The notes under the pieces: generated by a model
Told to the model about the DNA's origin: nothing
Databases searched by the model: none
Seen by the model: only the letters and a program-made list of their open reading frames with translations
Shown: one piece after another, positions 1 through 64,000 of the stretch
How the letters are laid out: the number at the start of each line of letters is the position of its first letter
How positions within the stretch are numbered: the stretch's first letter is position 1
Source: Octopus vulgaris
Lineage: Eukaryota
Assembly (NCBI GenBank): GCA_951406725.2
Contig: OX597825.1
Coordinates: 68,572,001 to 68,636,000, forward strand
DNA: 64,000 nucleotides
Reading direction: 5' to 3'
Translations under genes and position numbers: made by a program

Positions 1-397
1 ATGTTTCAGTGTGAAGCACTATAATAAAGAGAGAGTGGGGAGGGGGGTGAAAGTATGAAGGAGCAGTGAAGTGGGTATGAAATTATTTTCTCTAAAAACA
101 AGGATCAAGTGTTTCAAAATGAGGACAAAAAAAAAAAAATACAAGTAGTAGCTGCTGCCATGAAGGTGAAATTGAGGGGAGGGGGGGGGGGGATTAAAAA
201 AAAAAAAAAAAAACACCACTCACCATGGTTTTGAAATGCAAGGTCAAAAAATTGGAAAAGCTGAGAAAAAAAAAAAGCCACTGCCCGCCATGGTTTTGAA
301 ATTTGGGATAAAAAAAAAAACTTGTGTGACAGCTATTCTGGAAATTTGCCAATTAAGTTCAGCTTATATCAGCTTATAATGAAACTTTAGGGTTAGC

Positions 398-432
<35 letters not shown>

Positions 433-689
433 TTTTGTAGGAATAAATTCTGAACCCTTGTTGTGCTGCATCCAGGATGGAAGCCACAGTGTTCCTCAGT
501 TAGGTTGGGCTCAATTTCCCTACATCCCTTTCCCAGACACCTAGCATTGACTTTTCCAGGATGGCTTAACAAAGAGACTCCTTTATAATTAGAGCAGGCT
601 CTCTAGTATCCCTTTTTAAAGATTGGGATTATCACTACAGACTGCCACTGTTCTGGTGACTTTTCAAAGGTGCAAGCTACCTGGCATAG

Positions 690-950
690 TGGAGGCAAGT
701 AGCTTAGTGGTTAGGGTGTTGGAATCATGATTGTAAGATTGTGGCGGTTTCGATTCCAGGACTGGGTAACACAGGTTCTTGAGCAAAACACTTCATTTCA
801 CATTGCTCCAGTCCACTCAGCTGGCAAAAGTGAGTTAACTTGTGATGGACCAGTGTCCTGTCCAGGTGGGAAATATATATACCATGAAACCAGCCCTTAC
901 GAATTGGTAGGATTCGAGAAGGTAACTTCTAAGTTTACCTGGCATATGCA
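690..950 (+). mobile_element. tRNA-derived SINE (family D); related copies at about 7862-8118(-), 29050-29275(-), 30728-30990(+), 58220-58445(+), 60420-60680(+)
   Basis: A-box-like TAGCTTAGTGG and B-box-like GTTTCGATTCC; body ttgagcaaaacacttcatttcacattgctccagt and gatggac..tcctgtccagg shared between copies. Confidence 0.8.
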
Positions 951-1069
951 TTAACCAGAGAATAACCAAGGGGCAGACCAAGAACAAGACAGTTGGATAA
1001 TAATCTATACTTTCATTTGATCATGCTTGGGAATACAGGTGGAAAGTGTAACGATAACTGCTTCCGATC

Positions 1070-1183
1070 GGGCTGTGGGAGAGGTGCCCGACGGGGCTGT
1101 GGGAGAGGTGCCCGACGGGGCTGTGGGAAAGGTGCCCGACGGGGCTATGGGAAAGGTGCCCGACAGGGCTGTGGAAGAGGTGC
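1070..1183. repeat. 24-bp GC-rich minisatellite, about 4.7 copies
   Basis: Unit gggctgtgggagaggtgcccgacg repeated in tandem. Confidence 0.95.
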
Positions 1184-1646
1184 TTGAGTATCCTACTTCC
1201 ATGACCTTTCAAGGAATATTTGGCAGACAAAATGGATGGATGGAATATTAAATTAGTATATTTTTTTTCTTTATCCATAGAGAAGAAGAGACTAGAGAAT
1301 TGAAGAGGGGGGTTATTGAAGAGCAAGCAAGAGACAAATTGCTGAGTTAAATAAAGTTGAAATGGTTTTAAAATTTGCCCAATAGCATGGCCAATAGAAC
1401 TTGTTTTCTCATTAACAAAGAAAGGTGAGAGGAAAAAAAAAAAAATAAATTTTCGTGTTTGTGTGTGTAGGTATTTTGACAGTTTGAGAAACATTGCTAA
1501 GGTAGTTGTGGTCTTTAACCAGTATTAAAACAAATTGAAGAAAAATAAATTATACTTATCTCACTAAATAACATACATTATTAAATATTAAGAAAAAAAA
1601 AATCCCAATAAATAAATGAAATTAAATAAAACCTCAATATTTACAA

Positions 1647-2934
1647 TTATTTCCGTTGGAAAAAAACTTCCAGTGTTTTCATGTGGGGGTTACTTTTAGG
1701 CCGTTTCTCTTTATTCTTAGCAGTTTGGATTTTCCTCTTTTGTGTTGGATTTGATGTTCTGTGATTGGGATTCCCATGAGTCATATTTCTGTCAACAGTT
1801 CTCTGTAGTTGCTGAGCAAAATGGTAATCTTGGTGTTCCAGCAGGTCCCAAACAAGGATTTTCTTCATGCAGTCTTGACATTCTACATAATCCACCTCAT
1901 CTCTTCTATCAGAATGCAATGAATAATCTGCAGAATGGCAAGAATCAACTGAATCCTCGTTAAAGACAGTCTGTTTGTCAAATGACGGCTTTTGAGAACA
2001 GGTCGACTTTTCCTGATAGGGAACAGGTACAGTATCACTTCTTAAACTCTCAGATGCATAAACTTCCTTCTCTTTCTCCTCCTCCTCATCATCATCAGTT
2101 ACATAAATTACAGATACCTCATCACCAGGAACATTACAAGTATCAGGAGCAGCAGTACCATCTGAGGAATCACAAGATTTCAATGCAAGGCCATTATTAT
2201 GAACAACATCTGTATTTGAAGAATTTGAAATGTCTTCTGTGGTGGAAATATTATCAAATTGAGTTGGAAATGAATTTTCAAAAACTACCCCTTGGTGTCC
2301 AGGTTGGAGTAATTTTTCTTCACCAGTAGATGAACCGACCGGTTTTACTGAATAGTCTTTTAGTTTCTGTATCTCATTTTGTTTCATTGCAAAGAAGCTA
2401 CTCGTATGTTTACTTTCAGCCTCGTCTCCCTCACTAGAAATTCCACTGGCATCAGGTGAAGAACCATTAGGTTTTAAAACTCCACTAAATGATTTAGGAA
2501 AAGAACTTTCCAAAACTTTCCGTGAAAAAAAACTTTCGATTGTATCTTTATTAAGTCTATTATTATCATCAGCATCATTCCCAGGAAGCTCTGGGATGGT
2601 GCTTGAACAATTTATTTGTCTTTGGTTTGTAGATGATGGCTCAATTTGTGAAACTTCAATGTTCTTTAAATATGATGTTAAAGTGTTATTCTGTGATATA
2701 AGAGACGGCTTCTTGATAGATTTTGAGTTGGAGGTCTTAAGCACCTTTTGGCTAAAGCCGTCAGTTTCCGCCTGTTGGATTTGTAAGCTAACGTTGTTGG
2801 CCACGAAGGATGACCTCACAGCTTGAGTATTGCTTATTTGTTTTTTAATGAGAGCAGAAATACTGCCAGTCTGAACAGAAGGAATGTCGACAAATTTTCC
2901 TACTGAAATACTAAGCATCAGAATTGGAGGTGAC
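1647..2934 (-). CDS. POLH: DNA polymerase eta, last coding exon (end of little-finger domain, disordered C-tail, UBZ, NLS, PIP box)
   Basis: Acceptor ttcgttatcAG at 2935-2936. Reads (W)SPPILMLSISVGKF (human WSPPLTMLFLCATKF). Contains FF motifs TIESFFSRK and TSSFFAMK, UBZ-type zinc finger ECQDCMKKILVWDLLEHQDYHFAQQLQ, basic NLS KRK..KRPK and terminal PIP box MKTLEVFF. Stop at 1647-1649. Confidence 0.95.
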
Positions 2935-3782
2935 CTGATAACGAAACAAAAAAGAAAAAAAGAAAAGGGATAAGATATTTTTAGAAGTAAAAATGATTGA
3001 GTTTACATTCAAGAGCATAAATTTCAAAGTGTCAACAATATGGACAAAGAGGGAAGGCACTTGAGAAAGGTATAAATGGCACACAATCTCATTCTATCGT
3101 GTCTTATAAATAAGAGGGGTCTTGTCTATGTAAGGACTGAATATTGTCACAGAAATAGGGCAGAAATTCTAAGTGAGGGACCAGACATAGGTCTTGTATT
3201 TATTTTTATATCTCCATGTTCTGACTTCAAATCCTACTCAAGATTTTATTCCTGATGTGAGTGACCTCAATTACTGTCATAAACCAGTTCAAAGAAAGCT
3301 TTTATTCAAACTTTATTTCTGCTTACCATCTAATCTGTTAATCACGGCCATCTAATGTTTAAGACATATTTTATATTAGGTAAAGCCAGTATCTATCAAT
3401 GTCATTCGACACTATGCTACATTTTCAATACAAAATAAGATAATTTTTTATCTATTACTATTGTAGAAAGGAATTAATGGTAGGATATTATAATTTATAA
3501 CAATTACTTTGGCAGCATCTTTAAGATGGTACGATTTTATCCCACCCTCTGCAATAATCTTACATCCAAATAATGATTAGTATTAAAAACAAAAAAGTAG
3601 TACAGAGCTAAAGTTATGAGAGATAAATGCAACAGTTACTACTGTTGATCATTATGACAATCAACATTAAAATTTAGTGCCATGGCCAAAATAGGAAATG
3701 ATAGGGTACTCTAAACATGTTATTCTTTCTAGTTTCATTCAGTTACATTCTGAATTCAAATCCTTTCATCATTCTGGTGTGA

Positions 3783-4040
3783 TCATCATCGTTTAACATC
3801 CGTTCTCCATGCTAGCATGGGTTGGACGGTTCGACCGAGGATCTGGGAAGCCAGAAGGTTGCACCAGGCTCCGGTCTTATCTGGCAATGTTTCTACAGCT
3901 GGATGCCCTTCCTAACGCCAACCACTCCGTGAGTGTAGTGGGTGCTTTTTACGTGCCACCTGCACTGGTGCCAGGCGAGGCTGGCGGATCGGATTGGTGC
4001 ATTTTACGTGCCACCTGCACGGAAGCCAGTCGAGGCGGCA
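3783..4040 (-). mobile_element. Non-autonomous retroelement with RTE-type 3' tail and (GAT)n end (family C)
   Basis: Shares ggcgttaggaagggcatccagctgtagaaac...ggacgttaaacgatgatg with other copies in the window. Confidence 0.75.
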
Positions 4041-4669
4041 CTAAAAAAAAAATTTCTCTCCCTCTTTCTTTCATGCACCATGCCTATGGTACCAGCAAAA
4101 ATGGATTTCTGAGTCACAATCTGAAGATGCATCACTTCTCTTAGAAAATACTGTTTTTCCATTAACCTTCTGACAATTTATTTGCAGTTTATTCTGTTAG
4201 TCTCCAGCTCTCTTCAGCTAAACTTCAGGTTCAGAGCTCATTTGACCCTTAAACAAGGGTATTGGTTCAGGTAACATCAGGGAGTGTTCACAAGTCCACA
4301 AACTGGTGGGACTGCATGATACACTTCTAAGGGCCATCCCACTTCCTGTTTTAGTCACAAGACTATTTCTGCTATCTGACCCATAACTGAAACCCTTTGA
4401 CAGGTACAACCACTTTGGGTCTAAGCATACTTGGGAAGAGTAGTGGTTAAGGTGTAGTTCTACACCCCACAAAACTCCACAATTCCTGAACTGGAGCATC
4501 AACACCCGATGCAATTCTGTGTCATGCCCGGGACAAAATACCAGTTATATACTGAGGTTCGATCCAATCAACTATTTTGCATTATGCCATCGCAAGGAAT
4601 CTCTATTAACCCTTTGGTTGGGTGTGGCTTATTGACACAGCTAACTTGTGAAGAAGACAGGTGTGGTAT

Positions 4670-4990
4670 ATACTCTTTTTACATGTTTCGGTCATTTGAC
4701 TGCGGCCATGCTGGAGCACCGCCTTTAGTCGAGCAAATCGACCCTGGGACTTATTCTTTGTAAGCCCAGCATCATTTGTCAAGCAATGCTAGGGGTACAA
4801 ACACAGACACACAAGCACATACATACATACATATATACAACAGGCTTCTTTCAGTTTCCGTCTACCAAATCCACTCAAGGCATTGGTCGGCCCAGGGCTA
4901 TAGCAGAAGACACTTGCCCAAGATGCCATGCAGTGGGATTGAACCTGGAACCATGTGGTTGGTTAGCAAGCTACTTACCACACAGCCACT
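4670..4990 (-). mobile_element. tRNA-derived SINE (family A, octopus OK/OR-type)
   Basis: Reverse complement of the 9396-9780 element, with an internal deletion. Confidence 0.85.
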
Positions 4991-5049
4991 CCTGTATCTT
5001 TTCCCTTATTTCCCCAGCCCCGTCCCGCACAAAAACACTTGTTATTTAT

Positions 5050-5390
5050 ACTTTGGAGAAGACTTTTATGGATTCCATGGACAGCGAGGCTCACCAATGG
5101 AGAAGTTCTTAACCAGATCAAGCTGAAACTGTCGCTGGAAGCTAGGATCACCAAGCATAGATGGATATATTTTGGTCATTATGCGGAGAAAATCCCTGGA
5201 GAAGGACATCAAGCTCGGAATGGTCAGTGGCAAGAGAGGATGAGGCCAACCAAGAACCTGCTGGCTTGACACCATTAAGAGTGACACGGGAATGGCCATA
5301 GCCAATCTGAAAGAAGCGACCCAGGATAGAACTGGCTGGAGGACACTGATCCATCGAGTAACCGAGAGTCGACTTCGGCTGAGCAGATAG
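5050..5390 (+). mobile_element. RTE-clade LINE 3' fragment (RT C-terminus, frameshifted)
   Basis: Reads WRRLLWIPWTARLTNGEVL...YFGH, then SLEKDIKLGMVSGKR..G.P..WLDTIK..DRTGWR, typical of RTE/BovB. Confidence 0.85.
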
Positions 5391-5412
5391 ATAAATAGAT
5401 TTATACCCAGCC

Positions 5413-5641
5413 TTAACCCTTTAGCGTTTAAACCGGCCATATCCGGCCAAAGATTTTCTGCCTGTTTTATGTTCAAACTAGCCATATCTGGTCTCTCACA
5501 CCAACCCTACAACATCGTTTTAAAAATTAACAGCTACCTCATCAAAATCTCATAGCTACAAGATAATGCATGATTAATTCAAAACAATGTGGATGAAGAA
5601 GCATTCATTTTGGCAGAATAATGCAAACACTAAAGGGTTAA
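5413..5641. mobile_element. piggyBac-like MITE; related degenerate copy at 59560-59745
   Basis: TTAA at both ends; TIRs CCCTTTAGCGTTT and AAACACTAAAGGG. Confidence 0.8.
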
Positions 5642-5676
5642 AGAGTTAAATGGGAAACAAAAACCATGCCACTTAC

Positions 5677-5855
5677 CATGATGCTTGATGCGGAGGGCTT
5701 AGATTGAATTGTTGCAGCAGAGAAAACGCACAATTAGCAATTTTCTCAGCACTGTATTGCACAACTGCTGTTGTACGACTGCTTGATTGAATTGTTCGAT
5801 TAACAGGACTTTGGAATCGAAGACTGGTAATCATCGATGTTGCAGTTCGTTTATT
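5677..5855 (-). CDS. POLH: DNA polymerase eta internal exon (179 nt)
   Basis: AG and GTAAGT boundaries. Reads NKRTATSMITSLRF...SSRTTAVVQYSAEKIANCAFSLLQQFN...ASW. Phase fits both neighbours. Confidence 0.92.
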
Positions 5856-5989
5856 CTAAAAATATTGAAGAATTAACAGTCAATAGTTTAAACTCTTTAA
5901 TTTATTTTATTCAGACTTAATTTGTTTAATGTGTTCCAGTTTTTTGAAAACAGTACAATGTGTCCCTGTCCATTGTGAAATGGTATGGT

Positions 5990-7152
5990 GCAGCTGTGTG
6001 GTAACAGGCTTGCTACCCAACCACATGGTTCAGTGTTCAGTCACATTGTATGATACCTTGGGTAAGTGTTTACTATAGCCTCGGGCTCACCAAAGCCATG
6101 AGTGGATTTGGTAGGCGGAAACTGAAAGAAGCCCATCATGTATATGCGTGTCCCTGTTTGTCCCCCACCACCATCGCTTGACAACTGATGTTGGTGTGTT
6201 TATGTCCCCATATCTTAGAAGTTTTGCAAAAAAGAGGGAGTAAGTACTAGGCTTATAAATGATGATGAATTTGTCAGACAATTTCAGGATGAACTTACAT
6301 TTTCTTTATCTTTAATTAGCCTTTCTTCAACTTCTGTAGCCAGTTGTTTCAACCAATGTTTCACCTGGAATAAACAGAAAAAAAAAGAAAAAATCTCAGT
6401 GTTCTGCTTCATAAAACAAACTTTAGGCACAGGAGTGGGTGTGCAGTAAGTAGCTTGTTTACCAACCACATGGTTCTGGTTTCAGTCCCACTGCGTGGCA
6501 CCTTGGGCAAGTGTCTTCTACTATAGCCTTGGGTTGACCAAAGCCTTGTGAGTGGATTTGGTAGATGGAAACTGAAAGAAGCCCGTCATATATATATGTG
6601 AGTATGTGTCTGTATTTGTCCCCCCAACATTGCTTGACAACCGATGCTGGTGTGTTTACGTTGCCGTAACATTAACAGTTCGGCAAAAGAGACCAATAGA
6701 AAAAGTACTAGGCTTACAAAGAATAAGTCCTGGGGTCGATTTGCTCGACTAAAGGTGGTGCTCCAGCATGGCCAGTCAAAAAGAGTAAAGAGTATATTCT
6801 ACATTATATCCTTTATCTGTTTCAGTCATTGCACTGCGGCCATGCTGGGGCACCACCTTGAAAAATTCTTAGTCGAATCAATTATCCCCAGTACTTATTT
6901 TTTTTTTTAAAGCCTAGTACTTATTCTGTCAGGGTCTCTTGCTGAACTGCTATGTTACAGGGACATAAACACACCAACACCAATGTCAACATATATACGA
7001 CAGGCTTCTTTTAGTTTCCGTCAACCAAATCCACTCACAAGGCTTTGGTTGGCCCAATGGTATAGTAGAAAACACTTGCCCAAGGTTCCACGCAGTGGAA
7101 CTGAACCCGAAACCATGTGGTTGGTAGGCAAGCTACTTACCACAGAGCCACT
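5990..7152. mobile_element. Three family-A SINE copies, about 5990-6256(+), 6426-6790(+) and 6810-7152(-), around the POLH 66-nt exon
   Basis: Similarity to the 9396-9780 element. Confidence 0.85.
6299..6364 (-). CDS. POLH: DNA polymerase eta internal exon (66 nt)
   Basis: ttccAG and GTAAGT boundaries. Reads VKHWLKQLATEVEERLIKDKEN (human VQWWLLQLAQELEERLTKDRND). Confidence 0.95.
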
Positions 7153-7682
7153 CACTTCAGACTAGCAGATTCGATTTTGCTTCAGTGGTGACACAAGTAT
7201 GCAACACTGATACACTACAACTATGGTAAAATGTGTATATGTCACTCTCATGGTCACTTCTGAGGTGATATCATTGACTTTGAAGTGTAGTTTTTCAACA
7301 CTGGATGTCATTAAAGAGATTTTTTCCAAAATAGAAAAGACAACTCACATTAAGTATGTTGTACTAGTAAAGAGTATTAAATATTTGGGTTTGGTCAGCC
7401 TGGAGTTTTAGAGGACACTTGCCCAAGGTGCCAAGCAGTGGGAAGCAAACTTAATCACACAGCCACACAAACCAATATATCAAGTCACATTTTTTTTGTG
7501 CCAAAGGGATAATAGTTATTGGACAGTAAAATAAATGATTGAAAAATCCCTTGACAGTAGTGCCCCAGCCCAACCATGAGTGGATTTGGTAGATGGAACC
7601 TGAAAGAAGCCTGTCATGTGCGTGTGCGTATATATATATATATATCTGCACGCATTTTTTTTCTCTCCTTCTTCTCTGTGTA

Positions 7683-7720
7683 TCTTTCTGTTGAAGAGCG
7701 TAGGCTCGAAACGTTAAAGA
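7683..7720 (+). ncRNA. Minimal type I hammerhead-ribozyme-like motif with variant core CUGUUGA, inside a repeat at about 7648-7850
   Basis: TCTTT-CTGTTGA-A-GAGC-gtag-GCTC-GAAA-CG-TT-AAAGA: helix I TCTTT/AAAGA, helix II GAGC/GCTC, palindromic AACGTT at helix III. Confidence 0.5.
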
Positions 7721-8423
7721 CTTGTTTTATTTATATTTCCTGAGCGCCATACTAATACAATTGTTTGTTTGTATTCCACCTGCCTTCGTCTTTTGTTTAT
7801 TTCCGTAAACCTGCCTTCGTCTTTTGTCTATTTTCATAAAGCTTCCCGTTATATATATATATAGGAGCACTCCGTCGGTTACGATGACAAGGGTCCCAGC
7901 TGATATGATCAACGGAACAGCTTGCTCGTGAAATTAACGTGCAAGTGGCTGAGCACTCCACAGACATGTGTATCCTTAACGTAGTTCTTGGGGAGATTCA
8001 GCGTAACACAGTGTGTGACAAGGCTGCTGGTCCTTTGAAATACAGGTACAACTCATTTTTACCAGCTGAGTGGACTGGAGCAATGTGAAATGAAGTGTCT
8101 TGCTCAAGGACACAACACTGTGTCTGTCCCCCACCATCTCTTGACAATTGATGTTGGTGTGTTTACATCCCTGTAACCTAGCGGTGTGGCAAAGAGACCG
8201 ATAGAATAAGTACTAGGCTTACAAAGAATATATCCCCGGGGGTTGATTTCTTCAACTAAAACCCTTTAAGGCAGTGCTCCAGCATGGCCACAGTCAATGA
8301 CAAACAAGAATAAAAGAATTACTTTTATTTTAACCATTTATCTATTCCTCTACCTGTCTAGTCATTAAATGATTTATATGTTCATACACACACACACAAA
8401 TTTCTCAATATAAGATGTCTTAC

Positions 8424-8547
8424 CTTGTCTCTTGTGTCTAAAGCAGCTTTACCAAGAAAGTTCTTGCTGCATCCTATTGATTTTGGAACTTGTCTTGCCG
8501 TCACTGCTTCATTATCAGATCCTCGACAAAGCGCATGAAGCCAGGTT
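8424..8547 (-). CDS. POLH: DNA polymerase eta internal exon (124 nt)
   Basis: tttAG and GTAAGA boundaries. Reads TWLHALCRGSDNEAVTARQVPKSIGCSKNFLGKAALDTRDK; PKSIGCSKNF is a Pol eta signature. Confidence 0.96.
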
Positions 8548-9395
8548 CTAAAGTAAACAAATTTTTCTTTGGTGGTCATTCAGTTTTACACAGATTGTAG
8601 CTCAAAGCCAATCTAACTACTACGTTATTTCTAGAAACTTTCTACAAAGTCAATCTATCAAGTATGCACATGTGCACACGAGTTCATATTTTTTGTCATT
8701 AGAATGTTCACTGATTGTTAACCATGGCCTCACAAGTCAGACCAACGATGCCATTTGTTTGCAGTCCAAGACAAAAGAACATCCATGATGGATGTGATTT
8801 TTCTAAACAAAACGCTTGTTCATAAAGTGATGTTTCCAGATTACTGTATAACTATGTCCAGGTTGTCTGTTGTTCAACAGGCAAAATCATGACTTTATTT
8901 TGAAACTGGCAGAAGTTGGCATCAAGAAGGACACTTAGAATAGAAGGCTCTACTCCAACGCAAACTCATCTGACCCCCACAGCAATGGTAAGGTAGATGT
9001 ATCAATGAGGATTTTGGCTTTTATCTCTTCCACATGCCAACGGCACAGGTGCCTGTAAGGCGATGCTGGTAACGATCCTGCTCAAATGGTGCCTCCTACA
9101 TGCCACTGGCACGGAAGCCAGTTAGATGGTGCTCTTAGCACCCTACTAGCATGGGGCAGAAGTGCCAGTAAGGTGAAGCCGGCAACGATCACACTCGAAT
9201 GGTGCCTTTTATGTGCCACTGGCACAGAAGCCGGTTAGCTGCTCTGTCAACGATCACGCTCGCATGGTGCTCGTAGCAGTTTGGTAAAAAATAAGTACCG
9301 GGATCAAATTTGTTTGACTAAAAGTTCTTCAAAGCAGTGCCCCAGCATGGCTGCAGTCTAATGACTGAAACAAGAAAAAGATATCTAGACACATA

Positions 9396-9780
9396 CGCAG
9401 GAGTGGCTATGTGGTAAGTAGCTTGTTTACCAACCACATGGTCCCAGGTTCAGTCCCACTGCGTGGCACCTTGGGCAAGTGTCTTCTACTATAGCCTCGG
9501 ATCGACCAAAGCCTTGTGAGTGGATTTGGTAGACGGAAACTGAAAGAAGCCCATCATGTATATATATATATGCGTGTGTGTGTTTGTCCCCCTAGCATTG
9601 CTTGACAACCGATGCTGGTGTGTTTGTGTCCCTGTCACTTAGCAGTTCGGCAAAAGAGACCGATAGAATAAGTACTGGGCTTACAAAAGAATAAGTCCCG
9701 GGGTCGAGTTGCTCGATTAAAGGCGGTGCTCCAGCATGGCCGCAGTCAAATGACTGAAACAAGTAAAAGAGTAAGAGTAT
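9396..9780 (+). mobile_element. Full-length tRNA-derived SINE (family A); further copies at about 11910-12295(+), 15250-15630(-), 15848-16227(-), 32488-32830(+), 49360-49725(-), 50715-51060(-), 54568-54982(-), 56350-56600(-), 61070-61410(-)
   Basis: Head gcaggagtggct.tgtggtaag...ggttcagtccc (A/B boxes), internal (TA/TG)n, tail gactgaaacaagtaaaagagta. More than ten copies in the window. Confidence 0.9.
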
Positions 9781-10108
9781 ACGACTGTGGATGTGTTTGA
9801 TTTATTGTCTTTACATGCTTGCTTCCTAACCACATCATGGTTTTGAGTTCAAACCCACTGTGTAGAATTTTGGGCAGACCAAACCTGGTGAGTGCATGTG
9901 CATGTGTGTGCACACATGCGTCTTCCTGTCTTGGCATTCCGTATTAGTTGTAAATGAGTGTCACTGTCATACAAACAGTATCGTTCATTTCCAATATTCT
10001 ACAAAGAAATGTCTGGCCATGGGGAAATATTAGTTTGCTTGGAAATAGGCAAAAGTTGGCAACAAGAAGGGCCAAGGTGGTGTCTATGAATATCAAAAGG
10101 TTTCTTAC

Positions 10109-10228
10109 CCCGTTTTACTTCCATAAATGTCTATCAGGTGTTCTTTGGAGAACTGCCATAAATCAGACATCATCTCTATTCCATGGTCACGTTTTAAGTC
10201 ATCACCAAATTTACCGCCAAGGTTACGG
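10109..10228 (-). CDS. POLH: DNA polymerase eta internal exon (120 nt, thumb/HhH)
   Basis: ttttgcAG and GTAAG boundaries. Reads RNLGGKFGDDLKRDHGIEMMSDLWQFSKEHLIDIYGSKTG. Confidence 0.95.
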
Positions 10229-10579
10229 CTGCAAAAAGAAAAACCAGGGAAAAATATCAGAAAGTGGAGGGGGGGGGTTAAGTTGATTACATCAACCCCA
10301 CCAAAAAAAAAGGATGAAAAGCAACTTGAATTTGAATGCAGAATGTTAAAAACGGATGAAATGCAACTAAGCATTTTGCCTGGCATGCTAATGGTTCTGA
10401 TGGCTTGCCTCTATAATAATAATAATAATAATCCTTTCCACTATGGGCACAAAGCCTGAAACTTCGGGGGAGGGGATAAGTTGATTACATTGACCCCAAT
10501 GCTCCATTGGTACTTATTTATCGACCCCGAAAGGATGAAAGGCAAAGATGACCTTGGTTGAATTTGAACTCTCGTTGAC

Positions 10580-11050
10580 AGAGTGGCTAACCGGCTTCCA
10601 TGCCAGTGGCACATAGAAGGCACCATTCGAGTGTGATCGTTACCAGCATCACCATACTGGCACTTGAGCCCCGTGCTGGTTGGGTGCTAAGAGCACCATC
10701 CAAGCGTGATCGTTGCCAGAACGGCTAACTGGCCTCTGTGCCGGTGGCACGTTTTAAAGCCACCATTCGAGCATGATCGTTACCAACATCGCCTTACTGG
10801 CACCTATGCTGGTGGCATGTGTAAAAAGATTCGAGCGAGGTCATTGCCAGTACCGCCTGACTGGCCCCCGTGCCGGTGGCACATAAAAGCACCCACTACA
10901 CTCTCGGAGTGGTTGGTGTTAGGAAGGGCATCTAGCTGTAAAAACTCTGCCAGATCAAGATTGAAGCCTGGTGCAGCCATCTGGTTCACCAGCCCTCAGT
11001 CAAATCGTCTAACCCATGCTAGCATGGAAAGCGGACATTAAACAATGATG
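10580..11050 (+). mobile_element. Family-C RTE-tailed element with internal tandem repeats; other copies at about 9020-9280, 14491-14920(-), 22415-22695, 23310-23737, 26447-26605, 49105-49262(-)
   Basis: Repeated gtgccggtggcac..aaaagcaccat units followed by the shared 3' tail. Confidence 0.8.
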
Positions 11051-11199
11051 AACCAAATGTCACTAAGCATTTTGTCTAGTGTGCTAACAATTTTGCCAGC
11101 TTGCCGCCTTAATAAAATAATAGTTTCAAATTTTGGTATAAGTCCTGCAATTTTTGAGAGGGAGGGTATTAGTTGATTCCATCAACCTCAATACTTCAC

Positions 11200-11420
11200 T
11201 GAGAAACGTTAGCACACCGGGCCAAATGCGTAGCCGTATTTCGTCTGTCGTTACGTTGTGAGTTCAAATTCCGCCGAGGTCGACCTTGCCTTTCATCCTT
11301 TCGGGGTCGATTAAATAAGTACCAGTTACGCACTGGGGTCGATATAATCGACTTAATAGCTATTTCTGTCCTTGTTTGTCCCCACTGTGTTTAGCCCCTT
11401 GTGGGTAATAAAGAAATAGA
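11200..11420 (+). mobile_element. tRNA-derived SINE with Nin-like domain (family B); other copies at about 13930-14032, 24392-24527, 27178-27408, 36036-36280, 41725-41875, 59806-60038
   Basis: B box gagttcaaattcc, central gtcgactttgcctttcatcctttcggggtcgataaa..agtacc, tail aataaagaaata. Short TSDs at the 36 kb copy (agggaccttcat) and the 59.8 kb copy (atattgttggaag). Confidence 0.88.
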
Positions 11421-11740
11421 AATAGGTATTTTATCAACCACAATAGAATGAAATGTAAAGTTAACCTCAGCAGGATTTGAACCCAGAAACCAGTCATACA
11501 GAACCAGAAGAATTATTGAAAAGAATTTTTTCCCCACTAACATTAATGATTTTGCCAAACTATTGCCCTAATAATTTTATACCTTCATATAAAGCCTGAA
11601 ATTTGGCAGAGGATATTAATCTTAAATAACTTGACTGGTAACTTATTTCATCAAACCCCAAAAAGAGGAAAAGCAGAGTCAAACTCTATGAGATTTGAGC
11701 TCAAATAATATAACAAATGAAATCAAAAGAGATGCCTTAC

Positions 11741-11844
11741 ACTTTGCTTATCGGGATTGTTTTGAAGAGTTCTTCAACACCTGAATGTGGCAGAACTGTC
11801 TGTTGATTTGGCTTATGAAGACCAGCTGCTAATTTAGACAGCAT
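11741..11844 (-). CDS. POLH: DNA polymerase eta internal exon (104 nt); most 5' exon detected
   Basis: catcAG and GTAAGG boundaries. Reads MLSKLAAGLHKPNQQTVLPHSGVEELFKTIPISKV, the Y-family LAKLA..L.KPN.QT motif. Confidence 0.95.
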
Positions 11845-12557
11845 CTGATGAAGAGGGAATCAAAAAAGAAAGAAAAGATTTATTTAATTTCACCAATTAA
11901 TATTGCATAGGCATAGGAGTGGCTGTGTGGTAAGTAGCCTGCTTTCGGACTGCATGGTTCCAGGTTCAGTCCCACTGCGTGGCACCTTGGGCAAGTGTCA
12001 TCTACTACAGCCTCGGGCCAACCAAAGCCTTGTGAGTGGATTTGGTAGACAGAAACTGAAAGAAGCCTGTCGTATATATGTATGTATATGTGTGTGTGTT
12101 TGCCCCCCCCCCCCCCAATATCGCTTGACAGTCAATGCTGGTGTGTTTACGTCCCCATAACTTAGCAGTTCGGCAAAAGAGACCGATAGAATAAGTACTA
12201 GGCTTACATAGAATAAGTCCTGGGGTTGATTTGCTCGACTAAAGGCAGTGCTCCAGCATGGCCACAGTCAAATGACTGAAACAAGTAAAAGAGTTAGAAA
12301 TAATTTCATAATTTCTTTAAAACTTTTATTTTTTCAGCCATTGCACTGTGGTCTAAACACTGCTTCGAAGGGGGTGGGGGGGTCTTAATTAAACAAATCA
12401 AGGCAGTACATTTTTTTGATAAGCCTGATATTTTATTGGTGTCCTTTGCCAAACTAAGTTATAGTGATGTAAACAAACCAATACTAGCGATCAAGGAAAC
12501 AAATACAATGAGAAACGCTCACATACGATGGCCTTATTAACCCATCTATGATGGCAT

Positions 12558-12657
12558 NNNNNNNNNNNNNNNNNNNNNNNNNNNNNNNNNNNNNNNNNNN
12601 NNNNNNNNNNNNNNNNNNNNNNNNNNNNNNNNNNNNNNNNNNNNNNNNNNNNNNNNN
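12558..12657. other. Assembly gap (exactly 100 N, placeholder of unknown true size)
   Basis: Run of 100 n characters. Confidence 0.99.
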
Positions 12658-15600
12658 ACCTATGGCAAAAAAAAAATTAATCCTTGTTTGGTTAAGAAGC
12701 TCTCTTTACAACCATAAAACAGCATGAGATCTGTTAACATATCCTATATATATGTTATATATATAGTTGACATATCCTATATATATATCATCACCATCAT
12801 TTTCACTTCTACTATTACATACTTGCATGGAGAAGTGAGTCACATGAGACATGGCTCATCATCAGCTGGGATGCACTGCTTAAAAAATAGAAGGTGATTT
12901 TTCATTAGACATGCCTTTCAGAAAGTCCTGCAGGCTACATGTGGCCTACAGGTGGTATGTTGTCCATGACTGGGCTAGAACCTTCACAAGGTATTTCTAA
13001 CAGACCATACGATTTACTGAGTATGTGTTCAGCGCATAAAATAAAAAGAAATCATAAAGTCAATACTAATATCGTATTTTCCAGTATAAATGTCGAATTT
13101 TTAAAACTCAAATTTACAGCTAAAAAAGTGAAGTTGACTTATATACCACGACTTTGGAGGACCAAAAATTTCATGTGAAATTCAACAGGATTTGGAAAGA
13201 TAGTGACGATGCTTAAATGTTTATGATACATGCTTATACTATACACCTGTCATCTTGTATGCTGCAAATTCTGTATTCTAAAGACAATATCCCTACTATT
13301 TTAGTTTTAATAATTTTTTAAAATATGAAATAAAATTTATTTTATAGAGGATTTATGTATAAATGACATTTATATAAAACATCTAATAAAAATTTATCAT
13401 AATTTTGAAAATAAGTGAATACCATGTTTTATTAAATGTTATTAAGAGATACTTTGTTTCCTGGAATCTTGGTATAGTTTTCTTGAATTCCTGAGGTTTG
13501 CTGAACCTAATCTGGAAAACGCTGGTTCAAGTGAAAGATAGCAAGATTACATGACAAGGGAGGTAACTTCTAAGTTACTAAAATGAGGCCATTAGAAGAT
13601 TTTTTTTTTTACTGTATCTCAAACAACTTGGTAATAATAAATTCTATGAAGAGGCACACAGCAGAAGGTCTTAAGGGAAGAAGCATCCTCATTCACCCTA
13701 CTGCACGTGTTTCAGCCCTTTAAGGGGGCTGGGCTGCATCCAGGTCATGACTCCTGGATATTGCTTTGCTGTTACATTCTGTGTTATTGTCTGTATTACA
13801 ACCTGCACCCTCCTGGTTGGTTGGTTAAGGTGACTCAGAGCCAAGGTACCTGGGGTGTTGTAATCAGTTCAGTTCAGGTTGAACCACCAGTTGGCTGTAA
13901 GGTAAATTATGTCTTTTAAAATTCACTTCCAGTACCAGTTGCACACTGGGGGGTCGATGTAATCGACTTAATCCCTTAGTCTGTCCTTGTTTGCCCCTCT
14001 ATGTTTAGCCCCTTGTGGGCAATAAAGAAATAAGATTGTGAAAATAACTCTGAAACTAAATATTTTTAAGGGAAAACCTCTTCTGGATGTGATGGAAGTA
14101 TCTCCCTTTAAATGGTTCCAGTTTGTTCGAAAAGAGTTTATGTACAATTTCCTTTCACTAGTCAGCAAGTGGGGAAGTCCATCTTTTCAACATGAAGTTT
14201 TCTCTCATGAGGGCACTGACAAAACATTTCAGAAAACAAATAATTTCTTATAAAAAAAAAACAACATATAAACATAATTGACAACTGAAAATTCCTGAAA
14301 AGTAAACAAAAAACTGGAAATTTTACCAGTGAGTGTGTTAAATAATAAGGCACAGAAAGAAAATGACTCTCCCCAGACACAACAGAACATGCTTCAACAC
14401 ACGAACTCATATAAAGAATCTGGCAAACCAAATCCCAAAACGAAATAAACAAAAATATTTATTTGTAAATTTAGTGAAGATTAATTACTTTCATCATCAT
14501 CATCATCATCATCGTTTAACGTCCGCTTTCCATGCTAGCATGGGTTGGACGGTTCAACTGGGGTCTGGGAAGCCCGAAGGCTGCACCAGGCCAGTCAGAT
14601 GTGGCAGTGTTTCTACAGCTGGATGCCCTTCCTAACGCCAACCACTCCGAGAGTGTAGTGGGTGATTTTATGTGCCACCGACACAGGTGCCAGACGAGGC
14701 TGGCAGACGGCCACGCTCGGATGGTGTTTTTTATGTGCCACCGACACAGGTGCCAGACGAGGCTGGCAGACGGCCACGCTCGGATGGTGTTTTCTTATGT
14801 GTCACCGACACAGGTGCCAGACGAGGCTGGCGGACGGCCACGCTCGGATGGTGTTTGTTACGTGCCCTCAGCACGGAGGCCAGTCATTGCGGTACTGGCT
14901 ACGGTCACGTTCGGATGGTTTGATTCAAATATTCCTGATAGCCAAGTTTATTTTTTTTTTCTATATTCCTGACTTTATTTACTTTCATTTTCAATCCTAC
15001 ATTTGAAGGGTAGCCGATCTTCGAATATTGAACTCCCATGTATGTGACATTACATTTTTTAAAGACAGATGTGACCGAGCGATAGTCAGCTGCTATTTGT
15101 AGCTGGTCAAGGAACCTTGTTTGTTCTTGAAGTAACGGTAATATGCTAGGGAAAGTTGGTCAGTGTTTTGGAATAGTTCCATACCTCATGGTAACAGAAA
15201 ATAGGTTTGAAAATGGTTGATGGTAGGTGGTGGTGGTATAAATATCTTCTTTGTTTTACTTATTTCACTCATTTTATTGTGGCCATGCTGAGGCACCGCC
15301 TTGACAGGTTTAGGCAAATGCAGCCAATCCCAGTAATTTTTTTTCTAAGCCTGGTACATATTCCATTGGTCTCTTTTTTTTTTCTGAAGACGTAAACAAA
15401 CCAACACCGGTTGTGAAGCAATGGCAGGGAACAAACAAAGCACATACGTACATACACACCTATATACGACGGTCTTCTATCAGTTTCTGCTTACCAAATC
15501 TACTCCCAAGGCTTCGGTCAGCCCTGGGCTATAGTAGAAGACACTTGTCCAATGTATCACGTTGTGGGATTGAACGCCAACTACATGGTTGGGAAGCAAA

Positions 15601-16689
15601 CTTCTTACCACACAGCCACGTCTGCGCCTGTATGTGTAAATATGGAAATAAAAATAATAAAATATTTAGAAACTTGTTTTTCAGAATCGTAATTTGTGAT
15701 TCCTGTTCTATGGAAGGCAGGGAAATTTAGGGGAAATAACCCCATCCTTTGCATTTACCATTGGGTATGGATCTTTGATGGATAGCTATTAAAAAAAAAA
15801 AAACTACCCGAAATCGATTTACTATTTTAACCTCGATAATAAAAATATACTCTTTTACTGGTTTCAGTCATTTGACTGCGGCCATGCTGGGGCACCACCT
15901 CTAGTCGAGCAAATCGACCCCAGGACTTATTCTTTGTAAGCCTGGTACTTATCCTATCGGTCTCTTTTGCCGAACTGCTAAGTTACGGGGACGTAAACAC
16001 ACCAGCATCGGTTGTCAAATGATGTTGGGGGGGAGAAACACAGACACAAACATATATATAAACAAATATACGACGGGCTTCTTTCAGTTTCCGTCTACCA
16101 AATCCACTCACAAAGCTTTGGTCAGCCCGAGGCTATATCAGAAGTCACTTGCCCAAGGTGCCACGCAGTGGGACTGAACCCGGAACCATATGGTTGGTAA
16201 GCAAGCTACTTACTACAAAGCCACTCTTCCAAAGAACATTTTTATTATTGAATATTGTAGTATAGATTCTCATTCATATCTCATCAAATTTCTTACAATA
16301 TCTGTGTGTGTATGTGTACGCGCGCGCGTTTTGTGTAAGGAAATATCTTGATGTCTTAAACTTGAAATATTACGTAAACAATAATAGATCATCACCGGTA
16401 TTTATTATTTTATTTTATCGGCCTCACCAGAAGGACGAAAGCCAAAGACCACTTCAAAGGGATTTGAACTCACAATCCAAAGAGCCTTAATTAAATACAC
16501 CAAACATTTTAAAACCACAACAATCGCGCGCGTGTAGTATATATTTGTGCGTCTGCGATTAGCTTTACTATGTTCCAAACTACCATAACCTTTTTCCTTT
16601 TTTTTTTAAATACTTATTTGTGCACATATAATGTCAATTAAGTACCGTTGGAAAGTGAACTGTTCTGTGATGTTCTTTTCTAAATATAC

Positions 16690-17088
16690 TATACTATCAG
16701 TGTCGCCCGTCGTTGCTCGGGTTTGTTTCGACCCTTTAGAATTGGAATTTTTGAAAAATAAAACTTTTGCATTATGTAGCTTGTTATTCTCTTTAAGTGA
16801 ACTTTTTTCTGGTTGAAATACACCGAAAAATGCCGACACAGCAGTGAAAAAATCGTAAAAAATAGGGATTTCCACAGAAAAAAAGCACCTTTTTGATGTA
16901 AATAATTTTGGGTGTTAACATGGCCCGATTTGAATTTTTTTTCTTCTACGGAAGGAAGGGCAAGCCTTCTTCTATCATACTCTCAATTTTGGTCAACTTG
17001 CGCTGCAGGGTCTCAGAGGAGATAGTGTTAGTTGAAGGCTACCAAACCTGCCATACACAGACACCTTCAGCTTTATATATAGAGAGAT
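16690..17088 (+). mobile_element. Helitron/Helentron-like non-autonomous element
   Basis: Start acta.cagt.tcgcccg.cgttgctcgggtttgt (terminal hairpin) and end tatatagagagat, both shared with 62452-62825. Confidence 0.55.
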
Positions 17089-17394
17089 TGCGGTAGTGAA
17101 TCTTAACCCATAAAGCGCTGGGACTTGCACTTACATAGCATGGGCTGCTGAGCACATTTTATGAAAATGAGACTACCATTCACATATAAAAAAAAACAAA
17201 AAAATAGTTAGAATATCTTCTTAGTATATAATGGTGGCAAGTTTTACACATGAAAAGGCATTCGGAGCATTTGAGTGACATCAGACCCCCAACAAATGCC
17301 CATAAATTAAATGCATCTAATCTGGGCCACGATCGTGGCCTGTCGACCTGTGTCTGACGTCTACGATCGTGGTCCGTCGTGTTTTTTTTTTGTG

Positions 17395-18200
17395 TTAATG
17401 ACACATTAGGAGGTTAAATAAATATGTTTGTGCTTCAGGGACGTGATATGATTCAGAATTTGTTAATTAGAGATAATTAAAACCAGAGTAAACCACCGAC
17501 TTTGTTTCCTCATAACTTTCAGAAAAACACATTTTGTCATGAAATTTTCAACGAATATCTTTCTGACAGTGTAGATTACAATTATAGCAGAATTTTATGT
17601 GGAAGAATGCGCACAAATACATACTGAGGATCTTTTTACTTTGATTGGCAGATTTAAAAAAATAATTTCTTAGTAACCAAACACTTTTAAACTTCGTATA
17701 CTGGTAGAATGTTACAAAGAAATTATTTTTTAAATCTGCCGGTCAAAGTGAAAAGATCGCATGCGGAAATATAGAATCCTTTTTTTTTTTTTTTTTTTCT
17801 TCGAAATTTCAAGTTTCATTTTGTAGATAAATGTGATGTGTCACTTTGTACGTGTTCGCTCACTAATTTTTTTTTCACATTAAATTCCAATTAAAGTGTA
17901 ATCTAAACTGCCTGAAAAGTATTTGTAAAAATATAAAACACATTCTACCAGTATACGAAGTTTAAAATTTTTTAGTTTTAAATTTTTTAGTTACATGGAA
18001 ATTATTTTAAAAATCTGCCGTTCAAACCGAAAAAATCCAAAAAATATTATGAGAACATTCATTCGTTTGAAAAGCATGAGGAAACAAAGTCGAGAAGAAC
18101 ACGTGGATGTGTACGGAAAATCTTAATGACATATTAGGAGATTAAATGAATAAGCATGTTTGTGGTTCGAGTCGTGATATGATTCGAAATTTGTTACGTA
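17395..18200. repeat. Foldback/MITE-like region with internal inverted and direct repeats
   Basis: Hairpin at about 17629-17758. tttaaacttcgtatactggtagaatgt (about 17686) is inverted at about 17940. A direct repeat of about 65 bp lies at 17400 and 18128. Confidence 0.65.
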
Positions 18201-18712
18201 AAAATATTTAAAAAAAAAAGTTACAAACAGAAATTTCAATAATCAAATATTTCCCTCCGTTTCTTTTGCATTTTTAAAAAACCGACATTTAAATAGGAAT
18301 TAACGTGCCTTCACTATACATGGTGAATGGAAATAGTAGAATGAGAACACAGTGATGATCTGAGCCGGCGAATTGCAGTACAAATATATATATATATATA
18401 ACATGGCCTTGTGCCAATTATAGAAAGCATCTAATTTTAGTATAACCTTCACCGAAACATCGTAAGCTCAGCAATGACAAAGAGGTGAAGGACGAAATAT
18501 TATCACGTCAGCTAACTCCCCTCCCTCCATCCGCCATCACCACCTCTATAACTTCACCATTCGCTATATGTAGAATGGTAGAATGTTGCGATGGTTTACT
18601 ATGTTAAGGTGTTGCTGTATTATACCGCTGTATCGATATACATGTCAGTATTTCCCTTCTTCTCTCTTTCTCTCTCGTTCTCTCTTTCCCCCTCTTTCTG
18701 TCTGTGTGCGTA

Positions 18713-18714
<2 letters not shown>

Positions 18715-18749
<35 letters not shown>

Positions 18750-19119
18750 TAGCATACCCGTGTCGTAAAAAATGCCAACAATTTTATTAACGATAGGAAA
18801 TGTCGCATCAACACAATGGGCGAAACCATTTCTAAATGTCAGCAATCTAGTAAATGAATGTACATACACACAATTGAAATACTTGAAGGATAAGATACAG
18901 GCGGACCATCTTGACTGAAAACATCGCCTGCATAATGTGTGTGTGTGTGAATATATATGTACATATACATAAATATAGGCATATATACATACATACATAC
19001 ATACATACACCTATATATATACTTACATGTGTGTGCATATATATATATACACATACATATACACACATGTATATATACATACATATATAGGTAGTTGGTG
19101 TGTATATATATGTATATTA

Positions 19120-19159
<40 letters not shown>

Positions 19160-19300
19160 TATATGTATATGCATATATATACACATATGCATACATACAC
19201 ACACACATACATATATTACATATATATATGTGTGTATGCATATGTGTGTGTGTTGTATATATATATACACATACATATACATGAACATATATATATATTT
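18715..19300. repeat. Compound (TA)n/(CATA)n/(TG)n microsatellites
   Basis: Direct inspection. Confidence 0.9.
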
Positions 19301-19380
19301 TTTCAATATGTGACCGCGTGTGTATCGTTGGCAATTTTCTTTCTTCATCTTCCCTTCCTTGGACCTTTCCTTTTTTCAAT

Positions 19381-19415
19381 ATTTCTGACGAAGAGCTCCA
19401 CTCGAAACGTTAAAT
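19381..19415 (+). ncRNA. Minimal type I hammerhead-ribozyme-like motif, inside a repeat at about 19313-19500
   Basis: ATTT-CTGACGA-A-GAG-ctcca-CTC-GAAA-CG-TT-AAAT: intact CUGANGA and GAAA core, helix I ATTT/AAAT. Confidence 0.6.
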
Positions 19416-20197
19416 CCTCCTTCTTTCTTTCCTTTCCTGAGCGTCCAATAACACTATACTTGTTCCATGTCCTCGTGTTGTTTTGTTTTCTGATGTTTGT
19501 GATGAATAAACTATCGTCTGAATTACGCAAAAATGAAAATAACACCGACATCTCATATTAAGAGATATATTTATCAAAATTACTTTAAAATATCTTGAAA
19601 TACTAAAGAGTAAATTCATCCAATAAAATTGTCATTGGCTTCAACCACAACCTCATGACGACTTTAGAATCACCTGCAACTCTTCTGGACGGTCTCCTTG
19701 TTTAAGGTGGTGAATGCTGCCATAATTCTTGCCTTCAGTTTTGTTGGTCTCTCGTTCAACTGCACTCCTCACATAATAATTAAGGGGGGTTACCATTTAG
19801 GGAGTTGTGGAAACCATGTCAGAAGAGACATTGGATTTCAGAACAGTCTTCTGGCTTGTTTGTCCCTGTTGAATTGCCTAGCATGTGTGTGTGTAATGAT
19901 ATATATATATATGCATACATACATACATAACACAGCCGGCCTGATATCATTGTGTGGTACCACAAAGAACAGACATGTTCTGCTGTATGAATCAGCTGCC
20001 CTCTAGACACCAAAGTGGTGAGAAAAAAATAAGAGAAAGAGGACTTCTATGGACTGTCAATAAGGAACTTGCAAATCCAGTGTCCAAGATACACTTTCAG
20101 ATTCATAGCTTTTATTATTGGAGCAACAAGATACATACCAATTTGTCAGGAACAAAGTATGGCTAAACTTGGGATCTTGGGGAGAGAATGCATATCT

Positions 20198-20426
20198 TTA
20201 ACCCTTTTGTTAATGTATTTATTTTGAGATGTTCTGTGTTTCTTTCAATTACTTTAAATATAACAAAGAATTTAGTAAAATAACTTAGTTATCATTCAGC
20301 TAGTGTTAGGAACATAAATTGCGACTAAGGTTTGGTGGAAGATTTTAATTAAAAACTTACGTAAACAAGACATTTGTACGAAAGAACCAGAGCCGGTTTC
20401 AGCCGGGTTGGTAACGAAAGGGTTAA
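20198..20426. mobile_element. piggyBac-like MITE (second family)
   Basis: TTAA-CCCTTTTGTTA ... TAACGAAAGGG-TTAA. Confidence 0.75.
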
Positions 20427-21099
20427 TTCATATGCTACAAGTGATCAAGATGTCTGGGAATATAAAAATCTGCAAGACCTTAAAATTTAAAGAATGATGG
20501 TTGAAAGAAAATACTTTCCTTCACAACCTTGCTACCAAATTGGGTGATCAGTCAAAATTTACGCTAAAATTAAAAAACAGAAAGAGAACATACATATATA
20601 TGTATATATGTATATATGTATATGTGTGTGTGTGTGTGTGTTACTTTGTATATATAGTGTGTGTTTTAAAGTTATTGAAGATCCAGGCGTTATTATTGGC
20701 TCTGATTTTGTCTTCGCATCTTTTTAATGTTTTAACAGTTGCTGATTTCATTTCAAACTGTTTCACAGATTCTGTTGAATTCTTTCCATTCCATTTTTGA
20801 AATTGATTTAATATATGAATTTCTATTTCTACAGAATCACAAAAATATTTAACAAAACATAAAAAAATATTTCTAACTTTAGCATTAGTTTAAAGTTAGT
20901 CTGTTTCACTATCAAAGATAAGAAATGAAAAACCAAAACAGAGATGATTAAGTGGGTTTTATTGTGCTTAAAGTAAAAATAAAAAAGTAAAAAAGAAAGG
21001 GGACCGAAACACTGAAGTAGAACCATGCTAAGTTAGGGGTAACTGTTTCATGCATGCATTACAGTTTGAAATTTTCAAGGGTTGGTTGGGTACCATCTG

Positions 21100-21848
21100 T
21101 GAGAAAAACAGCACCATGATGAAATTCAGTTTGCCAGAAATTTGGAAACGACATGCTGTACTGCTTGGCATTTGTGCTGGAAGCTCCAATACGAACATTT
21201 CAGAGTGATTGGGTGTCAATCTGAGCCCCCAAAATATGTACCCAGAGTGATAAAAAATCAAACATCCAGTCAACATCCTGGTATTTCTCGTGATCACTAG
21301 TGATGGTGATGTCATAAACCCATTCACCTTTCCACACAGCCTCAGACTCAACATGTAGGCCTACATCAAGTGCCTGGAGGAGGTAGTGCTGCACTGGGTC
21401 AAGAGGGGAGTTGCTGGAACACCCTATGTCTGGCAACATGACTCTGCACCGTGCCACACAAGCAGGAGAATCCAGTCATGGCTATCAGACAATTTCTGAA
21501 ACCACAACACCCTAACATCTGGCTACCTAACTCCCCAGACTGCAACCCCTTTGATTATTATGTGTGGGGTGCAGTTGAACAAGAGACCAGAGACCAACAA
21601 AACCCCTTGTAACATCAAAGATGAACTGAAAGCAAGAATCATAGCAGCATTCACCAACTTTAACAAGGAGAATGTCCAGAAGAGTTGCAGGAAATTCTAT
21701 AGTTGTCTGGAGGCCATGGTTGAAGCTAATTGTGATTTTATTGATTAAGTTTAATCTTTAGTATTTCAAGATCATTTTATGTAATTTTAGTATGTCAGTG
21801 ATATTTTCATTTCTCTGTAATTTAGACGACAATTTTCATTCACCACAC

Positions 21849-21850
<2 letters not shown>
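21100..21850 (+). mobile_element. Decayed Tc1/mariner-superfamily transposase (DD37D/maT-like)
   Basis: Frameshifted motifs ITSDGDV, YIKCLEEVVL.WVK, PYVWQHDSAPCHTSRR, W.PNSPDCNPFDYYVWG, DELKARI. Confidence 0.85.
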
Positions 21851-21880
<30 letters not shown>

Positions 21881-22928
21881 TGTATGTATGTATGTATCTG
21901 CAAAGAAACAGCAATTTTAGTAAAACATATTAAACAACACTAATAATAAATCAAAAAATGTAAAAATAAACAAGCTTTTGACGGTTTTATAGATATTTCA
22001 AAATTGTGACGCTATGATGCTAGGTGTTTCCATTATTTTGTCCAACTCCTGTATATATATATATATATATATAAAAACTGTACTGGGAGAAGAAGAAACG
22101 AAACGGAACGAATCGAATCGACGCGAAGGCGCTCAGTCATACAATAGTGTAATAAATAAAATATATGCATACATACATACATATATGTACGTACCTACAT
22201 CTACATGTATATATACATGCATATATAAATATATATACGTGAGTACAGGACACCACAAATAGATGCAGAACTCAACGAGAACGAAAACGTAAAAACAAGC
22301 ATGGAACGAACCTTTTTTTACAAAGAAAAAACAGAGTACTAGACAAACTACACAAGGAAAAATCCCCTTCATCACCTGTCCCTAGTTCAACTGCAGCGTG
22401 TTTCGGACCGAGACCTTTGATATTATGTCATGCTTGAGAAGAAGACGCACCAAGCCAAACAAAACCGCAGTTGTGGAAGATACCAGTGTCATGCAAATGG
22501 CACCCGTACTGTGGCACGTAAAAGCACCCATTACACTTTCGGAGTGGTTGGCATTAGGAAGGGCATCCAGCCATAGAAACCATGCGAAACCAGACTGGAG
22601 TCTGGTGCAGCCTTTCAGTTTGCCAGCCCTGGTCAAACTGTCAAACCCATGTCAGCATGGACGACGGATGTTGATTTATGATGATGCTGATGATGAATAT
22701 GATATATATATATCCGGAGTACGCCACTGTAATAGTGATTGGAAATCATCAAAAAATTTGTCCGTGACTCTTCCACTTTTTCTCATCCTCTTTTTACCTT
22801 ACTTCTTCTACTTCCACTTTTCTACATTTGTCGCCACCATTTACACCTACACCGACATTTGGCCGTGTGTGTATCGTTGGCGATTTTCTGTCTCCGTCTT
22901 CCCTTCCTTGCCCCTTTCCTTTTTCTAT

Positions 22929-22963
22929 GTTTCTGACGAAGAGCTCTGCTCGAAATGTTAAAT
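22929..22963 (+). ncRNA. Minimal type I hammerhead-ribozyme-like motif (same family as 19381)
   Basis: GTTT-CTGACGA-A-GAGC-tct-GCTC-GAAA-TG-TT-AAAT. Confidence 0.55.
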
Positions 22964-23149
22964 CCTCCTTCTTTCTTTCCTTTCTTGAGCGTCCAATAAC
23001 ACTATACTTGTTCTATGTCCTCGCGTTGTTGTGTTTTCCCTTTGTTCATGTTTGGAGTAACTATATATATATAGGACGCCATGATAGATCGTTAGCTCCT
23101 ACACGCATTTTTTTCTCTACTTGTTTCTCTCCTTGTTTTTTTCTGTGTA

Positions 23150-23187
23150 TCTTTCTGTCGAAGAGCGTAGGCTCGAAACGTAAAAGA
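23150..23187 (+). ncRNA. Minimal type I hammerhead-ribozyme-like motif with variant core CUGUCGA (same family as 7683)
   Basis: TCTTT-CTGTCGA-A-GAGC-gtag-GCTC-GAAA-CG-TA-AAAGA, with a GUA cleavage triplet. Confidence 0.5.
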
Positions 23188-23752
23188 CTTTTTCTATTTC
23201 TATTCCTGAGCGCTATACTAATACATTTGTTTGTTTGTACTCCACCTGCCTTCGTCTTTTGTTTATTTTCGTAAACTTTCCCTTTATATATATATATATA
23301 TATATAAATAAATATCAATGGAAATAGTTGTTGTGATACCTGTGCCGGTGGAACATAAAAAGCACCATCTGAACGTGGCCGTTGCCAGCGCCGCCTCGAC
23401 TGGCTTCTGTCCCGGTGGCACATAAAAAGCACCATCCGAACGTGGCTGATGCCAGCGCCGCCTTGACTGGCTTCTGTGCCGGTGGCACATAAAAAGCACC
23501 ATCCGAACGTGGCCGATGCCTGCGCCGCCTTGGCTGGCTTCTGTGCCGGTGGCATGTAAAAAGCACCCACTACACTCGTGGAGTGGTTGGCGTTAGGAAG
23601 GGCATCCAGCTGTAGAAACACTGCCAGATCAGACGAGCCTGGTGCAGCCCTTGGCTTCCCAGACCCCGGTCGAACTGTCCAACCCGTGCTCGCGCGGAAA
23701 ACGGACGTTAAACGATGATGATGATGATGATGATGATATATATATATATATA

Positions 23753-24752
23753 CATGGTCTGATCAATAAGTATTTGGACTCTTGCCATAGTAATAAAGCT
23801 AATGCATGCCGAGTGAAGCTGCTTAGCACAGACTGACCTTGAACTCTGCTGTGCATGTGCACTAAGTTTTAACATTGCAGCTCACTTCCACTGTTTACAG
23901 CAGTGCTTGGAAGAAAGGTGTGTAGCGCGTGATCGTCGCATTGGCCATGACAGAGAAAGTTGAGTAGAGAATCTGCATCAAATTTTGCCAAAAGCTTGGC
24001 AATACCTGCTCAGAGGCCTACGCAAAGTTTCAAAAAAGTTTTCATTGATCTCGATACAGTCAAGAAGATCTTGTTCAGCCAAAACCTGAGTGTGTTTTTG
24101 GTTAGCTGAAAGCAGTTTTGGAACAAATTCAGCAGACATGCATCTCATACCCAAATCTTCAGTGATAATGGACTGAACTGAACCAAAACTAATCTGCACA
24201 TCCTCTGATAACTCATGGATGGTGATTCGACAATTTTCCCTCACAGCTGCGATATTTTTCTCAGTTCTGCCAGTAGCGGGTGACCCAGAACATTTGTCAA
24301 TATCAACATTTTTCTGGCCATCTTCAAAATATCCGAATCTCTCGTACATTTGTGTGCGGCTCATACACTCCTCTCCATACACTTTCTGCACCCTTGCCTT
24401 TCATCCTTTCGGGGTCGATTAAATAAGTACCAGTTATGCACTGGGGTCGATATAATCGACTTAATCTGTTTGTCTGTCCTTGGTTGTCCTCTCTGTGTTT
24501 AGCCCCTTGTGGGTAGTAAAGAAATAGGTATTGCCATGACAACTTTTTCTCTTATGATCAATGCAGCAATCACACATCCTACACACCTTCCTTCAAAGCA
24601 CTGCTGTAAACAGCGGAAGTGAGTTAGAATATTGAAACTTAGTGAGCATGCAGAGCAGAATTCAAGAACAATCTCCACCAAGCAGCTTCAGTCTGTGTGC
24701 TTTAGCTTCATTACTATGGCAACAACAGTCAGGATACTTAGTGATCAGACCT

Positions 24753-24754
<2 letters not shown>
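23753..24754. mobile_element. Non-autonomous mariner derivative with two inward-facing 5' ends, containing a SINE fragment
   Basis: Inverted termini ggtctgatca.taagtat. Plus-strand arm reads MTEKVE*RICIKFCQKLG. Minus-strand arm reads KVYGEECMSRTQMYE.F..F..G...RITIHELS...FVPKLLS. Flanked by (TA)n. Confidence 0.85.
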
Positions 24755-24791
<37 letters not shown>

Positions 24792-24927
24792 AATTAAATA
24801 ATAAGGGTAGAAATTGATGTTAATCAATTAAAAACAGTGGCTTAGCATATTTAAAAAATCAGAAGATTAAAAATTGTGATAACATAAAAATTTTGTAATA
24901 ATCATACAAAATTTTGTATATATATAT

Positions 24928-24988
<61 letters not shown>

Positions 24989-25057
24989 TAATTATATACA
25001 CACATACGTATATTATCATCATCATTTAACATCTGTCTTCCATGCTGGAATGGTTTG

Positions 25058-25094
<37 letters not shown>

Positions 25095-25223
25095 GAGAGA
25101 GGAAGAGAGAGAGAAAGAAAGAGAGAGAGAAAGAAAGAGAGAGAGAAAGAAAGAGAGAGAAATATTCACACTACACACACATACATACACACACACACAC
25201 TCACACACGCGCGTATGAAAAGG

Positions 25224-25260
<37 letters not shown>
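24755..25260. repeat. (TA)n, (GA)n, (CA)n and (TC)n microsatellite cluster
   Basis: Direct inspection. Confidence 0.9.
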
Positions 25261-25685
25261 TTCTAAAATAGACAAGAAACCTCAGTGTTGTAGTTGCCGT
25301 GTTTCGAAGAATGCATCACTTACTTACCTACTACCTACCAAATAATCTGTTTTCCAACATCTCTACATCATATGGTAGATAAGTCTGTCTGACAAATGCT
25401 AGCTACTTATAATTACTCTCAGTAAATGTAAAATGTACTTCAGTGTACCATTATGATTCGGTTCCACCACGAACTATGCCAAAACTATTAACTAACTAAC
25501 TGCCAACCTCGTCAGTGAGTGAGCCTCTGCGTGTTTTACACAATCTACTTAATATAGCAGCCAAATTAGCCTTAAATCGTAATTGTTGGCCACTGGATGG
25601 AATTATAATGTGGCTGTGGGTGCACTGTGCCATGTGTAAAAGGCAGGGTGGTAGCAGCTGGAATGTCTTTTTAACTGCAGGTTTA

Positions 25686-25699
25686 TCCACCACCAGCAC

Positions 25700-25731
<32 letters not shown>

Positions 25732-25843
25732 CCACCACCGCCGCCGCCGCCGCTGCCACCGCCGCCACCACCACCACCACCAATGCTGAAATCACTATTA
25801 ATCATGTGATACCACAATCATCACCATCTTTGCCACCACCACG

Positions 25844-25880
<37 letters not shown>

Positions 25881-26008
25881 CCATCATCATCACCATCACC
25901 ATCATCATCATCATCACCACCATCATCGTCACCATCATCGTCACCATCATCGTCATCATCATCATCATCATCATCATCACCATCACCATCATCATCACCA
26001 CCACCACC
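25686..26008. repeat. Compound trinucleotide array (CAC/CAG/CGC then CAT/CAC)
   Basis: Direct inspection. Confidence 0.92.
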
Positions 26009-26069
26009 TGCACTGGTTGCCAATGGGGAAATCCCTATGCAGTAGCTTGATCAACTATAAATAATAGCT

Positions 26070-28531
26070 ATGTCTTTTCATCTTATGTCACTTCCATCCA
26101 TGTCTTTTGGTCTGATGTCTTTTTGTCCGATGATTTTTTTTTGTCCAACAACTTTCTGTCCAATTTTAATTAAACTCTTTAGAAAACAGGGTGAAATATC
26201 TCTAATGATATATTCACAGAACTATAACGAGTCAGAGTCATGTTATAGGTTTGTTATTGTTTGTTTTCTTTCTCTGTTAACAGTTTTACTTTCTCCTTTT
26301 CCTTCTTTCTCTTAAGTATGGTGCTGTGTAAAGAGAGTGCTGCAAATTTAGTGTACACATTTTTAATTTACTCATCCCGAAATGACAAAGTTCATAGTAT
26401 TGACCAATAACAAAATAAAAGTAGTGGATGAAAGTAATTACGTCTACGTTAGGAAGGGCATCCTGGCAATAGGAAGGGCATCCAGCTGTAGAAACTGTGC
26501 CAGATCAAGATTGGTGCCTGGTGCAGCCATCTGGTTCGCCAGCCCTCAGTCAAATCGTCCAGCCCGTGCTAGCATGGAAAGTGGACATTAAACGATGATG
26601 ATGATTTTCATTCAAGCAATGCAAATCTAGGAAAGGAATACTGGAGATGTAAGAAAAGAAGGCTATGTTCAGTGTGAATTCTCACCGTAATAGAAAACAA
26701 TGAGCTGAAAATTATTTATTTTTCTAGTGAGCTGCACCTTCATCCAGCTGATGCAGATTCGTTAAGTGCTAGAAAAGCAGTTGCAGAAATAAAGCATGAA
26801 GTGGCGGAAAACATAGCAGCAAGTTCGTGTAAGTTTATGCAGCTGACAGAAAATACTTGCTCTCAATTTCCTCATTTGCCTGTATTTTCTAGGACTATTC
26901 AAAGGTGCTGACAAAGAAAAAAAAAAAATTCCAGAGGCTAGAACTCGTTTTGAAATACCTGAAGAATATTGTAAACTTGATAATGGCGAGCAGTTTCTGG
27001 GATACAATTCGGGTATCGAGGATGAACAGCGCATACTAGTATTTGCATCAGAAAGTGCTCTTCAGGATATAGCATCATATTGTCATTGAGCATGTGATGG
27101 AATGTTTAAAATTGTGCCAGAATAGTGGTTTCAACTGTTAAGCATTCATGCACAAGTTAAAGGTAGCAGTTTTCCAAAGGCTGCGAGCTGGCAGAAACGT
27201 TAGCATGCCGGGCGAAATGCATAACCGTATTTTGTCTGTCGTTACGTTCTGAGTTCAAATTCTGCCGAGGTTGACTTTGCCTTTCATTCTTTTGGGGTCG
27301 ATAAATAAAGTACCAGTTTCGCACTGGGGTTGATGTAATCGACTTAATCCCTTTGTCTGTCCTTGTTTGTCCCCTCTATGTTTAGCCCCTTGTAGGCAGT
27401 AAAGAAATATATAGCATCATATTTTCATTGGGCATGTGGTGGAACATTAAAAATTGTGCCAGAACAATGGTTTCAACTGCTAAACATGCATGCACAGGTT
27501 AAAGGTAGCAGTTTTCCAAGAGTCTTTGCATTACTGCCGAATAAAAAAAAGCAGACCTACAAATTACTTTTCGAGCAATTGAAAATTATGCCACCTAATG
27601 CATATCCACTTGATCCCATGGCAGATTTAGAAGTTGCAGTTCACAAGGCATTTAATTCATCATTCCCTAACTCATCTATTGTAGCATGTTTGTTTCATTT
27701 GTGCCAATCAGTATTTCGAAAGTAACAGATTTAGGCCTCAAAGAAAAATACAATAAAGACCCTGAATTCTGTCTTAAAATTCAACTTTTTCGGTTTTTCA
27801 GCATTAGCCTTCTTACCTGTTGAAGATGTCAGAGAGACCTATGAAGAATTAATAGACAATGAAGAACTACCTGCTGAATTCATCGCTTACTCTACCTTGA
27901 CTTACATAGGTGTTGTGAGAGGATGTGGTGCTAGATGAAGGAGAGAACCACCTACTTTTTCAATAGCTGTATGAAATGTTAATCAGTGTATTCTTCAAGA
28001 TTTTCCCAAAACCAAATAATGCTGCAGAGGGGTTTCCTTCTGTGATAAAGTGTTCGGTGGGTGGAGCACATTTGAATATTTGGAAATTAATCAAAACTCT
28101 GAAGGAAGAGGAAGGGTTTGTTCAAGGTAAAATGATACAAATTCTTCGAGGATATCTGTCAAATTCATGTGACGATATTGAAGAATAACTGAATACCTCA
28201 AAATATTGGTCACTGAATATGGGTCAACAAGAAAAATTGATTTTTTTGAAGAGTGTGGCATATAATTTGCATCAATTTTAAGTCATTGTAATAAATCATT
28301 AGTTATATCTTATTAAGTTTTTAAAATGACATTTTTTAAAACTACATTTTTCCACAATATTTTATTTGAATCCTATCAATAAAATTCTCATTTTTGATTT
28401 TCACGTTCACCTTGTTTTCTAAAGAGTTTATTTAAAATTGGACAAAAAAGCGTTGGACAAAAAAAAAATCATTAGACAAAAAGTTGCTGGACCAAAAGAC
28501 ATGGATGAAGTGATGTTGGATAAAGTGACAT
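26070..28531 (+). mobile_element. Mutator-like (MULE) DNA transposon, about 2.5 kb, with decayed transposase and two nested retroelements
   Basis: Inverted termini of about 130 bp (26070-26195 and 28405-28531) with ttttgtcc repeats. Transposase motifs DG.FK.VP.QWFQL..H, FALLPNKKKQTY, DLEVAV..AF...FP....ACLFHLCQ, NNAAEG. Confidence 0.88.
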
Positions 28532-29279
28532 CGAAGGAAAAATCAGGTCATGCTTCCTTCAAATCCTATTCCATCACTTTTAAAAAAGGGAAGATTTTTC
28601 TCATTGTTTTACTTGCTTCTAATAATTTAACAAAAAAAATATGCTTCTAGTTGTTTTTCAAATTACTGATACCGTTTGTTGGATGCAATTCCTGATAAAA
28701 TGGAATTTGAACTCAAGATGCACAGAAATGCACCAGACACTGCAAAATGCCCTGTCCAATGCCCTAACAATTCTGAAAATCTGTCAACCTGGACTGGTAT
28801 TCTGTTTATCAATTTAAAAATATGAGAGGCAAATTTAACCTTGGTAGGATTTGAACTCAGAATGTAGTGAGTCAGAACTAATACTTTGAGGCACTCTATC
28901 CAACATGCTAACATCTGCCATGGATGCCAAGCAGTGGTATTGAATCCAGGACTTTGTGGTTGTGAAGCAAACTTCTTAACCATTTGGCCATACTACACCT
29001 ACATACACATACATATATGCACTTATATAGATATGCTTTTTTTTAATTCACCCTTTTTAAGCCTAGCCAGGCTCACGGGCCTGGTCTCCCGGTTTCTATG
29101 TGTTCCCCCCAGCTGGACAGGATGCCAGTCCATCGCAGCGTTACTGAAGAAACAGGAAGAAAGAATGAAAGTTGGCGCCTGCCGGAGCCTCGTGGAGCTT
29201 TTAGGTCTGGAATCGAAACCGCGATCCTCCGACCACGAGTCCGCTGCCCTAACCACTGGGCCATTGCACCTCCACATAT

Positions 29280-29494
29280 AGATATGTAGACACACATATA
29301 TATGCAAGTATGTGTTGTGTGTTTGTGTGTGTGGGTGTATGTGTGTGGGTGGGTGTATGTATGTATATATATATACACATATATATATGTATACACACAT
29401 TATATACATGTGTGTGTATATATATATATATAATGTACACACACATTATATACATGTATATATATATATATATATATATGATATATATATATAC

Positions 29495-29526
<32 letters not shown>

Positions 29527-29640
29527 GATATATATACACGTTTATATATATATATATACATCATCATCATCATCATCATCATCATCGTTTAACGTCCGTT
29601 CTCCATGCTAGCATATACGTTTATATATATATATATAAAT
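29280..29640. repeat. (TG)n/(TA)n/(CAT)n microsatellite cluster
   Basis: Direct inspection. Confidence 0.9.
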
Positions 29641-32600
29641 ATCAAGAAATGGAGATATTACAGACAAGAGGAGCCAAACTGCCTGAATGATTTACTTTAC
29701 AGATTTATTTTATATAATAAAAAAAAGAACTTGAAAAATAAAAGTTAACATTATTAAATTTACTTCTTAATCTTGTATGCTTTGCAATTTCTTTAGAAAT
29801 ATTGCAGAGCGTGGAAAGGATTCTGCTTTAAATGCGGTATTAGTCTTAGCATATCTCTTTAGCATATTCTGTTTCTTCTTTTTCTTTTATATATATATTT
29901 CCTGGCAGTGGGTGAAGATTGCAAATTCTATTAATACGTGAGGCAGTATTTGAAAGTTGAATCTTCATATCAGCTTTCATAGCTAATCTGTTTCTGAATT
30001 TTTTGGTTTTGCTTTTGCTTTTGGTTTAGGTGTAAAATAACGAACCGAGTCTCTCATAAATATTTTGATTGAAACAGACCCAACCCGTAAATCGTATCTT
30101 CAAGTATGTACGGTAAATTGGAAAGATCATTAGAATGTAAGAAGATAAAATACCCGGTGGTATTTGTTTTGTTCAACTCTCTACACTTTGGGTCAGTAAA
30201 ATATATACCAGTCCAGAGTAGAGGATTAACACTATACAGATTAATAGATTACAGATTAGTATTCTGCTAATGAACAGATTTGTGATATTTGTTCTTTTCT
30301 TTTTAATTAAAAAAAAAAAATTAAATATGAGTTCTTGAGTGGTAAATTCAGAGCTTCTAAGAGAGAGGTTCAGCCAGTACATCAGCCTGGGGTCTAGAGA
30401 GTACAGCAAGGGGTCTGGAAAGCCATGAAAGCTCCAGAGAGCTAAGGAGGGACCTGGAGAGCTATGAAGAGGTTTTGTGAGCTATGGGCTGGAGAGCTAT
30501 GGAGGGATCTGGATAGCTATGGAGGATCTACAGAGCCAGGGAGGATTCTGAAGAGCCACAGGAAGAGTCTGCAACAATACACTGGGCTTATTCCATTAAC
30601 TAAACCTCATAGCTCCCTTGAATTTGGAGCAGAACCCTTTTCTCAGGGCTCTGAACATAGTCTTGTTCTGCTAGCCAAATTTCTCTTGTAGCCTCTGGAT
30701 AGACTCAATCCATTTACTTGGTTTAGTGGAGGCACATAGCTTAGTGGTTAGGGTGTTGGACTCATGATTGTAAGATTGTAGTTTCAATTCCTGGACTGGG
30801 CAGCATGTTGTGTTCTTGAGAGCAAAACACTTCATTTCATGTTGCTCCAGTTCAATCAGCTGGCAAAAATGTGTAATCCTACAATGGACTAGCATCCCAT
30901 CCAGGTGGGAAATATATACACCATGAAACCAGGAAACTGGCCCTTATGAGTTGGTAGGCCTCAAAAAGGTAGCTTTGCCTTTACCTTTACTCTCACTCCC
31001 ACTTAGACATTTCCCACCCATTCCTTTCTCTTCCTCTTGTTACTCTAGATCCCACACTAATCACAATACTTGGCCCTTCATTTAGTTAGGGGACAACACA
31101 GTCCTGATACTTATCAAAAGGGCTGGTGTCTGGGGTATGAAAAGTATGGCAATGGCTCCATAGGTGTATGATATTGTGTGTGTGTGTGTGTGTATGTATA
31201 CACACACATGCACACACACACATACATGCAAGCATTGAAAAGTGGACATTAAATGATGATGATGATGATGATGATGATGAAAGCTGTTTTAAACCTTTTA
31301 AAAGTTGTTTAACAATGCTGCAAAGAAAGGCCATTGATATAGATGCAAACTGAATTTTTGTCTCCTCAGGACCTAAGGCGACCAGGTGGCCGAAGAGATC
31401 ACAAAAGGTATGTCTTCTAGCTCTTTACATTCTGAGTTCAAATCCTGCTGAGGTCAACTTTACTTTTACACTTTTCTGGTGTTGGTAAAAATAAAACAGA
31501 AAAAAAAGTATTCTTTCACAATTACTGGTGTTGTACCTAAATGAGAAGTCTCACAAAGAGAGGGATAGGTGGCAAAAAAAATTTCCTTAATATTTTAGCG
31601 ATGGAATCTGGTATATTTGTCAATTAGAAAACAACTGGCGTAATTTCTACACAAATACTAGGTATTATTAACATTAAAATGGCGGTGCCCCAGCATGGCC
31701 ACAGCTCATGAGCTGAAACTAGATAAAATTAAAAAAAAAATAAAAAATAAAAAATTAAGAATGTGGTTTCTGATTGATCTCAAGATCTGATGGGTCCCTA
31801 AAGTACCAGTGCCTGGTGACAAACATCAGTGCTAATAAGAATTTTGGTGCAAAACTAAGCAACCAATTGTGAAGGTATTTTATTTAATAGGGGACAAGAA
31901 AACTCAGTTATAAAAACAGAAAAAGCCTACGTTGTTTGTTTTGTGCACTTTTAATGGCTCCTCTCCCTCCTCCTCCCCTCCCTTCCTCTCTACTGGTCAC
32001 TCACATTATGTCCGCTCCCTAATTCCATTCAACACTAAACTATGAAGCCAGTTCTTCCTTCTTCCTCTCCTGAAGGGCTGGCCCCATCCACTGGAAATTC
32101 TTCTCATTACCTTTTTTTTTTTCTCTACAGTCGATGACTTGTCGTAACTGTTGAAGAACACTGATCTTGGAGGTCCCTACGAAAACAATGGGACAGTCCT
32201 TTTCTTTCAAACCAATGTAAAAGTTGTAGAATTATTGTCATTTAATGACAAATCAGAAAAAAACTTCTATAACTTGTGTCAATGAAATTCAAACTAAAAT
32301 GGTATTTTATTGTCTTTACATATTTTTTTTGCTAACATAGTCACAAGGCAAAAAATTCTGAAAGAAATAGGTTAGGCTATAACATTGAACCAGTATAATA
32401 CTAAGTACTTTATTTTAGTGACGCAAGAGGGATAGCAGGCAGAGTTGTTGATTTTTGAGAAATTAGATCACAGAATGTAAAGAATCAGGTGCAGGAGTGG
32501 CTGTGTGATAAGAAACTTGCTTCCCAATCACATGGTTCTGGGTTCAGTCCCACTGCATGGCACCTTGGAAAGTGTTTTCTACTATAAACTCGGACTGACT

Positions 32601-35442
32601 AAAGCCTTATAAGTGGATTTAGTAGATGGAAACTGAAAGAAGCCCATCATTATATATATACATATATGTATGTATGTATGTATGTATGTATTTGTGTGTC
32701 TGAGTTTGTCCCCCCATCATCGCTTGACAATCGATGTTGGTGTGTTTACGTCCCCGTAACTTAGCAGTTTGGCAAAAGATACCAATAGAATAAGTACTAG
32801 GCTTACAAAGGATAAGTCCTGGGGTTGATTGTTTTGTTATCTTACCAAAGAAGATCTTACCATTCGTTCAATAGAGAGATCAATGAAACTATGTTAAGTT
32901 TACTGAAGTCTCTTCTCTTGAGAAGTTTAATTTGTTGGCCCTACACCACTTACCCACAATCAATGTTTTTGATCAACCCCCTTTCAATATCACAAACACT
33001 TTGTAACTGATGCCAGAACACTGCTGATAAATACTTTGTAGCTGCAGTCCCCAACCTTCTTTGTATCACAGACGGGTTTCCTGCAAGACAATTCTCCCAA
33101 GGAGCGAGGAAACACATAAATAACAAAACACAAAGTGCATAATATATAATTTAATTATTACAAAATATAATACGTATATAATGCAAGAACACACTGCAGA
33201 CTGCAATAATCAATAAAACAGAAATAAACTTTTAAAATTCATTCTTTCTGTGTGGTTTGGTACCAAATAATCTACGTCCCAGTACTGGTCCATGCACGGC
33301 CCAGTGTTTTAGACTCATGCTGTGTGAGACACCATCTTTTACTGGGGAACTTCTATACCAAACTTTCTTGAAGAAATTATCCAGTTTTTTTTTTAACATT
33401 TACATATTAAATAGTACATTTGGTAATTATTTCCGGTATGGATTGCTGTCTGTCACATTTAGGTATAATTCTAGTTCATTTTTGTATACTTTAGTTGTCC
33501 ATTTTTTGCTTCCAGTAAACATTGCTTTGTGAGGGTTCACAAAATTCTTTGATGAGCATCTCCTATTAGGTTTTTTTTCTTCTAATCTCTCCTCTCTCTC
33601 TCTTCACATGGTATCACGGATCTCGGCTTTGATGTTATTGTGGGATGATGTCAGCAGCTGGGAAACTGACCAGAACTTGGGGCCCTTTCGATCGGGGTAG
33701 TTGACAGAGCTGGACGTGTGAGCGCTTTGTCATGGTAGGGGAAAAGCAGCAACTATTTCTAGCGTTCGGGTTGGGCCATGTGGAAGGGCGCGTTACCGCT
33801 GGGGAGGTCTGCGTCGACGAAGAGAAGGTAGGTGTCCTTATTTCAAATCTCCCACATACACCACAAGCTATTTCGGCCAGCTCCCCAGCTGCTGATGTCA
33901 TCTCACAGTTGTCATAAGTGACTTTCAATCCTTTTTCTTTACCTGTGACAGTAATCCATTTTTTTTAACAATTGCTCTCAATGAAACTGTACATGCATGT
34001 ACGAGGGGTGTTGAAAAGTTCCTGGCTTTCGATAAAAGAAAATACTGGAGGATCAGTTAATTATGATTTTATTAAACATTTCTCCTCTCAGATTCACACT
34101 CTTATTGAGGCAGTCCTTCAGTTTTTCTAAGCCCTGTTGAAGAATTTGGAAGGTTAAGCCTCTAACCAAGCCTTTCACGACACCCAGCATCCCTTCATAT
34201 TTCTTTTTGCTTCATCTTGGTATCCTTCTTTCTAATGTGGAACATCTCTATTCAGTGGTATAGCTAGAGTGTGTGCCACCAGGGGCATTTCAATTTTCTG
34301 CTCTTCCAGGTCCCCAAGCCTATGTAAGCTTATAAAGCAGACCTAAAAGTGCTGTCCCCTTTAGCTAAGCTACTGTTTCGATCCCTAGACTGTATTTGGT
34401 ATCAGCAATGGCTTGTAGCTTTCTATTAATTATCACATCTTGGTATTTTGTTGTTCTGAGCTCTACGGCTTTTAGTTTGACCTGAATTATTTCCAAAGCC
34501 AGCTTAGTCTCGATTTTTTTGTAAACTCCTTTCCATTGTTCTTGATATTCACGCCAAAATATTTTCAGGTGTCTTTGCCATACTTAGATAAATTCTCTTC
34601 TCTAACTGACCACCTTGGGTCACCAGCAGTTCAGACCACATAACAGATGAAAAAGCCTTTGTTTAGCTTGATCTAATATTATAAATATAGAACCCAAATA
34701 CAATTCTTACTCTTTGTATCCAGCATTTGCTGGAGGAGCATCACATTCTCTCTTTTCATTCATGACATATCAATAAAGCACTATACAATTCTCACCCTCT
34801 CTACTTGTCAATCCAGAGAGGTAAATTCTCTTACTCTTTCACTCTCCTTCTTTCATTCAGTCTCTGAGCAGTCATCTATAGATGAACATAGCTATGACAT
34901 GGACAACAAAACTTCAACTAATCCTCATTCAACAACTCAAAGCAGCTGTTTTAATACTGTAACTATAAAATAAACACCATTTCAGCTATTATTTTTTCAG
35001 TCATTTATTCTATGGACTTCGGAAACAACCAACTTATCCATTACGTTCTTGGTGATCTGACATTTACCATACATCCTATCAACTGTTGCATTTAACAACT
35101 CCAACTTGCCAACCATTGCATTTCCCTACAAACTGTTACATTTCTGGTAACTTTGTGGCTCTTTTAAAATGTTGTTATCAGTTCATAGTATTTGGTTTGT
35201 TCAGTTGCTTTTGGCTATGCAATCCTTGGACACTTTCCACCTGTAATTTTCTAGAGTTCAATGAACTTACAGTACCCTTGAAGGCTAGACTCAATATTTC
35301 TCACCTGCTAAAGAAAACCAATTATCAGAAGTTGATTGACAAGTCACTTGTCAAGAGATGGCATGCAGTTTCATACCATAATGAAGTCACTATTTACATT
35401 ACTTACATTCGACAGTTATTTGTTCTCATCTTGTTTGTTGTT

Positions 35443-35488
35443 AACACAGCGTTTCGGCTGATATACTCTCCAGTCTTCTTCAGGTGTC
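35443..35488 (-). ncRNA. Degenerate minimal hammerhead-ribozyme-like motif (third family), inside a repeat at about 35390-35560
   Basis: Minus strand: GACAC-CTGAAGA-A-GACTG-gagagtatat-CAGCC-GAAA-CG-CT-GTGTT. The U16.1 position is C in this copy. Confidence 0.5.
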
Positions 35489-35733
35489 TTGGGGAAATTT
35501 CAAACCTGGGTTCTCATTCCTAAGGTATTTTTCAATGTTATTATTATTATTATTATTGTTATTTTTCAGGTCACTGCTTGGAATCAAACTTGGAATCTTG
35601 GGGTTAGTAGCCCGCGCTCTTAACCACTATGCCATATAAATATGGCATAAATATAGAACTGCATAATGAAGTCAACTGCTGTGGCTTTCCCGCTAGATCA
35701 ATACACTACTTCCTGCAGAAGATTGATCTAGAA

Positions 35734-36322
35734 CAGGGGTTCTCAACCCTTTTTTATCTATGGACTCCTTTGATTACTGTTTTATTCTGGTGGACTCCCA
35801 TAGCCATTTGATGCCTAAAAACTAGTTTTATAGAAACTTCTTTCAAAATTCCTATTTTGTTTTGCACACATGGTTGAACAATGTAAGGCATTAGAGAAAG
35901 AAATCTATTTCTTGAAAAATATACCAATACATACATCTAAAGTAAAACTTTTTCAGGGACCCTTGGAATATTATTGTAGATCTCCAGTTTACTATTTTTT
36001 TGCGTGAACCCCAAGAATCTCATAGGGACCTTCATAAGGCGGCGAGCTGGCAGAAACGTTAGCACGCCGGGCGATCCTGTTTGCGAAATGCTTTGCGGTA
36101 TTTCGTTTGCCGTTACTTTCTGAGTTCAAATTCCGCCGAGGTCGACTTTGCTTTTCATCCTTTCGGGGTCGATAAATTAAGTACCAGTTACGCACTGGGG
36201 TCAATGTAATTGACTTAATCCGTTTGTCTGTCCTTGTTTGTCCCCTCTATGTTTAGCCCCTTGTGGGCAATAAAGAAATAAGGGACCTTCATGGACAAAT
36301 GGACCCCTGTTGAGAACCACTG
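35734..36322. mobile_element. hAT (Charlie-like) MITE with a nested family-B SINE
   Basis: TIRs CAGGGGTTCTCAAC and GTTGAGAACCACTG; 8-bp TSD atctagaa/atctaaaa. Confidence 0.85.
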
Positions 36323-37822
36323 ATCTAAAACCTAAACAAGTGAAGAAAGCTATTGAGATAGGCACAATAGCTGAAAACAGCTCAAGGTGGCTATGGTTGA
36401 TAAGAGACAAGTGGAGCCCTTCCCATAGGTGAAGGCTAATTCGGTCCTTGCTGCCCCCACCCCTTCAAGCAAAGTGTACAGGCTAAGAGGTGAAATGCTT
36501 GTGTCCCTGACACACCTGCTGACGATACAGAAAGGTTACCAATACAGAAGAGCTTGCAAACCCCAGAGTAGCTCCTGCAGTTTCTACATGGAGCAAAGCA
36601 TCTCCGATGTCTATGTATTGTGTACATGTGCGTTTGGAGTTCAGCAAAAGCGTCCGATAGAACAAGTACTAGCCTTAAAAATAAGTACAGAGGTCAAATT
36701 GTTCGACTAAACCCATCCATATACAAATGGTACTTGCTTTATCCACTGCTCAAAATATTTTCTTAAATGGTTCACTTTATATCGCTATGTACCAATACGG
36801 TTTTCTGTTCTGTTTTGCTTGAATCTAAGTCCTTTGGCCACCAGAGATAAAGTTGGCCGATTGGCGTACTGATGACGGCTACTAAGGTAGAAACACGAAT
36901 CCACGACTGTCCTCTTTCCTTAATGGCATGTCAGCATCAGAGAAATTTTGTATTTTGAGATTATCTCCCTTCCTCAAGTGGAGCTGGTCAGAAAATACCC
37001 TTTGGTAATTAATTATGATACGGCGTCTATAGTCGGAGATAACTTTAATAAATCAAGAATTTTTGTTGTAAGGTATTTAACACTCCGGTATTTGTCTATG
37101 TTAACTAGGAGATTAATTTGAGAGGTTAACAGTAAGGACTACTCAAGTATACAAATGTTGTTTAATATCTATGATTGGATAAGGATTGTTGCTGTTGTTT
37201 TGCTACTAGCCCTTCGCCACCTCTTAGTAAGTAGTCTTATGACGAAACAATTCCAGTCACAATTAAACTGCTTTTTCCTTTATGACAATGTTATAACAAT
37301 TGGGACATCGCTAAAAGGGATCAACCGGACTGTTACCAAGGGGCCTAAGGGCTTACGTAAACTAATTTACACAATAGACTAATCTGAATGTATAACACGT
37401 TCTTGGAAGCAAGTTTGACTAATGAATTACTGGTGCGTTAACTGTTGTTGTTAGGTAGGATTGTTATAGATTTTTAGCCAATACTGCATGGGTAGACATT
37501 AGTTAACACTACGTATAATATTTTTGTGGACAGAGAAAAAAGAAAAGGCTCTAATCAGAAGCCTTTATAAGTAGTATCTCTGAGGGCGAATGAAAAGAAT
37601 ACTCAGACATTGGTGAAATCCCAACAAAGGATTGAAACTAGTCCGGCTGATCCTGTTTTTTTCTTCTTCTTCTGTACACGAAAATATTGCGAATGAGTAT
37701 CTGTAGTAGTATGTAGTCACTCATACTTGGCGGTCACGGCTGGAACGTTTTCGTAGTCATACAGCTGCTCGATTACGTCTGATTTAGAGTTAAACAAGAA
37801 AATATGCGAAAAACCAAAACAA

Positions 37823-37839
37823 ATCTATCTGTCCGTCCG

Positions 37840-37874
<35 letters not shown>

Positions 37875-37879
37875 GTCTA

Positions 37880-37966
<87 letters not shown>

Positions 37967-38030
37967 CTCTATCTATCTATATCTCTCTCTCTATCTATCT
38001 ATCTATATCTATATCTATCTATATATATAT
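37823..38030. repeat. (TCTA)n/(TCTG)n tetranucleotide microsatellite
   Basis: Direct inspection. Confidence 0.95.
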
Positions 38031-38595
38031 TATCATGCAAAATCATCAGATGGGTAAACTTTCGGCAAACCGAGTCCTTGGAGGCAGTTTCGATTCCCAT
38101 TTGAAATTAAAACGGATTTTAATCATGCCATTGAAAATGCATGCATCCCTTTATCTCCTCAATACAATTTACGAACTAACTGTGCTTTGGTATGAAATTA
38201 GTGTAGAGAATTCAGAGCACAAGACTAATACATCACAATATTTAGTATTCCCCCCCCCGTCCACCACACTCTCTCTCAATCACGAAAGACTAGATTTTTA
38301 GCTATTCGCCCGCACTACCCCCCCCCCATCACATTGCTGCAAATCATCCTTGCTCCTCCCTTGGGTCGATAACATAAAGTACAAATAGCAAACTTGCATA
38401 GCTGATTCTGTCAAACTTATAATATTACCATTTAATGAATGAATAAATAAATGAATATATGCATATATCTATCTATATATATATTACACACAATTACTGG
38501 CTTTGTGCATAAACCACACCAGAAATGATAAATATTAATAAAACAGTAAAGTAGCCTAATGCTTCACATATCCTAATCACCCCCTTATGCTAAGT

Positions 38596-38681
38596 GTATA
38601 ATAGACTCAACCAGTACTTGATAGTTTTACGCATGCTCGCCTGACGTCCTGGTCAGATCACGACTTTGTGTTCAGGTAAGA
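38596..38681 (+). promoter_or_regulatory. Candidate core promoter and non-coding first exon of GAPDH
   Basis: TATAATA at 38597, Inr-like ATAGTT about 25 nt downstream, CpG-rich short segment, consensus donor CAG/GTAAGA at 38675/38676. Confidence 0.35.
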
Positions 38682-39654
38682 AGATGCCTCCTTAACACTC
38701 TCCCTCAATAGACATTTCTCTCTCTATTTTTTTCTTATTGCTGTGTATTTGTGTCTTGTTTATTAATTTATTCTCTACCACTGCCCTTCTCTCCTATCAC
38801 ACTAGACACGTATAATAATGATAATAATTGTTATCAGTTAATTCATGTTTATCATTCTGAAGGAGAATATTTTTTTTTTGCTTTATAAATTTCTTTATTA
38901 ATTCTAGTTATTTTTTTTCCTAAATGTAATTATTCTAAAACCTTTTCCTTCACCACTCTACCCTTCTTTTTTTTTTCTTTTGGGGGTCTGATCACTGACT
39001 CTTTCTTCTCTTCTCTATCTCCCTTTTTGTCTTTCTCTCTCTCCTTATTTACCTCTCACTTTCTCTTTCTCCCTTTCTGCTTCTCTTCCTTTTTTTTCTT
39101 CTTCTCCCACTCTGCCTCCCTTTCTCTCTCTGATTCTCCTCTTCTCTCTCTGCCTCCCTTTCTCTCTCTGATTCTCCTCTTCTCTCATCTCTCTCCTCCT
39201 TACCCCCTCCCTCAGACGTCATTCGTCCTTGACAATTATCTGTGACACGGATACCTTCGCCTTGTTCCTATTTTCACATTCAAAAAACACATAAAAACCC
39301 CCAAAACCCAATAAATTCCATTTTCAAAACTATCACAAATTATTCTTTTTTCAAAATCATTAGATGTTATTACGTATTTACATATAAACTGATGAGATTC
39401 TGTGGTGTTCATGCTTTGTTTCCTCAAGGACATTTGCAATATTTTAATTTTCTCATAATATATGAACAATTTTTTTTTTTCATTTTTCAAAGAAATTCTC
39501 GAAATTTAAAATAGCTAATATACATAATATATATATTTAAGAATGAAAAATCATAATGTAAATTCAGTTGGCCGAGCACTGATCTCTACTTTGTTAGTGT
39601 CCAAATATATTTTATATATAGCATGAAATATTTAATTAAATATGGTAAAGCTTG

Positions 39655-39971
39655 TCGGTGCCGGATTTAGGCATATAAGGCTAAATCTTAGGACTTAGAT
39701 CCTTAGGGGCTTGGAAATATGTCGTTAATTGAGACTTAGTGTAAGTTTTAGGTGGGGTGCTGTGAAGTTAAGGCCTCATCGACTCATAAAGCGCCGAATT
39801 TAGACATAAAGGCCGGAAAACTCTGGCCCGAGGGCCTCACATTGTGCAGGGTGGGGGACCCTGAAAATAGCTAAATAGCATATTTCTTGTCATTTAATTA
39901 AAGACGATCGAAATCCTTGCAGGCTTTGTTATATCGAAGGACGACGTCACAGACACTAAATCCGGCACCGA
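39655..39971. mobile_element. hAT-like MITE
   Basis: Perfect 16-bp inverted termini TCGGTGCCGGATTTAG and CTAAATCCGGCACCGA. No clear TSD. Confidence 0.7.
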
Positions 39972-40759
39972 TTCTGCACATAATAATTACATCAAATATG
40001 CTTGACATACATGTTAATTAGTATATTTTATTTTATACTTAAATTTTAACGAGCTTAATTATGTATTCTTCTAGCCCTGAAATTAATTTGCAATCGCAAT
40101 AAGTTCAGTTTATTAATGAGAGTTTAAATGATAACGGTAATGTTGGTTTTAAATGCGTGGAAGGTGTAAAATTCGTATTGATATAATGTCGAAGTGTGTA
40201 TAAACCTATTTCCACCTATTGAAAAAAAATCCTTTGTCTGGCAATATTTATATATTACATATGTGTAGTCATTGCTTTCTCCATTAAACTTTGATTAATC
40301 TCTGCCACTCTTTAAATAAGAGAGAGAAGGGCGTTTTTTCTCCTTCTTATTTCTCAAAGTAGGCCGACCGACCGACCATTAATTAAACCGACCAAGATCA
40401 TAAGGAATAATTAAACAAAGGATCTTTTGTTAGTTTTTCGCACTTCTTCATTGTTACAGCATTGATATATTTGTTCTGTGATATTTATTGCCTGTTATAG
40501 TCATTGTTCTGTTTCCTCTTTTCCTTGTATTTTCCCTCCCAATCCCTGCTAACTTGTCACGTACTCATCCACACCTTTTAATAATGGCGTGTTCTCACTC
40601 TTTTCAATACTACGTTGCAAGTTCGTTTCTATTATATTAACGGCGTTGATTATTCAATCCTAACCTTTTTTTCTTCTGTCTTCACCTAACTAATCAGCTA
40701 ATTTCTTTTTTAATTGTAAAAAATTCAGATAAAAATTAATAAAAACGGCCTAGGATGTG

Positions 40760-41262
40760 ATATGACCTTGAGTGCTTGGGGTGAAGGTCATATGGCGGTC
40801 GTTTGTTTTTCCTTTTTTTTTTTTCTAGTCAAATTTGCTGCACCCATTTTCTTCTAAAATTCCTCTTTTCTTTATTGTATGGCTTTTTCCTTTATTATAT
40901 TTATAGCCAATATTACTTACAGCCAGTATTTTTTTTTCTCTTTTTTGAAGCCTGGTAGAAATTAGTGTATAAGATGTATACCATTCTCAAGGACATTTAG
41001 CTAGCGACGTCATGCAAAAGAGGAGGCTGGCTTTTAAAACATGGTCTCCGTGCCTGCCAAAAATAGCAGTCAAATTTCCTTATCACATTGTTAAAATAAA
41101 AAATTAAAGAACACGTAAGATAAGGCCATCTTAGATGCACCTAAGATGGCATATCCTTCGGTAGGAACATCTTCGATGGTACTTTCGCTTGATCAGCACT
41201 GCTATGGAGCGGGTTTGATCGGTGGAAATGATTCGATGAAGTTCATGCCTTTCTCAAGGTCA
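40760..41262. promoter_or_regulatory. Cluster of three TNAAGGTCA nuclear-receptor (ERR/NR5A-type) sites
   Basis: TGACCTTGA at 40763-40771, TGAAGGTCA at 40782-40790, TCAAGGTCA at 41254-41262. Confidence 0.4.
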
Positions 41263-41872
41263 CCAAGCTATGTCGAGGCGATCTCGAAGTTGATGAAATT
41301 TAGAGATTTGTCTGATGGTTTGTTAATTGTTATATATAAACGTGGGAATTTTCCTATAGGTGCAGCAGCAATGTTTTAATATATTTCTATCTGGGGAAAG
41401 TTTTTGCTCACATGATCAAGCAACCGTAGAATATCTTGGAAATGAAATAAAAATTTGTTATCCATAATCTTCATTTCAATTTTAAAAGCTTATTTATTTA
41501 TGCTGTATATATAGAGAAACTGTTTTCACGAAGCTTGTCGGGTGGTTTAAGTATTCTTTTTTCAGACAATCGCTTGTCAAACATTAATTTTGTCGAATGT
41601 CCAACGAATGTTTGCATCAAACTTGTAATTTTATTTATCTCCTTATACTTAGCTTAGTTTTTTAAATATTTATCTTCATACCTTAAATTCATAAATTAAA
41701 TCTCATGCAATAATATATTCGTGATTCCGCCGAGGTCGACTTTGCCTTTCATCCTTTCGGGGTCGATAAATAAAGTACCAGTTTCGCACTGGGGGTCGAT
41801 GTAATCGACTTAATCCCTTTGTCTGTCCTTGTTTGTCCCCTCTAAGTTTAGCCCCTTGTGGGCAATAAAGAA

Positions 41873-41905
<33 letters not shown>

Positions 41906-44900
41906 TGTATGTGTGCGCGGTTGTGCTTCTAGATTCTCCTATTCCATTCGATTTCAGATGTATCAAGTTTTGCTCTCCATCTCTCTAAATTTCATTTAGC
42001 ATCTGTTAAATTTAAATTTCTTTTATTCGTTCTCACACACACTGGGGGAAAAAGTACTCAATACCGTTAAAATAACGTTCAGTCTCTGCTTTGAATACAT
42101 GTCTTCATTTCATGTTTTGCCATTTTCATCTAATATGGTAATTCTTAGAACTTGATTTTCTCCTTCATCCACCCGTCTATCTGTTTTCTTTCTCCCCCGC
42201 ACTCTAAAGTCTGCCACTTATTTTTTTTCTTTTCATCCTAACATCGTTAATTTATTCTCTATCTCCTCATCACCACCCCCCCGCTTCTCTGTACATCGTC
42301 TTATTTCCTCACTATATCTTTCCCCCCACCCTGATTGAGCTTCTCAAATTTCCTCTACATGTACTACCGATAGGGTGGCAAAGATTTGAGATGGTTAAGT
42401 AGAGAAAACAGCTTCTTCCCTGTTTTAGCTATCTTGTAATAGTGTCAAACTCTCCTTAACCTGCTTTAGTTTTAAAAATCTTCGAGGGCTACGTGGACAC
42501 GACTCAAATACCCCTCCGTTACGTTTCCGTAGACAGCTGGACTAGCTCTTGGTCTTATACTTTGACCACAAAGAGATCAATATTAGCAGCAATGCTCGAG
42601 AGATTCAAGCATTTGCATCTGCTTTTATTTTAATCGAAAGCTGGAACTGTCTACTGCTTACTCTCTTTTTATCTCTATTTGTTGTGTGTGTGTATAGCAG
42701 CCACTTTTTTTTTCTCTACCTCTATGCACTTTTCATCTTACCCCTTTCTTGCATTCGTTCTCTCTAAATCTGCCTGTCTATCTACTCCATCCTACCTTTT
42801 TCTTTGACTGTTTGTTCGTCTGCCTCTTCATTTAAACTGTCACCCTCTTTTTGCAGACTCTTTTGTGACGTACTCCTTTCACCATCCCTGCTTTTCTTTG
42901 TCCTACACACACACCATATTAAATGCATATCCTATATTTTTTTCACATTTCCTTCCCTTTAACTTTGCACACCTGCCCCTTGCTTTGTTTTCTTTTCCCC
43001 CTTATCCCTTTCCCTCTTTCACTTCACTGGATCAAAAGACTGGTCCTTGCTTTTCCTTATTCATTTTCACAGTTTCATCTCTCGATACTGAGACTTTTCA
43101 GAGAACAGCCAAAGAAGTTATGGCAAGATGCTAGGGCCGGTTGAATGAAACGAATCTAGGCCATGTACTTTTACAGGGCTCATTTGTTCAGAACCTTATT
43201 GTTTGGGGGGAGAAGAGGAGAGGAGAATTAATGCCTCTTCTTGTTTGACTAGTTTGATGCTAAAAAAAATATGCATATATGTAAATACAATATTCTAGTT
43301 GTGCTAACATGGAAAGAAAATTAGCAAGTTTTCTATTGTTTTTTTTTTCTTTGTGTATGCCACATCTTCAAAAAGTACCGAAAAATTAAAACCTGAAATG
43401 AAAGCGTCTAGGTACTGACAGTGTCCACGTTTAGTGAACATAATCCTTTTTTTTATTGAAGTGCTGATATTTATATATTGATGGCTGTGAGGTTGTCTGA
43501 CAGGGATTAAATAGCATCATTAATTTGTATACATGAGCTTTAAAGGCCATTATTTGAAGATCTGCTAATTAGCTGATATTAATTATGGGGAGTTGGGGTT
43601 GAATTTATGGTAGTCGTTTAGCCACAGTTCATCTCTGATCAAGTTGACCCACGTCACAAATGTAGGTTCAACGACCAGGTGTCATCCAGATATTTGTTGC
43701 AGATCACTGGTGAACAGTCTATAGATCAGTGTGTCAATTTTTGTTTCTTTAATAATCCTGTTATTAGTGTATCATATATACATTTTTATTTTAGATAAGT
43801 GATATATAATCTGTTCGAAATCTTTTTTCCTTCCAAAGTCCAGTGTCATCTAAAAACCTTCAGGGTGTCACTGATCTTTGTATCACAGGTTTACCATTAC
43901 TGCCCTTGATACACCATATCTCTGCCAAGTTAAGGACCAAACTGTGCACTCCATCATGTAGTCAGCTTTTATGTGGTGTAGCGTCGGTCTGAGAATGTTC
44001 CGATTTTTTTTCTTTTTTTTTTCCATTTTTGTCTGTAGATTGTGAGTTTTATTTTGGCCAAATTAATTTTGATGTTAGCTGGAGTAAGAGGGAGAAGTCA
44101 AGGAGAATTATCACTCGTGTTGGTGATTGATTTAATGTAGGCTGTAAGGGTGCACATTGGAATTGTGTAATGCTTTATAAAAGTAAGTTCTAATTATGTC
44201 AGCTGTTGGGTTTCATACGGGATGTGTATTGTGATCATGAGAAACATTGCGGCCAAGTGAACTGACCCCAACCCCTTGCAAAGAGAACAAATAAAATGAA
44301 AACTAAAGCAATCATATTGCCCAAAAGATCGATCAGTCTATTTCAGTCATACAGTATTTTGGCTAGACCTGTTTTATTGTCATAGTGTAATAGATTAGTG
44401 AGATGGTATAGTGCATGACAGTTACAGATTTGAGATGAAGTAATGATATAGGGTCATTTAGAAAACTGGACATTTGAGCAGAGGCAATATTCCTGGTCCA
44501 GCCCTTGGTAAAATGAATTCAATGTGTTTTTTTTTTAAATTCTTTTTTGATAATTTTTTTCTGTATGCTGTATCTTAGTTGAACAATCCACTTGTTAGCC
44601 TTATCTAATGCTTCTAAGCATTTCAACATTTTGCTTAGAGTGACTAATAAACTGTTTCATTAGTAATACTGACCTCTTGCATGTCCGTTATATCTTTCTT
44701 GCAACTAGTGTCTTTATAGTAGCAAAACTTGCTAGATGTTGTAACCAAGACTCACCCGAGTCGCACTCATCCATTTTAACCCCATAACATCGGCTGACGT
44801 AAATTTATGTGTGCTGTAAACTCACTCTGAATCGGATGATAAATACACGCAGCCCTATCTGCTGTGGTTTTGTACCTGTTTGTTTACAAGTTGATATAGA

Positions 44901-46813
44901 TATCCGCTATCACTCACGGAATTGATAACAGAAGCCACTGTGCAAATTTCAAGGAATCTGATAGGTTTGTTAGATTCCTGTAAATATTTCCAACCCAGTT
45001 CGAGACTTCATTACCATAATAGTATAAAAGCAGCAGTTTTGGCGGTTACACCATGACTTCCTATCATATTTGTACACGTTCAGCAAATTCTTCTGGTCCT
45101 TTACAGAATTTATAATTGCATCCAGCTATGCCAGTTTTGTTGAATTTACGGTCCTTGCAGCGATGACACTTTACATAAATGAACAGTGCATGCTTTAAAG
45201 CAGTTGATGTAAAATATACACTGAACTGTTGTGTGCTAATTGCTGATTTTGGCCAAGATGATTATCATAAGTGCAACCCTTTGTCATGGGGTTAAAAAAA
45301 GAAAAAAATGAAGGGCATTTTAGAATAAGTTGTAGAAACTCCTATGGACTGGTTGAATGGTCATAGCTTGAATGCTTTTGATCATAGATTTGCATGGCAG
45401 TAAACAATAGCCTTGTTCCCTAATTGTAGAGGGAGCATGTGGAAGGGGTAGACCCAAGAAGATGTAGGACAAAGTGGTGAGAAAGAAAGGGTCTACAGAC
45501 TTTGGGACTAACAGAAGGGATGGCAGGGGACTGAGACTCCTGATAGTTTGCTATGCTTGAAAAGGCACTTCAAGCTAAGTAAAAGCAAGCTTGGTTGCCC
45601 TTGCATACAGGCTCCAGCTGAGCATCCCTAATCTTGTGGGCTCATAGGTGCTGCATAAAAGAACCCCTTATACTAAAGTGGTTGCTGTTAGGAAGGGCAA
45701 CCAGACATGGAACCTGAACAGCTGTTTAGCTAGTCAGCTCCTGTTCAACCCATGCCAGCATAGAAAATGAACATTGAATGATGATGACGGTTTAAGATGA
45801 AGTATTTTTCATCAGTTTATTTGTAAACGAGTACTACAAATGCCATAGCAATGTTGTCTTCTCAAGAGGCAATTGATAGGTCAGTAGTTAATGGTCTTTT
45901 ATTCTAACTGGTATTTGGTTGTGTAAATTCTTACAAAAAATATTGTAGCAACTTTATGTAAATGAGGCAAAATATGAGAAAATTATGTGAAAATTCCAAC
46001 TGCATGGAGTCGATATTCTTTTTGATACTGAGGACCTTTCACATTTTTCAACGAAGGAGCTGTGCTTGCAGATGTTGTGGTTTGTTGCACTGTCTTGGTG
46101 TTAGATTTTTCATTGTTCTCTTGTAATAAATATTGACTTTTACTTCGGTCTTAGCTTTCTGGTTCTATCAAAACCAGTCTCGTGGTGAGGATCAAACTGA
46201 TGGATAAATTACACACCATATTATCTTTACATTCAAAACGAACCTAGACTCTTTCAGGGACAATAAAACAAAAAAGCCAGAAGTAAAAATAAACTTTTGA
46301 AAACTCCAACCTAACAAAGACTTGAATTTCACAGATAAAACGAATTCATCAAAATATTTTATTCAGGAGAGACATAGGGTAAATCTTGATCTCCCACAAC
46401 TTTTTTGTTTTGGCAAACAAAAGATTTATTTTAGAAACTTTTTTTCTAAAAGTGTTATTAGTCAGTATGACAAATGTCAGTCATTTAATTGTTGAATTGG
46501 TCTGAATAATGTAAATTATGAAATTGTTTGTGGTGGTTATTAATTACATAATTGCTTGCTGCATGAGACTGATAGATTGGTAGCATTCATTAACTGTTGG
46601 TTTGCATAGTTACTTATGCTACATATACAGCAGCCTGATATTGTAATTAACACTATTTGGTGTATATAGTCCCTTGTTAATTTACTAGACTTAAAAAAAT
46701 ATTAAACTCATATTGACAATTTGTAGTTGCATTCTTAAACTCTTACCTAATCAGTACTGGTGAGAAATTAACCGTCTTAAGCCAACTTAGCCGAATCGTT
46801 TCCAGTGGCTACC

Positions 46814-46924
46814 ATGGCAGCACTTGATCCAGCTCTCCTGCAGACAATAAAAACTGTTGTTTCGGAAGAAGTTAACCGTGCAGTCGAACCTCTGAGACAA
46901 GAGCTAAATCGTCTGCGAAGCAAG
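46814..46924 (+). CDS. Candidate alternative upstream coding exon of GAPDH (37 aa, MAALDPALLQTIKTVVSEEVNRAVEPLRQELNRLRSK)
   Basis: Strong Kozak context accATGG, 111 nt with no stop, coding-like composition, phase-0 donor AAG/GTAAAA. In frame with the GAPDH exon starting at 57530. Confidence 0.65.
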
Positions 46925-48054
46925 GTAAAAACTACATTTGATGTAGATCAAAACATTATCTGTATAAAGTGAGTACGCATATATATATACATATATATAG
47001 GTAGTAACTTGTCTTCTAAGACTTGATTATTGTTAATTATGAGTTATATAAATTAGCCTTACATTTGTTTTGTGATTGTGAGTGAGGCATGCTGTTCTTT
47101 TGCCTTGGTCTATTTGACTGGCAAAAGATTCCACATTCACCACAAGCTTCAACCAATTCATGATTGGAAAGGCATACATGCAGCCAAACACTGTTGTTAA
47201 ATAAGCCAAGGTTCATGTGAAGTACATGGAAGATTTTGGCAAATGCCACATGCTTACTCCTCGTCTTCACATGTTTTAAAAATTTGTGTTCTGAAGAGGT
47301 GACTGACAGTTCTGTTGCAATGGATGCTCTATTTTATCTAGTTTGATACTGCACTATTCCGAGTTCAAATTGCACTAGTGGTGACTCTCCTCTTTCTGTG
47401 ATTGAAAACCTATCATTCATTATCTAATTTGGCCTCCTACAGGATTTGGCTCCATATCTATTTAAATAAGCCTATTGAGTAATTACCATGTCCTTTTAAA
47501 ATCTTGACACATTTTTGTTTTGATGCAATCTTGTAAATTCTTTATTTCTCAAAGTGTCTCTACGAGAAGAATCTTATCAAGAGTAACTCTTGTCTGTAAC
47601 TGTTCGTCACAGAAAGGAGATGTCCCATTGTTCCTTTTCCCATTTCACTTTGGTGTTTCTGGTTAAATCGAATCCATTGCAGTGTCACACAGCACAAGTG
47701 TTCTCATTGTGGCTCTTTATGAATTTTCTGTAAATAGTGTTCATGTTATTTTCAATCCTTCAATTGAATTAAAAAGTAATAAAAGAAAAAAAAAATGAAC
47801 CAGCATATTGCTTTTGAATTAACCAAAATTTTAATGTGGATGGTATTGGATATAAGTATCAATTTAAAACAAAAGAGCAACAATCCTCACCCGAAAGAGC
47901 AGTTTAGTTCACATACTTGCTATAAAAGTATCATTTTTTTCAAGTAATTGAAAATAAAGTATCAGCAATATCTAGAATATAGAAGGTTAGTCTTAGTTTG
48001 CTGGTGTTCTTACCAGGCGAGTGTTTTGATCCGAGACTGTTGAAACTAAAATGA

Positions 48055-48584
48055 TTTAGTTAGTTAGTTAATTATTTGGCTCAAAAAGCAAGGCCATGTA
48101 GGGGGACATGAAGTTATGTACAGGGTGGTGTTCATGTAAAGAGTTCAGGCCACTTGTGGTCAAGGGAGACTTTGAACCGAGTGGTCGTTGGCATCTTCAC
48201 TATCTCGTCCGGCAGCTTATTCCACGGATCCGCAACCCGGACGGAGAGAGCCCCTCTCCTTCGATTGAGATAAAATCGTCGCAGATAGAGCTTTTCAGAG
48301 TGACCCTGCAGCCGACGCTCTGGAGCAGGAGTGAAGAACAGCTCTTTTGAGAGGTTACACTTTCCGCTTATGATGTTGTGAGCAAGAATGAGATCACCAC
48401 GGTGTCGTCGTTTTTCTAGAGAATAAAGGTCGAGTGTCTTCAGCCCTTCTTCATAAGACAAATGCTTGAGACCAAGAACCATGCGGGTAGCCAGCTTTTG
48501 GACTCTTTCGAGATGCTGTATGTCTTTGAGGAGATAAGAAGAGCCTTGAATCCCGTACTCCAATTTGCAGTATGGAAGAGACAT
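48055..48584 (-). mobile_element. 5'-truncated CR1-clade LINE (RT C-terminus, 3' UTR and (TAAC)n tail)
   Basis: Reads KLEY...DIQHLERVQKLATRMV.GLKHLSYEE.L..L.LYSLEKRR.RGDLI...RV...WNKLP. Tail ttagttagttag at about 48056. Confidence 0.92.
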
Positions 48585-50889
48585 GATGGATGCATAAAGA
48601 CTAACAGTATTAATTTCACTTAAACATTTGTTACATGGTTATATTGCATGTATTGTAACCAGGTCACTGTTCAAGCAACACAAATTTGACATGACAGATG
48701 TTTGTGAAATTAAGTCTGTATTTTTGAATAGCTTATAGGCCTTTTTGTGCTCTAATAATTTTTAGCCTCTTGATTTTTGTCAATAAAATAGATTTTTTTT
48801 GTTGAAATTGTGTAAATTGCAAGCAGTAGCATAACCAGTTGTAGGTTTCCAATTGATCACTGGTGCATTATTCTTCAATGGCGAGTGATGTCAAAATGTC
48901 TTTGTAACTCGGGATAGAATAAATACCACAAGGTGTTTTGCATGTCCCATGTTAATCCGTTTTCTTGTCAATGTATATATTCCACTGGTATGCAACAGGC
49001 TTCCACACTATTCCTACAAACCAAATTCCACTGGTAGGCATTGGTTAAGCTGAGGCACTTGTCCGACCTGAGGTGCTGTATAGTAGAACTGAACCCAGAA
49101 ATTATCATCATTGTTTAACGTCCGTTTTCCAGGCTAGCATGGGTTGGACGGTTCAACCGGGGTCTGAGAAGCCAGAAGGCTGCACCAGTCTGATCTGGCA
49201 GTGTTTCTACAGGTGGATGCCCTTCCTGACGCCAACCACTCCATGAGTGTAGTGGGTACTTTTAAGGTCTTGTAGAGAAGAAAATTGCTCTTTACATAGG
49301 ATCATCATCACTTTGTCTATTGATTGGGACCAGTTGTTCCACCTGGGACAACTGACAGATACTCTTTTACTTGTTTCAGTCATTTGACTGCGGCCATGCT
49401 GGAGCACCGCCTTTTAGTCGAGCAAATCGACCCCGGGACTTATTCTTTGTAAGCCCAGTACTTATTCTATCGGTCTCTTTTGCCAAACCGCTAAGTGACG
49501 GGGGCGTAAACACACCAAGCAATGCTAGGGGGACAAACACAAACACATACACACACACATATATATATAAATATATACGACGGGCTTCTTTCAGTTTCCA
49601 AATCCACTCACAAGGCATTGGTCGGCCCGGGGCTATAGCAGAAGACGCTTGCCCAAGATGCCATGCAGTGGGACTGAACCCGGAACCATGTGGTTGGTAA
49701 GCAAGCTACTTACCACACAGCCACTCAAACCTTGTTTTCAAGTCAGAATAGAAAATAAAATGAAACTTGTTTTCTGTATGATTTTAAGATGGTTATTGGT
49801 TTCAGTGATTCACATAGACTTTAAGCTAACGTTCTTACATCATCCAGTTGTAAATTATAATAAATTAATATTATATAGTACGTATGGAGTGTACTGAGGA
49901 AATCCGGATTTTTAGTGCTGAACCAAATAACACCATGATGTCATTGCTATCCAAAGTTACCTCCCTTCTCTCAGTTTCCCAATTTGATGGCTGCTAAATG
50001 TATTATGGCTGAGTTGTCGACATATTGTATCATGGCTTAAAAGACGCACGAGCATATTAGATGCAACTATTATTTCAGCAGTGCATTTTTAGGTGGGGAG
50101 TAGGGAAAGAGTTTAATGCATCAAAGCCTAAAAGGATAGGCTTCTTAATTTCTGGCCTCATACCTAAATCAGAAATCACAATTTGTATCAAGTGCAAGTT
50201 AATGCATTGATAAATGTAGGCGGGGGTCACCTGCTTAAACATTATTCAGAATGTGTATTAGTAATTAAACACACATTTTAACAGGGAATTTAGTAACTGA
50301 ATGAGTACTCAATACTAGGTATAAAGTACATTAGCTCTTGTTGCCAGTCTTAGATCTCCTTAAGTAGAGTTGGTCTACTGACATTCTTTGACAGCTGGAT
50401 CTCTGGCTGTAAGCCAGGATATAGGTACATATATAGATATAGCTGTTTGGTTTTGACAAGCCATTGCAACTACCTACTCAGTGTGAATGTTGAGTATGGG
50501 ACTGACAACTGCACACTAATTACAGGTTTGGTTCATCTGGTGGTCTGTCATACAGTGTCTTCCCAGTTTCACTTGCAAGGCTTTTTTTTTTGTTGAATTG
50601 GGAACGTGGCAGAAAAAAAACTCTTGCAGCCTGGATTGATCTCAGAATCATGTACACAAAAAAAACAAAAACAAAAAAAAAAAACACTTGTGTTCCATAT
50701 ATACTGTATCTTTTCTCTTTACTTGTGTCTTGGGATTGCAGCCATGCTGATGCACCCACCTGGAAGGGTTCAGTTCAATAAATCAACCCCAGTACTTTTT
50801 TAATGTCTGGTACTTATTCCATCAGATTCTCGTTAAATTACTAAGTGATAAGGACATAAGCAAAACAATACCGATTGTGAAGTGATGGT

Positions 50890-50931
<42 letters not shown>

Positions 50932-52576
50932 CTTCTTTCAGTTTCTGTCTTCCAAATCTACTCAAGTTTTTGGTTGGCTCAGGGCTATAGTAGAAGACAC
51001 TAGCTCAAGGTGCCATGCAGTGGCACTGTAACTTTGGTTGAGTAACACAGCCATACCTGCTCCTTTATATACTTATACACCAATACAATAGATCGGATTT
51101 TCTCCTAAACATGAAAATTTAATTTCTTATGTTGCTAACAGATGTTTTCCTTCTCCAACTAAGTAGTAGATTTCAGTTGAGGATTCTTTGCATGTCATAT
51201 CCACTACCACCCAAATTTGTGTGTGTATTTTCTAGAATATAAACCGGATGTCTTTGAAAATATTTTAATGTTAAAAGGTGTGGTTGAAGGAACCCATGTA
51301 TTACATTTACATTGTCCATTCTGATGTGATTTGAAATCAGAACCAGTTCCTTTTTAAACTTTAATAATTTTCCATTGCTTTGAATGAGAGCAGATTAGCT
51401 GCTGATAAAGATATATCCTGCTGAAGAACTTTTTAATGATTCTCAAAGGTAGATGGTTAGCTCAATCCAAATAGGCTGGATGGTCAATAACTAAAATTTA
51501 ATATTGGTTAGATGTAATTTATAGACCTGTATCATCATTGTTTAACATCCATTTGAGACAGTAAACTCCAACAGATCCACTAATATAGCTAAATCTGTCT
51601 CAGTTGTCAAGTGTCAACATTATCAATTATGTAGAAAACCTGGTATGACTTCTGATTAACTACAATAAGGTTTTGCAATTTTGACTTTGTTTTAAAGTAA
51701 CTTGTTGAGTTACATAAGATAGGCCTTGGCTAAAAATACGTGAGGTTATTGCTCTCTTTTGTTTTAAACTGTTGTTTGTAAGGTCCGGTACCATTTACAC
51801 TAAAATACAGGCAGTTAAGTGTGTTTTAAGTGTATTTTTTTAATGTATGGAATGTCTCATAGTTTGATACTTATCACACTTGCACTGTTCATGTTGAGTG
51901 ACCTTATTTTTTGCTAAGGTATCTGGACAAAAACCAGCCAGTGAAATTGTACCTGTGGTAGGTATCTGCAATGAATTGCCGAGTTTCTAGATGAAATAAA
52001 AACTGCATGCTGGTTTGAAATGTCTGAGTTAAATGTAGCAACAAGCTTTTATAATACATAACACCTGTAGTTGTGGGAAGCACTTCTATGGTGTACTTGG
52101 GATCTTGTGGCTGACAAGCTTTAAATTGTAGCTTATTTGACTTTCTGGTCTGCTAATTTTAAAATTAAATCTTAATTTAGGTAGATTTCCCTTTCATAAA
52201 CAATAATCAAGGATGGAGCAAAATCCCTGTATTCTGTCTAGTCTGTGAATTGGTTCTTTCATAATGCTATCACTTTCTTCACTGTTGCACTTGTCTTAAT
52301 TTTCTGTGTTTCCTTTCTAAGGGAGGGACTGTTATTGTCAGTATGGAGGTACTTTTCCAATATGTTTCCTTAAACAACTGAATTAAAAGCTATGAAATCT
52401 TTTTAGCAATAATTTTTACTCCATTTCACCCTCATAAACCAAACTCCAAATTGTTTATAGTTTTGTGATGTCCATGTTAGGTTTACCTCGCTGTTAAAAT
52501 TTATATTTATCAAGCTTGAATCAGTCTGTTAAACTGATCAGTCTTCTGATGCTGACTTTGCATTTAGTATAAACCA

Positions 52577-52615
<39 letters not shown>

Positions 52616-53547
52616 TCTAGAAGGTAGCTGTTCTCAGAATGGGTAGAATGTTAGACAAAATGCCATGCTATTTGGTTCTCATATCTGAGTTCGATTCCTA
52701 TCCTGTTCGACTATTGATGATGTCAGTGTCCTGACAAGGCTAGTAATTAAAACAAATAAGAGAAAATGAGTTGAAAAATGGAGAAAGCAGCAATGGACTA
52801 CTCATAAGTTAATGCCCCTACCCTTGGGAATCATAGAAACATTTTTTAGCACTTTTGGTTCTATTTGATACGTGTAATTTTTTCATGTAACATTATGATG
52901 CTTTATTACTGCTATATTTTAATGTTTCTCTATTGGCCATTCTAACATAATTGTTACCCTTCTTTGTTGCCATGAAGCGAAACAACCTACTCAATATAAC
53001 AACTATCTCTCTCTCATCGTCTTAGTGACTGTGCCATGTTGTTTCTGGAAGGTAGAAAAAATCCTTAACTGGATTGCATCTGAACAGGAAACATTAAAAT
53101 GTTGAACACTGTAAAATTAAAATGATCAAATTTCTATGTATATAAGCCCCTCCCCCCACTACCATAAGCATTCTAACATGTAGATCAGTGATACACATGG
53201 AAGGGCTTAAACACAAACAAAAGTAAACAGTCTTAATTGAAGAAACCTTTATGGCCAAAGTTTAAGACTATTGTACATCTGAGAGCTAGAGAAGCTATTT
53301 GGTGCACTTGCAATGTCTTTCTGTATCTTGTTTTCAGAATGTTCTAGATATAGTGTTACCATTTCAAGAATATCCTCTCCTTACTGGAATATATATATAT
53401 TAAATGCTGATATTGGGGGTTGTTATATGCCTTGACCCGAGCATAGAACAGGGCTCGCTTCTTTGAGTTGGGATATGAATGGAATACCTGGTGTGTCTTG
53501 TGGCTACTCCCCTCCTAAAAAATGGGGAATAGGCCTGGGAATATAAA

Positions 53548-53581
<34 letters not shown>

Positions 53582-56500
53582 GACAAAATTAGGCATGTAA
53601 GCTTAGGACATAGGATGAATTTTTATTCCTCATTCTTTTGCACATATACAGCATTTTCTTAAAAATTCATTGCAGTTATACTTAGGCTTATCTAAGTTTA
53701 ATAATTTCCGAAAAACATTTGCATAAATTTATTTTGGTTTGAATTTATGTTGAACCATCTGGGATAATTTTGGGGAGCAACAATTCTTGGTGAATCATTT
53801 CCTGAAGATTGGTCAAATTGAGCTTCATGAATATTTACCAAAATAATTAAAAATAGAATTTTACTCTTAAAAGTTTTTTTCCCCGAGAACACATCCCTAT
53901 ATATTTTTTTTCCTCCTAAACACTTTCCTCCTCAAAATCAGGATAACTTTGTCCTGTTTGAGAAATGAGCCACAGGAGATGGGACAGCTGATGCAGCAAG
54001 TGCTGCTGGTCATTCTCTGTGGTGATGGCCTTTGCAATCTTGTTCATGAGGTGCGACTGAATACCCCATTTGATCTCGTGTGTACAATGCATTACTCCCT
54101 TACCCCGTCTTCTGCTACTTAATCCCCTACTTTTTCTTTATTTCCTAGCCGAGGTAAAGTTTTTTTTTTTTTTTCTTTTCTCAGTAATTTGATCTATACT
54201 TTTAAAGTTTTTTCTTTTTGTAAAAAACGGTTAAAGCCATATATACTGAAAAAAAAAAAAAATTTACTTGATTACTTTAAAATTATTCTCATATTTATTG
54301 TTACTTGAGAGCTTGTTCTGTTCGGTGCCAACAAGAAACTTCAGAAACAGCAACAATATTCTGTATCTCTCTCTTAAAAACTACATTCATCTGCAGTATT
54401 TCAACCACAAACATGCAAAATTGTGGCCTGCACTTTCACTTAAATTCAGATATGACCTTTACGTATAAGATATAATTGTAAGCTAGACTTATAACTAAAT
54501 TTTACCTTTTCCATGCAAGCATTATTAAAACTGTTTAATATTTGGGCACTAATAATTGTTTTATTTTAAATCTTGAATGTTTTTTTTCCTGTTGCATGTG
54601 TAATTTATTGACACCATATCTCTTAGTATACTCTTTTACTTGTTTCAGTCATTTTGACTGTGGCCATGCTGGAGCGCCGCCTTTAGTCGAGCAAATCTTT
54701 GTAAGCCTAGTACTTATTCCATCGGTCGCTTTTGCCGAACCGCTAAGTTACGGGGACATAAACATACCAGCATCGGTTGTCAAGTGATGTTGCGGGGACA
54801 CGCACACACGCACACACATATATACATATATACGACGGGCTTTCAATTTCCTTCTACCAAATCCACTCACAAGGCTTTGGTCGGCTTGAGGCTATAGTAG
54901 AAGACACTTGCCCAAGGTGCCATGCAGTGGGACTGAACCCAGAACCATGTGGTTGGTAAGCAAGCTACTTACCACACAGCCATATATATATATATGCTTT
55001 GTTAATGTTAGATTTTTCTAAAGTCTGAGAGTTGCTAAGCTGGTATATTGATGTATAAAAATCACGTTCAAAAATCTGTAAACATGTTATTGGATTTTTA
55101 AACATCAGTGGCTCCTGTATTATAAAATCTAAAACACATTGCTTTTTAATTTGTATTCATTTTCTAACTTGACATTTTCCTGTTTTTAATGTTCACTATA
55201 TTAAATTTAATAGCTGTGTGTGTACAGAAAAGTGAAGTGAAAACTATGGGCAGTTGATACACTTGAGAAAGTACAGTCATTGAAATTATTTCTTAAATGA
55301 AAGCTTACAAGGCCAAACCTATATGAATCACTTAATGTTTAACCTTTTTCCTGCATTGTTAAATTTTAGAAGTGATTCAGTCAAAGTGTTATAACACTTT
55401 GACCAGCTCAATCCTAGATGAGGATTTTGCTAATTACGAAAACCAGTCTTTTCTTCCAATCTTGCTGGAATGTATTGTTCCCTTGAGTTCAATAACACTG
55501 CTGAAATAGGAATTCAGCATTTAACTGAAATTTAAAATTGCAAAAAAAAAAAAAAAAAAAAAGCACTATAGTTGGTTTTGTTCATAGTTTCAAAAATTGA
55601 TTAGACGTATGATGGTGTTTGTGGGAATCGGTAAATAATGTAAACAGGGAGATTCTTACATTTAGTTGGATAATTTTTGTATTTTAAAAATGAAATTGCA
55701 ATGACACCATTGATAAAAAAAATTATGAAATTATTGTATACAGTGCTCAGGTGCACCACAACTTGTCAAAAAGTGCACATAGTATATGCAGTAATGTACA
55801 AATGTCTGGACGGCGATATGCTGATAAGCTTCAGGTTTTAGTTTTTTTTTGTCTTTATTTTCAATTTGAAACTATTTCACTTCACTTTATTTATACTAAT
55901 GCTTATGACGAAAGGCATGAATACCACAATCTTTCATTCCATTTTCAGAAACTTATTTTAACTTTAAATGTTTGGAGCTGTTGGTTTCCTGATCTAAAAT
56001 TTGTAACAAGACTTACGTTTTGGTTGTTTGTTTGCTTCTTTTGAGCTTCCTGAATTGAAATTTCATTAAAAAGTGTTTGTGTGAAGTTGGAGTTTATTAG
56101 TTGTGCATGTTCTGTTAAAAAGAAAAATCCATCTCAACTCTGTTGCTATCAAATAAAATTGCGTTTCATTATTGAAGTTATTACATGTTTGTTCAGGTGT
56201 TTTTGTGGCTTGTATTTTCTTGAAAATGTATGTAAAGTTTTTTTTTTTTATTTAAATTTTAGAAAATCTGCCAAGAAACCCGAGAATACCATCAAAACAT
56301 AGTTGGGGCCTTGAAGGGTGTTTAGCTAAAATATAAGCACTGGGATCAATTTGTTCAAAGTTTGGCACTTTTCTATTGGGTTTCTTTTGCTAAACTTCTA
56401 AGTTATGAGGATGTAAATAAACCAACACAAGTTGTCAAGCTGTGGGTGGGGGAAAATGCATGCATGTGCGCACGGATTCTTTCAGCCTCCTCTCTACCAG

Positions 56501-56827
56501 ATCTTCAGGGTTATAATAGAGGACTCTTTTCGCATATGCCGGGTAGTCGGACTTGAAACTACATGGCTGAGAAGTTAACTTTTTTACAACATGGCCATAC
56601 TTGTAACTATGGTCAAAATTTTTGACCCTTAATCACTCTGCTTTTACAGCTACTTGTTGGATTGATTCTGGCAATAGATATGGATTTTTGGGCTGTCGAT
56701 GCCACTTGTAAATTATGCACTCAGGAAAGTTTGAACAAGAAAAAATATCAAATGACAGCATTATCTAAATTTAATTTACCACTGCATTGATTAGATTTTA
56801 ACTCTGATTTGATTTTTGATGATCAAT

Positions 56828-57183
56828 CGAAATCAATCAACATCAATGGAAATTGTAGCTGTGATACCAGTGCCTGGGGCACGTAAGAGAACCATCCGAA
56901 CGGGGCCGTTGCCAGCGCCGCCCCGACTGGCCTCCGTGCCGGTTGCACATAAACAGCACCATCTGACTGTGGCCGTTTGCCAGCCTCGTCTGGCACCTGT
57001 GTCGGTGGCACATAAAAAGCATCCACTACACTCATGGAGTGGTTGGCATTAGGAAGGGCATCCAACCGTAGAAACATTGCCAGATCAGACTCGGCCTGGT
57101 GCAGCCTTCTGGCTTCCCAGACCCCAGTTGAACCGTCCAACCCATGCTAGCATGGAAAGTGGACGCTAAACGTTGATGATGAT
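56828..57183 (+). mobile_element. Family-C RTE-tailed element flanked by a 53-bp direct repeat
   Basis: Shared family tail. Flanks 56775-56827 and 57184-57236 differ at one base. Confidence 0.85.
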
Positions 57184-57541
57184 TTTACCACTGCATTGAT
57201 TAGATTTTAACTCTGATTTGATTTTTGGTGATCAATAGTTAAAAAAAAAAAAAAGTTAGATATATTTACTTTGACTCCCTTTACTTTCCAGAAAGAATTA
57301 GCTTTTTTGCATATGCATGTACGCACATGCATGCATGTGCGTGCATGCATATGCGCACATACGTGTGTATGTACGGGCATGTGTGCTCATGTACACAAGT
57401 CTATTTTGAGTGAATACAAATAAAAGCCTTTTACAAAGACAATGATAATCTTTTGTTTCACATGTACTAATTTTGAAACACTAATGATATATTTAAAAAT
57501 ATTAATTTATATTTTCTTGTTTCTTCCAGTCTGTAAACAAG

Positions 57542-57570
57542 ATGGGTCAACATAACATTGGTATTAATGG
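57542..57570 (+). CDS. GAPDH: Glyceraldehyde-3-phosphate dehydrogenase, first canonical coding exon (exon starts at 57530)
   Basis: Acceptor tttcttccAG at 57528-57529, then aagATGG. Reads MGQHNIGING. Donor GG/GTAAGT. Confidence 0.93.
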
Positions 57571-60500
57571 GTAAGTTTTTGAACAATTCTCTTATGGTTG
57601 AATAAAGGTTAACGGTCGAGGTTTACCCCATCTGCAATGAAAAGTCAATTTAGCTTTTTGTCAAGGGAGAGAATTCTGAAATTAAAATTAAATATTGGTG
57701 TCATGCAGTGAAGAATTGGTCCGATCTCACTGCAAAGCCCTCCTGAGTAAAGCAAAATTCAGATTCTTAACCTAAATTTTAGATGTTCGCTAGTAAAGCA
57801 ATCTAAAAGCAGTATCCACTCACAGTGGATACCTCCAGTCTATTTATAAATTGTAATTTTCTTCCCCGTTTTTTTTTTTTTTTTTTTTTTTTTTCCTTTT
57901 CCTACCCAGCTTATCATTTGTCCTTCAGTCAGGATAGCAATTTTTAAACAATTGCTCTCTACATTTTTAATCCCATGTAATTGGTCTTTTTTTTTAATGC
58001 AGAAGGTGTAAGTGAGGAAATTTTTACGTCAGTTGTTTTAGTTAGTACAGAATGAAATTTGTGGAAGACTATATCAATTTCTCTTAAAACCTTTTAACTT
58101 TTCTTTCTTTATTTGTAAGTTGGTTTCATAATGGCTTCCCCCCCTCTATCCTGGATATTGGCTACTTTTGTTTGTATTTAAAATATGAATTTTAAACTCA
58201 AGATCATGTCTAGGTGTAATCTTGAGCAAAATACTTTTTCACGTTGCTGTAGAAATGAGTTGTGATGCCACTGGTGCCAAGCTGTACTGGCCTTTGCTTT
58301 TCCCTTGGATAACATCAGTGGAGACTGGTATGCGTGGGCGACTGCTGGTCATCCACAACCAACTTTACTTGGACTTGTGCCTCAGAGGGGAACTTTCTAG
58401 GTGCAATCCCATGGCCATTCCTGACTGAAGGAGGTCTTTACCCTAACACATTTGAGTAGGTTCAGACAGAAAGTATGTTGGTGGCTGTAGTATGTGCACT
58501 AGGACTTTTACGAGAAGTGTGTTCAGCAGACTTGGTTCATTGGTGCATGGCATTCTAGGACAATAGTGTCTTACCATGTCTTGTCAGCTGGAAGCAGCTG
58601 GAACTGTGAGCCTAAATAAAGCTGTTAGGCTTTCTCTGTACTTTCAGCTAACATGCCAATTGATAAAAAAAAAAAAAAAAATCACTTTGCACTGTGTACA
58701 GTGAGATCTGGAACGACTATTTGCATATTTATTCCTAACTTGTCTAGGCAAGGTACTTTTTATGACGTACACTAGAGCAGCCATCGTATTTTGTGTTCAA
58801 ACTTGCTTAAACAGGTTAAGGATAAATGTGAATAATCACTCCAATTCTCACTGTACGTGATGCAAATGGTTTTTCATGGGTTGACAGATATAGGTACCGA
58901 TCAGTAGATAATTTTTATTGAAAGCATAAAGCCAGTGACCTTCATTTAGGCTTGGTTATGTCTGCTTTTGGTTGTGTTGAAACGGTGTTCCAGCATGCTG
59001 TGTGTCAGTGAGCCAGGTATGTTGAATACCCAGTTGTATCGGGTAGAAGTTATTCTGTGATGTACACGACAGCAACCAGCATATTTTGCATCTGAACCTG
59101 CGTAGATGCTTTAAGAATAAATATGCAAATTGTTCTATAATCTTGCTGTATACATTGTAAATCTACCAATTCATCAGAAAATCCAATGAGATTTGTGATA
59201 GTTTTTCTTTTTACAATTAATATAGAAATTGAAATGTTGGTCATGAATTACTGCATTATCTTTTAACTTTAAGATTAATTCAAAACAATATCAATAAGTA
59301 AGCATTGCGTTTGCCAGAGTAATCTGATTGCTAAACGGTTATACAAAGGACTTTGGAATCTTGCTTATTTGCAAAAGAAAGGCAGTGGGGAAAATAATGA
59401 AATAAGTTATAATTCAAACTTCTGATAGCCTTAGTATTAATTTACAAATCAATGAAAGGGACAAAGTATGTTATCTTGCAGGATTTTTCATTTCTTAAAA
59501 AGTTGCATAATATCTACAAACCTCAAGATGTTCATGATTGTCCTCTCAATAAATCCATCTTAACCCTTTATCATTCAGATTACCCTATCAAATATAATGC
59601 TTATTTATTCCTTGTTGTGCATTATGTAGCTTTGAGGTTTCATGACATTGTAGGACAGGTGTGAAAGGAGGCTGGATCTGGTTTGACCTTAAAACTGGTC
59701 GAATATTTTTGGCCAGATATGACTAGTGTGTGCTAAAGGGGTTAATTTGTCACCCGGTTTAATTCCGCCATCACTTCTTGAATGACTATGGCAATATATT
59801 GTTGGAAGGTGGCGAGCTGGCAGAAACATTAGCACGCTGGGCGAAATGCGTAGCCGTATTTCGTCTGTCGTTACGTTGTGAGTTCAAATTCCGCCGAGGT
59901 CGACTTTGCCTTTCATCCTTTTGGGGTTGATAAATAAAGTACCAGTTACGCACTGGGGTCGATATAATCGACTTAATCTGTTTGTCTGTCCTTGTTTGTC
60001 CCCTCTATGTTTAGCCCCTTGTGGGCAATAAAGAAATATTGTTGGAAGTTTTCGGGCTTGGCTTTAGTTTAAGGGTAAGTTCTTCCTTTTTTACATCCTG
60101 AAAAGGGTGCTGAGGCTTGTTTTGCTTTTAAGCCATTGGTTTGGGCTTTATTCCTATTGGAATTTGGTATGATCTTATTTAGCTCAAGGAAGTGTCAGCT
60201 GTGATAAATTTTTGACAATGGTAGGAATTGATTTGATGGTGTTACTGCATATTGAATGGTTACATAAAGGTTCTCTTGGCCAAAGTTGTATTTTTATTTT
60301 CTAGTCATGTAGAAAAACTGTGCTTCTGAGACCAGAGAGAGGGAAGGAGGGAGATAATTCTCAAACCCTGAAGGCCTGGTTCCAAAATGTTTGTAACAGG
60401 GTAGTGTCTGCTAAAGTAGAAGCATGCAGGCCTAGTGGTTAGGGTGTTCTTATGACTGTAAGCTTATCCTTTCAATTCTTGGACCATTGGTACATTGTGC

Positions 60501-60762
60501 TTTTAAGCAACACTACCTTTTGCACTGTTCCTGTCCACTTGGCTGTAATTGCGTTCCAACGATAGCTGGGAAGTTAACCCTGTGATGGACTGTCCTCCCA
60601 TTTGGGATGAGGTAGTGAGGGCAATGTTGTAATCTCGGTCATAGGAACCAAGTTAAGGTCTGCCCTTACAAGTCTAAGGGTTTATTAATGGCCAAGATTC
60701 CCTCAAAGCACTTGAAGATGCCAGGTACTAATGGAAATAACTTAAGTGGGTCAGTGGCTTGA

Positions 60763-60972
<210 letters not shown>

Positions 60973-61489
60973 TGATCACGTTTACCACTGGGTAATTAGT
61001 TAATGAATTCTTGATACAATAGATAGCCCTAGTGTTTTTCGTAAATGGGCCATTGTTTTATCTTGTTGTTTTGGTCATTGGAACGTGGCCATGCTGGGGC
61101 CTTGAAAGATTTACTTGAACAAATTGATCCCAGTACTTTTTAAGTCTTGTCATTTTTGTCAGACTAAATTATGGGGACATAAACAAACCAGCACTAGTTG
61201 TCAAGCATTGGTATAACATGTGCATGTGCTCTCACATGTGCTCATTGCATGCACATGTGGTCACATGCGTGCACATGCTACTAAATTCATTCGAGGCATT
61301 GTCCAGCCTGGGATTACAAGTAGATGCTTGTTGAAGGTGCTGTGCAGTGGAACTGAACCTGAAACCATGTGCTTGTAAAAGCGAGCTTCTATACCACACA
61401 TCCATCCCTGCTCCACAAAAGTACATCGCATCAACTGAGAAACAAACCTGGGCTGCCTGCATGGCAAGTGAGCATTCTTCTCCGCACTG

Positions 61490-62355
61490 CACCGCACACA
61501 CACACATGCACCGCGCACACACACACACACGCACGTACGCACCACACACACACACGCACAGCACCGCACACACACACACATGCACCGCACCGCACACACA
61601 CGCACCGCACCGCACACGCACCGCACCGCACACGCACCGCACACACCTCACACGCACACCTCGCAAGCACGCACACCTCGCAAGCACACACACCTCGCAA
61701 GCACACACACCTCGCAAGCACACACACCTCGCAAGCACACACACCTCGCAAGCACACACACCTCGCGCACACACACCTCGCGCACACACACCTCGCGCGC
61801 ACACACCTCGCGCGCACACACCTCGCGCACACACACACCTCGCGCGCACACACACCTCGCGCGCACACACACCTCGCGCGCACACACACCTCGCGCGCAC
61901 ACACACCTCGCGCGCACACACACCTCGCGCGCACACACACCTCGCGCACACACACCTCGCGCACACACACTACACCACATACACTACACCACACCACACG
62001 CACACACCACACGCACACACCACCACCACACACCAACACCACGCACACACCACCAGCACACACGCACACACCACAAGCACACACACCACGCACACACCAC
62101 CACCACACACACACGCACACACCACACGCACACACCACACACACACACCACACGCACACACCACACGCACACACCACACGCACGCACACCACACGCACGC
62201 ACACCACACGCACGCGCACACACCACACGCACACACCACACGCACACACCACACGCACACACCACACGCACACCACACGCACACACCACACGCACACACC
62301 ACACGCACACACGCACACACACACACACACACATACACACACATACACACACATA
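61490..62355. repeat. Large evolving CA-rich compound satellite in a GAPDH intron
   Basis: Successive units gcacc(gca), cacacacacctcgcaag, cacacacacctcgcgcg, cacacaccacacg. Confidence 0.95.
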
Positions 62356-62451
62356 CTAGTTGAAAACTCTTAAAGAATAGACAATGAACCATTGCCCGAC
62401 ATGAACTTGCTATCTAATCAAAAGACCTTTTGATTCTGTTATTTTATCCTC

Positions 62452-62825
62452 AACTAGCAGTATCGCCCGGCGTTGCTCGGGTTTGTAAGGGAAATAACTA
62501 TAAAGCATTTTTAGAGAGTTATAGCCAAAAAATAGCAAAAAATGGAAAAAAAAATGATGGTAAATTTTTTTTGAGAGTTAAAAAGGTCGGGTTTGGTTCC
62601 CCTAGACAGTCTGTGGTTTGTGTTTCTGATTCTCGACCCCATGTCGAATTTATCGATTTTTATCAGAACTGGGGGAACTTTTCAAAATTTTCACTGCGTT
62701 AGTTTTGAATTATGACATTGGGCTATGTGTGTGTCAAGTTTCATCAGAATCGGTTGAAAGTCAGGGTGAGGGTACAACCTAACAGACACGCAGACAGACA
62801 AACTGCCGTTTATATAGAGAGAGAT
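62452..62825 (+). mobile_element. Helitron/Helentron-like non-autonomous element
   Basis: actagcagtatcgcccggcgttgctcggg start, (CAGA)n near the end and tatatagagagagat terminus. Confidence 0.6.
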
Positions 62826-63179
62826 GATAATTCTGTTTTATGCATGTAACCTGAAATTATTGAGGAAGGCATTGAGTCAAATAAATTGACCCGAGTGCTC
62901 AACTAGTACTTACTCTATAACCCTTGAATGGACGAAAGGTGAAGTCGACCTTGGTGGAGTTTGAATTTGGAGTATAAAGCTGGAAGAAACCTAATAATGA
63001 CAATGTAACGTTTATTCTTTGTTTTAGCAAACTGCCTCTAGATCAAAGCATATTTTAATTTTTCGGAATTGCAACTGAGTTGAAATCTCAAACTAATCAG
63101 ATATTGTATTAAATATTCTTAATAGATGGTATTTTGCTTTTTTTTAAAAATTTCACCATGTATGCTTTCTGCTTACTAA

Positions 63180-63293
<114 letters not shown>

Positions 63294-63433
63294 TAAGCTT
63301 TCTATATTTTCTATTTCCATATTTTATTGTCAGAATGCTCTTACTTTCTTGGTAAAATGACTGAAACATATGGATTTGAATTGAATTATTCCTCTGCCCT
63401 GAAGCATTTCCCAAGTTTGACAGGAGACAAGTA

Positions 63434-63707
63434 TATGGGTGGGGTATATAAGTTAAGGCTAGTAAACTTCAACCTTTGCCAATATAGTGCACTATTTTAA
63501 TTTTGAAATTTGAATTTAGAACAGTCTTGGGTGGGGGAGTTTGAAATCACCTTTCTATACTTCAGCTAAGATATGAGTGGGGTATGAGTTAAGGCAAATA
63601 AACTTTAATCTTTGCTAATATTGTGCACTATTTTAATTTTCAAATTTGTATTTGAGTTTAGCTGGGTGGGGGAATTTGAAATTACCCTTCTACACTTCAG
63701 CTAATAT
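63434..63707. repeat. Diverged tandem duplication of about 137 bp within a GAPDH intron
   Basis: Two units share gtggggtat..agttaaggc, gtgcactattttaatttt, tgggtggggga.tttgaaat and cttcagctaa. Confidence 0.85.
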
Positions 63708-63740
63708 CACTTGATTATTTTGAAATTGTTTTGACTGTGA

Positions 63741-63869
<129 letters not shown>

Positions 63870-64000
63870 TAAATTTTAATTTTCTCATCACTGTTTTCCT
63901 TCCACTTCTTTGTCTTATACTTTTACTAGATCAAAATTTGTGGATAGGTTTTATCTTGCATATCATTTAATCAATAAAATATAACTTAGGGAAGTGAAAA

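What the first reader, a model, noticed from the sequence alone, without database searches (positions are those of the whole stretch)
22739..23285. Two minimal hammerhead-like motifs in tandem: possible retrozyme or Penelope-derived unit
Seen: two same-strand motifs about 220 nt apart (22929-22963 and 23150-23187). Each has the type I hammerhead order: helix I, CUGnnGA, extra A, helix II (GAGC/GCUC), GAAA, very short helix III, NUH, helix I'. Helix I differs between them (GUUU/AAAU versus UCUUU/AAAGA) yet pairs in both, which looks like covariation. The downstream flanks are also loosely similar (ttcctgagcg..atac..). Established: Penelope-like elements and retrozymes carry minimal hammerheads with a palindromic helix III that cleave as dimers, and an extra A after A9 occurs in some natural hammerheads. 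Inference: these abundant repeats may be ribozyme-bearing non-autonomous retroelements, and a tandem pair could release an RNA of about 220 nt that might circularise.
Basis: partly seen in the sequence, partly recalled or inferred. Interest (0 to 1): 0.75.

Follow-up and report, generated by a model that had tools for sequence, protein, structure and literature searches.

The report
Two Penelope tail fragments with hammerheads
The two hammerhead-ribozyme motifs are real, but each belongs to its own repeat family, and the two pieces are likely the tail ends of Penelope-type jumping genes that likely landed separately in the same TA repeat of an octopus genome, so this is probably ordinary and not a device for making a small RNA circle.

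Summary
Both motifs are present at the stated coordinates and fit the published minimal hammerhead of Penelope-like elements (PLEs). The window holds 4 such motifs; shuffles give 0.05. They are not one unit. Motif 1 lies in element A1 (22717-23061), motif 2 in B1 (23074-23284), with (TA)6 between and (TA)n outside. Each has a solo sister in the window (19308, 90% identical; 7646, 85%), while A and B are only about 60% alike. Public assemblies hold thousands of matching contigs; the listed A-to-B joints are single contigs with other breakpoints. In a double hammerhead the A/B cross-helices have only three A-U pairs before a mismatch, and the 223-nt piece between the cut sites is not self-paired. 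The same motif lies just behind GIY-YIG PLE genes in two other animals; no octopus parent gene was found. Host: an Octopus species. One oddity: family B has U at the normally invariant core position A6 (A in 0.45% of depth in the main run). Verdict: new members of a known kind; the retrozyme-pair reading is not supported.

The parts
22717..23061 (+). Element A1: 345-bp copy of hammerhead repeat family A, (TA)n on both sides; inferred 3' end (pseudo-LTR piece) of a PLE
   Evidence: sister A2 90% identical over 179 columns
22717..22859 (+). Rare 5' extension of A1, inferred upstream 3' UTR of a longer parent; no PLE protein match
   Evidence: summed contig depth about 1,800-6,400 against 0.6-2.3 million further 3' (to 23038); listed contigs 10 and 11 of run X2 end at 22859
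22929..22963 (+). Minimal type I hammerhead motif 1 (core CUGACGA, extra A, predicted cut after 22959); helix III AUGU, where most copies have ACGU
   Evidence: C at 22956 in 90% of depth in X2
23039..23061 (+). Possible PLE 'tail' of A1, present in only part of the copies
   Evidence: sister A2 match stops at 23038; depth falls from 1.50 to 0.35 million and an A-to-A joint leaves at 23037; a dip in depth alone is weak evidence
23062..23073 (.). (TA)6 run between the two elements, inferred shared target site
23074..23284 (+). Element B1: 211-bp copy of hammerhead repeat family B, (TA)n on both sides
   Evidence: sister B2 85-90% identical
23150..23187 (+). Minimal type I hammerhead motif 2 (core CUGUCGA with U at position 6, extra A, predicted cut after 23182)
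   Evidence: A at 23158 in 0.45% of depth in X2
23285..23306 (.). (TA)11 run at the 3' end of B1
19308..19490 (+). A2: solo copy of family A (core at 19385), TA-rich left flank, no family B neighbour
7646..7849 (+). B2: solo copy of family B (core CUGUUGA at 7688) between two (TA)n runs, with a 31-bp duplication near its 3' end; no family A neighbour; in a polymerase eta intron, antisense

Best explanation
The two motifs sit in two different repeat families, A and B, each with solo copies, and they are likely short 3'-end (pseudo-LTR) pieces of two related Neptune-type Penelope-like elements that were likely inserted separately into one (TA)n tract. Likely mechanism: the PLE protein nicks (TA)n DNA with its GIY-YIG nuclease and starts reverse transcription at a fixed site about 80-100 nt 3' of the hammerhead. 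It copies through the uncut hammerhead and usually stops about 75-80 nt upstream of it, leaving a 200-bp insert. A second insert landed in the TA run beside the first. The hammerheads would work, if at all, as same-family dimers in the parent transcript, probably helped by the element's protein. At this locus the mixed pair is predicted to cut poorly and is a by-product. Shown: motifs, borders, solo copies, abundance, weak cross-pairing. Inferred: parent element, clade, insertion order, RT start and stop sites.
For: Solo sisters of each element. Identity 90% and 85% within families, 58-63% between them. (TA)n at both ends of A1, B1 and B2. Match to the min-HHR consensus 'U-rich, CUGANGAH, G...C, GAAAN, NU H, AU-rich' (PMC4209133 supplement), whose authors say most such motifs are single and probably truncated PLEs. 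The same GAAGAGC...GCTCGAAAC motif lies on the same strand behind a GIY-YIG-type ORF in 2 of 112 metagenome loci (L055 about 680 nt behind the stop, RVT_1 E 5e-8, CxxCxxC linker; L008 about 100 nt). Across 35 distinct arm pairs helix I pairs 92 times against 70.6 +/- 4.7 shuffled, 0 of 5000. A1 and B1 both end 102 nt after the cut site. Single-contig A-to-A and B-to-B joints both leave 24 nt before that end, like the PLE tail. (TA)n bias is reported for Naiad and Hydra, and microsatellite bias is mentioned for Neptune. PLEs cover 6.83% of O. vulgaris.
Against: No octopus RT or GIY-YIG gene is linked to A or B: none in the window, no genome is held, and the published Hydra-1_Obim hammerhead is different. 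Only 2 of 112 loci show an ORF link, and those are other animals. Two raw-read runs carrying the same species label as X2 gave only 7 and 82 matching reads in 1,934 million letters each, which does not fit a very high copy number unless they are another species or were filtered. With the hammerhead removed, A/B similarity is weak (score 41 against 21.7 +/- 6.3, shuffle maximum 46). Close adjacency has P about 0.02 (uniform) to 0.08 (39 TA runs) per window, so it is not trivially expected.
Confidence: 0.72

Rival explanations
1. A and B are each self-propagating, fixed-length (about 200 nt) non-autonomous mini-elements of PLE origin (hammerhead-bearing SINE-like units, or monomers of same-family retrozyme arrays elsewhere). 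They would be transcribed on their own and copied by a PLE protein. The adjacency here is still incidental.
For: Sharp 5' edges in depth (A: 1,825 at 22830-48, 21,097 at 22849-67, 597,616 at 22868-86; B: 1.27 million from 23077) and A2 starting at the same edge. One A-to-A joint (23037 to 22859, depth 63) and one B-to-B joint (23260 to 23077, depth 31) re-enter at those edges. Vertebrate retrozyme families derive from pLTRs and can be mostly monomers (preprint 10.64898/2026.07.22.740005).
Against: The tandem joints are single contigs at low depth, and no high-depth head-to-tail joint is listed. B2 starts about 24 nt inside the B edge. A1 runs 143 nt past the A edge, so a longer parent exists. 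A fixed edge is also expected if RT runs off the 5' end of a parent transcript. The tool warns that dips in depth can come from filtering.
Confidence: 0.18
2. One reading: A1 plus B1 is one retrozyme-like unit; the two hammerheads fold as a dimer, cut after 22959 and 23182, and release a 223-nt RNA that circularises.
For: Same strand, spacing within the 170-400 nt retrozyme range (PMC7229834). Helix III of A1 and B1 can cross-pair (A-U, U.G, G-C, U-A). Two other A-to-B joints exist in run X2.
Against: Different families, (TA)6 spacer, solo copies. Cross helix I has three A-U pairs, then G.G or C.U. One active site would use the U6 core; changes at position 6 lower activity in Mg2+ (A6C data). 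The piece folds no better than shuffles (-31.3 against -33.6 +/- 3.8; as a circle -24.7 against -30.1 +/- 3.9). The other A-to-B joints (23030 to 23137, 23021 to 23150) have different breakpoints, one contig each. The pair is on the strand opposite to the polymerase eta gene.
Confidence: 0.05
3. The motifs are chance matches in low-complexity DNA, or belong to a repeat class unrelated to PLEs.
For: Flanks are pyrimidine-rich. Helix I is short and U-rich. Rfam gives no hammerhead hit. No parent ORF was found in octopus.
Against: 4 observed against 0.05 expected. The free position N7 varies in family B (C, A 24%, U 26%). The same architecture lies behind PLE ORFs in other animals.
Confidence: 0.05

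Closest known systems
Minimal hammerheads (min-HHR) in pseudo-LTRs of metazoan Penelope-like elements (Cervera and de la Pena 2014, PMC4209133)
   Same: Type I order, extra nucleotide between 9 and 10.1, G10.1-C11.1, GAAAC-GU-H with palindromic helix III, short helix I, U-rich 5' flank, mostly single dispersed copies; occasional close pairs.
   Different: Helix II is only 4 bp. Family B has U6, whereas all 44 rows that I saw of their alignment have A6 (their descriptor fixed the core). No octopus entry in the supplement text searched (1 of 2 files was not searched).
Neptune-type EN+ PLEs (C-terminal GIY-YIG, CX2-5CxxC linker); also Hydra and Naiad clades (Craig et al. 2021, PMC8557442)
   Same: Insertion into (TA)n, 5'-truncated pieces, hammerhead near the 3' end, optional tail. 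The same helix II motif follows a linker-bearing GIY-YIG ORF in L055.
   Different: No ORF is linked in octopus, so the clade is inferred. Hydra-1_Obim has another hammerhead with a longer helix III. Naiads lack canonical hammerheads.
PAc, the Poseidon element of Anolis (Frangieh et al. 2024, PMC11167929)
   Same: RT starts at two sites 85-92 nt 3' of the hammerhead cut site (from their +26 and +111-118), which gives the tail; uncut RNA is the main template. Here the ends lie about 79 and 102 nt 3' of the cut site.
   Different: In PAc the ORF starts inside the hammerhead; there is no such ATG in helix II here. The mechanism was shown in vitro for PAc only.
Non-LTR retrozymes of animals (PMC7229834; preprint 10.64898/2026.07.22.740005)
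   Same: Type I hammerheads about 200 nt apart, non-coding, low GC, PLE connection.
   Different: Retrozymes are tandem repeats of one unit with the same hammerhead and give highly self-paired circles. Here the two units are about 60% alike, split by (TA)6, and the piece between is unstructured.

Membership tests
PLE minimal hammerhead (min-HHR) | Type I order with helix I, core, helix II, GAAA, NUH | tested here: met
PLE minimal hammerhead (min-HHR) | Core CUGANGA (or U3-A8 variant) | tested here: met
   Family A only: CUGACGA in A1 and A2
PLE minimal hammerhead (min-HHR) | A at core position 6, family B | tested here: not met
   U in B1 and B2; A in 0.45% of depth in X2, 0.08% in X11, 0 of 46 reads in X22, but 5 of 5 reads in X21. 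Family B is a core variant.
PLE minimal hammerhead (min-HHR) | Extra nucleotide between 9 and 10.1; G10.1-C11.1 pair | tested here: met
   4 of 4 window motifs
PLE minimal hammerhead (min-HHR) | Palindromic 15.2-16.2 for dimer helix III | tested here: met
   ACGU in A2, B1, B2; A1 has AUGU but 90% of family depth has C
PLE minimal hammerhead (min-HHR) | Self-cleavage as a dimer | not testable with these tools
   needs an assay
EN+ Penelope-like element (Neptune type) | Parent ORF with RT and C-terminal GIY-YIG upstream of the same 3' sequence | tested here: inconclusive
   none in the window; no genome held; same motif type follows such ORFs in L055 and L008
EN+ Penelope-like element (Neptune type) | Insertion into (TA)n | tested here: met
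   A1, B1 and B2 on both sides, A2 on the left
EN+ Penelope-like element (Neptune type) | Optional 3' tail and partial tandems | tested here: inconclusive
   A2 stops at 23038; A-to-A and B-to-B joints leave 24 nt before the end, one contig each; depth falls near both ends; shorter than the 30-40 bp described
Non-LTR retrozyme | At least two consecutive repeats of one unit, each with a complete hammerhead | tested here: not met
   A1 and B1 60.6% identical, (TA)6 between; no period near 220 found by TRF. Same-family tandems elsewhere are hinted by two single contigs.
Non-LTR retrozyme | Highly self-paired monomer | tested here: not met
   z +0.6 linear, +1.4 circular
Non-LTR retrozyme | Abundant circular RNA | not testable with these tools
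   needs RNase R RNA-seq or northern blot

The most novel reading that the evidence does not exclude
Families A and B are self-propagating 200-nt hammerhead mini-elements with fixed ends that borrow a PLE protein and are copied from uncut RNA, and family B reached very high copy number with U at core position A6. That would be a natural experiment showing that hammerhead catalysis is dispensable, or retuned, for PLE mobility in vivo while the fold is kept.
Probability: 0.15. Interest if true: 0.5.

Novelty: new member of a known kind. Interest (0 to 1): 0.22.

Why it matters
As a locus it matters little: minimal hammerheads in truncated PLE ends are described by the thousand in animal genomes, and octopus is rich in PLEs. 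The part worth keeping is family B. Why PLEs keep hammerheads is open; in vitro, cleavage is not needed for insertion (PMC11167929). A very abundant family with U6 next to a sister family with A6 gives a ready pair for testing whether catalysis matters, and it would be missed by searches that fix the core as CUGANGA.

Tried and rejected
No whole genome is held, so no genome-wide count, junction census or parent search was possible. Rfam: 0 hits at gathering score in the window; 4 chance hits and no hammerhead up to E 10. The octopus-like pattern with its TTT flank: 0 in viral contigs, 0 in metagenome contigs. The U6 pattern: 0 in genome contigs, 0 in viral contigs. Expression: no RNA holder listed; run X11 is only guessed to be RNA, so its 1,662 contigs are not taken as evidence of transcription. 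Idea that the downstream YUGAGCG is a general switch pairing with helix II: it appears in the best fold of B1 only among the 4 motifs, and GAGC lies 10-60 nt downstream in 11 of 28 metagenome families against 8 of 28 upstream and 3 of 28 further down, so it was dropped as a general feature. The helix II probability printed used a wrong index and is not used. The 5' extension of A1 gives no PLE-like protein (frame 1, one other frame, tblastn). The octopus repeat paper's supplement has no sequence match to either motif; the Craig supplement has 'gctcgaaac' twice, neither in an octopus entry. No tRNA gene in the window; the bacterial promoter scan is not informative for an animal. Lunse et al. 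2017 (PMC5785218) is not held; I saw only its citation and a review's summary. Earlier-findings look-ups by sequence, place and one word set were empty.

Full report
1. Observation. Both motifs are in the sequence as described (parsed). Motif 1 (22929-22963): GUUU, CUGACGA, A, GAGC-UCU-GCUC, GAAA, UGU, H17 = U22959, AAAU. Motif 2 (23150-23187): UCUUU, CUGUCGA, A, GAGC-GUAG-GCUC, GAAA, CGU, H17 = A23182, AAAGA. A descriptor (core CUGNNGA, helix II of 3 bp or more, helix I of 4 bp or more) finds 4 motifs in the window, at 7688, 19385, 22933 and 23155, all on the + strand. 200 block-wise dinucleotide shuffles give mean 0.05 and maximum 2. Rfam does not detect them.

2. Host and setting. The ORF at 1647-3002 (minus) carries a UBZ finger and is 89% identical to DNA polymerase eta of Octopus bimaculoides; the only other hit among 7,996 scored candidates was Argonauta at 36%. 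The host is therefore an Octopus species (inference). Exons for residues 212-838 lie at 11850-1650 on the minus strand; residues 1-211 have no match in the window. The pair may thus lie in a long intron, on the strand opposite to the gene, or the assembly lacks those exons (there is an N gap at 12558-12657). No genome is held.

3. Anatomy. The region reads (TA)5-TCCG, A1 (22717-23061), (TA)6, B1 (23074-23284), (TA)11. A1 has a solo sister A2 (19308-19490, 161 of 179 columns identical) and B1 a solo sister B2 (7646-7849, 152 of 179), each with TA-rich flanks and without the other family. Between families identity is 58-63%. The A1/B1 alignment scores 79 against a shuffle maximum of 34, but only 41 against 21.7 +/- 6.3 (maximum 46) once the hammerhead is left out. 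So the families are probably related but distinct. Both A1 and B1 end 102 nt after the predicted cut site.

4. Other copies. The stretch is held by 20 of 24 listed runs from 9 studies. I laid 4 of them. In X2, 29,483 contigs matched, and 1,662 in X11. Summed depth in X2 is 1,800-6,400 over 22716-22848, rises to 0.6-2.3 million over 22868-23038, falls to 0.35 and 0.23 million over 23039-23076, and is 1.0-6.7 million over B. Depth is no copy number and the tool warns that dips may come from filtering, so I use it only as a sign of great abundance and of likely edges. No listed piece spans the stretch, and none of the 16 listed pieces (of more than 31,000) crosses the TA run. The listed joints between A and B (23030 to 23137, depth 50; 23021 to 23150, depth 37) are single contigs with breakpoints unlike ours. 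One A-to-A joint (23037 to 22859) and one B-to-B joint (23260 to 23077) both leave 24 nt before the 3' end and re-enter at the 5' edge; 4 further rows of that table were not shown. Against the picture of high abundance: raw-read runs X21 and X22, with the same species code as X2, gave only 7 and 82 reads in 1,934 million letters each, none at 99% identity; I cannot tell whether they are another species or were filtered.

5. Variation. In X2, 90% of depth has C at 22956, which restores the palindrome ACGU; A1 is a decayed copy. In family B the free position N7 (23159) varies (A 24%, U 26%), while position 6 (23158) is A in only 14,642 of 3,254,498 depth units (0.45%), 0.08% in X11 and 0 of 46 reads in X22; in X21 5 of 5 reads have A, with at least 7 other differences. 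30 of 70 variant rows were hidden; by the tally of change types a T-to-G at 23158 is excluded but a T-to-C is not. U6 is thus a family trait, at least among contigs within 85% identity.

6. Link to PLEs. Most matches fall into repeat families; a few look like chance matches in bacterial coding DNA. In 2 of 112 loci a PLE-type ORF lies upstream on the same strand: L055 (RVT_1, E 5e-8; CGNCQQC linker and YVGKT) and L008 (E 4e-12 to L055). The second L055 piece had no Pfam hit, so GIY-YIG and Neptune are read from motifs described in PMC8557442. Helix I was not in the pattern, yet over 35 distinct arm pairs (62 matches, window included) it pairs at 31, 29, 20 and 12 of 35 for positions 1-4, total 92 against 70.6 +/- 4.7, 0 of 5000 shuffles; the rows are related, so this is not a probability. 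In the largest family (42 copies) shared sequence ends mostly near 75-80 or 105-115 nt past the motif, with variable 5' ends, the tail pattern of PLEs. No PLE protein match exists in the window.

7. Would the pair work as a unit? In a double hammerhead the 5' arm of one motif pairs with the 3' arm of the other (established model; my reading of the dimer geometry, figure not seen). Within families helix I has 4 bp (A) and 5 bp (B). Across, A1 with B1 gives U-A, U-A, U-A, G.G, U-A, and B1 with A1 gives U-A three times, then C.U. Helix III can cross-pair with one wobble. The cut at 22959 would need the U6 core with a 3-bp helix I. A6C lowers activity in Mg2+ and favours Mn2+ (PMC3088659 and PMC7151607, passages); I found no data on A6U. 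The 223-nt piece folds at -31.3 kcal/mol against -33.6 +/- 3.8 for shuffles. Adjacency has P 0.023 if four motifs fall uniformly and 0.075 if they fall into the 39 TA runs; a review states that PLEs tend to insert into or next to existing copies (PMC6765202, passages).

8. Mechanism. Most likely (0.72): short 3' pieces of two related TA-targeting PLE families, copied from uncut RNA by RT starting at a fixed site 3' of the hammerhead, inserted separately into one TA tract. For the Anolis element, RT starts 85-92 nt 3' of the cut site, cleavage needs the protein and is not needed for insertion (PMC11167929, parts 1-2 of 4). All steps for octopus are inferred. Rival (0.18): self-propagating fixed-length mini-elements.

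9. What is known. PMC4209133 (parts 1-2 of 4 and part 2 of one supplement) defines the min-HHR, reports thousands per genome, mostly single, and low activity. PMC8557442 (passages, section 11, supplement tables) gives clades and TA targeting and lists octopus Naiad and Hydra families whose hammerheads differ from these. PMC7229834 (parts 2-3 of 6) and preprint 10.64898/2026.07.22.740005 (parts 1-3 of 5, supplements closed) define retrozymes as tandem repeats of one unit. PMC13282606 (part 1 of 3 and supplement search) gives PLEs 6.83% of O. vulgaris in 190 families; its repeat library was not in the supplement text I searched and may already contain A and B. Searches for octopus + Penelope + hammerhead and for A6U or the U6 core strings listed nothing that describes these families; I saw listings only. 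Lunse et al. 2017, the main paper on PLE hammerhead variants, was not available and may cover U6. Published lists with A6 throughout (44 rows, 34) come mostly from descriptors that fix the core, so they cannot show that U6 is rare. Earlier reports of this scan reached the same kind of verdict in other genomes; I did not test them.

10. Verdict. Real motifs, ordinary origin, new members of a known kind. Interest 0.22; the U6 family is the only lead worth a follow-up.

Noticed in passing
window 1650-11850 (minus): Six exons of DNA polymerase eta (residues 212-838); the exons for residues 1-211 are not in the window, which implies an intron over 52 kb or an assembly break (N gap 12558-12657).
   Followed up: partly
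window 7688, 19385, 22933, 23155: All four hammerhead motifs lie on the + strand, opposite to the polymerase eta gene; may reflect selection against sense copies, but four cases are too few.
   Followed up: no
window 22075-22140 (minus): Short piece with CTGAGCG followed by a pyrimidine-rich stretch and (TA)n, like the 3' part of families A and B but without a hammerhead; may be a third family or chance.
   Followed up: no
window 22985-22991, 23206-23212, 19437-19443, 7740-7746: YTGAGCG about 25 nt behind each cut site could pair with the 3' strand of helix II; seen in the best fold of B1 only and not enriched in other animals' families.
   Followed up: partly
window 7778-7840: 31-bp tandem duplication near the 3' end of B2; run X22 shows similar go-back joints of 40-52 nt in family B.
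   Followed up: no
window 22498-22696, 23340-23725, 14491-14920, 10572-11051, 56832-57186: Abundant repeat with a 63-67 bp tandem head and a (GAT)n tail, on both sides of the finding; looks like an octopus SINE (label recalled, not tested).
   Followed up: no
window 4670-4991, 6430-6780, 9400-9775, 11915-12295, 15846-16226, 49359-49726, 54627-54982: A second abundant family of about 370 bp, many copies at 70-88% identity.
   Followed up: no
window 19498-19806, 21529-21847, 23978-24400, 48132-48638: Decayed fragments that resemble Tc1/mariner transposons (first three) and a LINE end (last); labels recalled, Pfam gave no hit for the two ORFs tested.
   Followed up: partly
L061, L077, L102: In another animal's family, pairs of the same hammerhead lie close together on opposite strands (L061, L077) or as a short tandem (L102), as described for PLE insertions.
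   Followed up: no
runs X21 and X22: Same species code as X2 but almost no matching reads; the few in X21 carry A at position 6 of the family B hammerhead, which hints that U6 is derived.
   Followed up: no

Follow-up and report, generated by a model that had tools for sequence, protein, structure and literature searches.

How glycolytic enzymes are kept where ATP is in high demand is an open question; the described cases mostly amount to weak, diffuse binding. In Drosophila, a short C-terminal tail present in one splice form of GPDH has a role in their co-localisation, a case in which isoform choice puts glycolytic enzymes on a structure. In the flight muscle, the enzymes co-localise at Z-discs and M-lines (PMC4192631). 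A closer parallel to the gene analyzed here is GAPD-2 of the lizard Anolis carolinensis. Its description (PMC3224139) reports an ATG-bearing cassette exon that is retained in testis and skipped elsewhere. The N-terminal domain is linked to testis, repetitive and rich in proline, and part of it evolves without constraint (Ka/Ks up to 1.1); the GAPD-2 duplication is dated there to early chordates. The extension of GAPD-2 and of mammalian GAPDHS is regarded as an anchor for the enzyme. A structural parallel is the tetramerisation domain of VASP, reportedly (Kuhnel, 2004) a right-handed coiled coil built on a 15-residue repeat.

We analyzed a window of 64,000 nucleotides of Octopus vulgaris DNA (contig OX597825.1, positions 68,572,001 to 68,636,000, forward strand), which contains an optional GAPDH exon coding for a 37-residue N-terminal tag. 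As in GAPD-2, one locus codes for an extended and a plain enzyme by means of an optional ATG-bearing 5' exon. A sequence-only reading of the window had set the octopus gene against vertebrates, where the anchor sits on a separate paralogue; this contrast is weaker than claimed, since the lizard gene, as described in that source, is a published single-locus precedent. The differences lie elsewhere. The octopus tag, by prediction an amphipathic helix, is under constraint, comes with a linker microexon of its own and is found in a coleoid clade, whereas GAPD-2 is a chordate paralogue. Unlike the proline-rich domain of GAPDHS, the tag has only two prolines in 37 residues (four in the 54 residues of tag and long linker). 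We infer that the octopus tag and the lizard cassette exon are convergent, not homologous. In contrast to the Drosophila GPDH tail, the octopus module is predicted to be folded, is N-terminal and is part of GAPDH itself.

The tag exon and its gene

The enzyme encoded at the locus belongs to the class I GAPDHs (PF00044, E 1.9e-36; PF02800, E 8.7e-71), and the motif SCTTNC, presumably the GAPDH active-site motif with the catalytic cysteine, is present in the protein P0001. The common GAPDH exon (57530..57570; all exons and splice sites are on the plus strand) starts with 12 in-frame nucleotides, followed at 57542 by the ATG of the untagged 335-residue form. Exon mapping placed further coding exons at 60864..60960, 63186..63292 and 63755..63845, while six more lie outside the window and reach about 9.1 kb beyond its end. 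The protein CAI9731264.1, which includes the linker microexon, maps to 12 exons, all with GT-AG boundaries, over a gene of 26 kb; because this entry is probably an annotation of the same genome, it is not independent support. The main promoter region is likely at 39500..42000 (no strand assigned), judging from the lack of CpG depletion (observed/expected 0.7-1.1, compared with mostly <0.6 downstream).

The coding part of the tag exon occupies 46814..46924. The ATG context (accATGG at 46814), the 37 open codons and the phase-0 boundary AAG/GTAAAA at 46924/46925 were all confirmed, and the acceptor before 57530 is followed by TCT GTA AAC AAG ATG as proposed. Joining 46924 to 57530 is stop-free and yields exactly the N-terminus of RefSeq XP_029643400.1 and XP_052828151.1 (isoform X2), with the 41-residue extension proposed earlier. 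The exon is therefore not hidden, as had been thought: it is a genuine coding exon but no discovery in itself, since automated RefSeq and GenBank models already had it. The bare pattern is not rare, with seven phase-0 GT[AG]A donors ending ATG-started open stretches of at least 30 codons between 42001 and 57500, and the case for the tag exon therefore depends on conservation.

The in-frame donor chosen in annotated isoforms (GTAAAA, 46925..46930) scores 2.8 bits and is surpassed by the out-of-frame donor AA/GTGAGT (46969..46974, 7.7 bits), which had been correctly noted. Use of the latter would create an upstream ORF of 53 or 66 codons, ending shortly 5' of the GAPDH ATG. The candidate acceptor ttccAG is present at 46804..46805 but weak (2.4 bits compared with 9.0-20.8 for 19 training acceptors). 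With an acceptor this weak, the exon may be an alternative first exon instead of a cassette. A DNA search of the genome matched only the exon itself, consistent with a single copy (the search tool warns that absence of matches is no proof of rarity). At the protein level, the tag has two matches in 2.8 Gb, the GAPDH exon and an ORF on another contig (C8). These counts speak against the multiple genomic copies that a repeat- or transposon-derived exon would have. Nine sampled words of the exon occur in 20 of 24 run rows (10 studies, seven organism codes), none recorded as RNA, which is evidence neither for nor against expression.

The direct splice from 46924 to 57530 holds for X2; the main annotated form, X1, adds a 39-nt phase-0 microexon at 51919..51957, overlooked earlier, which lengthens the linker by 13 residues. 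The octopod-type Logan protein P0014 has the same microexon directly followed by the GAPDH exon. The N-terminus of P0014 matches, at six of seven residues, a reading of the intronic stretch immediately 5' of the microexon (51898..51918), and this stretch is likely conserved. The RefSeq X1, X2 and X3 proteins, all automated models, have 389, 376 and 335 residues in O. sinensis and 391, 378 and 337 in O. bimaculoides, X3 being untagged; X1 and X2 of both species carry a tag identical to that of the window. Calculated masses are 36.2 kDa without the tag, 40.8 kDa with the tag and a 4-residue linker, and 42.1 kDa with the tag and a 17-residue linker. These models and the exon mapping bear out the idea that optional 5' exons let a single locus code for GAPDH with and without the tag. 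The optional extension, as in the lizard, also appears in a cuttlefish-type cluster, where long and short forms coexist. The RefSeq entries and Sepia pharaonis CAE1257488.1 hold these same exons and proteins under automated names only, with no family, domain or function assigned to the extension.

A second, multi-exon GAPDH gene is located on contig C9 of the same genome, and no tag was detected in about 67 kb upstream of it (best E 3.5). In a tree without vertebrate sequences, the tagged genes form one clade (92/88) and the C9 paralogue falls outside. In practice, cephalopod 'GAPDH' covers two genes and no fewer than three isoforms, a point to bear in mind when it serves as a reference gene or is measured in proteomics.

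At the protein level, GAPDH was named in 4-day O. vulgaris paralarvae in spot 1802, whose number is next to those of the actin spots (1827-1897), as well as in spots 2151/2166. If spot numbers run with size, as is usual for DeCyder, these spots would fit about 42 and 36 kDa. The hint is weak, since spot 1802 was identified from one peptide and the size order is broken by several spots of the table. Neither the main texts searched nor the supplements of two papers contained tag peptides. One paper names the protein XP_014791243.1, only as a SWATH match. Literature searches, with subscription papers such as Baibai 2010 (O. vulgaris GAPDH) and bioRxiv supplements outside their scope, returned no study of this extension or its helix.

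Conservation and distribution of the tag

The frame of the tag is conserved across octopods and decapodiform-type sequences, in line with the sequence-only reading. Between the window and O. bimaculoides, the tag (37/37) and the linker (17/17) are identical at all 54 positions, compared with 301 of 335 (89.9%) in the enzyme body; an extension fully preserved between Octopus species whose bodies are 10% apart in protein identity is unlike the partly relaxed extension of GAPDHS/GAPD-2. In Sepia pharaonis CAE1257488.1 and four further cuttlefish- or squid-type sequences, 25-26 of the 37 tag residues are identical (68-70%), below the 73-81% of the body. The linkers of these GAPDHs have 16-18 residues and only 19-25% identity. 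Frame, length and hydrophobic register of the tag are kept across all distant homologues as the linker sequence drifts. Judged from these alignments, constraint acts on the sequence of the helix but only on the length of the long linker.

Contigs no longer than 2575 bases (P0019, P0020, P0022 and P0026) encode the tag and the whole enzyme in a single frame; since the octopus gene extends over 26 kb, they are likely spliced transcripts. Within the cuttlefish-type cluster, 47 contigs carry the long form (P0022) and three carry the short form (P0023); these are exact-match counts, which can mislead, and tissues are not given. A phmmer search of 1.84 billion representatives gave three matches at E ≤0.001, a tagged GAPDH and two repeat proteins that were discarded as unrelated. 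A profile search selected six of 1886 candidates, all of them tagged GAPDHs, and none of 80 metagenome GAPDH loci had the tag (best E 0.17). Overall, the phmmer, profile and metagenome searches, which are weak for short helices, detected no tag outside coleoid-type sequences.

Predicted structure of the tag

The hydrophobic positions had been listed correctly and follow a 3/4 spacing (3-4-4-4-3-4-3-4, mean 3.63), though not the plain heptad of a classical coiled coil. The best hydrophobic period is 3.69-3.75 in all five tags. AF2 predicted a single helix over residues 6-40, with pLDDT of 95-96 for residues 11-30 and a low-confidence linker; the full-length model (mean pLDDT 40.7) was too poor for placing the tag. 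A mitochondrial presequence was rejected on inspection, the tag having five acidic residues. Searches for known relatives gave only sub-cut-off matches in Pfam, a generic coiled coil as the best match among PDB sequences (E 0.018) and no matches with Foldseek. ESM Atlas scores of 0.75 and 0.80 are leads only.

When four copies of residues 1-45 were modeled together, the complex score was 0.43, compared with 0.00 for the best of three controls, with runs agreeing in at least 93% of contacts, partner pLDDT of 70 and in-register contacts. The peptide is thus predicted to be a self-associating helix, as suggested earlier, and specifically a parallel four-helix bundle. In calibration, 21 of 30 proteins that had been solved as pairs reached the score mark, as did none of 23 single chains; for eukaryotes, it was reached by 17 of 29 pairs (animals 7/16) and none of 30 single chains. 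This calibration was on pairs, unlike our four-copy job, and four was the sole stoichiometry run. Moreover, of seven eukaryotic pairs for which no older solved relative existed, only one passed the mark, and the predictor may recall side-by-side packing of amphipathic helices from its training memory. The predicted bundle would resemble the VASP domain in being short, parallel and four-helical, with a hydrophobic period near 3.75 and a linker to a functional domain. However, the 3-4-4-4 repeat occurs just once in the tag before a proline and a change to heptad spacing, and the tag sits on an enzyme that is already tetrameric. No homology to the VASP domain was detected in Pfam or among PDB sequences.

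Possible roles of the tagged enzyme

The explanation we favor, with moderate confidence, is that 46814-46924 is a real, conserved coding exon whose helix, by prediction one strand of a parallel bundle of four, would likely tether or cross-link GAPDH tetramers into a local ATP-supplying assembly. GAPDH is a D2 tetramer with its four N-termini pointing apart. Therefore, a parallel bundle would take its helices from different tetramers, almost certainly so with the short linker. According to gene models and homologues, the three isoforms are the untagged enzyme and the tag with either a 4- or a 17-residue linker. Self-association is predicted to be in register through I12, V16, V20, V24, L27, L31 and L34. 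Bundling between tetramers could produce clusters or a lattice, or attachment to a scaffold with a compatible helix; skipping the tag exon would leave a soluble enzyme, and the microexon would set tether length. If the tether reading is true, it would be an independent and structurally different solution to the role of amniote GAPDHS. The module on GAPDH is discrete, spliceable and conserved, and it occurs in animals whose muscle is very active and whose nervous systems are large. The tag can be deleted, mutated on one face or grafted elsewhere, making the metabolon idea directly testable.

An alternative we regard as unlikely, although it is the likeliest of the rivals, is that the helix, instead of self-assembling in cells, is a docking strip for another partner, be it a scaffold or the protein that would start with the C8 exon. 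Surface residues such as D5-P6, E18-E19 and P26 are invariant in four aligned tags, as in a binding face, and the C8 ORF (C8:21701511-21701726) is the one other tag match in 2.8 Gb, with octopus and squid-type queries both. It scores 25.6 bits with an octopus-free profile, compared with 9.1 for the next of 21,884 ORFs, and a GT is present at the matching register. Nevertheless, the self-association prediction passed its controls, the significance of this exon-like ORF is modest (genome-scale E 0.044), and it could be linked to no gene within 900 kb. Pfam gave nothing convincing for three sets of candidate exons from that region (41, 14 and 67 stretches, the last set drawn from the top 140 of 623 candidates), and no relatives were found in JGI contigs. 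Phosphoglycerate kinase (PGK), arginine kinase, aldolase, enolase and pyruvate kinase were considered as the C8 partner and rejected, as none of them maps to C8. More doubtful still is a coleoid 'zip-code' exon, in which the zipper would polymerise GAPDH into a lattice or condensate and co-assemble with the C8-helix protein, splicing acting as an on/off switch and the microexon setting mesh size.

A testis-only sperm-tail anchor, as in amniote GAPD-2/GAPDHS, is improbable. The layout is the same as that of Anolis GAPD-2 (PMC3224139), N-terminal extensions are a frequent gain among the glycolytic enzymes of sperm (PMC2881024) and mollusc sperm tails have glycogen regions, but most invertebrate axonemes are surrounded by membrane alone (PMC11276731 for both). 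In addition, 47 contigs for P0022 against three for P0023 are hard to reconcile with one tissue, insofar as such counts can be trusted, and the near-actin-size spot in paralarvae argues weakly in the same direction. We give equally little credence to four helices that hold a single tetramer together, or pack against the enzyme body, and so alter stability or kinetics instead of location: the four-copy prediction equals the enzyme's own stoichiometry and the length of the long linker is conserved, yet the four residues between helix and enzyme start in X2 are likely too few, given the dimensions of GAPDH, for gathering the four N-termini of a D2 tetramer. Finally, a mainly 5' regulatory exon or a neutral exonisation, with the tagged protein incidental, would suit the stronger out-of-frame donor and its upstream ORF, but is very improbable for a single-copy exon whose frame, length and register persist in every distant homologue.

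Tagged and untagged isoforms of octopus GAPDH

The sequence-only reading proposed that an upstream exon, with its ATG at 46814 and 37 open codons ending on AAG/GTAAAA at 46924, is spliced to a GAPDH exon with its acceptor before 57530 and 12 bases, in frame, ahead of an ATG at 57542. These positions are borne out, and the 46924 to 57530 join is free of stop codons. Searching with the exon retrieved a 389-aa Octopus vulgaris GAPDH (CAI9731264.1), probably the annotation of this very genome. Its 14-member cluster includes RefSeq isoforms X1, X2 and X3 of two Octopus species (389, 376 and 335 aa in O. sinensis; 391, 378 and 337 aa in O. bimaculoides). X2, in which a four-residue linker joins the 37-residue tag to the enzyme, corresponds to the proposed 41-residue extension; the exon is therefore not hidden, as tagged isoforms are already in automated annotation. 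X1 gains 13 residues from a 39-nt microexon (51919-51957), while X3 is untagged. The 389-aa form is encoded by 12 exons spread over 26 kb, each of them mapping with GT-AG boundaries. In P0014, an octopod-type record on a 1396-base contig, the microexon is joined to the enzyme and the N-terminus is a reading of the intron upstream of the microexon. The tag exon is almost certainly real and translated.

By itself, the ATG-to-donor pattern is weak evidence for an exon, as seven such stretches occur in 15.5 kb of the region. On a scale trained on sites of both GAPDH genes, the in-frame donor (2.8 bits) lies below all training donors (4.5-12.8), and the proposed tag-exon acceptor (2.4 bits) below all training acceptors (9.0-20.8). 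The sole genomic DNA match of the tag exon is itself, which argues against a multi-copy repeat. The alternative donor at 46969-46974 (+ strand) is indeed out of frame: its use leads to a stop after 53 codons, and the resulting upstream ORF ends only a few bases short of the GAPDH ATG, whether or not the microexon is included. This ORF could act as a translational control switch.

The computed masses are 42.1 kDa for the long form and 36.2 kDa for the untagged one. In the portion of a 2D-gel study of O. vulgaris paralarvae covered here (PMC5434110), GAPDH is named from one peptide in spot 1802, adjoining actin spots 1827-1897, and also in spots 2151/2166. These spots fit the two masses only if spot numbers track size, and several spots of the same table break size order; they give a weak hint of a somatic long form.

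Conservation and known systems

Between O. bimaculoides and O. vulgaris, identity is 37/37 in the tag, 17/17 in the linker and 301/335 in the body. Conservation of the peptide in other cephalopods was found as well: further searches placed the tag on a Sepia pharaonis GAPDH (CAE1257488.1) and on GAPDHs from Logan, MERC and JGI records. Compared with octopus, these are identical at 25-26 of 37 tag positions and 73-81% of the body; their linkers are 19-25% identical, yet always 16-18 residues long. Each distant tagged GAPDH sits complete on its contig, none of those with a stated length exceeding 2575 bases, and therefore likely comes from a spliced transcript. In a 14-row tree, which omits P0022 (the tagged record of the cuttlefish-type cluster) and P0025, tagged GAPDHs form a single clade (92/88), divided into octopods and a branch that includes Sepia. 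These two groups split about 270 million years ago. The cuttlefish-type cluster has 47 contigs with the long form versus 3 with the short form; the record P0024 is merely the long form shortened at its 5' end. No tag was found beyond the coleoid-type GAPDH clade by sequence searches, which are weak for short helices.

The closest precedent in the sources covered is lizard GAPD-2, where a single locus yields the enzyme with or without an extension through a cassette exon with an ATG (PMC3224139, in part), a layout like that of the octopus gene. Unlike GAPD-2 and GAPDHS as described there, the octopus tag is neither proline-rich nor relaxed in sequence and is therefore not classed as GAPDHS. No study of the extension was found in the openly accessible papers and preprint texts searched, and the covered part of bioRxiv 2026.09.05.749416 does not mention GAPDH. 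Coleoid GAPDH is a real isoform system, already in automated annotation and apparently unstudied.

Predicted structure and possible role of the tag

AF2 predicts a single helix over residues 6-40 (pLDDT 95-96 across 11-30) and a low-confidence linker; the full-length model gave no usable structure. The hydrophobic period is 3.69-3.75 in five of five tags. The earlier coiled-coil reading agrees with the predicted helix and parallel bundle. The core spacing (3-4-4-4-3-4-3-4) is not a plain heptad: one 15-residue repeat is followed by a proline, and heptads come after it. A four-copy prediction for residues 1-45 gives a bundle that is parallel and in register, its contacts falling at residues 12, 16, 20, 24, 27, 31 and 34. 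The score is 0.43 versus 0.00 for the best of three controls, runs share at least 93% of contacts, and partner pLDDT is 70. In calibration, 21 of 30 solved pairs passed the mark, compared with 0 of 23 single chains. For eukaryotes alone the figures were 17 of 29 pairs (animals, 7/16), none of 30 single chains and just 1 of 7 pairs lacking an older solved relative. These counts are only roughly valid for a four-copy job, and the prediction made no use of the alignment. The modelled bundle supports tag-tag binding, and we regard self-assembly as fairly probable. The predicted bundle resembles the VASP tetramerisation domain, with no sequence match; Pfam, PDB sequences, ESM Atlas and Foldseek returned no family, sequence or fold match to the tag.

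GAPDH is a homotetramer (PMC3224139, in part). A parallel four-helix bundle would require four chains leaving from one end. The tetramer has D2 symmetry, with N-termini on its outer surface. Since the X2 linker has four residues, the helices would hardly come from one tetramer; bundles would instead bridge tetramers, or attach them to a scaffold bearing a compatible helix. Including the microexon would make for a longer tether, in keeping with a linker kept in length and not in sequence, and skipping the tag exon would give soluble enzyme. Of the proposal that one locus makes plain and tethered GAPDH, the isoforms and their conservation are observed, while we infer the cross-linking, anchoring and tissue role. 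An exon supplying a self-assembling tether has, as a whole, somewhat better than an even chance.

Related and neighbouring sequences

Octopus and squid-type tag queries each gave one further genomic match, at G000:C8:21701625 (E 0.108 and 0.29). Here a frame on the + strand (G000:C8:21701511-21701726; L005:1387-1602) starts with ATG, runs for 72 codons and ends in a tag-like helix, followed by GTAATG in a register identical to that of the GAPDH tag donor. Against a profile without the octopus row it scores 25.6 bits (genome-scale E 0.044; runner-up 9.1), and its helix has a hydrophobic period of 3.72. Read through, the frame gives 87 aa, the last of them a short hydrophobic stretch encoded by a TTG-rich repeat; its codon score is slightly below zero and its donor score modest. 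Whether it is a true paralogous exon of the tag is about evenly balanced. A rough exon finder combined with Pfam revealed no partner gene in 900 kb; PGK, arginine kinase, aldolase, enolase and pyruvate kinase were rejected, as all five map elsewhere. The 900-kb stretch (G000:C8:21481601-22381600) is undepleted in CpG (0.6-1.3) and has no recognisable non-repeat exon; it reads either as a gene desert or as one giant intron within a tissue-specific gene.

A second multi-exon GAPDH (G000:C9:78907064-78934612, + strand; L114-L117) is about 71% identical, with largely shared intron positions. In the first coding exon of this gene the ATG is preceded by just 3 in-frame bases, and no tag was found in about 67 kb upstream. 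A broken intronless copy (G000:C1:126476909-126477774) and a fragment (G000:C25:29914187-29914369) lie on the - strand. Located 3' of the tagged gene, a short degenerate exon copy (G000:C12:68672663-68672743, + strand) likely explains why the 481-aa model CAI9731263.1 has an unusual C-terminus.

Within the window, a large last exon (1647-3002, - strand) encodes a UBZ zinc finger (PF18439, E 3.3e-12) and presumably belongs to a polymerase of the Y family, Pol eta for example, and 27396-27725 (+ strand) is what remains of a MULE transposase (PF10551, E 1.3e-8). An ORF in the intron that follows the tag exon resembles by eye a LINE reverse transcriptase end (48132-48638, - strand; no Pfam match at E 0.01), and another GAPDH intron contains a compound CA/CG-rich tandem repeat (61480-62350). 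Elsewhere, an intronless 357-aa phosphagen-kinase frame (G000:C7:108646812-108647420, - strand), an intron-poor aldolase copy (G000:C9:97224218-97225403, + strand) and a facing pair of pyruvate kinase genes (G000:C18:65095723-65136674) are possible tissue-specific duplicates of energy enzymes.
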